The position numbers and the translations under genes are program-made. This document shows positions 1 to 64,000 of a DNA stretch of 64,000 bases, piece by piece. This DNA is from Azolla caroliniana (taxonomy: Eukaryota > Plantae > Polypodiophyta). The stretch covers positions 8,246,001 to 8,310,000 of the forward strand of contig JBHGNT010000017.1 in NCBI GenBank assembly GCA_043228905.1. Reading direction: 5' to 3'. Under the pieces are notes generated by a model. The model ran no database searches. It was not told where the DNA came from and saw only the letters and a program-made list of their open reading frames with translations. Every line of letters begins with the position of its first letter. Positions within the stretch are counted from its first letter, which is position 1.

Positions 1-80
1 GGGTGGGGGGTGGTGCCTAGAATGGCTCCACCCACCTCCCAAGGGGGTTCAACGTTAAGGGGAGAGAGAGGAAAAGAGAT

Positions 81-83
<3 letters not shown>

Positions 84-138
<55 letters not shown>
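84..138. repeat. (GA)n microsatellite
   Basis: Uninterrupted GA run; produces the spurious ERERER ORF at 10..213. Confidence 0.95.
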
Positions 139-142
<4 letters not shown>

Positions 143-429
143 TTATTCCTCTTTCATTCATTCCCTATAAGGGGTTAAATAGTATAAGAGGGGGTAGATA
201 CATACGGGTGTAAGCCCCCTCGAGCATTCATACTGGACACTCACTCACACCTCCTCGTATCCATCCACATGCACACACGTGTGCATGTGTTCACATACGT
301 ATAGACTCACGACTACATTTATGCCCCCTACACATACACAACAACATCATGATAACATTCGACCCTCACTCATCACACTTGACTCTCCGTACATCTCTTA
401 CGAGGTAACATAAGTGACAACAACAAATA

Positions 430-918
430 ACAAGATCAAGATTCACACCAACTTATGCATCAGTAATGGCGCAATCATCCCCAAGGCAAACATATAGCCT
501 TGCTCCAACTCCAAGGCAAACATGTAGTCCAGTCCCAATGGATAGTCCTACACCCATGGAGATCAATATGACTCAATGACGAGGACCGTTGTCGGACGAA
601 GAGAAGCAACGACGCCGAGCAAACCGTCTGTGCTTATATTGCGGAGGTCCAGGACATATAGCCATTCATTGCTCCCGTAGGCCGAGACATCAGGTAAATC
701 AAATTCACTATGACAATAAAAATGAGTCCAACATTTTAGACGCAGTTAGTGAATTTAATATTATGAATAATCCACCCTTGTCCAATAAGTTTGAAGTCCT
801 AAACCAATTAGAAGAGGAGTCAAACGAATAAGTCCGGCCAAAATAGGAGCCATTTGGTTGGACAACCCGAGATATGTACAAGCTAGTGTGGGTTCCATTT
901 CTTCCAAGCATGTTAGTA
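430..918 (+). pseudogene. Ty3/gypsy gag C-terminus and start of pol, remnant
   Basis: PMEI..RGPLSDEEKQRRRANRLCLYCGGPGHIAIHC (CCHC knuckle in a context typical of chromovirus/sushi-type gag). The -1 frame is open from 822 until a copia LTR interrupts it at 919. Confidence 0.75.
819..863 (+). promoter_or_regulatory. Putative -1 ribosomal frameshift signal (G_TCA_AAC, 6-nt spacer, 11-bp stem-loop)
   Basis: Heptamer 819-825 just before the gag stop; GTCCGGCCAAA (832-842) pairs with TTTGGTTGGAC (853-863) with two G-U pairs. Confidence 0.5.
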
Positions 919-1093
919 TGTTGGGAAGTCGGTCCCTCCGGTGTGTGTAATGGAGAGTAAACATCCTATGTACTCTCTATTGTTCATGTGTGTACGTGCG
1001 TTCACCCTCTACTTCCCATTACTATGTTTGATTCTCATTGAAGTGATTCAAGACTCGGTTGTGACCGAGCAATATTCCGCACTATTTCCTTCA
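919..1093 (+). repeat. 5' LTR of copia A (internally deleted)
   Basis: TG...CA ends match the LTRs at 23884 and 53132-53647; about 340 bp of the middle is missing relative to the 516-bp copy. Confidence 0.85.
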
Positions 1094-1096
1094 ATC

Positions 1097-1108
1097 TAGT
1101 ATCAGAGC
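1097..1108 (+). promoter_or_regulatory. Primer-binding site (tRNA-iMet), one mismatch
   Basis: TAGTATCAGAGC versus canonical TGGTATCAGAGC, just after the LTR. Confidence 0.8.
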
Positions 1109-1122
1109 GAACAACACAGGAA

Positions 1123-2304
1123 ATGGAAGAATCGTTCGGCGGCATGTTCAAGCTCACTGGCTCCAACTACTCAGTGTGGAAGTCGAAGATGAGGGATATG
1201 CTAGTGGTTAAAGATCTTTGGTTCCCGGTTCAGTTCGGAGACAAGAGACTGGATAAGATCGACGCCACAGTGTGGGAGGTGATGCACATGAAGACGACGG
1301 CATACATCCGGTGCTTCATCGACATGAGCCTATACAACAATTTCAATGACGAGAGCAAGGTTCATGAACTCTGGGAGAAGATCGGCATCATGTTCCAGAA
1401 CAAGAATGCTATTAATCGGGTTTCGGTATTCCGGAAGTTAGTGAGGCTTCGGTACCAAGATGGCTCCAATATGGCGGAGCACATGTATGCCTTCCAGGGG
1501 CTAATACATCAAGCTACCTCGTTGGAAGTACCTCTCACGGATGAGGTACTTGCATTGCTCTTGCTCGGTTCCCTCCCGGATAGTTGGGAGACGTTAGTTG
1601 TCACGTTGGGCAACGCCGGGCCGGAAGGAAAGCAGTTGTCCCTAGCAAGGGTAAAATCAAGCTTCCTAGATGAAGAAGCTCACCTAAACGACCGGGAGTT
1701 CGGAACCGATCCAAAGGCCTTGGTTATAGAAGATGACCACAACCAGAGAAGAGGCTGGTATCGGAGTCCCCAAAACTGGGACAAATCAGGGATGAGGTCG
1801 AAGTCAAGGGGGAGGCCTACTTGCTTCTAATGTGGGAAGCCGGGGCACTTCCAGAAAAACTGTCGGCATTTCCGGAAAGAGAAAGGAACCGACAGTGCCG
1901 ATTCGAAGAAGGGTTTGGACCAAAAAGGCTCGAATTGGAAGGGAATGTCGGCAATCACGACAAGTGAAGAAGAACTGATGCTCATTATCGAGGAGGATGC
2001 GTTAAACCTTGGAGGCGATGAGACAACATGGGTTGTCGATTCCGGAGCATCGTTCCATCTTACACCAGACCGGAGATGCTTCTCATCCTACACAACCGGA
2101 GATCATGGTTGTGTCCGGATGGGAAATGAAGGTACATGCCAAATTATCGGCATCAACTGGATGCAAGTTGTTGCTGAAGGAACCTAACACGTTCCGGAGG
2201 TTCGACTGAACCTGATATCAACCGGTCGGCTAGATGATGAAGGCTACATGGGTAGCATCCAGAACGGAGTCATGAAATTCAGCAAAAGAAGACTGATTGT
2301 GGCT
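1123..2304 (+). pseudogene. Copia A gag-protease (stops and frameshifts)
   Basis: KLTGSNYSVWKSKM, LLLLGSLPDSWETLV, knuckle CF*CGKPGHFQKNC, protease WVVDSGASFH. Confidence 0.9.
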
Positions 2305-2753
2305 TGTTACCCGACCGACAAAGGACTTAAAGACCAGAATGTGAAAGGGATTGTTATTCGGAATCTATTTTAATTAAGTAGAATAGATTATAATTGAGTA
2401 GTGAATGGACGGACCAAAATCGGTATGCCGATCCGGATCCGAACCGGTTCCGAACAGGTGCCGATTGGCACCGTTTTGTACGTAGCACCGATGACCTATA
2501 TAAAGGCCCGGTTACAATGTAAAACTTTAACGGAGAATTAATATAAGCTTCTTGTTTTATCTTCACGTATTGATTACTATTCTGTATTAATGGTTATATC
2601 TTACGTGTGTATTAAGTGAATGTCATATTGCTAAGTAGCCAATTAAGTCGGATTAATCGTTGTGTCTTAAGTTATCTCGTCGTAACACCCCTTTGGTGAA
2701 GTGTCCTCCGTAGACACCTGTGTTAGGCCATTGTCCGACCCTAAGGATTAACA
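2305..2753 (+). repeat. Gypsy 5' LTR
   Basis: TGTTACCCG...TTAACA; CCTATATAAAG TATA-like box near 2495; first ~210 bp repeated at 5535-5745. Confidence 0.9.
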
Positions 2754-2760
2754 CAGTTTT

Positions 2761-2770
2761 TGGCGACCAC
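2761..2770 (+). promoter_or_regulatory. PBS, probably tRNA-Arg(TCG)
   Basis: TGGCGACCAC, 7 nt after the LTR; complementary to the recalled plant tRNA-Arg(TCG) 3' end (...GTGGTCGCCA). Confidence 0.7.
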
Positions 2771-2808
2771 GATTCCTGCACAATCGCAACAAACATCGGC
2801 GGGAATGG

Positions 2809-5451
2809 ATGACTAGACCAACGAACGACTCGGTTACGGAGTGAGCAAGGAGACTTGCTGAACAGCTGAGGAAGCGAGAGGCTTTCCAGCAAGCGGCAGA
2901 AGAAATCAGAGCGGATCGCTAATTTTCCAAAGTGATCCGGAAAGTGGCCAAGGAGTCACTTCGTTTACAACAAAACGACTACCCGGACGAAGGAAGCAAC
3001 CTAAGTAGCCTCCGAGAAGTGGAATCCCTTCTCCAGGTATTGGCAGCAGGCGAAGGCGAATCCGAAGCATTTTCGGCATTTGAATCGGGTTCAGACGAGA
3101 AATACAGCGCGAACACAAGAACACAAGATCCCAACAACATCCCCATGTTTGAAACATTAAAGACAAAAATTTTGCATTTCTTCCATAAGGAGATGGTCCA
3201 ACGGGAAATGGTAGGGTTATTTTACAGTATCCGGCAGGAACCAACGGAGAACATTCAACAGTTTGTCCTCCGGTTCCAGCAGATCCACAGTCAGCTCAGC
3301 CGAACACCACCGAAGGAAAAAACAAAGGCCATACTCTTAGGAGCACTCCGGTAACCCTTACGGACAGTGTGCACCGTCATTGATTTCCGCACCAGCAGCA
3401 TAGATCAAGTGATCGACCGAGTTCGGGAAATGGAAAACTCAAGTTCATGGCTAACCATGGGCACACTTCAGCGTCCACTACCGACAGATGAGGACCTCCG
3501 TTTTTGGCAAGCAATTCAATGTACGACATGCCTGAATGCCGGACATTCGATGCTGGAATGCACCATGCATTCCCAATGCTTGCTCTGCCACTCCAGAAGT
3601 CACACAATGGAACGGTGTGAGTATAACTTGTTAAATCGGCAAGCACCACCGATCCGGCAAATTGAACCACGAAGCAACCGGGATGAAGAAGAAGAACGTT
3701 GGCGGCAAGAGGAGTGCTACCAGCCGGCACAAGATGTCTGGTACAGCGATCGAAGAGACGCTTATGACCAGTATGACAGACAGGATAGATACCAGGACTA
3801 TAATGGATAGTACGAGAGATACAACCGGGATCACTCCCCTGGTTACAACCAACGACGGGACGACTATGGCAAGTATGACGACCAGCACCGTCAAGGTTAT
3901 CGAAACAAAAAGAATTTCAACAAGAAACATCATTTCAACAAAAACGGGGGTCATCCACGGGAACCGGAAAAGGGCGCTCCAAGCAGCCAACTGGACCAAA
4001 ACGAAGCACTTACCATTGGACCATCGATCCAAGCACCGGTGACTCCAGTAGATGTACAGAATAAAGAAACATCGGCACCTATACATAACAATAAGACCTC
4101 GGAGACGGAACCAGTCCCAGAGATAGTGGCGGCGCAAGCAAGAGAGCTTGCTGAATTGAGGGATGAACTGGCCGCACAAGAAGCATTATGCACCCGAGAG
4201 AGGAACTTGAAGAAAGCGGCAGAAGAAGAGAAAAGAAAGACTATTGAGAAGCTTCGTCGAGCAGAAGAGAATCTGCGGAAAGGACATCAGGCATATGACC
4301 AGCTGAAGGAGGAGAAAGAGAAGGCGTTGCAAGAAAAGGAGAAGCTGCGATGGATGGCAGAAACAGAGATCGAAAGACTTAAAGAAGAACTCCGTCAACA
4401 AAAGGATCAGGAAAACCGCGCTCGTCGGCAACTCAACCAAAAGCTTAAGCAGAAGACCGATGATTTTGAGCACCTACACCGGGACTACAAGCACTTGGAT
4501 ACGGAGCATAAGAAACAATAGGAGAAGATGGCAGAACTCCGACAGGAGGTGCATCGAGCTGAGACGGCGCTAGCAGAGGAACGGGCTGAAAGAACCACGT
4601 TGTTGGAGGAAGCCGCGCAAGAACGTATGGAGCTCCATAAGCAGCATTATGAAGAGAAGGAAAGAGCAACAATGGTATTGCAGAGGTTGCAGAACACCTA
4701 TGAAAACCAATTGTCACATTACCGGGAGCAGGAGGTGGATACGGTGGCACTGATCAAGCAATTGAAGGACGAACGGCAAGCCGCGGAGGACAAATCGAAG
4801 ATGGGATTGGAGCGGATCCAGTTCATTGTCCATGCATGGAGGAACAAGACCAAACGCTTGATTGACGAAAGCTCTGTGCAATGGTGGGACAAATGGACAA
4901 AGCACACAACCGAGCTCCAGTTGCTAAGGGCAGACGTGGAAAACTGGCAGAAGGATGGCGACGATTGCTACATGCTAACAAAAGAGGACTTCACCGCCAT
5001 GAGAGATGAGTTAGCAGAAGATTTTGTAACTCTGGCGGAGGAACAGTCAGCAATGGTCCGACAATTGGTAGCCTAGCTAGACGATGATCGACTGGATGAT
5101 CAAATCCAGTTTGAAAGCTATGAGCGGACCAGGATACGAAGAGAAGAAACAAAGCAGGCCGCGACCGTCAACCTTAGCGTTGAGGAGCCATCACCGGAGC
5201 AAGGATCGGACGGAGACAAGGCCGGGGCGAGTCAACCGGAGTCAAATCCGGCAGAGCAGCTAATGGAGGAATCACCGCCACAACCGTCGGTACCGGGAGC
5301 CGAACAAATGCCATCAAAGTAGCAATAGTCGGAGGAGCCGGAGCCACAACAACAACAACAACCACAACAACACCCACAACAACCACAACAGCAACAACAG
5401 TCGTAGCAACAACAACAGAGTTCCGAACAACCATTGGATACCCTGGAGTAG
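2809..5451 (+). pseudogene. Fused gag / extra-ORF reading frame with point stops
   Basis: ORFs 2932, 3367, 4039 and 4528 are all in one frame. Gag knuckles (CTTCLNAGH...CLLCHSRSH) are joined to the coiled-coil half of the extra ORF. Confidence 0.75.
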
Positions 5452-5487
5452 AGTATTCTGGATATCTTGGACGAAGGCGAAGGGCCG

Positions 5488-5532
5488 GATAGTGGGATTC
5501 GACGTACAAGGTACTGTCCCACGGGCGTGCCA
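5488..5532 (+). promoter_or_regulatory. tRNA-Arg 3'-end-like motif (antisense PBS) in place of a PPT
   Basis: GATAGTGGGATTCGA-N13-GTCCCACGGGCGTGCCA, then TG, then the LTR at 5535. Confidence 0.7.
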
Positions 5533-5745
5533 TGTGTTACCCGGCCGGCAAAGGAGTTAAAAACCAGAATGTGAAAGGGATTGTTATTTGAAATCTATTT
5601 TAATTAAGTAGAATAGATTATAATTAAGTAGTGAACGGATGGACCGGAATCAGTATGCCGATCCGGATCCGGACCGGTTCCGAATAGGTGCCGGTTGGCA
5701 CCGTTTTGTACGCAGCATCGGTGACCTATATAAAGGCCCGGTTAC

Positions 5746-8116
5746 TGCCACCTCTTGTAATGGAAGTTGCTCCCCCCGCTCAAAACCTGTCTTTGGCAAA
5801 ACAACATCATTACTAGCATCCTCTACAATCAACGGCTCACCAACATCCTCATGTTGCTCCTCTTGTTGTGAGGCACTCTCTTGTGTATCATCATCCATCA
5901 TAGGAATTGGATAAATATCTACTAGGTCACCATCTGAAGAGGTACTTGACCTTTCCGCCTTGTCAATGTCCTCAATGGTTTGGTCTTCGATGAACACTAC
6001 ATCACGACTCCTAATAAGCTTCTTTCCCACATGATTGTAACACCAATAACCAAAATCATCTTGACCATATCCAATAAAAATGCATTGTTTAGATTTAGCA
6101 TCTAACTTCGATCTTTCATCCTTGGGTATATGTACAAAACACTTACACCCAAACACACGTAAGTAATCATAAGAGACATCTTTACCATACCACACTCTAT
6201 TTGGTACGTCACCTTGCAATGTGGTAGTAGGAGATAGATTAATGATATGTGCAACAGTATTCAAAGCCTCACCCCAAAATGATTTAGGTAACCTTGCATC
6301 TGAGAGTAAGCACCCAACTCTCTCAACTAGGGTTCTATTCATTCTTTCGGCCAAACCATTTAATTGGGGAGTCTTAGGAGGGGTTCTTTGATGTTTGATA
6401 CCTTGGTCTCGACAATACACATCAAAAGATCCACAGTATTCGCCAGCATTATCGCTGCGAATACATTTCAGTTTCTTCCCTGTCTCTCTCTCAACAGAAA
6501 CGTGAAACTCTTTAAAAACATTAAAAACTTGATCTTTTGATTTCAACATTCGAACCCAAAGCTTCCTAGAATGATCATCAATGAAAGTAACAAAATAAAG
6601 TGCTCCACCCATTGACCTTACCTTCAAGGGTCCACACACATCAGAATGCACTAGCTTGAGTATACCTTTTTGTCGAAGAGAAGAATGCTTAAAGGAAACC
6701 CTCTTAGCCTTCCCTGCCAAACAATGATCACATGTATCTAACTTCACATCTTTTAAACCTGGTAGGACGTTCGTTTTTGCTAGAAAGTCAAGTCCCTTTT
6801 CACTAATATGGGACAATCTCTTATGCCACAATTTTGAAACATCTTGATTTTCAACTGCATTGACAAAGTTAGTAGAGACAGAAGCTTGCAAAAGATATAA
6901 ACCATTGTGACAACATTTATTTGCTTTCGCAACAATCAAAGAACCCTTACAGATTTTCCACTTACCATTTTGAGACGCATGGTTATAGCCCTCGTCGTCT
7001 AATGTACCGGTGGAGATTAGATCCAATCTAATATCGGGCATGTGTCGTACTTGATGTACAATCAACTTGAATCCTGTGTTGGTTTGCAAGCAAATGGTTC
7101 TTGTGTCGACTACCTTTGCAAATCCATCATTCCCCATCTTCACAACACCATAGTCACCTGGAGTGTGAGATGAGAAAAAATCCCTTCTAGATGTAACATG
7201 GTGGGAGGCACCACTATCAAGAACCCAAGTGGTTTCATGGCTACTTATGTTAACTTCATTGTAACTTGTACATACAACAAGTAAATCATTAGAGGAAGCA
7301 ACATTAACAGAATTGATATTGTCATTCACATTTTTCTTATCTTTCATGTAGTTCGACACTTTATTTTCCTTCTTCCATTTGAAACAATATTTCTTTATGT
7401 GACCTATCTTACCACAAAAATGACAAACTAAATCTTTATATTTAGACTTTGACTTACTTCTACTTCTACCTTTGTTGTTTCGGTCATCACTCTTCTTTTG
7501 GTTTCTTCCTCTATTTTCAGCAACGAAGGCTTCCATGTTTGATGTTGCTCCTTGCGTCCTTCGCCGCATTTCTTCATTTAGAATTCCACTCTTCACAAGT
7601 TCCATTGTCATACCTCCCTTAGGAGCCGCACTAGCTAGAGTAACCCTAAATGTTTCCCATGACTCGGGAAGAGTATTTAGCAACCATAAAGAAAGAACTT
7701 CTTTCAAAGTTTATACCCATGCTAGACAATTGATCAAAACATCCTTGAAATTCATTTAAATGATCTAAAACCGACTTATTTTCTTTATAAGTCAAATGCA
7801 TCGCTTGTTTGAGTAAAAACAACTTATTATTACCGATTCTAGAAGCATATAAGGTTTCTAATTTATTCCACAAAGTCTTTGCATTTGTTTCATTCACAAC
7901 ATGATTCAAGACATTATCTCCTACCCATTGACGAATGAAACCACATACTTGTTCATTTTCAAAATCCCATTCCTCATCATTTTTCTTTTCGGGTTTGATC
8001 TTTGCGAATATCGGTAAATGCATATTTTTAACGAAAACCAAATATTTCATTTTTCCTTTCCATTTTTGATAGTTTGTGCCATTTAAAACAACCATTGTTG
8101 ATGTGTTTGCCTCCAT
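5746..8116 (-). pseudogene. Copia B gag-protease-integrase (frameshift near 7700)
   Basis: LNGTNYQKWK, CHFCGKIGHIKKYC, WVLDSGASHH, LWHKRLSH, HSDVCGP, RSDNAGEY, QLNGLAERMNRTL. Confidence 0.92.
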
Positions 8117-8590
8117 TTATAATCGAGCAAAAAAAAACACAACCTCCGCTCTGATACCACTTGATGAGGTATAGACACGTAAGAGTGTAACATGCGTCAC
8201 GTTTTATGCTCGATTATAATGAAAAAGAAACACAAGAAACACACACAATGACACAACAAAGATTACACAAGATTTAACGTGGAAAAACCCTCAATGAGGG
8301 AAACAACCACGGGACAAAAGTCCAAAACCAATCCAGTATCACCAAAGAGATACAACACAAGTACAAATTCTACTTCTAGATATACTAGAAATAAGTAGAG
8401 ATATGTAGCATAGTACTACCGACAAAGATGGTACAATAATCCAAAGGGATAAGATTATCTCTCAAGCATATAAGAGAAAAGAAGAGAGAAGAAAACCCAG
8501 ATAAGAACGTCCACAAGTTGAAGTAGTAGCCGTGTAGATCTCACGTTGAGTAGTGGAGATGGAAAGGAGATTGGGAGTAGATGAGTTGAG

Positions 8591-8633
8591 CACCAAGCTT
8601 CACCAAGCTTCACCAAGCTTCACTATGCTTCAC
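8591..8633. repeat. 10-bp tandem repeat (CACCAAGCTT) x~4 in copia B LTR
   Basis: Seen directly. Confidence 0.85.
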
Positions 8634-8945
8634 ACTCATCATACTTTGTTCTCACCTCTTCCCATATATATATCTCTCCTTTCCACCCTCTCTTCGGTTT
8701 GTCTCTCTCAAAAACAAAAACGGTCGTTTTGTTTTGTTTTCCTCTTTATTATTATTATTTTTTCTTTTCTTTTCTTTCTTTACTCACTAAAAAACGTAAC
8801 TTACATTTACCCTTTTAAAGAAATAAAGTAAGGGTAATAATTACTAAAGAAACAAAACTTTCGTTTTGTTTTATATTACTATCTAATAATAATAATAAAT
8901 ATTATTAAAAAGGAAAAGACAAAATAGTGACCAGATACATTAACA

Positions 8946-9184
8946 TATGCCTCCGATTCGGCTCCGGTAAACCCCTCATGGAAGGCTTCACCGATTTGAA
9001 TATGTCGGCTGATGCGAATACCAGCCGATCTACATCCGGATATGTCATGACTTATGCAAGGGGAGTTGTTTCGTGGCAATCGAGGCTGGAGAAGATGGTT
9101 GCGTTGTCAACCACGGAGGCGGAGTACATGGTAGTTGTGGAAGCCAGCAAGGAGATAATCTGGATGAAGGACTTCATTGGAGAG
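8946..9184 (+). pseudogene. Copia A RNase H, N-terminal part
   Basis: RSTSGYVMTY...VSWQSRL...VALSTTEAEY; continues after the hAT at 23596. Confidence 0.85.
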
Positions 9185-9751
9185 CATAGTTCTAGCCATA
9201 CATCTCAAACGTTGTCGTGAAGGATTTGCTTCACGTTATAAAAATAAACTTCAATATTGTATGAAGTAACATTTGAGAGACTTGAACCCATAACCTCACA
9301 CACCAAGGACAAAACATATACCATTAGGACAAATTATTTTCTATAGTTATGTTTTTATCATCATACTTATGACATGTGTATCGAGATGAGCATGATGGTT
9401 ATCATGCATCACATTAAAGCATGTGCGCCAAATGGCGATCATGCATCACATCCATTATATGCATGTCATGCACCCCCATATCATCATATGCATGAGCAAA
9501 CCCATAAAGAGACGCAAGGAATTAAGGGATGAATCAAGGGGAAAACAGGGTAATCAAGAAGAGAAAGTAAGAAATCAAATAATATAATCAAGCAAAGAAG
9601 CTAGCGCATTTGGGGAAGTGTCTTGTCTCTCGGAGGTGAAGTCGAGGGTTCAAATCAAGGGTCGGTAGAGAATGTGTTCAGTTTGCGATCAAGGATTATA
9701 AAGTTGGTAAAATATTGTCTTTTTAATATACATCATGTTTATATCAAATAC

Positions 9752-9843
9752 TCTTGCTTCTTGAATCATACTTTCTCTCAATCTTCCTTCTTAAATCATA
9801 CTTTGTCTCTATCTTGCTTCTTGAATCATATATTGTCTCTATT
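9752..9843. repeat. 30-bp tandem repeat x3
   Basis: TCTTGCTTCTTGAATCATACTTT...-type units. Confidence 0.7.
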
Positions 9844-10327
9844 TTCTATCTATTCTCATCTCTCTCTCACACACACACATTACTCGTAACTCTTCTTCTT
9901 GCTATTCTTAACCTTTTTAACATCACCATACAAGCCTTATTAAAATTTAAATTCCTTCAACTCCCCTTAACCTTCGTCCTTGCGACTTCGTCGCACAAAC
10001 CACAACTACCCCGACAACGTGTCATACTCATACGTGAATATTCGTATCATACTCATAAGTGAAATGGCTCCAAGTATGATTGGAATCCATTCATCTATAT
10101 TTATTTTTATTTTTATTTTTATTACTCTAAATTTTATTTTTTAATATGAAAAATAAAAAATAAACAAGATTTTTATAGACAAAAATCAAGACCATAAATT
10201 CATTGAAAACTAACAAAGTAGCATCCAAAGTTCTAAACATGAACTAAAATTTATCCAAAGTTCAAACATGAACATTAACCTAGAAAGTAGCTCTAAATTC
10301 ATAGTACTAATACTTAATCTCATCTCT

Positions 10328-12397
10328 CTATTCTTGAGGTGCATTGTCAATGTTAACATCTTGCCCATCATCATCATCTTCTTCAAAATCCTCATTAACC
10401 ATAGTTGCATGTTGTCTTTGCAATAGAAAAAGCCTATCATCATCATCTTCTTTATTAATCATATCCAATGTCACTTCTATACGGCTTGAATCTCTTTTTT
10501 TTACTTTCTTTAATAGACGATGGTTTGTATGCAAGTATACTAGCTTCTCTATATGATCATGACTCAACCTATTTCTCCTCTTAGTGTGTATCAATGAAAA
10601 GGTACTCCAATTTCTCTCCCATGGAGATGCACAAGTACCTTGAGAAAGCACTTGTATCGCAAGTTTACTTAAATTTGGGGTTTCTCCTCCAAATAATTCC
10701 CACCACTTAACACCATCTTTCATTCTAGTAGGATCATTTGAAGGTGGAAGTTGAAAAATACCCTTCTCTTTACTTTTATAAGCATGATACTCATCTAATA
10801 AATTACCTTGCATCTTAATGTCACCATTTGCATATCTCATAATGGTGTCTATCCAACAAGCATTCACCACATTATCAAAAACTTGAACATTTTCCCACCA
10901 AATTGGATGTAAGAGATATCCAATTGCATGTAATGGTGAATGTAACATTTTGCATCTATCCATGCATAATCCTCTAATTTCATCAAGCAACATGTTATTG
11001 ATTCCTTGCATTTTATTTATTTATTCTATCATTCGTCGTGTACATTCATATATCAACCCCATTGTTGCACCTTCTCTATCCGCCAATCACAACACTTTTA
11101 AAATTGGTGAGCATATTTCCACTATCATCTTTACATTTGACCAAAAGGAAGCATTCAATATTATCGAAACTACTTCTTCTGCTTGTTGCGTTTTAGATCC
11201 CTTCCATTGGCACCATTCTTCACTAACTACCATTCTTCTTAAACCACTATACACTCTATCATTGAACAAATTTGATAGCACAATGAAACTATAAGCAAAC
11301 CTTGTAGTAGAAGGCTTCAACAATTCCTTTTTACTAAACTTGCGAAACATTGCAAGCACATATAGCTTTCTTGTGATGAACGTAGTAACCTTCAAACCTA
11401 ATCTCAAAGCATCATTAACCCAAGCACATTTTCCTATATCCTCAAACAACAAATCAAGGCAATGACATGTGCATCGAGTAAAAAATATCATGGGCCACTC
11501 TTTCTCTATCATATGTCCCGTTGCCACACAATTTGATGCATTATCCATGCATACTTGCACAACATTTGTTGGGCCAATTTCAAGAATGGTAGCTTTTAGA
11601 ATATCAAAGATATACTCCCCCGTTTTACATTCTTCACTTGTATCCACGGACCTCAAAAACACTAAACCAAACATTGATGAAGCTAGAACATTAATTATTG
11701 GCCTATTTCTAGTACCTGACCAACCATCACTGACTATAGTGCATCCATATATTTTCCATTTCTCTTTAATGCATGAAAGTTTATCTTCAACAAATTTTAC
11801 TTCTTCATCTAAGTGCCTCTTTCCCAATTGGAAAGAACTTGGTGGCTTATATGACGGACCAACCTTTGCAATTGCTTGAACCATATCATGAAAAAATGAA
11901 CTATCAACCTTAAGATGTGGAATATCCTCTACAAAAAAGAATCTTCTCATTGATTCATCGGCAATTTTATTCAAACTTTTTTGCCAAGAGATTTGTAGGG
12001 ATCCACCAATATTCTCAATTGTCCTCTTCTTACATGATGAAGATGACATGTCAACTACAAATGCACAAGTAGATGGCACAACATTGGCATTAGATATGCT
12101 TACATCGACATTATTCTCACTTTCTGCACTAGAATTTTCATTAGCATTAGTATTTTCATGAGCATCAACATCCGATATCAATTTTTTTATCTCATCTTTT
12201 ATTGCTCCAATGACTTTGCGGCATTTATCCACACCTTGTCCTTTTAGCCCCAAAAGATGGGCTTTAATTCGGTGTGGACCACCAACAAATACATGTTTGC
12301 AATGTTTGCAATGTTTGCATTCATTTATATGCATTCCTTTATCGTTTCTCTTCAAGACAGTAATGTGGTCCCATAAAAAGCTCTTTGGTTTACCCAT
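10328..12397 (-). pseudogene. hAT transposase (BED finger, DUF659-like core, dimerisation domain) with two in-frame stops
   Basis: W..ECKHC..GGPHRIKAHL, CTIVSDGWS, VVQVCMDNASN, CTCHCLDL, TRF, WWELFG..PNLSKLAIQVLSQ..ERNWSTF. The two ORFs are in the same frame. Confidence 0.92.
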
Positions 12398-13269
12398 ACT
12401 ACAATCACATTGATTTATAAATCAACAATTTAGGAAGTGAGCTAATAAATCTACAATCTACAATCACGTTGATATGAATATATAAAAAAACATTAGAAAA
12501 CTACAATTACATTGATTTAATAAAACTACAATCACGAACACTCAGAGCTCTCGATTCTCTCGATTCATTGTTCTTGATTTTAGTTGTTTCCTTTTGAAGT
12601 GCTTTTCCTTTTCGGAGTTTATTAAGTTCTATTCGATTTCGAGCAACATTGCCTCAATGTAATTCATTTCTATGTCACTTTCTATGTTACTTTCTATCTT
12701 ATGTTTCAAATTTCAATATCAAGAATTTCTATGGCTGAAAGCCAAAAGGTTCAATGGTGATTATCTCTCTCTAGAGGCCAAATTTCAATTAGATGAAAAA
12801 CGTGAACAACTAGTTAAATTCTCTACATTATTACGAATCTTATATGGCCAAGAGGTATCACTTTTCAGCACATTAAGACCTTCTCAATCCCATGCAAGTC
12901 AAGTCACAAACCTAAGACAAAGATGTATCATGCAAATTGTTGTTTCTCTTCCTCTTTCAATTATTCGATTAAAAAAACCAAAAAAATGGGTAGTGAAGGA
13001 GCGGGGAAGGGCGACATGTCTGGTTTTCTTATCCCTTGAATGATACATCCATTATTTGAGAAAAACAATTTACCTTTATGCTTCCAAGAAGAATCAAGCG
13101 AGACAAATTGGTAAGGCAACAGGTTGTAGGGGGGTGAGCGATGAGAAGTAGCACCGAGCACTGAGAAATTAGGAATCGGGAATCAGAAATTAGAAATTAG
13201 AGTTGATGGAAGATTGTGCCTTGTTCGTTTCGTCCTTCACAGAAATCTGATTCTCACAATTTTCTCCTC

Positions 13270-13490
13270 ACTACTCACTCAAAGCTCTCGATTCTCTACA
13301 ATCGAATCTTAGTTACAATTCACGAACACTCAAAGCTCTCGATTCTCTACACTCGACTCTTAGTTATGATTCACGAACACTCAGAGCTCTCGATTCTCTA
13401 CACTCGACTCTTAGTTACGATTCACGAACACTCAGAGCTCTCGATTCTCAGCTCTCAACTCTTAGTTCAGATTCACGAACACTCAGACTC
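13270..13490. repeat. 51-bp tandem repeat (~4.5 copies) in hAT subterminal region
   Basis: CACGAACACTCAGAGCTCTCGATTCTCTACACTCGACTCTTAGTT units; one isolated partial copy near 12533-12565. Confidence 0.9.
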
Positions 13491-13496
13491 TCAAAC

Positions 13497-13955
13497 TGTT
13501 ATCGCTAGGGCCGGACAATGGCCTAACACACGGTGTCCCTTTGAGACACTTCACCAAAGGGGTGTTGCGGTGAGATAAACTTAGACCGAACTATTAATGA
13601 AACCCTAATTGGTTACTAATCAGCAATATCATTAGTCACAATACACGCGTAAGATAGATTTCACTTAGCACGGAACGGTAATTAACTTGATTAAGATACA
13701 AAACAACAACACTCTATTAATTATCCGTTAATGATTACAATCTAACCGGGCCCTTTTATAGGTCTCCGGCTCTAGGTACAAACCGGTGCCAACTGAGAAC
13801 CGGCTACAAACCGGTCCGGATCTGGATCGGCATACCGATTCCGGTCCGTCTATTCGCTTCTCAAAATATCCTTCTAAATATTATAGATAATCAGCTCTCA
13901 ATTATTAATTATCCCCCTTTTCCCATTCTGGACTTCCCTTGCCGGTCGGGTAACA
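13497..13955 (-). repeat. Gypsy 3' LTR
   Basis: Direct repeat of 22992-23450 with TG...CA ends. Confidence 0.95.
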
Positions 13956-13957
13956 CA

Positions 13958-14002
13958 TGGCACACCCGTGGGACAGTACCTTGTATGTCGAATCCCACGA
14001 TC
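13958..14002 (-). promoter_or_regulatory. tRNA-Arg(TCT) 3'-end-like motif / second PBS at the 3' LTR
   Basis: + strand reads LTR end TAACA, CA, TGGCACACCCGTGGGAC-N13-TCGAATCCCACGATC; no adjacent purine tract on the element strand. Confidence 0.75.
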
Positions 14003-14008
14003 CGGCCT

Positions 14009-17000
14009 TCATTCTTCCTCCCAAATGTGTAGAATGCTTTGATCTAAGGGTTCCAATGGTTCCTTGGGAAGCTGTTCAGTCGTCTGTTGTTGTTGTTGTT
14101 CCTCCTCCTACTGTTGCCCCGGCTTCTGTTGTTCCTGCGGCTGTGGCTGCTCTTGTTGTTGCTCCGGCTCCAACTGTGACTGCTTTTGCTTGACTTCAGT
14201 TTCCTGCGGCTCTATTGATCTTACCAGCTCTTCCTCCTTTTCTGGCTCTACTGGTCTTGGCGTCTCCTGGTGTTGTTGTCCTGCATGCACAGCTTCTTGC
14301 AGATGACCTTCCTTTAGCGGCTCCTCCTACTACTGGTTTTCGATGTGCTAGTTTCCGTCTTCCGGTTGCGCCTCCAGAGGTATGTTTGCCTTCTCCTCCT
14401 GAGTTCCATACGACTGGCTTGCCCCCGTTCCGGCTTCATTCAACACCTACTCCGAAGACTGCTCTTCATCACTAATGTTGATCGTCGCAGTTCTTCGGAC
14501 CACTTTGTGTCGTCGCCATTCTCGTTCATACCGCTCGAGCTAGAGTTGTGTATCCAGCTGGTCATCATCCAGCTGCTCCACCAATTGTTTCACTGCCGCC
14601 GATTGGTCCCCAGCTAATTATAGGAAGTTATCTGACAATTCCTCCCTTATGGCAACAATGTTTTCCTCGTCCAATTTATAGAAATCGTCGTCGTCCTTCC
14701 GTCGGTTCTCCGCATCCGATCACAGCAATTGTAACTCCGCCGCCTGCTTAGCCCATTGAGACCATTATTGAGCCGAACTATCTTCTACCAGTCTTTTCAT
14801 CCGGTCTCTCCATGCTAGTACAATGTCCCAGATCCATCTTCAACTTGTTCTCCGCGGCCTATTTTTCGTCCTTCAATTGTTTGATCAGATTCGCGGTTGC
14901 CACTTCTTGGCTTCTGTAGTGCATGAGATGGGTCTAATAGGTCGTCTGAACTTTGTTCAGAGCCATTGTAGCGCACTCCGTTGCCTCCAAGTACTGTCGG
15001 GTCAGCTCTACCTGTTCCTTCGCTGCTTCCGCTAGTTGTTTTGCTGCTTCCGCTAGTTGTTTTGCTGCTTCAGCTCCCTTCGATTGTTCCTCTACCAAGG
15101 CTGCCACAGTCCGGTTAACTCCATCATGAAGTTCCAGTAACTTCTCCTACTGCCGGTCACTTTCGGTGATCAATTTCTTGTGTTCCGCATCCAAGTGTTT
15201 GTGATCCCGGTGCAGCCGATCAAAGTCCTCCGTTTTCTGTTTCAGTCGTTGGTTGATCAGACGGTGAGCATGGTCTTCCCGATCCTTTTGTTGCCGGAGT
15301 TCTTCCTTGAGTCACTCGATCTCTACTTCCGCCGAGCGCTGGAGTTTGTCCTTTTCCTGTAGGATTCTTTCTTTTTCTTCCTTCAGCCGGTCATATGCTT
15401 GATGACCTTTTCTCAAGCTTTCCTCTGCTCATCGGAGGTTGTCGACCATCTTCCTTTGTTCCTCCTCCGCCGCTTTTTTCAATTCCCGCTCTCTGGCTCG
15501 TAAGGCTTCTTGTGCTGCCAGGTCTTCCCATAATGTGGCGAGCTCTTGTGGTGGCGTTTTATTAGTATCCAGGCCTACTTCAGTCACCGAGGTCTTATTG
15601 TTCTGTAAAGTTACTGGAGCCACCGGTTCCAATTGATGTGGTCCTTCTATTACCAACTTGGTCATTTCTGTTCTGGCCTTCTCTATGTCTTCCTCCATGC
15701 TCCAGATTCTTGACTAGGCCTTCTCTAATTCCTCGGTTGTGGCTAGCAACCGGTCTTTATGCCCTCTCTCTTCCGCTTCTAATTGGCAGACGACCCCAGT
15801 CACTTGTTTTGCTATCCATCGTAGCCATTGACTGTCAGTGCCTTGTTGTCGTGTCGGTTCTGGTCGTGGGATGGCTTCTTCACTGGCCATGAGCCTACTA
15901 TGGACGGTTAGTCAAGCAGCCACTCCGGTTCTGGCTGTTGCTGCTGCGGCGGCGATGCCGGCAATTCAATGACTGGTTCTTGATCCACCGATACTGCCGT
16001 GTCTTGGCCCGTTGATTCTGTTATGTCCTGCCGCACCGATTGCTTTGCCACCAATTCGTGTTGAACCAATTCTGATGCCCTCCTTGGCTGCAGCTCCTCA
16101 AGGAGGAGTTCTAGTATACTGTCCTCCATCGGGTTTGATTTCTCCCCTTTGTGGCCCTTGTCACTTGTTTGTCGACGCCGTATCAGAGTCTCGGTAGGCT
16201 CGTCTTCTTGCTCTTCTTCCTCTAAGGTCTTACTATTTATTAACACCATCAAGGGGTCCTGCCCCTACGGTTTGTCTGGTTGTTGTTCTACTTGTTGTCC
16301 CGTCTGGCGCAACTTGATTTTCACAGGTCTCACCGGGGTGTTCACTAATGCCTCCTCTCTGCCAACTGCTTCCAATTAGGCCGCTCCTTTGCCTTTTGTG
16401 AAGTGTCAGCCTCCTTCCAACCTATCGCCTGGGTAGCCATGAGTTACTGCCGTTTTGAAGTTGTTTTGGGGGTCGATTCTATCAGTCTTCCCCGCTTCCT
16501 TTGTTTCATGGGCTCCACCAGTGGTGCTAACAGAGTGAGCCATTGCGCCACAGTTGTCCACATCTCTTTGCCATCTTTTATTGAGACAATGGCAGCGCTC
16601 AGGCCGTCAGCGATCATTACCGGCCAATCCACCTGTACTCCCTCGTAGGTGGCTATGATCAAACCGGCTCTATTCTTGGGCATGGCCGGTGGTCGGGGGT
16701 ATACATGACCATACTCGTGGAGTACCCGAGCAATTTCCCGAAACAATAGGTCTTTGCCACATTGTGTGCGGTACGCCTTGCTGCCCAGTGAGTATTCTCC
16801 GAAATACCTCGTCAGCAGCTCCTGTGAAGGGTTGTCGATCGAGTATATTCCCCCTTCCGGTAAGCTGGTTAGGGCTCGGATGGCTTCCTCGGTGATGACC
16901 TTCGTGTCAATGTCTTTGACGACATTTTCCGCATCTCCATGTGGCGGTGCTTCGACTATCCTCAAGAATCCCTCCAGATTGTGTTGCTTAAGCCATTTCT

Positions 17001-17031
17001 TGGCCGCTTCTGAGAGCACCATGCATTCCAT
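14009..17031 (-). pseudogene. Degraded extra ORF (N-terminal plant-transposon-like domain, coiled coil, Q/E/P tail)
   Basis: 16444-17031 aligns by eye with the N-terminus of the 884-aa ORF; later pieces (LAAQEALRARERELK) match its coiled coil. Confidence 0.85.
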
Positions 17032-17523
17032 GTCGTCGTTAGAGTTGGTAGGTTGTGGTAAGATTGGTGCGCCTATGTGTTCTACTTGCTCTCACCTGAT
17101 CACTCGTAATCGCATGTGTGCGCTGAGATCTCTGTGTTCGTGAAATGAAAGGGACTCTACGCGGTAGAGGTTTTCTTTCTCCATGCGTGGCACCTTTTCT
17201 TGATTCCCGCGCATGCATGTCTTGTACTAATATAGCAGTCAGTTGACACATGGTGCGTTTTTAAAGAGGCTTTAATTAGCCACCCACCACACCTTTTCAA
17301 AGTGCCCAAAGTGCCCAAAGTGCCCGTTCGCTCCTCGCCTATACATGATGACTTTTCTTTTTCCTTTTTTTCTTTTTTCTTTTTGCAAGTTGAGTTTTTA
17401 GTTAACCGGAAGCACCGGGTCCATATCCCAGTTTTTCCCCATATTCACGTTTGCCGGCCACCTATTTGTCATTATCCAGTAACACCAGCTCCGCCTGATT
17501 GTCGGGTACTTGTTTACTGCTTC

Positions 17524-20500
17524 CTACTGTTGCATCAGCCTTTGTCTGCTCAAATGGATTCTGTGGCATAGGTTCACAATATGGTTTGAGTCGAAACCCA
17601 TTGACCCATTTGCCCATTATCTCACCGGCGAGCGTTCCGAGCTAGCATGAACCGTTGAATTCCCGTGTTATCCAATACGGTCCGGTCCACTGGAACCGTA
17701 GCTTTCCCGGCATCTGACCCATCCGGGTCTGGAACACGAGTACCAGCTTGCCGATCCAGAACATCTTCTCATTGCCCTTCCGGTGCCGATCGACAAACGC
17801 CTTCCTTCGTTGCTACTCCAGTTCCAATTGCATGAGACTCGCGATCCGATGCTCCTCGAGTTCGCATAGTGCGGCTAACCAGATTTTTTCCGATTCCTTT
17901 TCACTTAGTCGTTCTCTAACATGTATTCGCAAACTCGAAACCTGAAATTCAATAGGCATTACTGCTTCCAACCCAAAAGCTAACCGGAATGGTGTTGACC
18001 GGATACTCGTTTTGTATGTCGTCTGGTATGCCCATAGTGCACTATTCAGCTTCGTGTCCCAATTGGTCTGGTTTTCATTGACGATCTTTCGCAAGATGTT
18101 TTGGAGCGTTTTGTTTGTGGATTCGGCCAATCCATTGGCCTATGGATAATAAGGGGTATTGCGCTTGTGTACCACTGCATAGAATGTTGTTAAGCTCTCC
18201 ACTACTTGACCGAGAAAATGTCTGCCTTGGTCGCTAATTAACTCAATCGGGCATCCATATCGGCACAAGATGTACTCATATAAGAACTTTGTTGTTGATG
18301 TCGCAGTGTTGTCCCGCAAAGCCTTGGCTTCTACCCACTTGGTGCAATAATTTGTGGCGACTATAACATATCTGTTGCCGGTTCTCATTACCGGAGGTTT
18401 AAACGGCCCAACGAAGTCCAGCCCCCATTTCTGAAATGGCTCTAAGGGTAGCACCAGCTAGTTAGGCATCCTTGCCTGTTCTGTTGGTTGGCCCATCCGT
18501 TGGCATAAATCACAGTCTTTCGCGTATCGAACCGAGTCCTTCAGTGTCGTCGGCCACCATAGCCCGTTGTGCCATATCTTTCTTGCCGTAGTGTCCCCGG
18601 CATAGTGCCCTCCGGCAACACCGCAGTGCACTTCTCGTAATATTGTGTCCTTTTCGTCGCTTCGCACTACTCGCCGCCATATGCTATCCGCACCTTTATG
18701 GTACAAGGTGTCTTGTAGTAGACAAAAATGTTGGCTTTGTACCGTTAACCGCTTCCGCTCATCCTGGTTCATCTCCTTCGGTGGTAGTTCCGTGCTTAGG
18801 AATTGATGCATGTTGGTTAGCCACTTGTCTTCGTCGACTATCGTGCTATCTGTTGCCGTTTCTACTGTTACTTTAAACAACTCGGCATCCGGAAACTCAT
18901 CTGGGACTCCATCACCGGTCTCGCCGAAGTCTAACCGGTTCAGATAATCGACAACCGCATGTTGTATTCCCGACCAGTGATATATTTCGAACTCAAACTC
19001 TTGTAGCAACAATGTCCATCGGGCCAACTTACCGGTGAGCAATGCCTTTGAGACCAAATATAATAGCGTTGAGTGGTCGACATGAAATGAAAATTTCCTT
19101 CCCAATAAATAGTGCCTGAACTTGAATCATCCCTAAGGCTTCTCTTTCCGTTGTTGAATAATTTTGTTCCGCCTGGGATAGCTTCCGGCTGACATAATAA
19201 ACCGGTCGGTACCATTTCGGTTCAATCAATTGCATTAGTGCGCTGCTGATTGCTATGTCGGACGCATCGACGAACACATGGAACTCTTTTGACCAGTCCG
19301 GTGGTTGCACCACCGGCGCTTGTGACAGTTGTACTTTCAGTGCCTGGTAAGCCTTATCCTCCGTATTTGTCCATTGAAACGGTGTCTGGTGAACCGTGGC
19401 ATGCAACGGTGTAGCAAGATTGGCCAAATACCAGAGTATCCAATTATGCCACCAGATTTGCCCTAGAAACTGACTCAAAGCTTTAGCCGTGGATGGTGCC
19501 GGTGCTTCTAAGATTGCTTTGACCTTATCGGGGTCTACTGCAATCTCGTCCTTACTGACGATATGGCCTAGCAATGCACCGCTTGTTACTCCGAACACAC
19601 ACTTTGCTGGATTCAGGCTTAACCGATAACTCCTACATTTCTCAAGACATAGTCGGAGGTGTTGGAGATGTTCTCCTTCTCGGCTATACACGGCAATGTC
19701 ATCCAGGAATACCTACATGAATGTCGGGATGAACTCGCCAAATACTTCCATGATTATTCGTTGGAAGGTCGCCGACGCGGTCTTGAGCCCGAACATCATT
19801 ACCACTACGACGAAGACTCCCCATTCGGTGACGAACACCGTCTTGTCTTGGTCGTCGAGGTGCATCCTTATTTGATTGTTGTCGTTGAAACCGTCTAGGA
19901 AGCTATACACTTCATGACCGGCTACCGCGTCCAACACTCCATCCATAAATGGAAGTGGAAAGGCATCGGTCACTGTTGCCACATTGAGTTTCCGGTAGTC
20001 GATGCACACCCGGATCTTACCGTTCTTTTTCGGCACGACGACTATGGGACTTAACCATGTAGCTTTTTTCACTAGTTGGATAAAACCAACCCGTAGCAAC
20101 TTGGCAATTTCCTCTTTGACCTTTGCCGCATAGTTAGGGTTCATCCGGTAACGCCGTTGTGCTATCGGTTTGGCATCCTTATTGAGATGTATCTGGTGTT
20201 GGTACAACTGAGGATCCAGCCCCCGCGTGTCTTCATAGGACCAAGCGAATACATCCCAGAATTCCTTTAATAAAGTGATCATCGCCGTCTTGTTGTCCGG
20301 TGACATTTCCTTAGCAATATGAACCGGTCTTGCATCGTCTCCAGTTCCTAAGTTCACTTCTTCTAACTGGGATGCTTTCACGTGTTGGGATACCGCCATC
20401 TCCCTCTCCAGAGCTTCCTGTGCTTGTCGTAGTTCTCTGATAGCTTCCTTTTCCGGTTCCTCGTCGGCATCATCCGATTGTGTTATATATGGTGACACTA

Positions 20501-21300
20501 CTTTTAGCCATGGGCGGCCCAACAACAACGGGTGAGCCCCTTGTGCATTGAGCTAGAGAACCACCGCCGAAATGCGGAATGCGTGTCCTCCGATAGTTAC
20601 GTCTAAATCCCGTATCAAACCAGTAGGTCTTACCGAACTTGTATCTGCCATCCAGAGCCAAAACGGGCAAGGCTCCCATTCCAGGATTCCTAGGGTATTA
20701 CAAGTCCGTAGACTAATCACGTTCACGCCCGATCCTCCGTCCACAATCGTTCATGGTAGTTCTCGTCGTTTGACGATGGCGATGATTGCCGGACTGTTTG
20801 TGTCAACCACTGTTGGCCCTTCTTCCGGATTTGAGAAGAACGCAGGAGTCGGCAACGGGTTTGATGTGGTCATTCTTGATGTCAGCCCTTCTGTAAACCG
20901 GGGCACTAGCCGTAATAACCAACCCAATGGCAGTGTAATTTGACATTCTTGTAACGCTTGCCATGTTGGGTTTTTAAGGCTGAATCATGTTGGTGGCCTC
21001 TTCCAGTTTGTCCTTTTGTTGTTCAAGCTTAGCCACATTCTGCTCATTTGCCTTCTTCACCCACTCTGTGGCTTGCTTTCGGATTGCCTCCTGTGTTTCC
21101 CACTCCGTTGTTTTGCCTTTTGACCTGGTGGTGACTTGTTGTATGTCGACGACTTCTGCTACCACTATATTTATTGTTGGTCATTTCTCGTAACTTTTAA
21201 CCGAACATTGATTACTATAATGTCCTTCTTGCTGGCAATAGTAGCAGTATGGTTTCTGGGTGTTGCTAGATTCGACGTTCACTCCGGTACCCGGTTGAGG
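17524..21300 (-). pseudogene. Gypsy pol: protease, RT, RNase H, integrase (frameshifted)
   Basis: IVDGGSGVN, LLGRPWL, WLSPIVVVPKKNGKIRVCIDYRKLN, FLDD, VDASD, YSTTEREAL, H..GHY..CDLCQR, WGLDFVGP, ISDQG, WTGPY. Confidence 0.92.
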
Positions 21301-21302
21301 TC

Positions 21303-22969
21303 CTATTGGTGGTCGGTTAGGTGCTTGGCCTTGGTCCGGTTGGGTACTTGGTGTGCCCTTGTCTGGTTGCCATTGGTGGTCCTCCTTTCTAGTGTTCCAT
21401 TTTTTGTTGAAGCGTTTTTTGTTCCGGTAACCCTATCGGGGCCGGTTTTCATAATTGCCTTGATCCTCCCTTCGTTGGTTGTAACCGGGGGAGTGATCCC
21501 AGTTGTATCGCTCATATCGATCACTGTTGTAATCCCGGTAGCTATCTTGCCGATCTTGGTCGTGAGTGTCTTTTCTGTCGTTGTACCGGACATCTTGCGC
21601 CGGCTGGTAACGCTCATCTCGTCGTCAACGTTCTTCTTCCTCCTCCCGGTTACTTCGGGGTTCGATTTGCCTTACCGGTGTCGCTTGTCGCTTGCCGGTT
21701 TAGCAAGTTATATTCGCATCGGTCCATGGTGTGCGCCCTAGAATGGCATAACATGCACTGTGTCTGCATGGTACATTCTATTGCTGAGTGCTCGGCATTG
21801 AGACAAGTCGTACATTGTATAGCTTGCCGAAAACGTGGGTCGTCTTCTGTCGGTAATGTACGTTGGAGTGCCCCCATTGTTAGCCATGCGCTTGTTTTCT
21901 TCATCTCCCTGACCCGTTCTATGACTTGGTCGATCGTGTTGGTGTGGAAATCGATCATTGCGCACACCGTATGCAGGGGTTCCCTGAGTGCGGATAGGAA
22001 TATTGCTTTAGCCTCTGCTTCCGATGGTGCCCGATTTAGCTGGTTGTGCATTCGTTGGAACCGGATTACGAATTGCTGAATCGTTTCCGTAGGTTCTTGT
22101 CGTATAGTGTAGAATAGGCCGACCATCTCCCGCTGATCCACCTCCTTGTTGAAGAACTGTAAAAATCTGGTTTTTAAGTTCTCAAACGTCGTGATGGTGC
22201 CGGGAGAGTGCGTCAAGCGCCATTGTGTGGCTGGTCCTTCCAAGGTCATGTCAAACTCTGCAATCTTCGAGCGTTCTGCTTCGGCGGCGGTCAAGCGTTG
22301 CGACACATGGTTTGCTTCCCATGTTTGTAGAAATGCATAGATATGAGCTTCTTCATCCCGATCATCCCAGTAGTTGGGATATTGGAACGACATGTCGTCG
22401 TCCAGTGTCGGAACGCGGGCTAGTGGTGTCAGAGGTCTCCCCTCTTCTTTCGGTGTCAGAGGTATTTCCTCCTCTTCTTTCGGTGTTTCACGTGGCGGTG
22501 TCAAAAGTTGATCCGCCACTTGCTGGTCTGGGGCTTCCAGTTCCGTTAACTCTAGTTCTGGTGTCAGCAAGGTATCCGACTGCTCGTCCTCCGGTCCGTC
22601 TGGGGTGTCGTGGTTGCTACGGTAATTCAAATGGGCGATGCATTCGCCGTCCGAATCCGATTTGAGGGCTGAGAACGGTTCCGAATCGCCTTCCCCTATT
22701 GCTAATGCTTGTAGAATGGATTCTGCGTCCCGGAGACTGCTCAAGTTGCTTCCTTTGTCCGGGTGGGGAGTCTGATGCTCGCGGAGTGACTCCGCGGCCA
22801 CTCGCCGGATTACTTTGGAAAATGATTGATCCACACGGATCTCTTCTACCGCCTGCTGGAAAGCCTCTCGCTTCCGCAATCGTTTGGCAAGTCTTCTTGC
22901 TCGCTCCGTAATCGGGTCGTTCATTGGTCTAGTCATCCATTCTCGTCGTTGTTCGTTGCGTTTGTGCAA
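21303..22969 (-). pseudogene. Gypsy gag
   Basis: Retrotransposon-gag-like FENLKTRFLQFF...QEPTETIQQFVIRF and two CCHC knuckles. Confidence 0.85.
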
Positions 22970-22974
22970 GAATC

Positions 22975-22984
22975 GTGGTCGCCA
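22975..22984 (-). promoter_or_regulatory. PBS TGGCGACCAC (tRNA-Arg(TCG)-like)
   Basis: Same sequence and 7-nt spacing as at 2761. Confidence 0.7.
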
Positions 22985-22991
22985 AAAACTG

Positions 22992-23450
22992 TGTTATCGC
23001 TAGGGCCGGACAATGGCCTAACATAGGGTGTCCCTTTGAGACACTTCACCAAAGGGGTGTTGCGATGAGATAAACTTAGACCAAACTATTAATGAAACCC
23101 TAATTGGTTACTAATTGGCAAGATCATTAGTCACAATACACGCGTAAGATAGATTTCACTTAGCACAGAACGGTAATTAACTTGATTAAGATATAGAACA
23201 ACAACACTCTATTAATTATCCGCTAAGGATTACAATCTAACCGGGCCCTTTTATAGGTCTCCGGCTCTAGGTACAAACCGGTGCCAACCGACAACTGGCT
23301 ACGAACCAGTCCGGATCTGGATCGGCATACCGATTCCGGTCCGTCCGTTCGCTTCTCAAAATATCCTTCTAAATATTATAGATAATTAGCTCCCAGTTAT
23401 TAATTATCCCCCTTTTCCCATTCTGGACTTCCCTTGTCGGCCGGCTAACA
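22992..23450 (-). repeat. Gypsy 5' LTR
   Basis: Direct repeat of 13497-13955. Confidence 0.95.
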
Positions 23451-23595
23451 CAGACTCTTAGACTCGTCACTCCTCACAACCCATCAGAAAAAAACCCCCA
23501 AAAAAACCAAACGAATATCGTGTATCATACGCATACGTTTGCAAATGTTCGAGTATGTCCAGTAAATTGGACGTACGTGAATATTAAGAACTATG

Positions 23596-23883
23596 TTGGA
23601 GAGCTAGGGATCCAATAGGAGGAATATCGGCTCTACTGCGATAGTTAAAGTGTCATCCACCTTGCGAGGAACATGGCCTACCATTCCCGGACGAAACATA
23701 TCCAGCGGAGGTACCACTAGATCTGGGAGAGAGTAGAAGATCAAGAGTTCGTGCTAACGAATATCCACATAGAGGAGAATGGGTCGGATATGTTGACCAA
23801 GGTGTTGACAACCAACAAGCTGGACACGTGTCGAAAGCAAATCGGATTGACGAGACATCCCATGCCGGACTAAAGAGGGAGAT
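23596..23883 (+). pseudogene. Copia A RNase H C-terminal part and PPT
   Basis: IHLARN..YHSRTKHIQRRYH, ENGSDMLTK; PPT AAAGAGGGAGAT just before the LTR. Confidence 0.85.
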
Positions 23884-25121
23884 TGTTGGGAAGTCGGTCC
23901 CTCTAGATGGGATCTAGTTATGAATGAAGAGGACCCAGTGAGAACAGGAAGATATCCGAAAACTGGATCAGATGGACCCGGTGAGAACCGGAAGAGAAGA
24001 CATATTTGTAAATATGTTTTGAGTAAGCCTATTGAGGCTATATTTGTAAATAGCCCTAAGTTCATATGAGTATAAATATGACCTAGGGCAATCACAGAAG
24101 TGTGTTGTCATATTGTTGTATGTGCATAACTGTTGTAGAGAGAGAGAGAGAGATACAGAGTGATACCCTGTTGTAACCGCTGCTTGGCAAAGATACTGTG
24201 AAGTCAATATTTGCTCGTAAGAAAAGACCATGGCAAATACATCAGATGCTAAGGTGTATAAGAATAAAGCACAATATGAAAGGTCTAAGAGCTAAAAGAC
24301 GAATAAAATTAAAGGGATATGAAATTAGAGGCGTTTTCCAAAAGTAGAAAAAGCAAGAAAAAAGAAAAAAACGCATAAAAAAGGCAGAGAAAAAGGCTCA
24401 TAACTTCTTCATCTCATATCCAATTTTCAAAAGAAAAGATTTGTAAGAAAGCTGACAAAGAGAGATTTCTTGTATGACAAATTTGGATGCCAAACTGGAA
24501 ATAAAGATATGAAAAACACATCACACAAACTCAAGGATATGTAGAAAGAAAAGAAAAGAAAAAAGCAAGAATAACGCAACTAAAAACCTATAAATATGAG
24601 GGTATTCTTAGCAATTGGGAGAGACAAAAGGATGAATAGAATATCTACAAGAAGAAGTGAGGAAGAATAAGAAGATTAGAAGAACTGAGAAGAATATTAG
24701 TTGAATAAAGAGAGAAGAAGGAAATACTATTTTGGGTAATAGTATATTGAAGTAGTTATTTGGGGTTGTTACTTTTGGAGTCTAAGAGGATTGTATTGTT
24801 TTCCTAATAGTATATCGAAGTATTATTTTCTCTTCCTCTTCTCTTCTCTATCTTTTTTCTTTCTCTCATCATCAATACAGAGCTCGAGGTCGTTGCCTCC
24901 GAGTCTCTAATTGTAACTTTCTTATATAGTGATAGTTTGGAGTTTGTGGGCTCCCGTGGTTTTTTCCCTATTAGGGTTTTCCACGTAAACATCATGTGTA
25001 CTCTCTATTGTTCGTGTGTGTACGTGCGTTCACCCTCTACTTGCCATTAATGTGTTTGATTCTCATTGAAGTGATTCAAGTCTCGGATGTGGTTGAGCAA
25101 TATTCCGCGCTATTTCCTTCA
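23884..25121 (+). repeat. Copia A 3' LTR, interrupted by a solo LTR
   Basis: Colinear with the LTR at 53132-53647 (minus) except for the insert at 24197-24874. Confidence 0.88.
24197..24874 (+). mobile_element. Solo LTR of an unrelated family
   Basis: TG...CA ends, ATAC duplicated on both sides, internal CTATAAATA, absent from the homologous LTR. Confidence 0.75.
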
Positions 25122-26094
25122 AAAACTTCAAGATTGCACACGACACTCTCCACAATAGAGGCAGAGTATATAGCCACGTCAGAAGCAGCCAAGGAAGCCG
25201 TCTGGTTGCACCGATTGTTTATTGATGTTTTGGCTTAAGGCCAAATCGACCATACGACGCCAACCCTTTATTGCGACTCACAAAGCGCAATACACCTCAT
25301 CCGAAAATCCGATATAACATGCTAAGACAAAGCATATTGAAGTGAGGTACCATCATATTTGGGAGCTTGTCACTCGTAAGAAGGTCAAAGTCCAAAAGGT
25401 GGATATCAAGGTGAACATCGTTGACAGCCTGACCAAGCCTCTCCTAGATCAACACTTCAACGCACTAAGAGGACATTTGGGACTACAACAAGTGAGCAAG
25501 AAAAGAGGAGCCGAACGAGGAGTAGAAGGTAAGTCGAAGAATAACATGACCAAACAAGTCAAAATGATGAAGTCGAAGGAGCAAGACAGCCTAAAGGCTG
25601 TAGACACAATTGAGTGCGAGGAGACCGAAAGGACAGATGACGATTGAGGATCGAGGATCGAGGATCGAATGGAACCGAAAACCAATCAACGACCCATTAA
25701 AGAGCAAGGGTACCAACACGCACAAAGAGCCAACAACTTAAAAGCCAAAAGCCGAATCGGTCATCAACCAATTCGAACACCAGCCTACTTGACAAGCAAC
25801 CGATCAATTGACTCTGACTCTACATCTGTCGATTCAACTACCAACTGATCGGCTTGTAACATACATATAGTAGATTAAGTTTAAGATGTAATTTGAGCCT
25901 ATGGGGGAGATAACCCAATCACATTGTACGTAAAACAAAGTAGTCCTTTTTCCGAGAGAGTTTGTTGGGATAAAAGTCCCACTCCACCCACTTTGTATTT
26001 GTAGTGTGAACATAGTTAACCTAACTATATAAGTAGGTAATTGTTCTTGTAAAGATGAGTTCGACGGTTAATGTAAGATAGTCTTTTTTTAGCA

Positions 26095-26163
<69 letters not shown>

Positions 26164-26274
26164 GCAACTGTCTGATTTCATCTTCTTGAATATTGTCACG
26201 ATGCATATCTTTATCTTAATCACTACGTGTGTTGTTTGCTAGACTCATTGACAAGTCCTCAATCTTCCACAACA
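25122..26274 (+). mobile_element. Copia C 3' remnant (RNase H, 3' region, probable LTR 25963-26274)
   Basis: TLSTIEAEYIATSEAAKEAVWL, KTKHIEVRYH, NIVDSLTKPL; TGTTGG...CAACA after a purine run. Confidence 0.7.
26097..26163. repeat. (TC)n(TA)n compound microsatellite
   Basis: Seen directly. Confidence 0.95.
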
Positions 26275-27668
26275 TCAATCATAAGATACTCCACAAGATA
26301 CACTTCATTTTTGCATGAAATATCATTTTTTTTGTCAATATGGTTGTAGTCTAATTGTTGCTATTGAGAGTTGAACTTTGACATATTGCTTGCATGGGAT
26401 AAATCTATTGATATATGTCTATCTCTCTCTAAACGTATTGCTCCCATATTTTTTGAGTCAATTGACCTTTGACAAGAGGGTGTTGTAATGGAAGCACATG
26501 CAGTGAGTGGGTGGAAAGGCTAGTTGGCTACCCAAATCTAAGGCCTTCAAACCCCAACATATTTTAGAAGAGATCTTGTGGATATATAGAAATATTGCAT
26601 ATTATCTCTTGGTTGTTAAATTCTTGTTGATCATTGCATTTGTGTGTGCATAATTGTTGATATCATAGAATTACTCCTAAACCCTCGTAGTTTTTGGCAC
26701 AACATTGTTGTGCATAGGTGCTCACTAGTTGGTTTGGTACATTTGTTAAGCTCCACAAATCCTACAATATCCTACATTTTACACATGTCAATACAAGTAG
26801 AATTGATTCTCTCTAACACTCTCTTTTCGATAGGTTATGTTTCAGCTTCCCTAGGACATTAACCCACTCCATTATTAATCCATTATGATAGAATTATACT
26901 CTCAATTTGTTTTGACTCAATGGAGTATACTCATGGGCTTGATCTTGCCTCAACCCCAAGAATAAGAGGAGAAAGAACACCGGTATAACTATTTCCCAAA
27001 GGACTTAACTCACATTCTCTTCAATGTGAGATTGTGAATTGTGCCAATATGTTGTTTTGTGTTTGAACAAGGCCACAAGTCAAAGTATCACATAGTAATG
27101 AATGCTCTATCCTTCGATTGCATCCAAGCTTGGTGTCCCCAAACCCTATCCATAGACTTTGTTTCTCTCCTAGACACAACATGCACTCTCAACTGAAAAC
27201 AACCCTCCATAACGGTCAAAAGGCGGAGATGGAAAGAATAGGGACGAATGAACCACCATAAAATCGCTTGAAATAGAAGCCTTTCATGTGATAAGGGAAT
27301 GAAGTGACCTAGATGGCTTACTCATATAAATCAATCGATCGATATCTATGCATGCATATAAACATGTTCAAATGGGCAGGTAGGTGGACAACACCCCCTC
27401 CCCTCCCCCTATATGTGAAGAAATGGCCAAAGGACAAGAATAGGGGCATTTGGGGAAATAAAGGAACTGTAGGGGTTGGGGGGCATTTCTTAGAAATAAA
27501 GAAAGAAAGAAAGCAAAAGGCTTCTTCTTCTTCTCTCTTTTCGTTTGAACTTTGAACATTGTTACACACAGTCCGTTTCCATTTCTTTCTTTATTTTTTT
27601 TGCTTGAATTCGTTGGCTCCTTTTGTCTGTTGAGAAGGACGAGCAGAGCAGGAGCTGTCGGGATTCGA

Positions 27669-27801
27669 ATGCTTCTAGCTAAGCGGAGCAAGAAAGGGTC
27701 CATGTATGGCTTCTGGGGAGCCATGGAACTCGTTTTCCTACTCGTATACGCTGCTCTTTTCTACGCCTTCCTGGCCTCTAGATCGCTTCGACTTGCTGCA
27801 G
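27669..27801 (+). CDS. GUP1: MBOAT exon 1
   Basis: MLLAKRSKK...[20 protein letters not shown]; GC donor CAG|GCCAGT. Start codon choice is uncertain. Confidence 0.75.
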
Positions 27802-30800
27802 GCCAGTTTCTGATTATATGAAATTTTAATTATCGCTTTTCCAGAACGAAGGAATGGGAGTCTTTTGGATCCCTAATGTTTTCGCCTTACTTATTTTTAT
27901 TTTGGATCTATATTTTTTGGTTAGTTTTGCTTGGTTCTATGTTCACGTAGACAAGAATTTAGGACATCAAACGTTGTCATCTTAATATCAGAAGGACGGA
28001 CACGAAATCATGGTAATGATTCTTATCATGAGAGAAATCTCCATTTTTGATCAATCTGATGAATTGACATTCATGTGTTATCAAGCCGAATGATGACTCC
28101 ATGGTCTTGGTTCGGCATTCTCTATGCTCATTGCCAAAGACATAATAGTTATCATGGAGCCATGTATGGATTTCAAGCATATATTTGTGGTTGAGCCATG
28201 TATGGATTTCAAGACTCATTTTGACTATTTTTTGGGATAGTTTCCAACTGCATATTAGGGGTTAACGTCATGAATCTGTGCAAGAATTCCTGGATCCGAG
28301 TGATGATTAAATTCCACCTGTGATCAAGTGGAATGATGATTCCGAGGTATGCATATCATGAATGCCAAGCCCAAAAGGTGATGACTTTGTGCAAAGTCTG
28401 TTGAAACAATGTGATAATCAATATCCAATCATGATCAACAATGATGACGACTCCAGGTTTCAGTTTGATATAATCTAGATGGAGGGATCAATATGTCCTG
28501 GTAAAAATGTGTAGACAGCCATGCTATTGGGTAGATCCTCTGAAGCAACATGATGATTGACATCCTCTTTATGATGATGTCTCCGGAGTCTTGTTTCCGC
28601 AGTCTCTCAATGCCTATTGGTAATTATATAGTAGTGAGCAAAGCTTGTGATGGACATGTCATGAAAAAAATGCCAAGACTAAAAGTCTTGCCTTTGTTCA
28701 GGGCTCATGGGCATAAGACTTGAGTAATGCTATGCTGCTTGCTTCGTTTTGGAGTGAACTATGGTCTGTTATGTATTGATTGGATCAATGAAGAAGAATG
28801 CTTGTACTTATTGAAAAGTTACATTCGGTATATCATTCCGTTGGCTATATCGAGCACTATTGGGAAAGGAGTGTCATTTTGACCATTGAGTTTGGACATT
28901 ATCAACATTTTTAAATAGAAATTCTGTCATTATGAGTAAGATCTGGTTTGCAAGGGGTGTCTGACATGGCTGAGCATATTAGAAGCTACCAGCTTATGTT
29001 TGGAATTTACTGTCAGAAGTTGCAAAAAGGAGCAATAGGGGAATTACACATATTTTCATTGGTCACTCTCAATTGGATTGAAATATGGGAGACATCAATG
29101 CTTGGAATTTCTGATGTGGCAAAGGTGCAAATGGAAGACTTCACGAAAGATGCATGATGGTCAAAATTATATTGTTAATAAACTTGGTTGGAGATGTTTA
29201 ATGATAATTTTGTTATTTATCATCCTAAGTGCACTTTGGAGAGAAGAATAGAATATACTGTTGATTCACAATGTGTCTTGGATTTTCAAGAGCCATTAAT
29301 ATTTGTAAGAATATACTGATTAATTTCTGTTTTCTCCCATTATGAATTGTTTTTACAGAATACAGTATTGGGAGCAAGAATAGTAGATTATGGGGATTAC
29401 AAAAAGAGAGGTTTTGGATGCAGCTTAATGTAACTTCTCAAATTCTAATGGTTCAATTAAAGTGAATTATACTTCTCTACCTGTCTGTGGAATATAGATC
29501 CAGCTATCATACCATATGGGTTGTTTTATGGGAGACTAATGCTCTTTTTATCAATAAACTAAATTAGATTGATGTATTAATCCAATATTGATGTCAGAAA
29601 GCAAAACACTCCATTGGGTTTTAAGACAATTTTTACCATCAATTCTTCCTTCACAACAGAGCTCCTTATGTCATTGTTTTTCTTCCACGTTGGTAGAATA
29701 GGACTTTTCCATTATGTTGTTGTAGTCATGACTTTCCTTTGGGACGACCTGAAGGAAAGGCACGGGTCTTTCTAAAGGCGTGGCTTCTCTGGTGTATTTA
29801 AAGGACGCTTGACATAGATCTCTCTAAAGGGTTGCCTTCCATGGTGCGTATAATTGCATTGGCTATCAGATCGGCATGCCAAGGCATGTTTTTTATTCCT
29901 GCTGTATTAGTCTGTGATAGTTCAGTACTTTAGTCCTTTCAATTACAATTGGGGGTTCCTTGCTACAGATGCAAAACTGATTTCTTACACCCTTTATTAT
30001 ATGGTTCTTGTGTCTTTACAAGGAGATAAGAATTCTGACAGGACATTTTTGAACAATGTGAGTTACGGCTACCAGCAATCCATACGATAATGCTGTATAC
30101 CACTTTAAAGTAAGTTCTACGGCATCCTTTTGGGAACAGAGGGAACAGAGGTTACCATCAACCACAATTAGGTCTATACCTATACATGAGCAAAAAATCA
30201 CAGATGATTAGGGGTACACTCTATGAAGGGTTACATGTGGTGTCTATTAAGAATTGTGGTTGGGGTGTCACTTCATGTATGGTTTTTCTGTCAAGATTGG
30301 GATGTCCAGAACTTCTGGATCCATGTAATACACTGAATCTTTGATTTGGCTTCTAGGATTTAGTTCCCAAGACACTAAGTGCAATATTTTCAACTGTTTG
30401 ATTAATTTGTATCTTGTAATTTGCATTGCTGTTATTGGATTTGACCTTTTATAACCCAACCTTCATTACCGAATTAATGCAGGATTTGTCAGATAGCCAG
30501 TGGCGTAATTTTCGTCAGAACCTGCCAGTTTTGACATTGGTGATGGCTTTTTTCATCCTTGCTGCCAATGCATTGAGAGGATATTTCTCATTACATGGGA
30601 AAGGGATGGCACGTGTACTGCTTGTCTTCTCGCTCATCTACATTTCTTATTTGCATGGAGCATGGTATGCTTTCAGTGTAATCAATTTTTTAAAGAAAAA
30701 CATAGCTGTAAAAATTCATCAAAACTAAGGATATACAAGATATGCATGGTATGAGATAGGTAGATATAATATTTATGTCCATGGGACGCTGCGTATGATC

Positions 30801-33800
30801 TGTGGAACAGGGCTGAGCTCATGGTGAGGGTCAAACTTGGGTTCCCTCAAGGGGTGAAATGGTGGAGAATCATTGAGAATCAGAAAAACAAGATGTCCAT
30901 CAAGTTGTGTTGACATGAATCTCTTTTGTTTTAATCAATACAGGAGATGATGAGGATATACTTATCACTTTATTCCAGCTTTCTACTGGAGTTCATTTGA
31001 GAGATTTGGGGAACAAAATAATACGCATGCCCATCCATAGAAGAGCACTTTGCTTCTCCAGTATGTGATTTCATGCTCACAAGGGCCAAACTGTAAAGAA
31101 ATTGGGCAGAGAATTATTGATAAAGTCATTGCTTTGCACATTAATGACCCTTATATATATTGAATGGCAATGAGATTTTATGCTATCCCCGTTTATGCAC
31201 GTTTAGCTGATTTCTCAGTATTAGTCATATAGTTCTGCCTTAATTGGATTGGTCAAGCTGACAATTATGCAGCACACCTGTGGTAATGGTGGGATAGAAG
31301 GGTAAGTATGTCATGTTCACCCTCTATTTTGCGGCTCAAGTTTCAGATACTTTGAGAGTGGAAGTTATTGATGTGAGAAGACAGAACCTTCACACAACTT
31401 TAATGGGATTAGGAAAATGGTATTGACCATCAACTGACCATACCATAATAGGTTTCATTTTTTCCAGCACACACCTAGGATAGGAAGATGTCTGCTGCAC
31501 CAGAGTATCACTTGAAGCTCATATATTGTGTAACAAAGGGGCTGGGTTTGACAAAGTCTTTCGTTTACAGATTTGGATTTAAAATTCTCTCAGATGATTA
31601 TGTGAATTCATATAAGATTCTAATGGTAGATGGTTTCCTAATATCTTTGAACTTATGACCGTGTATGTTTCTGAAATGTAAGCCATTACTCAAATGGAGT
31701 GATTCTAATAAACTAGCTAGGATTCAGGAAATAAGTGGTGTCATGGTGTTATATGACTTTCTAGAAATTAGAAAAATGGGGCAACAAACTGGTTTGTCCT
31801 TTACTTAGATACTTTCAAAAATATGTTTGCAGCATTATTTTTCTGCTGATTATTATCTCGGGCAATTATGTGATTGTAAAGGTGAGTTGATTATTTCTTG
31901 TCGTACATCAATTGACATATTCTACTGTATCAAAATTCTTTTCTTCCTCATTGCACCTTATTTTGAATTTTTGCAGGCATTAGCCGGAAATTCCTTTTTT
32001 CCAGTCGTGTTGTGGGTGTACAACTTACTTTTCCTTGTCAGCAACCGGGTGTTTGAGGGTTACACATTTTCATCATTTGGGTAATTTCAGAAACTTGCAG
32101 ATGGTTTATGAGCATGGCATTCTTATTTTACATCTGCATGTATAGCCAGCCAGCTGGAAGTCAGTCATTAAATTGGTGAAAATACTTGTAGATGCATTCA
32201 CATGTTGTGCATTAGAGATTGTTTTTCCTAGTCAAACTACTCTTAAAATTTTCCTTTCGAGCAATATGATAATTCTTTGTTGCTTTGCACTGAATTGGAA
32301 TGTTTTACAGAATGTGGAAAAGGTCCAGATTTGACTAATGGTAACTATATCTTATTCTCAATCTGCATTTAGGCCGAATAACCACATATGTGCAGCCCTA
32401 CTCCATCCTTCTTATGGCCAAGGCAATATGTTATTGACACTTACACTACCGAATGGACGGTGGAGAATTAACAAGATATAAAACAGTGCAGTGTTTCTGG
32501 GACATCTTTAACTTCACTGTGTCCTCGTCAAAGATACTGTATATCGTGCTTCAAACCACCTTATTTATCACCTGCTTCTATTATATTCTTAGGAGTTCTT
32601 ATCTCTTTTGTGGGTAGAGTTTTTGTTTTATTTTTCATTCTCCGGTTGTCTTACCATAGGGTAGTATACTTATCATATCCTGTGATATTTTGGTGCCAAC
32701 AATATCTCTTGGCATTAATGATGTGAGTTGCTCATTGTTCAAGCTATGAAGCCTTGCATTATAAAGCAGGTGATATTCCACATTTTGACAAGGGCATTCA
32801 AGTGGCTGAAGTTTGTATCTCTTTTGTGGGTAGAGTTTTGTTTTATTTTTCATCCATTTCCCAGGCTTATCATAAAGATGTATACTGGTCATAAACCATG
32901 ATGTAATAGAAACTTACTGGATTGTTTCATTTAGGAGCCAACACCTTCTCTTGGATTTATTGATGCAAGTCTCCCATTGTTCAACCTATGAAGCCATCCA
33001 CGATGATGTAGATAATGTTCCACATTTTGAGAAGGGCATTCAAGAGCTAAAGTTCTTAGCCCTTTTGTGGATGGAGTTTTTCTTCTTCTTTTTTATCCTT
33101 TTGCCCGTCTTACCATAAAAAGCGTATGACGCAATAGAAACTTGCATGATTGCTCATTCAGGAGCCAACACCTTCTGTTGGCTTTAATGATGTGAGTCGC
33201 TTATTCTTCAAACCATGAAGCCATGCACGATGAAGTAGATGGTGTTTCACTTTTTGAGAAGGGCAATCAAGAGCTGATGCGTGAACTCATTGCATGTGTC
33301 TGTTAATGTTTTCTTTTACTTCATTCTTATTTTATCATGATTTGTCTCAACTTGTTTGAGCTTTTTTTTGCTTTGCCTTGGGAGTTTTCTTTATTCAACT
33401 TTCTATTCACAAATCCAAATCATAGGAAAGTATATATCATTTTGAGAGCAAGGAAAACTTTAGATGAGTTGAAATCAATGTGTTTGCTTGTTTCAATACA
33501 AATCTGAAATTGTTAAATTATGAGTTTGTAAATTGATAGCCAAGTTATATGAACTGTTTCTGGGCAATAATAAATAAAAATTTGAAGACTTGTTATTATC
33601 TTAAGGGTCACTTAATTGCAGTGAGTAACTATTTTTCTACAGGAGTGCATTTGGCTATTTGGACAATTATCGAGGCGTGCAGCGCTGGCACATCTGTTAC
33701 AATTTTGGTACTTGTACTAGTGTTTAAAAAGAAGATGTTTAAATATTTTGTAAATCAATCCTTTTCTCTGTTTTTGTTCTTTGGTGAGTTGTCAATGGTG

Positions 33801-36800
33801 CTTAAAAATATGAAAGCCACATGCTAGTTGTGAAAGTGAAATTACAAGAAGACGGACAAACTATGCCTTATTGAAGAAACACAAAAGGTTGCGTCTGTTC
33901 TTTGACACATGGAAGGAAACCTCTTCCTCAGAAGAATAGCTTGGTGAAGGGATGTCTGACCTAATCTTAATAATCAGACTTTAACTACATTATACAGAAA
34001 TTCTGGTGACATTTAAACATTCACCAAAGGAAATGGAGATTCTTTTCTCCTAAAGATATAATAGAAAGGTTCTTAGCAGATACATATTTGAACTCTTTGT
34101 CAATGATTAAAATTACACAACTTACACCAAAATGACCATAAAAGGATGGGGTTGTCTGGCCTCCAAGCCCATTTGTGACTGTGGAAGGTTTGTCAACAAC
34201 TCTTAATTTTGCAAACTTGTTAAATGTGATTGAACCTGGCATGAAAGGAGATGTTTGTATAAAGATTTTGGATATCGTGTCTTTGCTGAATCAAAAGCGA
34301 TGACATTTTGGTTGAGGATCTTTTACTTCAGAAAGAAAGAAAGAAAGCTATATTAACAACTTTTAAGAGACAAAAAAGGCCTATAAGACCAAACAAGAGG
34401 TTACATTTTACAATGTTCTCTCGTCTTTGTGAACAACAAACTGAAACAAGTACAACTAAACATGTGATAATGAAGAATCTATATGTCTACCTGGAAAAGT
34501 ACAATGCTTATTCACTTGGAAGTTTACATCTTATCATTCAAGAAGCTGTAAACTAATCATGCTGAAAGTTACTTCTTCAATATGCATGAGCACAAATTAT
34601 ATTCTACTATCAATACTGTGATATTTTGGCTGTGATATGTGGTCAGATCTGACTTCAATAACTAATGAGTTTGCATATGTCTGCCAGTTATGTTAAGAAT
34701 GCTAAGCTTTGGCCTGGACTACCACTGGGGTTGCATTTGCCGTTTATCTTCAATTGATTGGGAGGCATGCCAATTTTCATGCACATTCAATTGTTGATGA
34801 AATGTTAAAATTGTCAGCTAAAAGTTTTTTTCTTGTGTTTAGAAACATTCTTCAAGTTGTGATGCATGCCGCTCAGGAGCAGTTTGTTATTTGGTCAGGC
34901 AGGTCATTGCCTTCTTTAACTTGCATCTCAGTATAGATTTTCCCAACGTGCTTGCATCTTATACTTTGCTTTCATGAAATTGAAATGTATTTGTGTTTGT
35001 CATAGGAGAAACACTTACCTTCCAGCAACTGTTCCCCTGAAATATACTTGTGTTATCTCTTTTATCCACCTCTGTACATTGCAGGGCCAATAATATCATT
35101 TAATGCTTTTGCATCACAGGTATTTAATCCCTTTATATGATTAGCTTTATATTTAATGCACTTATGTAATTATCCTGATGTGAATAATATAGCTGGAGTC
35201 TCCTCAAAAAACGCACAGTAAAGCAGATATCATCGTGTACGGATTGCGATGGATTGGGTGTTTAGTCTTGATGGAGATACTGACTCACTATTTCTACTAT
35301 AATAGTCTGGCAATCAGGTTTGCTTTTTCTTTCTAGCTCATTGAAACATGTTTTTTATATCTGATTAACTGTGGTCACAGATTCTTTAGTACATGATTTG
35401 GATGGTGGTTTCTCTCACTATCCCCCACTCTCTCCGGTCTCTATATAGATGAGGTATCACATTACATAGAGAGATTCGGGGGTTCCGGAGCACGCCTAGA
35501 AGGTATAGCTATACAAATATTACTATATGCTGATGACATTGTGCTGATTTCTGACTCTCCGGAGGGACTACAAAGACATCTAAATGCATTAAAACTATTT
35601 TGTACGGACAAAGGTTTGTCAATCAACATGGACAAAACTAAAGTGATGGTGTTTAACACCACTTAAGCATGGGTAACAAGATTAGAACCAGAATTCTTCT
35701 TGGGAGAGGAAAAGGTGGAATACACACACTCCTACACATACCTAGGAGTAACATTTACAGGACCTAGGTTCTCCTTACAGGAGGCTGCTTGTGCCCGACT
35801 TTCTTGTGGATATCCAGCCCTTGGTGCTCTCGAGAGACAATGTGCACATCTGCAGTTCCAAGAGCCACGGACTAAGCTATTGTTATTTGATACACTTGTC
35901 ACACCAACTCTTCTCTATGGAGTAGAAACATGGGGACCGAGTCTTAACAAGGCAAATCATTGGAAAGATTTAGAGAGACCTTTAGTGTCAATGATTGCTC
36001 GCATGATAAGGAGCAAAGCATCGGTGCCCCGCGATATAATCCGGGCAGAGATGGGAGCAGCACCTATAATAACCGAGACATTGTTCCGATCAGTGACATT
36101 TATCTAACGTCTTTGGGAGCTACCTAAACAAAGGTACCCAAGGCTGGCACTTATGTCATCAAGACAACTGGCTGAAATTGGAGACACTCATTGTTGGTAT
36201 GCTGAAATGCAGCAATGGTTCGAGTCACATGGCATGAGTATAAATGCACTACCGCCGTTCCAATATAGCTTGGCCTGTCCCCACGTAAATATGACCAAAG
36301 TGGAAAAGAATAGAGTGATCCGGACTGATATTATTAACTTGGAAAACAAGATAACATGGATCAGCCCCAAAATACCACTTGGTACAAAGATGGCCCACTA
36401 TAAGACGCACTTCTTACATACATCGGAGGATGGATTCGTCATCAGACCACCTTATATGGACATACATCTATCCTATGCGTTGTGTAGTGTGATAGGGCAG
36501 CTAAGAACTTCATCACATCAGCTATAGATTGAGGTAGGCAGTAATACACGACTACCTCAAGAAGAGAGAATTTGCCAATTGTGTCATCAAGGAGTGGAAT
36601 CCGAGGAACCTATGTTTGTCATTGTAGTGTCTTTTATGAAATCAGAGGGAGATACCATTGCCTCTTTAAACAAGGCTTTGGCCCACTACGCAAGGTAATG
36701 GAATATGAGGACCAACGATGCCTAAGACTTTTCTTGCTAGAGCTCAAGAGACATCGAGAAAAGTTGTTGAAGAATACAGCCACACAAGCTCATCCACAAA

Positions 36801-39800
36801 GAACAATCACAACTTTCTTTAGCCCCATCACTCCTACTAATTCTACAAGTCCATCACGGGATACACAAATGGGCTCCAGACCAGGACATAACAAAGGGGT
36901 TAGAATTGATCGGGCAATGACAATTTGCCGTGCACGTAGGCCCCGCGCCCATGGACCATGACCTCGACACCGTTGTCATCGATAGATAAAAGCCATTATC
37001 TCCCGCCATCGTAGGTGCTTCCCTCGCTTCGGAGACATTTCCATTTGGATCGACCTATGCTAGAGATCTTTCGAAGACAAAAGCTACAATATACCTAACT
37101 TGAGAATCTCACATGTGCCAAAAATCAGATTCCCTCGTTTCTTCTCTTTTCATCTTATTTACTTTTATATTTACCAAGTAGTATTTATTTTATTTTGATT
37201 TGTTCTCAAAGACGAGACAACACTCAAGATGTAATATCTTATTTGGTCTTATAGGCCATTTTGGCCTTTTAAAAGACATTAATATATCATTTTTCTTTCT
37301 TTCTTTCTCATGCACCTCTCATTTCTTTTACGAAAAAAGAAAATATTGAAAATTGAAAAGTATGTGTGAAGTTCTTTAAACACAGAATTTGCTCATATTA
37401 AAAATTTAGAGGACATTCGAGCAAAACATTTAAGGGTTTCTCAATAATGGTAACATGCTATCTAGGTATATGCCGATTGTCATGCATATCTTCATATTGG
37501 TCTTTGAACAATGGGTGCATAATTAATGTGTAATGCTTAATGACTACGTTTGCCCTCAGAGGTTGACACACCAAGGGGTTTTGAAACTCAGACTTCAAAA
37601 CAAGAAAGGACTCAGGCATGGAGGTTACACTAACCGTGGAGATTTTGGTCTGAAAATTTGTAAAGATTGAAGCCTACAATTAGTAAAAGTAAGAAGATTC
37701 AAAACCTCTGCCACCTCCCAATGGTTCTTGGTTGGACATGAGTATATTGATGGCGCCTACTGCAATGCAACGTTAAGTCTATTGCCCACCATGGCATACA
37801 TTGAGCACCCGAAAACAGTTTTAAAAGTATGAAACATTAAGCATGCGTTTCTTAGCAACAATCCTCCTTTCTCAATATGTGGTACATCAACAATTGTGTA
37901 CCAAGAGGTTTGCCCCTCCAGCACTTTGGAGATACCGCGAAATAACTTAGTCTTTTGATTTTGCCTTTGTGCGATCTGCTTGTATAGAAACTTTTGGTGC
38001 CCCCAAATCCTTCATGCCAAAGTTCTGACACATCATCTCTTTAGAGCCAACTTGCCATCTTTTGATTTTTCTACAAGCATCATATCCTCGACATACATGT
38101 AGCATGATGACATACTGTTCTGCGTGGAAAGCAGTTGCATATTCCATTTGTGAAATACATCAGGCTGTTTGATCCTCTGGATGTTGTGAAATTAAAATCT
38201 GGGGAAAATTTAGCACATGCAATGAATGTTAGCGCTATAAGGGGAAAACTAAGATATATTTTCTATTCCATTTGTGATTTTATGGTAATATAATTAAGGG
38301 AAAAGTACCATGATACCCTTGGAAGTTCGTCTATTTACCAGAATGCCCTTGGAAGTTCCAAATTTACCAAACTACCCCTATGTCCAAAAAATTACACTTT
38401 ATGAAGTAATTATACACTCAAATCTTTGGTAAATAGGGCTAGTTCGGGTCCATTTCTTCCATCTTTGGTAAATAGGGCTTGTAGATTTGAGTGTATAATT
38501 ACTCTATAAAGTGTAATTTTTTGGACATAGGGGTAGTTTGGTAAATTTGGAACTTCCAGGGGCATTCTGGTAAATAGACAAACTTCCAGGGCTATCCTGG
38601 TACTTTTCCCTATAATTAACTACCTTGTATGATATGTTAGAAGATGCATAATACCAAAGTGTGTGCATGACTGATGCTAATTTTGTTTGTACAGTGGAGT
38701 GTGGCAAACATTATCTCCCTGGGAGATATTTGCTGTTGGTTATGGGGTAAGAATTTCCTCATTTTGATGAAATGTGGATCTCTATTTATAATGTAACTTG
38801 TGGTAGAATGCTACTGTGTGTGAAACTCTTAAATTGGGCAAAGATAATAAAGTGTGCATGTTGCATTTCTACTCCTTGTTTGAGTCTACTTCAAATTAAG
38901 TCAATTTCTATTTCTATTTCTTTTCAGCTAATATGCAGATTTATTGCTCTTTGCTGTGTTTTTTTCCCTATTCCCTGATCTATTAATAGACCTAAGTTCA
39001 GTGGGATGCAATATAGTTTTCACCTTGAAATGCAATAATAAAATACTAACACTGGTGAGATTTATAGCTCGGTGTCTCCATGTGTTTTTCTTATTTTACT
39101 AATCAAAAGTCAAGGATCACTATTGTTCTGGAGTTCAGATAGTCAAGATTTAATTGTTGTCATTATTCTGAATACTGAACTAATTACCAGTTTGTGCAAT
39201 CTGATAAACTCTATGGTTAAGACCAATAGGAGTTTAGAGCTCATCCTTGATGTGCCAGTCAAAAACCCTACAATTCAGGAATCTTGAATCAGAAAACTCT
39301 AATTTTTGAGGCAGTAAAAGCTCTAATATTTTTCCGCTGTGAGAAATCCTAAATGTATCTTCAATTGGAATTTAGCACCAATTTACTAATCTACAAAACA
39401 GAACATTTCATAAGAAGAAACATAAGTTTCCTGCGGCTAGTTACACCCACCCAACCCAAGGCTGACCATGACACAAAAAATTCAAAGATTTGCACCATGT
39501 ACTCATGAATAACTTGACTTTATCTGGGTCTTGTTTAACCCCAGAGGCTGAAAGGAGGGTGGAAATGGCCCCGATCACGTGCACTATCAGCTTTATCCAA
39601 TACATGGTCTTGGATAAAGATTTGCTGTTTACTGCTTACGGAAACATCCGATGATCACACCCCACCCCTGCCACGGGATATTTTTCAGAACTTCAATGAC
39701 AATGAAATCATAGATTTTACTTAAGACTGTCTTGTAGTGCTGTCTTTGTAAATTAGATGTCCACTATAAGTGCTGAGAAGGCTTTCACATTACATTTTTT

Positions 39801-42800
39801 TAGGTTTTTGCACTAACTTTTCCTTTGTTTTTAGTTTGTTTACTTGATGTAATGCTCAACCTTTTGATTCCATACACACACACACTCTTTATTTGCATAA
39901 TTTACAATGTGACGCATGTCAAAACTGTCATACCTGTCCGCATACATGTCAATCTGAGCCTGGGATTCAGTTTCATGTACAACTGCTTGTTTCATGCACC
40001 CAAACTGGTCCATAAAGCTTATTTTGAGAAACCATAGGAAACTCAGTTAAGGCAATTACTAATTCGAGGAATGCTGTATTATTGTAACTTGTGCAGTTCA
40101 GTTGCATTACACATGCTCGGTTGGGTGATAGTATTGATGGAGATGATGATTGCATGGATGAAAAATAAAGGCCATGATTGTGGATATGAGGATATTTTTG
40201 CTAGAATGTCATATGGTCTTAGAGAACCTGGCTATTTCACACAATTTGTGAAAATAGTGTGCTTCCAAAGTTCTAGAGATAGAATTCATAGGAAATAAAA
40301 GATCTTTACATAAGCAGTGATTTGGATGGACATCGGATATAGGATACACACTGTTATATAAGAAAAGGTTACAATGAGAATAAGGGAGGTTTAATGTAAC
40401 TTTAGTGGAAGGGTTCTTCTTTGAGTTTGCAATCTCTCAAATTTCAGTTTTTTAGTAAAACTCTTATATGAAGCAGTAAGACCTATCTTGAGTCCCTGTA
40501 TTTTATGTCTTTCCCTCTATTATTTGGGTACTGTTTTAAGGTTTTTTTTGTTCAACTAATTACTGCAATAGAAAGTTCTCTAGAAAGAAAGAAATATATA
40601 TTAAATCTAAGATTTTAAAGTGGCCTATAAGACCAAACAAGAGATTAGACCTTAAAAAGGTGGTTGTGTCTTAGAGAACAACAAAACCAAATAAATGAAT
40701 TAAAAAGTAAATAATAATAGAAGTCACAAAAGAATCCCATTATCAATATTTATAAGATTCTCAAGTCAGATAGATCATAAATTTTGACTTTGAAATATCT
40801 CTAGCATAGATCAATCCAGAATGGATAGATCTCTGAAGTGAGGGAAGCATCTGTGATGGCAGGAGATATCGCCTTTATATGTCAATGACAAAGGTGCTGA
40901 GATTGTGATCCAGGAGGTCAGGCCCTACGTGCATGACATTGTTATTGACAGATCTATTTAACCTGTTTGTAATGTCCTGGTCGGCAGCTTCTTGTATAAC
41001 CCTTCGTTGACTTGTAGCATGAGTCAGAGTGACATCGCTAAAGGAAGTTGTGATATGTTCTTTATTGAAGAGCTTTTGTGGTTGTATTGTTGTGTTTCAA
41101 CAATGTCTTTATAAAGGTGTTTATGTTCTGCTTTTCGTTAGTCCAAGTGATGAGTGAAATTCTTCTCCCTCTGTCTCTTAAGTTCCAGCAAGAGCAGTTC
41201 CAAATGCCAACAGTTCTACCAACTTCTACCTTATTTGGTAGGCCAAACCTTGGTTAAAGAGGCAATGTTATCTTCCCCATTATTTCATGAAACGTAGTAC
41301 AGTGGCAAACATAGTTTTCTTTGGATTCCACTCCATGATAAAACAAAACAACTGGCAAATTCTTTCTTCCAGGGGTGTGCAATTCTTTTATCTTCTAACA
41401 TAATGTTCTGTTGGACATCCACATTTACGATTATCCACTCACAAACATAGCAATGCTTAACACCAGCATTCATTAATTTTGCCTTCAAGCCTGTTTAATA
41501 TGCCTCTTTAATATAGAGAGGTTTGTATTTTGGTAGAAGGGATATATGGATGATATTGGAATTGTTTATGGTGAAGGTTTTGAACTTTATGTGGCTCAAA
41601 TTTCTCTTAATTTGGCGTTTCTTCAGATTTTGGGCATTGGTATGTCCTCTCTCTCTCTCATTATTATGAAGATTTTCAATAAAATTATGTAAGTCATGTT
41701 GACATATAGACAATTCCAGGTTGGTGGCATTGAAGTTATAGAGAACATGCCACATTGCATCAATAATTGCTATGATCTTGAGGGCTTTTGGAAGAGCTGG
41801 CATGCTTCCTACAACCGTTGGCTTGTTCGGTATGTATCCTGTTTCTGTGTATGTATATCATTGAAGAGAAGAAAAATCAGATGACAACACAACACATCCA
41901 TAAATTCAACACTGTTAAAAATGTCATTAAAATATTCTAGATGGGATTGCATTAGCCTTCTATCTCTGTCTCATTTACACTTTCTCCTCTTTCTTCCATT
42001 GTTTAACGGCAAGTCCTGCCCCCTAAACACCACATCCATACAAGACCACTGATTGTACTAAAGCTTCATTTCAAAATTCTAGATTTCAACTTTTGCACTT
42101 TCATTGCATGGTGTATAAAGCTTGAAGTCCACCATGAGCTCTTTGTTCCACAACCTCATTTCATAAGGTAGGAGTTTAAAATGAAATGATACGCTAACAT
42201 CTTCAGACAGCTAGAATGGCCTACGAGACCAAAGTTACATACATGTGAAGTTTAGAAATCTGAAAACATAAAGCAAAAAATAAATTGTGTAAAGTAATTT
42301 TCTTCCTTATGTAACTGGGTTGTGACCACACTACAATGATATGGGAACCATGGTTACAAGTAATGTGGAGGATGCAATGTACAAAACAATTAAATAGATA
42401 TCTCGCAGAAGTACAATGTGAGCCAATCAGCTTGCAGTGAATGTGTGGGTGTGGTGTTCCACCTTGGGCAATGATATTATGTATCCTCTGATGCAGACTA
42501 AGCTTTCTATGTGATAATTCACATATCCTCCAGCACATGAAATGAACCAAACAAACTACTTAGTCAAGAAATATACCTTTACAGGATCCTGGTCATGCTT
42601 TCCCTGAAGTATCTTGGCACAGCCTTCTAAAGAAGCCCTAACATCTGCCTTTGTCAGGTCCTGCTGGCAGTCTACTCAGGAAATTCTCTACATATAGATA
42701 TCTCTAGTAGAAACAGCCCCAAACATCTCTGATCATAGAAGTCCATGACTCGGGAGAATGGTCCAAATCCCTCCCTAAACAGCCAGTTAAAGCATCCTCG

Positions 42801-45800
42801 GATCTTGTAGTAAACTGTGCAGCAGCACACGTAGTGGTGGTCATGCTCTGGCAGGAGAGAGAGAGAGCACTGCATCACCATTCGTTTTGTTCATGTTCCC
42901 AGGCTCACCTCTTCCACCATGGCTTTATGGTCTTGTTGCTGCTCAGTTGTGCTGTCACTGTTGCTGCTGGCCCCTGTCCCTCAACACCTCCTGCATCTGC
43001 TTCTGCCTCTGGCTACTGACATTTCTGATATTGTCAACAGCCACAAAATTGTGAAGGATTATCAGTTTTAATGCAAGCCTTAGGGCCTCTCTTTGTTTCA
43101 CACCAGCAATGATTAAATTCTGCTGATGCTGTGGTTTACTAGCACGGATGATTTACATAGTTTCATGTGATAAGAGGGCCCTCATGGTTGATGATGCAGT
43201 CATACATGTAACCGACGTACATTATGGGGGGACATACATTGCATGAGCTTACATCAGAGTCTGTCTACCATGTGGCTATTTCTTGACTTGGTAGTTTCAA
43301 CTATGACAGTAATTTTCTTGATATAGATTCTCCTAAAATACCTGCTTCTGGTTTACATTTAGACTTAATAATCTTGTTGTGATAGGTATCTATATATTCC
43401 CCTTGGAGGAGCTCATTGGAGATTTTTGAATATTTGGATTGTCTTCACATTTGTGGCAATATGGCATGATCTCGAATGGTAAGCATGCCTGTTTTTTTTA
43501 TAAGGATTGTAAGAAGATTTTTTTATAGATTGCTAGATACTTGTCCGATGTATTTCAAAATTATTTATGGGTGTGTGCTGTCGGGTACAGTGCATTTAGA
43601 AGGAGAAATCTTGAGTATGTTTTAGACAATTGTGCAAATATACGAGTCTAGTGTCTATTTTAAGCGGTTGTACTTCGTCGTTCATGCCTTCTGTGACATT
43701 CAACTACATGATTCGTGTGCAGTGTAATGGAAGTACAGGAATGACAAGTTGCTTTGCATCTTATATATATAGATACTATTTCCATTTCATTTTGATTATC
43801 CCCTCTTTGTCAAAATAGAGCCAGCTGCTAGTCCGTAGCACATCACCTGATCCAAGAGAGCAATTGAGAAGGGACAAGGTAAACACCTAGTACTATGACA
43901 AACCAAAAGTTATTCTCAAACTGGCTGAAGAAAAGCGAATTTGTAGAAGAGATGTTTCAGCCAGTGATGAAAACAGGATCAAATTTGAAAATGTGATGTG
44001 ATTGAAATAGAGCCAGCTGGTTGTGTACAGCACATCACCTGATCGAAGAGAGCAATTAAGAAGGGACAAGGTAAACACGTAATACCATGACAAACCAAAA
44101 GTTATTCTCAAACTGGCTGAAGAAAATCGAATTTGTAGAAGAGATGTTTCAGCCAGTAATGAAAACAGGATCAAATTTGAAAATGTGATGTGATTGAAAT
44201 AGAGCCAGCTGGTAGTGTACAGCACATCATCTGATCCAAGACAGTGGGAGAAGGTAAACACATAATGCTTTGACAAACCAAAAGGAGATTCCAAAACGGA
44301 CTGAAGAAGAGATGTTTCAGCCAGTGATGAAAACAGGATCAAATTTGAAAATGTGATGTGATTGAAATAGAACCAGCTGGTAGTGTACAGCACATCATAA
44401 GATCCAAGACAATGGGAGAAGGTGAACACGTAATGCTCTGACAAACCAAAAGGAGCTTCCAAAACGGGCTGAAGAAAAGTGAGTTTGTAGAAGACATTTT
44501 CCAGCCAATGATGAGAACAGAATCATTATTGAATCTGTGATGTGATGATTGAAATAGAGCCAATTGCTAGTGCGTAGCATACTACCTGTCTGAGACAACC
44601 ATACTGAAGGGAGACTGAAGGGAGAAGGTAAAAATGTAATACTATGACAAATCAAAAGAGTTTCCCAAAAACGGCTGAAGAAAAGTGAGTTTGTCGAAAA
44701 GATGTTCCAGTCAGTGATGAGAACAGGATCAAAATTAAGAATGTGATATACTGATTGAATTAATGTCTGAGTTACTCTCCGACGAGTGGTTTAGGGTTTA
44801 GGGTTTAGTTTAAAACTCTTGCAAGGCATCCAGAAAGGAAGAGAAGACTTAGAAGGTTATTTAGACTGCATTAATGAACCTTTTTTCCTTTTATTGGCTG
44901 AAGAGTTTTTGAAGATGCCAAAGCTACAAGTTGACAAAGTGGCCTGACATCCCATACAATCAACTGTCATTTTTTACAGTGGAACCTCTCTGACTAATGC
45001 GTGTAGCTTTGGCATCTTCAAAAACTCTTCAGCCAATAAAAGGAAAAAAGGTTCATTAATGCATTCTAAATAGCCTTCTAAGTCTTCTCTTCCTTTCTGG
45101 ATGCCTTGCAAGAGTTTTAAACTAAACCCTAAACCCTAAACCACTCGTCGGAGAGTAACTCAGACATTAATTCAATCATCAACTGTCATTTTTTACAGTG
45201 GAACCTCTCTGACTAATGCTTGTAGCTCTTCCTGGGCTGCTGCACATAGCCACAATTAGGTGCCCTATGAGAGAATGTAAGAATACCAATACAGAAATTT
45301 CTCACTGCAGATCAGAGGCCGTTTTGTGTCGAGTAATATTAATCTGAATTTTTAGAGAATTTAGTTGATTTTTTCAGGAAGCTTTTATCTTGGGCATGGG
45401 CCACTTGTCTTTTAATGGCTCCAGAAATCTTAGTGAAGTCATCCATGCGAACATCTATGGTAAGTTCATCCTGAATACCTGCTATATAAAGATGAAATTT
45501 GTTCGCCTCAAACATTATTATGTGTATTTGCAGATGAAACCACTACGTGAATCATTTATATACCGTGAGCTTTGTGCTGTTGGTGGTGCTTTTAATATAA
45601 CTGGTCTAATGGTACATTCCATATCCCATGTATGTTGTTTATTCGAGGTAATGGACATTAACGTTGGAGGCGTTAACGATTCTTTGGATTGTTTACCACA
45701 ATGCAGACAGCCAATCTGATTGGTTTTGTAGTAGGCCCTGAGCGAATGCATTGGCTTCTACAAACAATGGTTGAACCGAGTAGTAGGTTTACTGAACTTT

Positions 45801-47380
45801 ATGTTCATGTCTTTCCATGTGTGACATGTGTATGTTTAGATATGCATCTGGTCTCAATGGCTGTGAAGATTTAAAACTAATGGACAGATTACTCTAAATG
45901 TTACTATGGGAGTACTAATGGCTAAACATTTGTTTGTTTATGTGAATCTTTATGTACAGACATTCATATATTGAAACAGTGAAAATTTCGTTGTACATCA
46001 GTAATACCATAATTGGGTAGAAAATGTGCATGCATTAACCAAAAGAGGCTAGGTCGGTGAAATGAAAGAGCTTTCCTATTGGATTGCAGGACAAGTTCCG
46101 TGCTCTATGTTTCTACCTTTTTGTTGCCTGACCTAAGAGATCAATTCATAGAGTAACTCTTTTTGTCTACCACCCTGATTGTCTTTCACCTAACCAAGGC
46201 AAGTCAGAAGCAACTCAACCACTAATGTTGTGAATAAAAGGTCATCAGGGAGAGGATATGGAATGCCATGACATGGCTTTAGGAGGAAGATATGAGTAAA
46301 AACTAGTACTGAAAATATCCTTCTCCAGTCATGCAATGCCATTACTACATTTGTATATCTGGAATGACACACTCAATTTTATATAACATGGTTTCATTCC
46401 ATCACAGGCATCAGAGTTGGAAGGACCAAGAAAGCTGTATTTGAACTTCTGGAAAGATACCCCTAGTAAAAGCAAATACAATCTTGCATCCTCTTCTAGC
46501 TGGGGACTTGTAGAATCACTAATCTGACAATTCCATATAGGTGGATAAAAAAATGTTGACTTACAAGAGATAGTGGCAAGAGGGCGATAATGTGTCCATG
46601 AAAAAACCACAGAATAAGCTTCACTGTGGGGGCATATGATAACTAGAAATATTGCTGATTAAGCTTTGGCACCTCTACCATAGTGCATTACAATTAAGCT
46701 TCCTTATAGCATCTTAGGTGCGTCAGTATAAATTATATGCGAAATTGTGTAACACCTGATAATCAACTTGTAAATGTCAAAGCTAAACAGAGGCCCAGTA
46801 TCTAGGAGACCCATGCATGCAAGAAAGAAGACAGCCTAGCCTACTCACGGAATAGAAACAAAATAAGCCTTAGGGTTGACCTCAGAAAAAATAAACAAGG
46901 GAAAAAAAAAGAAAAATATATTAAGGTCAAGAGAAAAAAGTTCCCAACAAATGCTCCTTTCAAAACTTTCTTCAAGGTATTGTTCTCTTGAGAGAATTCA
47001 TATGCAAGATCTTTAACTTAGTCATTCACCATTTGAACTTCAATATTATTAATATAGAAGACTGAAATCAAAATTTGTGACAAACATCCATTTGTGTTAA
47101 TATCTGCCCTTTATGCTTTGTTTCATGAGTAACATTCTCTGTGCTATACTGCTGAAATTTGAATTATTGACATTGGTGGATTCAAATTTGCAGATCTTGG
47201 AACCACAGCTGGCATCTTGTGCTCATTTTATGTTGGGACAAAGGTACAGCTATTTTAACTCATGACAAACAGGTTGTGGCTATTCATCATTGACTCTAAA
47301 TATTTTAATATTTGCTGTAGCTTATGTTTTGCATACAAGAGTACAAAGCTCATTGTGATGCTGTGAAACAAGCTGACTGA
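27669..47380 (+). CDS. GUP1: Membrane-bound O-acyltransferase, GUP1/HHAT-like; 19 exons, 1644 nt, ~547 aa
   Basis: Exons join in frame with consistent phases. Motifs [86 protein letters not shown] (catalytic His). Resembles Arabidopsis At1g57600 (from memory). Confidence 0.92.
29359..29429 (+). CDS. GUP1: MBOAT exon 2
   Basis: ttttacag|..[23 protein letters not shown]|gtaact. Confidence 0.8.
30483..30664 (+). CDS. GUP1: MBOAT exon 3
   Basis: [15 protein letters not shown]...YLHGA; AG/GT boundaries. Confidence 0.92.
31833..31881 (+). CDS. GUP1: MBOAT exon 4
   Basis: [16 protein letters not shown]|gtgagt. Confidence 0.88.
31977..32080 (+). CDS. GUP1: MBOAT exon 5
   Basis: [16 protein letters not shown]...[13 protein letters not shown]. 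Confidence 0.9.
32590..33280. repeat. Degenerate ~220-240-bp tandem repeat x3 (intron 5)
   Basis: CTTTTGTGGGTAGAGTTTT, GCCAACA, ATGAAGCC and GGGCATTCAAG motifs recur near 32600, 32815 and 33055. Confidence 0.7.
33643..33707 (+). CDS. GUP1: MBOAT exon 6
   Basis: [21 protein letters not shown]. Confidence 0.9.
34329..34480 (-). mobile_element. LINE 3'-tail fragment (same family as 35416-37308)
   Basis: (GAAA)n plus GGCCTATAAGACCAAA, the reverse complement of the LINE tail. Confidence 0.7.
34688..34764 (+). CDS. GUP1: MBOAT exon 7
   Basis: [25 protein letters not shown]; GC donor GAG|GCATGC. Confidence 0.8.
34843..34902 (+). CDS. GUP1: MBOAT exon 8
   Basis: [20 protein letters not shown]. 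Confidence 0.87.
35006..35119 (+). CDS. GUP1: MBOAT exon 9
   Basis: EKHLP...[25 protein letters not shown]. Confidence 0.92.
35193..35317 (+). CDS. GUP1: MBOAT exon 10
   Basis: LESPQ...YGLRW...[14 protein letters not shown]. Confidence 0.92.
35416..37308 (+). mobile_element. 5'-truncated non-LTR retrotransposon (RTEX-like LINE) in intron 10
   Basis: [51 protein letters not shown]-terminal CQLC..E..YVCHC; (TTTC)n tail. Confidence 0.88.
38298..38610. mobile_element. Mutator-like MITE (313 bp)
   Basis: ~130-bp TIRs starting GGGAAAAGTACCA; perfect 9-bp TSD TATAATTAA at 38289-38297 and 38611-38619. Confidence 0.92.
38695..38746 (+). CDS. GUP1: MBOAT exon 11
   Basis: [17 protein letters not shown]|gtaaga. 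Confidence 0.9.
40582..41390 (-). mobile_element. Diverged antisense LINE copy (3' part) in intron 11
   Basis: Reverse-complement similarity to 36560-37308 (tail, CTCTAGCATAG, GGATTCCACTCC, TGGCAAATTC). Confidence 0.8.
41577..41639 (+). CDS. GUP1: MBOAT exon 12
   Basis: [21 protein letters not shown]. Confidence 0.9.
41720..41829 (+). CDS. GUP1: MBOAT exon 13
   Basis: [37 protein letters not shown]. Confidence 0.93.
42670..42865 (-). mobile_element. Related LINE ORF2 C-terminal fragment
   Basis: [14 protein letters not shown]...LFREGFGP...[11 protein letters not shown] matches the 36572 ORF. Confidence 0.75.
43386..43478 (+). CDS. GUP1: MBOAT exon 14
   Basis: YLYIPLGG...[13 protein letters not shown]. 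Confidence 0.93.
43813..44760. repeat. ~170-190-bp tandem array, 5 units (intron 14)
   Basis: AAATAGAGCCAGCTG-type starts at 43813, 44005, 44197, 44365 and 44552. Confidence 0.92.
44752..45178. repeat. 177-bp near-perfect inverted repeat with 73-bp spacer
   Basis: 44752-44928 is the reverse complement of 45002-45178 (about 2 mismatches). Confidence 0.95.
45378..45459 (+). CDS. GUP1: MBOAT exon 15
   Basis: [21 protein letters not shown]... Confidence 0.9.
45534..45611 (+). CDS. GUP1: MBOAT exon 16
   Basis: [26 protein letters not shown]. Confidence 0.9.
45707..45782 (+). CDS. GUP1: MBOAT exon 17
   Basis: [25 protein letters not shown]. Confidence 0.88.
47194..47243 (+). CDS. GUP1: MBOAT exon 18
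   Basis: [16 protein letters not shown]. Confidence 0.88.
47321..47380 (+). CDS. GUP1: MBOAT exon 19 (stop)
   Basis: [19 protein letters not shown]. Confidence 0.88.
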   Translation, partial: LMFCIQEYKAHCDAVKQAD

Positions 47381-47806
47381 AGGTGCTGTTTTAAATGCTA
47401 AGCCTTGCATTTTAATGCATTTCTCAGAGGAAGAACCGGAAATAATTTATTCTTGTTCTTGTTCTAATGGATAATTCATGGATTCTTTATTGCTTCTTCG
47501 AGCTGATCAAGAGGCAAATAATGACAGACTCTATTAGAAATGTGGCTATCCTTCCTCATCAAAAGAACACTATAATATCTAGTGGGGGAGGTCTTCTCAA
47601 CTGATCAAGGGCATAGGTAAACCATCATGAAGTACGATACCAAAATATAAATGACATCTTGTTCATAAAGCTTTTAATATCCAATTCTAGTCACCAAGTG
47701 ATTGTCAATGTGCTAACCAATTTTTCTTGACATAGATGAGCATTTTACTTCGAGTGCTGCATTTTAAGACGAGGGTATGGAAACTCGAGATGGCCTTTCG
47801 CTAGTA

Positions 47807-48036
47807 CCTTTAAATGAATCCTAGAAGCTCAGGTAAAGCTGTTGTAGTGGTGGCAGTAAAAGATATAAGGTTCATACTAAGAGAGATTAAGCTGTTGCCC
47901 TCTAAACAGAATGATATTAACCTTTAAGTGAATCCTAGAAGCTCAGTTAAAGCTGTTGTAGTTGTGAGAGTAAAAGATTCAAGGTTCATACTAAGAGATA
48001 TTTAGCTGTTGCCCTCTAAACAGAACGATATTAACT
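47807..48036. repeat. 114-bp tandem duplication downstream of the gene
   Basis: CCTTTAARTGAATCCTAGAAGCTCAG...GATATTAA twice. Confidence 0.85.
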
Positions 48037-51000
48037 TATATGAATATATTTTCATGATTTCTTGATAGATTCATGAGCCAGCTCAACTAACTAGTAGCTA
48101 TGTTGTATGTGACATCCTATTTTCAAAAGTTATTGTTGTGATATCCTATTTTTTTTCACTGATATGCTATCAATAAAGATGAGTGATGATTTTATTTTGT
48201 CTAGTAAATGCAAGTTTTACATGATATAAATTTTTGGGAAATACTCGCTATAAATATTTGTGAGTAGATATTTAATTACGTTTTAAATCTTCTTTCAAAA
48301 TTCACTAACAAATAATGTGTCAATAACCAAATCTTTCTTCACATACAAGTACCTACCTTACCTACTTTTGTCAGTTATATATTATGTTAAATGCTCATTA
48401 TTTGTCACATAATGTAACAATTAAGAAATATCTTGATTTCTCCAGTAACAAGTTCAGTTGAATTTAGCCAATGACTGGTACTTGAAATCTCCAGTAACAA
48501 GTCACGAAAAGACACTTTACATACATTGCACAAAAAGTTTGCCCAATAAATGCTATATTGATGACAAGATGTTTGACGACAAGCTAATGAGTCGGTTGAT
48601 CAATGAGCTCTACAACCCAACTTTGCCGAACTTCTTAAATGCCTGGATGTTCCAGTCATTCATCAAAGCATGTTCGGTGGTGATGACGTTCAAAGATTCT
48701 ACGACATACCTCCAAGTGCCAATCAATATGGTGAGAACAAACCCGAACAAACACCAAACCCAACACCATTTCCCCTCATAGTGAAAAGGTCACACGTGCA
48801 TGCCCTATGAGAAAACATTTGATGTTCAACCTTGGGCTCATTTCACATATAACATTTATATTTATAACTTTTCATAGATAATCTTGATTACATGGAATAT
48901 TATGAGATGTTGTTACCTTGCACACACTTGCATGATCACCAAATGGCAATGCTTGCATGAATGTTAAGTGGTGTATGGATGAGAGTGGCTGAGCATTAAT
49001 GGGTTGAACCATGTATACACAAGTGATTTAGTCATTGATGAACCATTCTAATTAAATACTAACTTCAACATATTTTTGTAATCTTGTTAATATAATTACA
49101 TTCTCCTCTTATTTTCTCTTGTCTTTTCTTATTCTCTATCATTTTATTTTGTTCTTAGCTACACCTATCAAGTGTGAGAGGTAGTATAAGAGGCATTTAT
49201 TCCTTAAACTTAACATAAACATGTGTAAACATTGATTTTGATTAGTAAACATTTTGAAACAGAAAACAAGTTAAGAGACTTTTAAATTCTAAACGCATTA
49301 GGACAACCAAGACAATCCCAAGAAATCTTTATCTATTAATTTAGTGTAGTTGATCTCGAGTGTAGAAAGAGATTTAGTCCTAAACAAAGGCCAACATGCC
49401 AACCAATTAAACTCAACGATCATCTCCCCTTTCATCACATTTAAGCACAATAGCACGCGGATGGATGCCAACACACTAAAACATGACTTGACTAGCTTAA
49501 AGTGATAGAAAAGGAGATTGAACTTTTAGTGGCCTAATTCTTTAATGGGACAAGGACAAAAGGTTTAAGACAAAATAGTGTACAGATTCACTCTAACATC
49601 ACACATCCCTAATTATTGACTATTCAAAAAAAAAAACCAACAAATCATGGAGCCCACCTTCAACTCCTTTAGGAGAGGATATATCCAACGAAGTTCTCAA
49701 AAGAAAAGATACAAGACAAACTACAGACATGAATCCAAGCCTCATTCTATAGCCAAAATCGCAAGGCAACCACCTCTTAACTTAAAAACTTTGACATCAA
49801 TACAAACCCCTATATCCCAAATGGATAGAGAGAGTGCAAACTGAGACAACCATGTATAACACTTCAAGAAAATCACCATGGCCTATGAGCTCCTCTCAAA
49901 TGTAAGAGATATAGTTGTCACTTTAGGGGGTCACTAGTGACAACTATATATATTAGACTAGAGTTTGAATTGATTTAAGGGTGATTGCTAGCTCAACTTT
50001 AGGAGGTGGATTTGAGCTTAGGTTCACCATCAATTGGCTGTCACATACACTTTGATGTGGTGGTTGGGTCTATCTACTATGTGAACTACTACTAGTGCTT
50101 GAGGGGGGATGGGACGTTGACCCATGGTGGGATGAGGGTATCTCTTTAGAATTTTGTAGGTTTAGATGTGGGTATTGATGACCTATGTGATAGCCAAGAC
50201 AAGTGGTAGATTAATGTTTTCTCTTGTTGCGTACCCTTGTGGCCTTTCTATTCATAGATGACGTTTTCTTGGGTTTGGTGTGGGATTGGTTTATTGTACT
50301 CTTTTGTTGGTTGGTGCCTATATTGGCACTTAAAGATTCTTCATGGAACCTTTGAACTTCATCACCACCAAACATGTTTCTGTGAATGATTGGCACATTC
50401 AGGCTATTAAGAAATCCCATAAAGCTTGTTGATGAATTGATTCATGAGTTTGTTGTTAGACATTTTGTCACTAGGGTTGTTGCGACAATGAAGAGTTTTG
50501 GTGTGACACATGTAATCTCTGAAAGTTTCTTTCACTTCTTGCTTAAGTGAGAATGAGTGGTGGATAGGTTTCTATTTGTTCCCTTAACGAGCAAAATTTG
50601 TCAAGAAGTTTTCAATGAAATATTCAAAGTTTGTCATCAAATCTTTTGTGAGTATTCAAAACTAGTTGCTTGCTTGGTCGTCGAGTGTGAGCCAGAATGA
50701 CACCACTTTTGTGGCCTTGGTGAGTGGTGCGTGTGCTTGACTTATTTACTTGAATCTTTCTATGTGGTCATGGGCATCTTCATACTGTTACTCTCTCAAT
50801 AAACACAGGTTGGATATCCTATCATAGAATACCCTTCACCAAAGATTGTGGTCGGAGATATGGTATTCACACTAAGTTGATTGTCGAATTGGCTACATAG
50901 ACACAATAAACGCAATAAATACATACAATGTATAGCCGAAAGATATCTCCATATTAAGCCCTTCTCTGTACAAGACACATGCCCCCTTATATAGGAAAAG

Positions 51001-51624
51001 AATGGAGAAGTTACATTGCCAGTTGACACACTGTTTCTAATCTAATAGTTACAATGTCCTTCGACATACCGTTACAAATATACTATTTACATTTTTTTCC
51101 TAATTAATACATAATTTCATTAACTATTTTGACTATAACGTATTCGACTTCACACAATATTTCTGGCTTCACACCTTTTTGGCTTTCGACTATTCGACCC
51201 CTTTTAGACTACTTTCAGCCTTTTGGCCCATTCACACTTCATTTCAGCTTTCAGCAACTTCATACCCATATGGGTAACATATCCCGAGGAAATGGAGGAC
51301 CAACATTAAAATTGAAGCGCTTTCTCCAGAATTATTTGTAAGGTGTTTCGGGCCCATGTTCCATGTCTTTCCTACTCCATCAATGAGATTAGAGTCTAAT
51401 AGATTGCAAGGCAATAACCAACTCGATGTTGGAATATGTGTTTGAGTGTGGGTTTGGCGCAGGTTGATTTTCTCCCATTCCTTGATGTGTGGACTCTTGC
51501 ATTTTCTACTATTTGGGCGGCCACTAATTGTGCTTGAGTAGGGGTTTTGACATATGGTGAGATGAGGGTTACTCTTGTAGATTCTGTATTGTTATTTCTA
51601 GGAGTGTGAGATTTTGTTGAATGT

Positions 51625-52165
51625 TGTAAAAGATTACGTGCGGAAGCTTATGCGACACACACAGAAAACACAGTCGATTATCTGGAAATACGACAGTTAG
51701 GTATGAGAGATGAGATGAGATAGTGACAAAGATGGGGCAGACAACAATAAAACTTGATTCAAAATAATCAACACTTTGTACATAAACTGTGCTTAGTGAG
51801 CACTCTTTATACAAGTCCTAGAAGGACAGACAAAAGTACCGACAAGTACTTGAATGCTCATTAACTGAGCTTGACACTAACAACCTATAATATTCCTATT
51901 TACTACAATAGGAATATAGGCCCCTAATGGCCTTTCGAATTCCATCCGACTCGGCCTAGCTGATCGGTCTTCATCTGATCTTGCTCCCGGCTTCCTTAGT
52001 TGATTCGGGCCTAGCCAATCGATGTCCATCCGATCCGGCTCCTAACTTCCTCAACTGATCTGAGCCTAGCCGATCGGTGTCCATCTGATCCGGCTCTCGA
52101 CTTCCTTAGCCGATCCAACCCAAGTTGAGCTTGCTCGCTCAACACTCCCCCTCAAGCTCAACTTG
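51625..52165 (-). mobile_element. Copia family D 3' LTR (51625-52144) with PPT
   Basis: Minus strand reads GAGGGGGAG then TGTTGAGCGAGCAAGCTCAAC; similar to the LTRs at 52609 and 54495; internal ~55-bp repeats at 51940-52115. Confidence 0.75.
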
Positions 52166-52438
52166 AGGTTCCTTGTTAGCTCTAGTTGGTACACTGCTCC
52201 AACATCTCCTGGCTTTATGCCTCCGTGCTTGCACTCCTCGACACGTCCGATTTGAGGCCCCTCGACCTGTTCAGTTGGCTTGTCTTCTGCTAAGGCCTTC
52301 GTCGGCCTTCTTCTTGCCTTCCCTAAGTCAGTTGGTATTTAAAATGACTCTTGTAACCTAGTTTTGGGGTTGTTCATTTTTTTGTTGCCATTGTAACTCT
52401 CTGAGAGAATAATACAGCCACACACTATTGCGCCTACA

Positions 52439-52608
52439 CCAAATCCGACTCTTCCTTATTCATCCAAAAAGGTCCAAGGGGTCCGGTTTGCATTCTGCTA
52501 TATGTGGACGACCTGGTTGCCACGAACCCCGACCTTGCTGAAATTGGCAAAGTCAAGTCCCAACTGTTAGACACATTCAAGATGAAGGACCTAGGGGACC
52601 TTCACTAC
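52439..52608 (+). pseudogene. Copia RT fragment
   Basis: KSDSSLFIQKG..ILLYVDDLV...FKMKDLGDLHY, like the 63198 ORF. Confidence 0.8.
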
Positions 52609-53131
52609 TCATGAGCAACCAAGCTCAACATGATCCGGATCGATGTCCAGAACGAAGATCCAGATCGGTGTTTGGAATGGAGTGTAACCGGTAGGCCGTT
52701 AGAGGCCTACGATTCTAGCCTAGTACGTAGGCATATTTTTAGGAGTCAGTGTTAGTCGCTCAGTATGAGCATTGAAGTACATGTCAGGACTTCTCTCAGT
52801 CCTTTTAAGGACTTGCATAAAAGTGCTCTCTGAGCACATTGTATGTATAGAGTGATATTTTGAATTTTAGTTTATGCTATTCTGCTCTCTCTGTCTCTCC
52901 CGCGTACTCAGTGTGTATATTGAAGCTTCCATTAAACCCGCACATATTATTTGTTGATATCAGGTGATGTCGGTTGTGTCTACGAGCTTCCGTATGTAAC
53001 TCTTTTCATGGTATTAGAGCGCGAGGGTTGAAAATCCTCTGCTGCGGACAAAAAGTGCTAAGTAGACAAAGAAAACCTAACTTTCGGTAAAGAAATGGAC
53101 AGAGGAATAGCTAGCTTGCTTCCGATGGAGA
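52609..53131 (+). mobile_element. Copia family D 5' LTR, PBS (53009-53020) and gag start, interrupted
   Basis: TGGTATTAGAGC followed by a leader similar to 54900-55020. Confidence 0.75.
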
Positions 53132-54494
53132 TGAAGAGAACAACGCGAAATATTGCTCGGCCACAACTGAGTAATGAATCACTTCAATAGAATGAAACAT
53201 AGAAATGGGAAATAGAGAGTGAACGCACGTACAAACACAAGCAATAGAGAGTACTCAAGATGTTTATGTGGAAAACCATAATAGGGAAAAACCATGGGAG
53301 CCCACAGACTCCAAACATACAATCAGAGACTTGGAGGCAACGACCTCAAGCTTAGTTTCTTTGCCGAGCGGCGGTTACAACAGAGTATTGCTTTGTATCT
53401 CCTCTCTCTCTCTCTACAACAATATATGACAACTACAACAATGTGATTGCCCTAAGTCATACTTATATGAATTTAGGGCTATTTACAAATATAGCTTTAA
53501 TAGGCTTACTCAAAACATATTTACAAATATGTCTTCTCTTCTGGTTCTCACCGGGTCCATCGATCCGGTTTTCGGATCTCTTTCGGTTCTCATTGGGTCC
53601 CCTTCATTCATAACTGGATCCCATCCGGAGGGACCGTCTTCCCAACAATCTCCCCCTTCACTTTGGCATGGGATGTCTCGCCAGCCCGATCCACTTTCGG
53701 CACGTGTCCAACTTGTCGGTTGTCAACACATTGGTCAGCATATCCGACCCGTTCTCCTCCATGTGGATCTTCGTCAGCACGAACTCTTGATCTTCTACTC
53801 TCTCCCGGATCTAGTGGTACCTCCGTTGGATATGTTTCGTTTGGGAATGGTAGGCTGCATTCTTTGCAAGGTGGATGGCACTTTGATTGTCGTAGTAGAG
53901 CTGATATTCTTCCTGTCGAATCCCTAGCTCTTCGATGAAGTCCTTCATCCAGATTATCTCCTTGCCAGCTTCCACAACTGCCATTACTCTACTTCCGTGG
54001 TTGACAACGCAACCGTCTTCTGCAGCCTCGATAGCCACGAAACAACTCCCCCTGCATAAGTCATGACATATCCGGATGTAGACCGGCTGGTATCCGCATC
54101 AACCAACATATCCGAATCCGTGAATCCGTCAAGTTGGGGATTACCAGAGTCGAACCGGAGGCACATACTCGAGTATCCACTTGACTGCGTTCCAATGCTT
54201 TTTTCCGGGAGTGCTCATGAACCGGCTCACCAGTCCGACTGCATATTCGATATCCGAACGGGTACATACCATTGCGTACATCAAGCTTCCGATGGCAGAG
54301 GCGTATGGTATCTTCATCATATCCGTCTTCTCTGCCTTTGTCCTCGGGCTTTGTTTTTCGGATAGCTTGCAGTTTGCCGGAAGTGTCGATCCGACTGGTT
54401 TCGCTTCCGACATATTGAACCGTTGAAACAACTTTGTCACGTACTTCTCTTGTGACACCTACAACAACTTCTTCGACCGGTCCTAGATGATGTG
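53132..54494 (-). mobile_element. Copia family A 3' fragment (RT end, RNase H, PPT, 516-bp LTR 53132-53647)
   Basis: IPYASAIGSLMYAMVCTR, RSTSGYV, NQSAIHLAKN..KHIQRRYH; LTR homologous to 23884. Confidence 0.88.
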
Positions 54495-57400
54495 TGTTGA
54501 GCGGCAAGCTCAACCGGATTTGGATTGGTTGAATAAGCCTAAGCCGGATTTGTGGGCTGGTGAGCTGGGGAGTTGGTTATCTGGATCAAGCAGTAACCGG
54601 AAGCCAAGTAGCAGCTAGTCTACTAGGGAGTTAATATCTCGTAGTTAGTGTCAGATGCTCGTGTGAGCATTGAAGTACACCGTACTTTTGTCAGTCCGGA
54701 TGGACTTGTATAAAAGTGTTCACTGAACACATACGATGTACAGACTGAGCAGTATTTTTTGAATTGAGTTTCAGTGTGCTCTCTCTCTCTCTCTGTCTCT
54801 CTCTCTCTTGCGTACTGTTAAGCTCTCCATTAAACCTGTTTTTTGCTTTCTGTTTTCTATTGCTTCCGCACACTATTTGTTTCTACATGGTATCAGAGCG
54901 CGAGGGTTGAAGACCTCTGCGGTCGACATTCGCTTTCGCAAGACAAACCCTATAGGTTGTGAGAACAGAACACTAGAAAAAGAAAATGGACAAAGGAATG
55001 GCTAGCTCGCTCCCGGTGGAGAAGCTCGACATATCCAACTACGCATCTTGGTCATACAAGATGCACCAGTACCTGCTTGGGCATGGTTACTAGAGCTATG
55101 TCGACAGAGCTAACGACACAGCACTTGATGCGGCACACAAGGACTTCCCGGTGTGGGAACAATTGACAAGCAAAGTGATGTACTACTTTGTGTCCAGTGT
55201 CGGAGACCAGTTGCTGAGCCAGGTCCGAGATGCCAAGACGCCAAAAGAGGCTTGGGGAAACCTAAAGAAGGTGTTCGCCGCAAGCACTACAGCCCGGAAG
55301 CTGCAACTCTGACAGGAGTTGAGGAATGTCCGGCAGAAGGACATGTCAGTGGCTGATTACACGGCCCGAATCAAAGAGATCTGTGACTCGCTTGCCTCTA
55401 TCAACGTCACAGTAGAGGATGACGAGATGGTAGAACTCTGTCTTGGGGGCCTGACGTCTAAGTTCCAACCTTTCCGGACAACAATATGTACGAGGGAGAA
55501 TATACCGTCATTTTTCGACTTACAATCGATGCTCCTTGTAGAGGAGAACCATGCCGGTGCGTCAACAAGTGCACCCACCGACAGTCGGATGCTGTACACG
55601 GAGGCGGATCGGTCCTGTGGGTGTGGTGGATGAGGCGGGTCGGCACGCACTGGAGACGGCCGGCAAGAGCAGGAAAGACGACACAGAGACCGTGCTGACA
55701 GCAGTCCCGGGACCTCCACAACCAGGGGGAGTCAAGGTGGCGCTGGAGGCCGGCAAGACAAATCCACCACGGAATGCTGGTACTGTGACAAAAAGGCCGA
55801 TAGAGAAAGTGAGCGCTAGAAGAAGCGCGCCAATTCGGACAGATCTGGATCCGGCAAAACTAGTCGGGAGAACCGACAAAGCTCGCACTACGCGCAAGGA
55901 TCGAAAGGATCCGGAACCAGGAAGATCGGTAAGGGGCCAGCCTTGGTGATGAAGCACGAGGCAAATTCGATGAAGAAGACCACTTCCAAATCAAAGGAAG
56001 TATGGTATGTTGATTCCGGTGCATCAAATCACATGACGAACCACAAAGACTGGTTCTCCTTCCCGGAGAAACCATAGATGACACTCCTCACCCAATCGTG
56101 CATATTGGTGAAGTCACTTTGAGCCACGTCGGACAGAGGGGGAAGCTGATGAATGTATTACACGTTCCGACTATCATAAAGAACCTGGTGTCGGTCGGTC
56201 AGATCGTCGACCAGGGAATGCAGGTGCGGTTTACGCACCTCGGGTGCTTCATCGAGGAGGAGGGCCAGATTATTGTGCAAGGGCGCAAAGACGGGAGGAT
56301 GTTCATCCTCGACACCAATGACATCGGCACCGCTTTATTAGCCAAAGGATTGAAGATTGAATCGGACATTGATCTCTGGCACAAGTGGATCGGCCACGTC
56401 AATTACCGGAGGCTTCAAGAACTGCAAACGAAACAAGTTGTTTTCGGTTTGCCGAAGTTCAGTGGCCGGAAGGCCCAAGTATGTGAAGCTTGTCAACTTG
56501 GGAAGCAACACCGGCTTCCATTCCCCACCGAACGAAACCGTAGCCGTAACAAGCTCGACCTTATTCATTCGGATGTATGGGGACCGGCACAGAACGTGAG
56601 TCTTGACGGGAGTCGATACTTCGTCTCCTTCATCGACGACTATAACCAACACACATGGATCTACCTCATTGAGCGGAAGAGCGAAGTATTCGACTATTTC
56701 CGGAACCTCCAAAGCATGGTGGAACGGGAATTGGAGAGGAAGATCAAGTGCCTATGGTTAGATGGCGGAAAAGAATATTTTTCCGGCCAATTCAATAGTT
56801 ATCTGCAACAAACAGGAATTCGGAGAGAGTTCAGCTGCAGATACACACCGGAGCAAAACAATGTGGCCAAAAAGAAGAACCGGTCGCTTGTCGACGCGGC
56901 AAGGGCAATGCTGGAAGAGAAGAGCATGCCCCATTTCTACTGGGTGGAGGCGGTCCGGACGGCCGTCTACATCCAAAACTGGATCGGTGACAAGGTGTCC
57001 GCACATGAGCTGTATTTCAGGCGCAAGCCGAATTTGAGACACCTTCGGATTTTCGGCAGCATAGCATATGTGCATGTGCCAGATGAGAAGCGGAGGAAGT
57101 TGGATGCAAAATCGGAGAAGTGCATCCTCATCGGCTACTCACATGAGCAAAAGGGGTATAAGTGTTATAACCCTCGGACGAAGCAGGTCCGAGTTAGCCG
57201 GGATATTGAGTTTGATGAGACGGCATCATGGTATGCATTACTGGCTCTGACTTCTGACCCCGACCTGATACTAAAGGATGAGGCTAGTGAGCCAAAACTG
57301 GTCCAGATAGAAGATGATGAATCCGAGACTCAAGAAGAGAGTCCAGAATCATTTCGGTTGAGTGGGCCGAATGAGAGACTAGGTCAATCCAACTAGTCAG

Positions 57401-58108
57401 AAGAGGAATCGATGAGTAGTGAAGACTCTGCCGTGCTCTCCCCGCACAAGGAACCGAGGAGACGGTTCACGTGCAAAGAGAAGGGGAAGAAGAAGATGCC
57501 GGATTATGAAACCGGTAATGATGAGTCGGATCAGAGCGGATCAGACTCCAAAAAGGATGAAGACAATTCTTCGGCACTGAATACCGAACCGGCCAAGAAG
57601 GGCCTCAAACCGGGTAACGGTGGGTTACGCCGGTCAACCCACCAGAAGGAACCTGTTAAGCGGTACAGGTACAACGAGTACATGACGCATCACTATGCGT
57701 ACATGACCAAGGTGGCGGAAGTGCGTGAGCCAGAGAGCTACGTAGAAGCGGCAAGGGACGCAAATTGGCGTGCCGCTATGGAGGAAGAGATGCGGGCACT
57801 TGATGCCAACGATACATGGGACCTAGTTGACCCTCCCCGTCACGGTAAACCGATCAGATGCAAGTGGGTGTACAAGGTAAAGTACAACCCCGATGGTTTA
57901 GTTAACCGGTACAACACCCAATTAGTGGCGAAGGGATACGCGCAGACCCACGAAATCGATTACGACAAGAGCTTGGCTCCGGTAGCAAAGATGATGACGG
58001 TTCGGGTAGTGCTAGCGATTGCTGCGGCAAGGGAGTGGCATCTTCACTAGATGGACGTGAAGAATGCATTTCTTCAAGGCGATCTAGAAGAAGAGGTCTT
58101 TATGACCC
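54495..58108 (+). mobile_element. Copia family D element, 3'-truncated (LTR 54495-54887, PBS 54888-54899)
   Basis: TGTTGAG...TCTACA then TGGTATCAGAGC; gag-PR-INT and RT start; cut by a gypsy LTR at 58109. Confidence 0.9.
54998..58108 (+). pseudogene. Copia D gag-pol with stops
   Basis: KLDISNYASW, CWYC..K, WYVDSGASNHM, LWHK.IGH, HSDVWGP, DGGKEY, EPESY, KWVYKVK, MDVKNAFL. Confidence 0.9.
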
Positions 58109-58529
58109 TGTTATTCTCTAGCCGGACAAGGCCTAACACAAGGTGTCACGGAGACACTTCACCAAAGGGTGATTACGGCATAGGATTAAGATTCAACGAT
58201 TACACCGACTTACATAGGTTACACGATTAGAATGCTTCGGTTAATTACACGCGTAAGATATAACAGTAATTACAGAACGGAAATCAAGACAGAAGTATAA
58301 ACAACATAAGCTCTATTAATTATCCGCTGTCATTACAATGGGGTCCGGGCCTTTAAATAGGTTTCCGGCCCGTAGTACAAAACGGTGCCTCTCGCACCTA
58401 TTCGGGATCCGTCCGGATCTGGAACGGCATATCGTTTCCAGTCCGTCCGTCCACACTATGCTCATTTACAACCATATCTAATTAATTCCTTCACTCCGTA
58501 TTTTGGACTCCTTGCCGGCCGGTAACACA

Positions 58530-58567
58530 TGGCACGCCCGTGGGACAGTACCTTGTACGTCGAACCC
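58530..58567 (-). promoter_or_regulatory. tRNA-Arg 3'-end-like motif / second PBS at the 3' LTR
   Basis: + strand reads TAACA, CA, TGGCACGCCCGTGGGAC-N13-TCGAACCC. Confidence 0.75.
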
Positions 58568-58579
58568 TTCTCGGCCCCT

Positions 58580-61234
58580 TCATTGTTCACCCAATTTGTC
58601 CAAATTACTTTGTTCAAGAATTTCCACTTGTTCTTCCGGTTGTGGTTGTTGCGGCTGTGCTTGCTGCTGCTGCTGTGGTTGCGGTTGGAACTGAGGCTGC
58701 TCCGGCTGCTCTGTTTGTCTCTCTGGCTCCGGCATCTCCGTTTGACTGCTTCCGGTCCGGTCTCCTTCCAGTAAGGGTTCCTCATCACTGAGGTTGACCG
58801 TAACTGGTTCTCGTTCTTTCTCTCCCCGGATCCGGGACCTCTCGTAGCTTTCAAACTGGATCTGCGCCTCCAGCTTGTCGTCGTCCAGCTGAGCTACAAG
58901 TTGCCGGACTTGCTCTAGTTGGTCCTCTGCCAAGGCTTGAAAGTCTTCGGCTAGCTCATCTCTTATACCGGTGAAGTCTTCGGAATTCAGCATATAGCAA
59001 TCATCTCCCTCCTTCTGCCGGTTCTCTACGTCGGCCCGGAGCAATTGGAGTTCCACCGCGTTCGTGGCCCACTTGGTCCACCATTTGACGGAACCGTTGT
59101 CAATCAAGCTCTTCGTTTGGTTCAACAAGGCCCGCATGATATCCTGGATGCGACTTGCTCCCATTTGTGCTCTGCTTTCCACCACTTGTCGCTCCTCCTT
59201 CAACTGCTTGATGAGATTTGCCGTATCCTCCGCCTGCTCTCTGTAGCGCGTCAGCTGCCCTTGATATGTCGTTTGCAGCCTCTGCAGTACCTCCGCCGCT
59301 CTTTCTTTTTCCGCCTGCTGTTGCCTGAGGAGCTCTGTCCGAACCTTCTCCGCCTCTTCCAACCGTCTTCTGTTTTCCGCTTGTTCCTTGGCGAATGCGG
59401 TTGCGGTCCGATCAACTGCTTGCCGGAGCTCATCCGTCCGTTCCTTGTGCTCCGTTTGCAACCGTTTATACTCCCGGTGCAATTGCTCAAATTCCTCCGT
59501 TTTTTGTTTGAGCTTGCCGTTGATCTGGCGATGGTTCCGGTCCTCCCGGTCCTTTACCTGCCGGAGTTCCTCTTTCAGGCGCTCTACTTCTGTTTCGGCG
59601 TTCCTCCGGAGCCTCTCCTTCTCTTGCAGCATTTTCTCCTTCTCCTCCTTGAGCCGGTCGTACGCTTGGTGGCCTTTCCGTAAGCTCTCCTCGGCCCGGC
59701 GTAGATTCTCAGCAGTCTTTTTGAGTTCTGCCTCCGCTGCCGTCTTCAATTCTCTTTCGCGGCTCCTCAGCGCTTCTTGGGCAGCTAGCTCATCCTTTAA
59801 ATCCGCAAGCTCTTGGGCTTGTGCCGCATTTCTCTCCGGAACGGTTTCCGTTGCCGGGGTCTGATTGCTATGTACAGGTTGATCTGCCGCTTTATTCTGT
59901 ACATTGCCCGGAGTCACCGGTGCTTGGACTTGTGTTGTCAAAGCGATTTGAGCCATTTCCCTTGTGACCCTGTCCAAGTCTTGTTCAAGGCTCCGGATTC
60001 TGGACCGGGCCGTCTCTAGATCTACGGTTGTGACGAGCAACCGTTCCTGGTGCGCTCTCTCTTCCGCCTCTATATACTCGACCGCTCCGGCGATTTGCTC
60101 GCCTACCCACCGTAGCCACATGCTACTGGTGCCTTGTTGCTGTACTGGTCGGGTCGGCTCATTCCCTGTGGAATTGTCTGGCCTGAGTGCCTGCATATGC
60201 CGTTCTGGTTCTACTCCTTGGCCGCCGTGTGTGCTGGCTGGGCTCGCCGGCTGTTGAGTTCCGGTTCTCGCCGTCTCCGGAGCCGTTGGACTGACTTCTT
60301 CTACAGAAGTCGACAAGACCGGTTCCCTACGCACCGGTTCCGGTTCTTCCCTTGTGGTTTGCTCAGGTTGAGTTGGGGGCGTTTCTGCCTCTCGCGGGTA
60401 CGACCGCTCCCCTCCTGTCTCGGCGGTCCTACTTCTTGACCGTCGCTGGAGGTGCTCTTCTGGCTCCTCCGTTTCCTCTTCCTGTGTCACGGCATGTTTC
60501 TGTGCCGTCAAGGGTTCCGGTTCCTTCTGTCCCGGTCTCCGTAAGGTTATCTTGACGGGTCGGACCGGTGACACCTCCTCCGGTTCTGGGACCCGTTTCT
60601 TCCCTTTCGTCGCCTTCGACGCCAGCAGCTGCTGTCGTTTGGACGCCGGCTTCGAGGTGCTTCCTTCCGATACTCTTGGCCGCTTCTTTGGCTGGACGGT
60701 CTCGACCGGCGGCACGAGCAATGTTATCCATTGAGCTACGGCGTGCCACAGCTTCCAGCCCTCCTTGCCGTCCTTTCCTCGTACCATGTCGATTGCCGTG
60801 CACAAACCGTCTGCAATCAACACCGGCCAGTCCACCTTGACCCCTTCATAGGTGGCTATGATCATCCCTGCCCGATTTTTTGGCATGACAGGGGGTCGGG
60901 GGTACACGTGACCGTACTCATGGAGCACTCGAGCTATCTCCCTGAATAGCGGATCTTCGCCGCCCTGCGTCCGATAGCCTTTGCCGGCAACAGAGTACTC
61001 ACCGAAATATCGGGTGAGTTGCTCCGAGGTTGGATTATCAATCTGAAAAATTCCTCCCTCCGGAAGGCCTGTTAGCGCACGGATCGCTTCCTCGGTGATG
61101 ACTTCCTTGTCGAGCTCCTTGATGACCTGGTCGGCTTCTCTGTGCGGTGGTGCTTCCATGATGGCCAAGAACCCCTCCAGTCCGTGTTGTCTGAACCATT
61201 TCCTGGCCGCTTCCGACAGCGTTTGTGGTTCCAT
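58580..61234 (-). CDS. Intact 884-aa retrotransposon extra-ORF protein of unknown function
   Basis: Uninterrupted ORF with a native ATG matching 17031. Globular N-terminus (ITEEAIRALTGLP, VDWPVLIADGL), basic/disordered linker, ~350-aa coiled coil, Q/P tail. Confidence 0.8.
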   Translation of the reverse strand: MEPQTLSEAARKWFRQHGLEGFLAIMEAPPHREADQVIKELDKEVITEEAIRALTGLPEGGIFQIDNPTSEQLTRYFGEYSVAGKGYRTQGGEDPLFREIARVLHEYGHVYPRPPVMPKNRAGMIIATYEGVKVDWPVLIADGLCTAIDMVRGKDGKEGWKLWHAVAQWITLLVPPVETVQPKKRPRVSEGSTSKPASKRQQLLASKATKGKKRVPEPEEVSPVRPVKITLRRPGQKEPEPLTAQKHAVTQEEETEEPEEHLQRRSRSRTAETGGERSYPREAETPPTQPEQTTREEPEPVRREPVLSTSVEEVSPTAPETARTGTQQPASPASTHGGQGVEPERHMQALRPDNSTGNEPTRPVQQQGTSSMWLRWVGEQIAGAVEYIEAEERAHQERLLVTTVDLETARSRIRSLEQDLDRVTREMAQIALTTQVQAPVTPGNVQNKAADQPVHSNQTPATETVPERNAAQAQELADLKDELAAQEALRSRERELKTAAEAELKKTAENLRRAEESLRKGHQAYDRLKEEKEKMLQEKERLRRNAETEVERLKEELRQVKDREDRNHRQINGKLKQKTEEFEQLHREYKRLQTEHKERTDELRQAVDRTATAFAKEQAENRRRLEEAEKVRTELLRQQQAEKERAAEVLQRLQTTYQGQLTRYREQAEDTANLIKQLKEERQVVESRAQMGASRIQDIMRALLNQTKSLIDNGSVKWWTKWATNAVELQLLRADVENRQKEGDDCYMLNSEDFTGIRDELAEDFQALAEDQLEQVRQLVAQLDDDKLEAQIQFESYERSRIRGEKEREPVTVNLSDEEPLLEGDRTGSSQTEMPEPERQTEQPEQPQFQPQPQQQQQAQPQQPQPEEQVEILEQSNLDKLGEQ

Positions 61235-61237
61235 GTC

Positions 61238-64000
61238 TGCATCCGATCGCGAATGTCGGAGAAGTTCCCCTTAGCCATGTTGGGCAGAAAGGGAAACTCA
61301 AGAACGTGCTGCACGTTCCGACAATCACGAAGAACTTGGTTTCGATCGGACAGATCATCGACCAAGGGATGGAGGTTCGGTTTACACACCTCGGGTGCTT
61401 CATTGAGGAAGAAGGCGTGTGATTGCGCAAGGGCGTAGAGACGGGAGGATGTTCATCCTCGACTCCACTGACGGCGGCACCGCAATGTTCGCAAAGGGAC
61501 AAAAGACCGAGTCGGACATCGACTTGTGGCACAAGCGGATAGGCCACGTCAACCACCAACGGCTTCAAGATCTGGAATCGAAACAGGTAGTATTCGGATT
61601 GCCCAAATATAGTGGCCGAAAGGCACAAATTTGTGAAGCCTGCCAGCTCGGGAAGCAACACCGACTTCCCTTCCCCAACGAGCGAAACCGGAGCCGGAAC
61701 AAGCTCGACCTTATACACTCCGATGTGTGGGGACCGGCACAAAATGTTAGTCTTGGCGGGAGCCGATATTTCGTCTCCTTCATCGACGACCACACGCGGC
61801 ACACATGGATCTACCTCATTGAGAGGAAGAGAGAAGTCTTCGACTGTTTCCGGGACCTCAAAGGGTTCATGGAAGCCGAAACGGGATGAAAGATCAAGTG
61901 CCTGCGGTCGGATGGCGGGAAAGAGTACTTTTCCGGTCAATTCAACGGTTACCTACAACAAATGGGAATTCGGCGCGAATTCAGTTGTAGATACACGCCA
62001 GAGCAGAACGGCGTGGCCGAGAGAAAGAATCGGTCAGTTGTGGAAGCGGCACGGACAATGCTGGAGGAGAAGAGCTTGCCTAAGTTCTACTGGGCCGAGG
62101 CAGTAAGGACCGTGGTATACATCCAGAACCGGATTGGAGACAAAGTGTCGGCGCACGAGCTATATTTCGGAACGAAGCCGAACTTGCGACACTTGAGGGT
62201 GTTCGGTAGCATTGCGTATGTGCATGTACCGAAGGAGAAAAGGAGGAAGCTGGACGCAAAGGCCGAGAAGTGCATCTTGGTCGGTTACTCGGACGAGCAG
62301 AAGGGTTATAAGTGCTATAACCCTCGCACCAAACAAGCGCGTGTCAGCCGCGACGTTGTGTTTGACGAGTCTGCGTCTTGGTACCTACCCTCGCCTCGGA
62401 ACCCCGACTCCAATACGAGTTCTGACGATGAGGTCAGCGAGGCTGAGATGCCTCCGGATGAGCCCAAAATCGAGACCCGTGAAGAGAGTCCGATTTCACT
62501 CCGGTTAAGTGGACCGATTGGACGACTGAGTCGGTACGACCAGTCCGATGAAGAGCCGGCGAGTAGTGGAGATTCGGCCGTGCATTCCCTGCGTAGGAAT
62601 CCGAGGAGACGGCTTACGTGCAAAGAGAAAGGGAAGAAGAAGGTGTTGGATTCCGGCACGGAAAGGAACGAGTCAGACCGACGCGAGTCCGACTCTGAGG
62701 GAACCGGTGATGGGTCTTTAACGGTGAAGACCGCGTCGACCGAGAAGGCCTCAACATCGGCTAATGTGAGATTACGCCGATCTACCCGCCAGAAGAACCC
62801 AGTTGTGCGGTTCAGATTCAACGAGTACATGGCGCATCATTATGCGTACATGACCTGTGTAGCGGAAGTGCGTGGGCCGGAGAGCTACGTAGAAGCGACT
62901 AAAGACGCGAATTGGCGTGCCGCGATGGAGGAAGAGATGCACGCATTGGCGGAGAACGAGACCTGGGACCTGGTTGACGCACCGAAGGGTGTGAAGCCGA
63001 TCGGGTGTAGATGGGTGTACAAAGTCAAGTACAACACCGATGGCTCGGTCAACCGGTACAAGGCTCGGCTGGTGGCAAAGGGCTACGCGCAGAAACACGG
63101 CATCGACTACGATGAGACGTTTGCGCCGGTCGCGAAAATGATGACCATCCGTGTTTTGCTGGCAGTAGCTGCGGCGAAGGGGTAGCACTTACATCAGATG
63201 GATGTAAAGAATGCGTTCCTGCAAGGTGACCTTGAGGAACATGTGTACATGGTACAGCCCCCCAGATTTCACTCTGGAACGAACTCCTCGGCAATATGCC
63301 GATTGAAGAAGTCCCTTTACGGACTGAAGCAAGCCCCGCGTGCCTGGAACGCGAAGATCACGCAACAACTGCGTCAGATGGGCTTCATCACGTCAAAATC
63401 AGACTCTTCCCTGTTCATCCGGAAAGGTCGACTCGGACCGGTTAGTATTTTGTTGTATGTCGATGACTTGGTCATCACCGGCACCGACCTAGGTGAAATC
63501 GACCGTGTGAAGCTCCAGCTTGCGGCTTCGTTCGACATGAAGGATCTGGGAGACCTTCATTACTTCCTTGGGATCGAAGTGATCCGTACCCCCGAAGGCA
63601 TATTGATCAGCCAACGTCATTACGTGCTGAGTATGCTCTTCAAACTCGGGATGGCCGATTGTAAGTTCGTCTCGACTCCTCTGGACAGAACCGTCAAGTT
63701 TCGTCCCGATACGGGAAAGGTATGCGACCTGACGAGGTTCCGACAAATTGTCGGAAGCCTCATATACTTGACCATCACCCGACCCGACCTCAGTTATCCG
63801 GTCGGGGTGATCAGTTAGTTCATGGCGCGACCTACCGAGGAGCACCTTCAGTGTGCGCAACGCATACCTCGGTATGTCAACGGCACTAAGTACCGAGGAC
63901 TGCTATATCGGACCGGTGTAGCCGCGTAGTTAGTCGGCTACATCGATGCTAATTGGGCTGGCAACGCCGCCGATCGCCGATCCACGTCTGGATACGCGTT
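61238..64000 (+). pseudogene. Second copia D element: integrase-RT, 5'-truncated, runs off the window
   Basis: [66 protein letters not shown]; a few stops and frameshifts. Confidence 0.92.

Follow-up and report, generated by a model that had tools for sequence, protein, structure and literature searches.

Introduction

Reverse transcriptase (RT) stops at the methylated A58 of its primer tRNA, hence the 18-nt length of the minus-strand primer-binding site (PBS), and the 18 nt 3′ of A58 correspond to the span of the 18-nt 3′ CCA tRNA fragments. In hepadnaviruses, the plus strand is primed by a translocated capped RNA oligomer cut from the virus's own pregenomic RNA. The element Ty3 is said to possess a bipartite 5′-3′ PBS, in work attributed to Gabus et al. 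(EMBO J 1998), in which a 3′ sequence complementary to the minus-strand primer tRNA reportedly aids initiation. Among retroviruses and LTR retrotransposons, such as Ty3 and HIV-1, the common plus-strand mechanism is priming from a polypurine tract (PPT) (review PMC3185511). Sequence derived from tRNA is also present in the Helenus TRIMs, where a tRNA-like part inside the LTR acts as a pol III promoter and a normal PPT is kept (Kojima 2024, PMC10886601). The REXdb survey typed PBSs, not PPTs (Neumann et al. 2019, PMC6317226).

Here, we describe a tRNA-like block next to the 3′ LTR of a Ty3/gypsy family in a window of 64,000 nucleotides, by which we mean the whole stretch of Azolla caroliniana DNA that was analysed. 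Like a PPT, the block directly precedes U3, at a point where integrase removes 2 nt, and it presumably has the same role of defining the left end of the DNA; unlike a PPT, it is 47% purine and copies a tRNA 3′ end with CCA, and the proposed primer would come from the host and not from the genomic RNA. With the 18-nt minus-strand PBS it shares the same tRNA unit, positions 59-76 with CCA included, at 2 nt from an LTR edge. However, the block belongs to the opposite strand and the opposite LTR, and its template would be DNA; the tRNA does not rewrite it with every round of replication, in keeping with an inherited one-base deletion. As in the bipartite PBS of Ty3, the genomic RNA of a gypsy-type element has tRNA-related sequence towards its 3′ end, but the block is in tRNA sense, abuts the LTR and, in the window copies, corresponds to another tRNA than the 5′ PBS. 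The Helenus TRIMs are likewise LTR retrotransposons with tRNA-derived sequence, whereas the window block lies outside the LTR and is absent from the 5′ LTRs. The hepadnaviral plus-strand primer is also not a polypurine tract and is also placed by short sequence identity, but it is derived from the virus's own pregenomic RNA and not from a tRNA, in another genome organisation. Finally, the Athila-like OTA elements (PMC6317226) share with the block-bearing clade the order gag-RT-RNase H-integrase, the lack of a chromodomain and of a second RNase H, a large ORF 3′ of pol and a PBS that is not of tRNA-Met; the clade differs in lacking a PPT at the LTR and is so far represented only in this host and in metagenome assemblies.

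Results

The junction at the 3′ LTR

A preliminary description of the window had noted, at 13956-14002, an unusual sequence before the 3′ LTR of an element on the minus strand, and this observation was confirmed in both sequence and coordinates. The junction itself, GTCCCACGGGTGTGCCA followed by TG and TGTTAC, is borne out at 13974-13955 on the minus strand, with the start of the LTR set by LTR alignment and target-site duplication (TSD). The features of the element that carries it, hereafter copy 3, are as follows:

13497..13955, minus strand: 3′ LTR, TGTTAC...GATAACA, from direct repeats and LTR alignment
13956..13957, minus strand: spacer TG, 2 nt between CCA and the 3′ LTR, from the sequence
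13958..13974, minus strand: 17-nt block GTCCCACGGGTGTGCCA, equal to tRNA-Arg(UCU) positions 59-76 (CCA included) minus one C
13975..14007, minus strand: upstream tRNA-derived part, comprising GGCCGG, GAT-GTGGG-A-TTCGA (tRNA ~44-58) and a 13-nt insert directly after A58
14006..14022, minus strand: purine-rich run, 16/17 purines, ~50 nt upstream of the 3′ LTR
13975..22969, minus strand: internal region, decayed, with gag, RT, RNase H and integrase pieces, ~3.8 kb without a recognised domain and a Gln-rich end
22970..22984, minus strand: candidate 5′ PBS TGGCGACCACGATTC, after the 7-nt spacer CAGTTTT (22985-22991)
22992..23450, minus strand: 5′ LTR, with 96% identity to the other LTR in the 300-nt repeat core

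The full LTRs were seeded by direct repeats at 13497-13796 and 22992-23291 (96% identical), and in the LTR-LTR alignment the similarity stops at TGTTA at the start and at ...TAACA at the end. The TSD agrees at 4 of 5 positions (CAAAC at 13492-13496 vs CAGAC at 23451-23455), and the LTR ends are thus fixed by the alignment together with the duplication. Pfam domains of gag, RT, RNase H and integrase occur in this order, in pieces, on the minus strand; the element therefore reads in the minus direction, with 13497-13955 as its 3′ LTR.

Along the minus strand, the purine run (14022-14006) is followed by GGCCGG, GATCGTGGGATTCGA, the 13-nt insert, GTCCCACGGGTGTGCCA, TG and the LTR start TGTTAC at 13955. 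Immediately 5′ of the insert this strand reads GGATCGTGGGATTCGA, and GTCCCACGGGTGTGCCA occupies 13974-13958 after it. On the plus strand, 13950-14007 consists of GTAACA (the LTR end), CA, TGGCACACCCGTGGGAC, the 13-nt stretch and TCGAATCCCACGATCCGGCC. The complement of the block, TGGCACGCCCG... (TGGCAC...), lies 2 nt off the LTR and represents a candidate plus-strand primer site. A PBS can be recognised by a complement of at least 11 nt to a tRNA 3′ end, CCA included, at 0-5 nt from the LTR edge, and the candidate site has this form. Together with TGGCGACCACGATTC at 22984-22970 on the minus strand, the block gives the element a PBS-like site at both ends, in agreement with the preliminary description.

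At the 5′ end, TGGCGACCACG follows a 6-7-nt spacer in three elements and is the candidate 5′ PBS; no tRNA with a matching tail was present among the fetched loci. The 5′ PBS varies by lineage, and the 3′ block corresponds to Arg(UCU) throughout. The spacer between the 5′ LTR end (...AACA) and the PBS reads CAGTTT(T) at 22985-22991 and 2754-2760 of the window and at 2316-2321 of contig L125, and the relatives L127 and L128 have the usual 2-nt spacer (CT). With a spacer of this length, integrase would have to remove 6-7 extra bases from the right end of the DNA copy. The tRNA-like block was not present in the 5′ LTRs compared and, since the 5′ LTR is not preceded by it, the plus-strand DNA of this family must begin at the TG after CCA.

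Identity of the block

Metagenome contigs were scanned with a pattern of the block (T-loop start, CCCAC, an optional base, GGGYGTG), and the first 80 loci were analysed. Among these, 26 matches were located inside tRNA genes, 24 of them in tRNA-Arg(UCU) and 2 in tRNA-Trp, the tRNA reference being metagenome contigs and one retro-copy. The earlier proposal of a match to the 3′ end of tRNA-Arg(TCT) with a one-base gap is upheld by these 24 matches and by the 17-nt block ending in CCA. Eukaryote-type Arg(UCU) genes end in ...GATTGTGGGTTCGAGTCCCACCGGGCGTG, with T instead of the last C in some. Compared with them, the window block represents tRNA positions ~44-76 with three changes, namely an extra A, the 13-nt insert after A58 and the loss of one C from CCCACC. 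Its last 11 nt, CGGGCGTGCCA with CCA included, equal the tRNA exactly in copy 1, copy 2, L001, L008 and L124, and copy 3 shows one mismatch in this part (GGGTGTG vs GGGCGTG). Over all three lineages, the 18-nt tail matches the tRNA at 15-17 of 18 positions; the chance of at least 15/18 is 3e-7 per site. Judged by its sequence, the block reproduces the 3′-terminal 18 nt of tRNA-Arg(UCU), CCA included, in sense orientation and is conserved, with one C fewer in the window subclade.

A tRNA gene or a known RNA was ruled out, as ARAGORN found no tRNA genes in the window and Rfam gave no match for the block, even when 121 nt were searched alone. L008, a contig from the same assembly series as the family relatives, contains a retro-copy of an entire tRNA-Arg(UCU), its CCA encoded in the DNA, to which the Rfam tRNA model assigns 71 bits. 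In this 1.3-kb sequence the tRNA copy occupies 1190-1265, and the block is located on the opposite strand at 713-760, ~430 nt away, followed by TG and the LTR. L008 is a small element in which both inner ends are from the same tRNA.

Further copies and conservation

With up to 3 mismatches allowed, the 17-mer occurs three times in the window, against 0.02 occurrences expected by chance. The sites are 5516-5532 (plus), 13958-13974 (minus) and 58530-58546 (minus), and in every case TG and the start of an LTR come next. The features of the two further copies are:

2305-5745, plus strand: copy 1, a 3.2-kb derivative, with 5′ LTR at 2305-2753, spacer at 2754-2760 and PBS at 2761-2775, the same PBS as in copy 3
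5483..5532, plus strand: block of copy 1, with TG at 5533-5534 and the 3′ LTR from 5535
58530..58579, minus strand: block of copy 2, directly after an 884-aa ORF, with the LTR from 58527 downward

The internal region of copy 1 contains no long ORF. In copy 2, the extra ORF (58580-61234, minus strand, 884 aa) terminates directly ahead of the block; its end is rich in Gln, and Pfam recognises no domain in it. Seven homologues with 51-92% identity were found, in metagenome assemblies only, and this ORF presumably corresponds to the additional 3′ ORF that Athila-like elements carry. Additionally, the block stands 2 nt before an LTR in four metagenome contigs, and the TG+TGTT junction is present in L001, L124 and L125. 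Contig L125 runs from the block through the whole LTR into CAGTTT, TGGCGACCACG and gag, and the LTR of L124 ends in ...ATAACA. The segment 1800-2640 of L125 carries the extra ORF, block, complete LTR, PBS and gag on one contig, an arrangement that reflects either two tandem elements sharing one LTR or an assembler walk through the repeat. The contigs of L002, L003, L123 and L126 stop short of the 3′ LTR, the junction gave no match in viral contigs, and no RNA run was found to contain the element.

The succession of CCA, two variable nucleotides and the TG of the LTR was observed in 8 of 8 instances from three lineages. The spacer bases differ among the lineages (TG, GG, AG), a variation expected for two bases that are removed by integrase. 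As the LTR begins two nucleotides after CCA, the plus-strand primer would have to end in ...CCA-3′.

The identity comparison covered six instances from three subfamilies. Mean pairwise identity reached 96% in the last 17 nt and 92% in the preceding 13 nt, with 29-62% in the flanks; the stretch 3′ of A58 is common to all three lineages, and the sequence upstream drifts. Furthermore, Logan contigs of four public runs, representing one organism (two studies), a second species and a leaf metagenome, were mapped to 13497-14500. Summed contig depth at 13939-14006 was 15-30x that of neighbouring bins in all four runs. Only positions 13964 and 13986 differ from the window in most contigs; both are CpG sites at which copy 3 has a decayed letter. 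At 13964, ~94% of the contig depth in one run carries the other letter (C on the element strand), so the T of GGGTGTG is private to copy 3. A covariation of T/C in GGG(C/T)GTG with host tRNA variants was considered and rejected, given that the T of copy 3 is private and lies in a CpG and that L127 and L128 are old copies. Two more depth peaks occur inside the LTR in all four runs, at 13803-13870 and 13497-13564. Both are LTR modules that occur in many families; one is located near the centre of the LTR and the other at its end towards the PBS.

Relatives and classification

More distant elements were searched for with the RT-RNase H-integrase protein of L123, which is 86% identical to the copy 3 pieces. 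The sequences before the 3′ LTR in four relatives, with the identity of their pol, are:

L127, pol 60%: ...GCTCCACCAGGTGTGCCA, AG, then TGTTGG at the 3′ LTR; tRNA tail 15/18, ungapped
L128, pol 56%: ...GCCCAGCCGGGTGTGCCA, GG, then TGTTGG at the 3′ LTR; tRNA tail 16/18, ungapped
L129 (Riccia sorocarpa), pol 45%: GAGAAAAGGGG then CA before the 3′ LTR; normal purine tract
L130 (Calypogeia fissa), pol 47%: AAGTAAAGGAGTAAA before the 3′ LTR; purine-rich tract

Neither the one-base deletion nor the 13-nt insert is present in L127 and L128, and the boundary in L128 is confirmed by its own 5′ LTR. The two liverwort elements, L129 and L130, have identical LTR pairs and clean target-site duplications, and no LTR pair was detectable in L131 (pol 48% identical).

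In a maximum-likelihood tree, the block-bearing pol sequences form one clade (SH-aLRT 100). Outward from it follow liverwort and fern elements, seed-plant Athila-like elements, sequences with a second RNase H and, outermost, the chromoviruses. The nearest named kin of the block clade are liverwort and fern elements, with a position beside the seed-plant Athila-like group. Direct LTRs with TG...CA ends, a 5-bp TSD and the order gag-RT-RNase H-integrase place the family in Ty3/gypsy, and the intact relative L123 has the order RT, RNase H, integrase. No chromodomain was found in the block-bearing clade, and no second RNase H (PF13456 or PF00075) in the copy 3 pieces, the L123 pol or the extra ORFs of L123, L127 and L128. 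From the missing chromodomain, the ORF 3′ of pol and the RT-RH-INT tree, the family can be classed as an Athila-like non-chromovirus (OTA). The Tat lineage, to which the preliminary description had pointed, is not supported, as no archaeal RNase H was found, sequences with an archaeal RNase H occupy a separate branch, and the clade groups with Athila-like and non-seed-plant elements.

Purine content upstream of the 3′ LTR

Purines make up 47% of the 15 nt that precede the spacer in the window and 47-60% across the block-bearing elements, compared with 73-80% in Riccia and Calypogeia, and no polypurine tract abuts the 3′ LTR in the block-bearing elements. The best purine window, with 80-93% purines, is located at -52 to -65 in the window copies, L001, L125 and L128; no good purine run was found upstream in L008 and L127. 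The absence of a polypurine tract, as first described, therefore holds for the position beside the LTR and not for the region ~50-65 nt upstream, where most members keep a displaced run. The LTR boundary truly lies beside the block and not further upstream by the purine tract, a position reproduced in copy 1, L125, L124 and L128 and supported by the TSD.

The displaced run is possibly a relic of the ancestral polypurine tract. The simplest history we infer is an insertion of ~30-50 nt of tRNA between the ancestral purine tract and U3.

Folding and pairing

No common fold was detected in the 50 nt ending in CCA: z ranged from -1.8 to +0.5 against shuffled sequences, and single-sequence folds differ by lineage. 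A minihelix-like fold formed by GGCCG and the 3′ end is predicted for types A and B (copy 1, -20.9 kcal/mol, z -1.8). A shared tRNA-like fold was rejected, as no fold beats the shuffled sequences and the GGCCG/3′-end pairing occurs only in these two types. In the stem of the 13-nt insert, one compensatory pair change was observed (GTAC/GTAC in the window vs GGAC/GTCC in L008), which is a single event. The predicted duplex with the tRNA tail has -35 kcal/mol (RNA parameters), with 17 bp and one bulged C, and the 11-nt 5′ PBS has -21. Conserved sequence without a common fold favours pairing with a trans-acting RNA over structural mimicry. A 5′-3′ pairing of the PBS region with the block was also considered; copy 3 has a match of 7 nt that copy 1 and L001 lack, and this match was judged to be due to chance.

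Discussion

Priming of the plus strand

The reading that we favour, and to which we give about an even chance, is that the plus strand is started from host tRNA-Arg(UCU), or from its 18-nt 3′ CCA fragment, paired with minus-strand DNA. RNase H would clear the genomic RNA and expose the TGGCACGCCC... site on the minus-strand DNA, and the tRNA or its fragment would pair with this site. RT would then extend the tRNA primer into U3-R-U5, and RNase H would remove the primer afterwards, as with the minus-strand primer. Such pairing would yield the CCA end without a special RNase H cut. Extended to the whole clade, the proposal states that polypurine-tract priming was given up and that both DNA strands are tRNA-primed, the plus strand via tRNA-Arg(UCU) or the 18-nt 3′ fragment; comparison of the sequences leaves this broader claim finely balanced between true and false. 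The block may have been captured when RT, between the former purine tract and U3, changed to a packaged tRNA as its template, and this capture would have pushed the tract ~50 nt upstream. As the site would be inherited via the genomic RNA and never re-copied from the tRNA, a one-base deletion could persist while selection keeps the pairing. Against tRNA priming stand the 1-nt deletion relative to the tRNA that the window subclade keeps, the 13 further conserved nucleotides upstream, which tRNA pairing does not explain, and the purine run still present upstream in most members. We know of no precedent in LTR elements for tRNA priming on a DNA template.

The main rival has the same geometry and places the primer in cis. 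The genomic RNA's own CCA-ended stretch would survive RNase H and prime the plus strand in the manner of a PPT, which we consider rather unlikely, and we are similarly doubtful that the tRNA-like sequence was kept because the element's RT/RNase H is adapted to handling tRNA 3′ ends at the RNA-DNA junction. A cis primer would explain why the one-base deletion persists and, better than tRNA priming does, why the 13-nt insert and its small stem are conserved, and a second packaged tRNA would be unnecessary. However, it needs an unexplained, precise RNase H cut after CCA in a mixed-sequence hybrid, and no feature that would direct such a cut is known; the three lineages have no common fold, and the shared 18-nt tRNA tail is what tRNA pairing would select. 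The chances are smaller still for a function of the block at the RNA level, with its adjacency to the LTR as a by-product of capture. The roles that might then apply, themselves quite improbable, include 3′-end processing of the extra-ORF message by tRNA enzymes, transport, packaging and 5′-3′ pairing. Consistent with such a role are the GGCCG minihelix-like fold of types A and B and the mutual complementarity of the whole-tRNA PBS and the block in L008, but the fold is neither significant nor common, the Rfam tRNA model finds nothing in the block, and the window copies lack the complementarity between 5′ PBS and block. The exact spacing of two nucleotides after CCA in three lineages would also be left unexplained, and a plus-strand primer would still be needed.

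The purine-rich window of most members would fit priming from the displaced run, 50-65 nt upstream, with the tRNA-like tail trimmed before or during integration, and the 6-7-nt 5′ spacer suggests that the integrase may trim more than 2 nt. We regard this as very unlikely, considering that L008 and L127 are without a good purine run, that integrases are not known to remove ~50 nt, and that a copy of a tRNA tail ending in CCA 2 nt off the LTR would have no explanation. A misplaced LTR boundary or a chance match is effectively refuted. Copy 3 is decayed and its 5′ flank ends in TG, which blurs the boundary by 2 nt, but the same boundary is found in copy 1, L125, L124 and L128 and a TSD is present; the match has a chance of ~3e-7 per site, and the junction occurs in many contigs.

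If tRNA priming is correct, it would be the first known case of LTR retroelements starting their plus strand without a PPT and a natural exception to PPT priming, in which the second primer is also obtainable from the host. It would furthermore tie 3′ tRNA fragments to a second step of retroelement replication. The elements contain a built-in marker, as CCCACGGG in the element vs CCCACCGGG in the tRNA separates a self primer from a host primer. In the full-text searchable literature, no description of a tRNA-tail plus-strand site was found, also when searching by sequence; many subscription papers lie outside it, and a prior description is possible. For annotation, the block clade will be mis-scored or overlooked by LTR finders in which a PPT is obligatory.

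Other features of the window

Copy 3 is located within a tandem array with a period of 51 bp (13276-13496), and the sequence from 23451 resembles the same repeat unit. In L128, an array with the same 51-bp period lies inside the element at 4532-4990. An ORF of 436 aa at 11087-12397 (minus strand) encodes a DUF659 protein (hAT-transposase-related), and a weak DUF659 ORF is found near the relative in L131. Copia-type ORFs (gag/integrase/RT) were observed at 5650-7707 (minus), 56098-57396 (plus) and 61962-63185 (plus). The first of these is situated at the point (~5745) where the 3′ LTR of copy 1 stops resembling its 5′ LTR, and the last interrupts copy 2.
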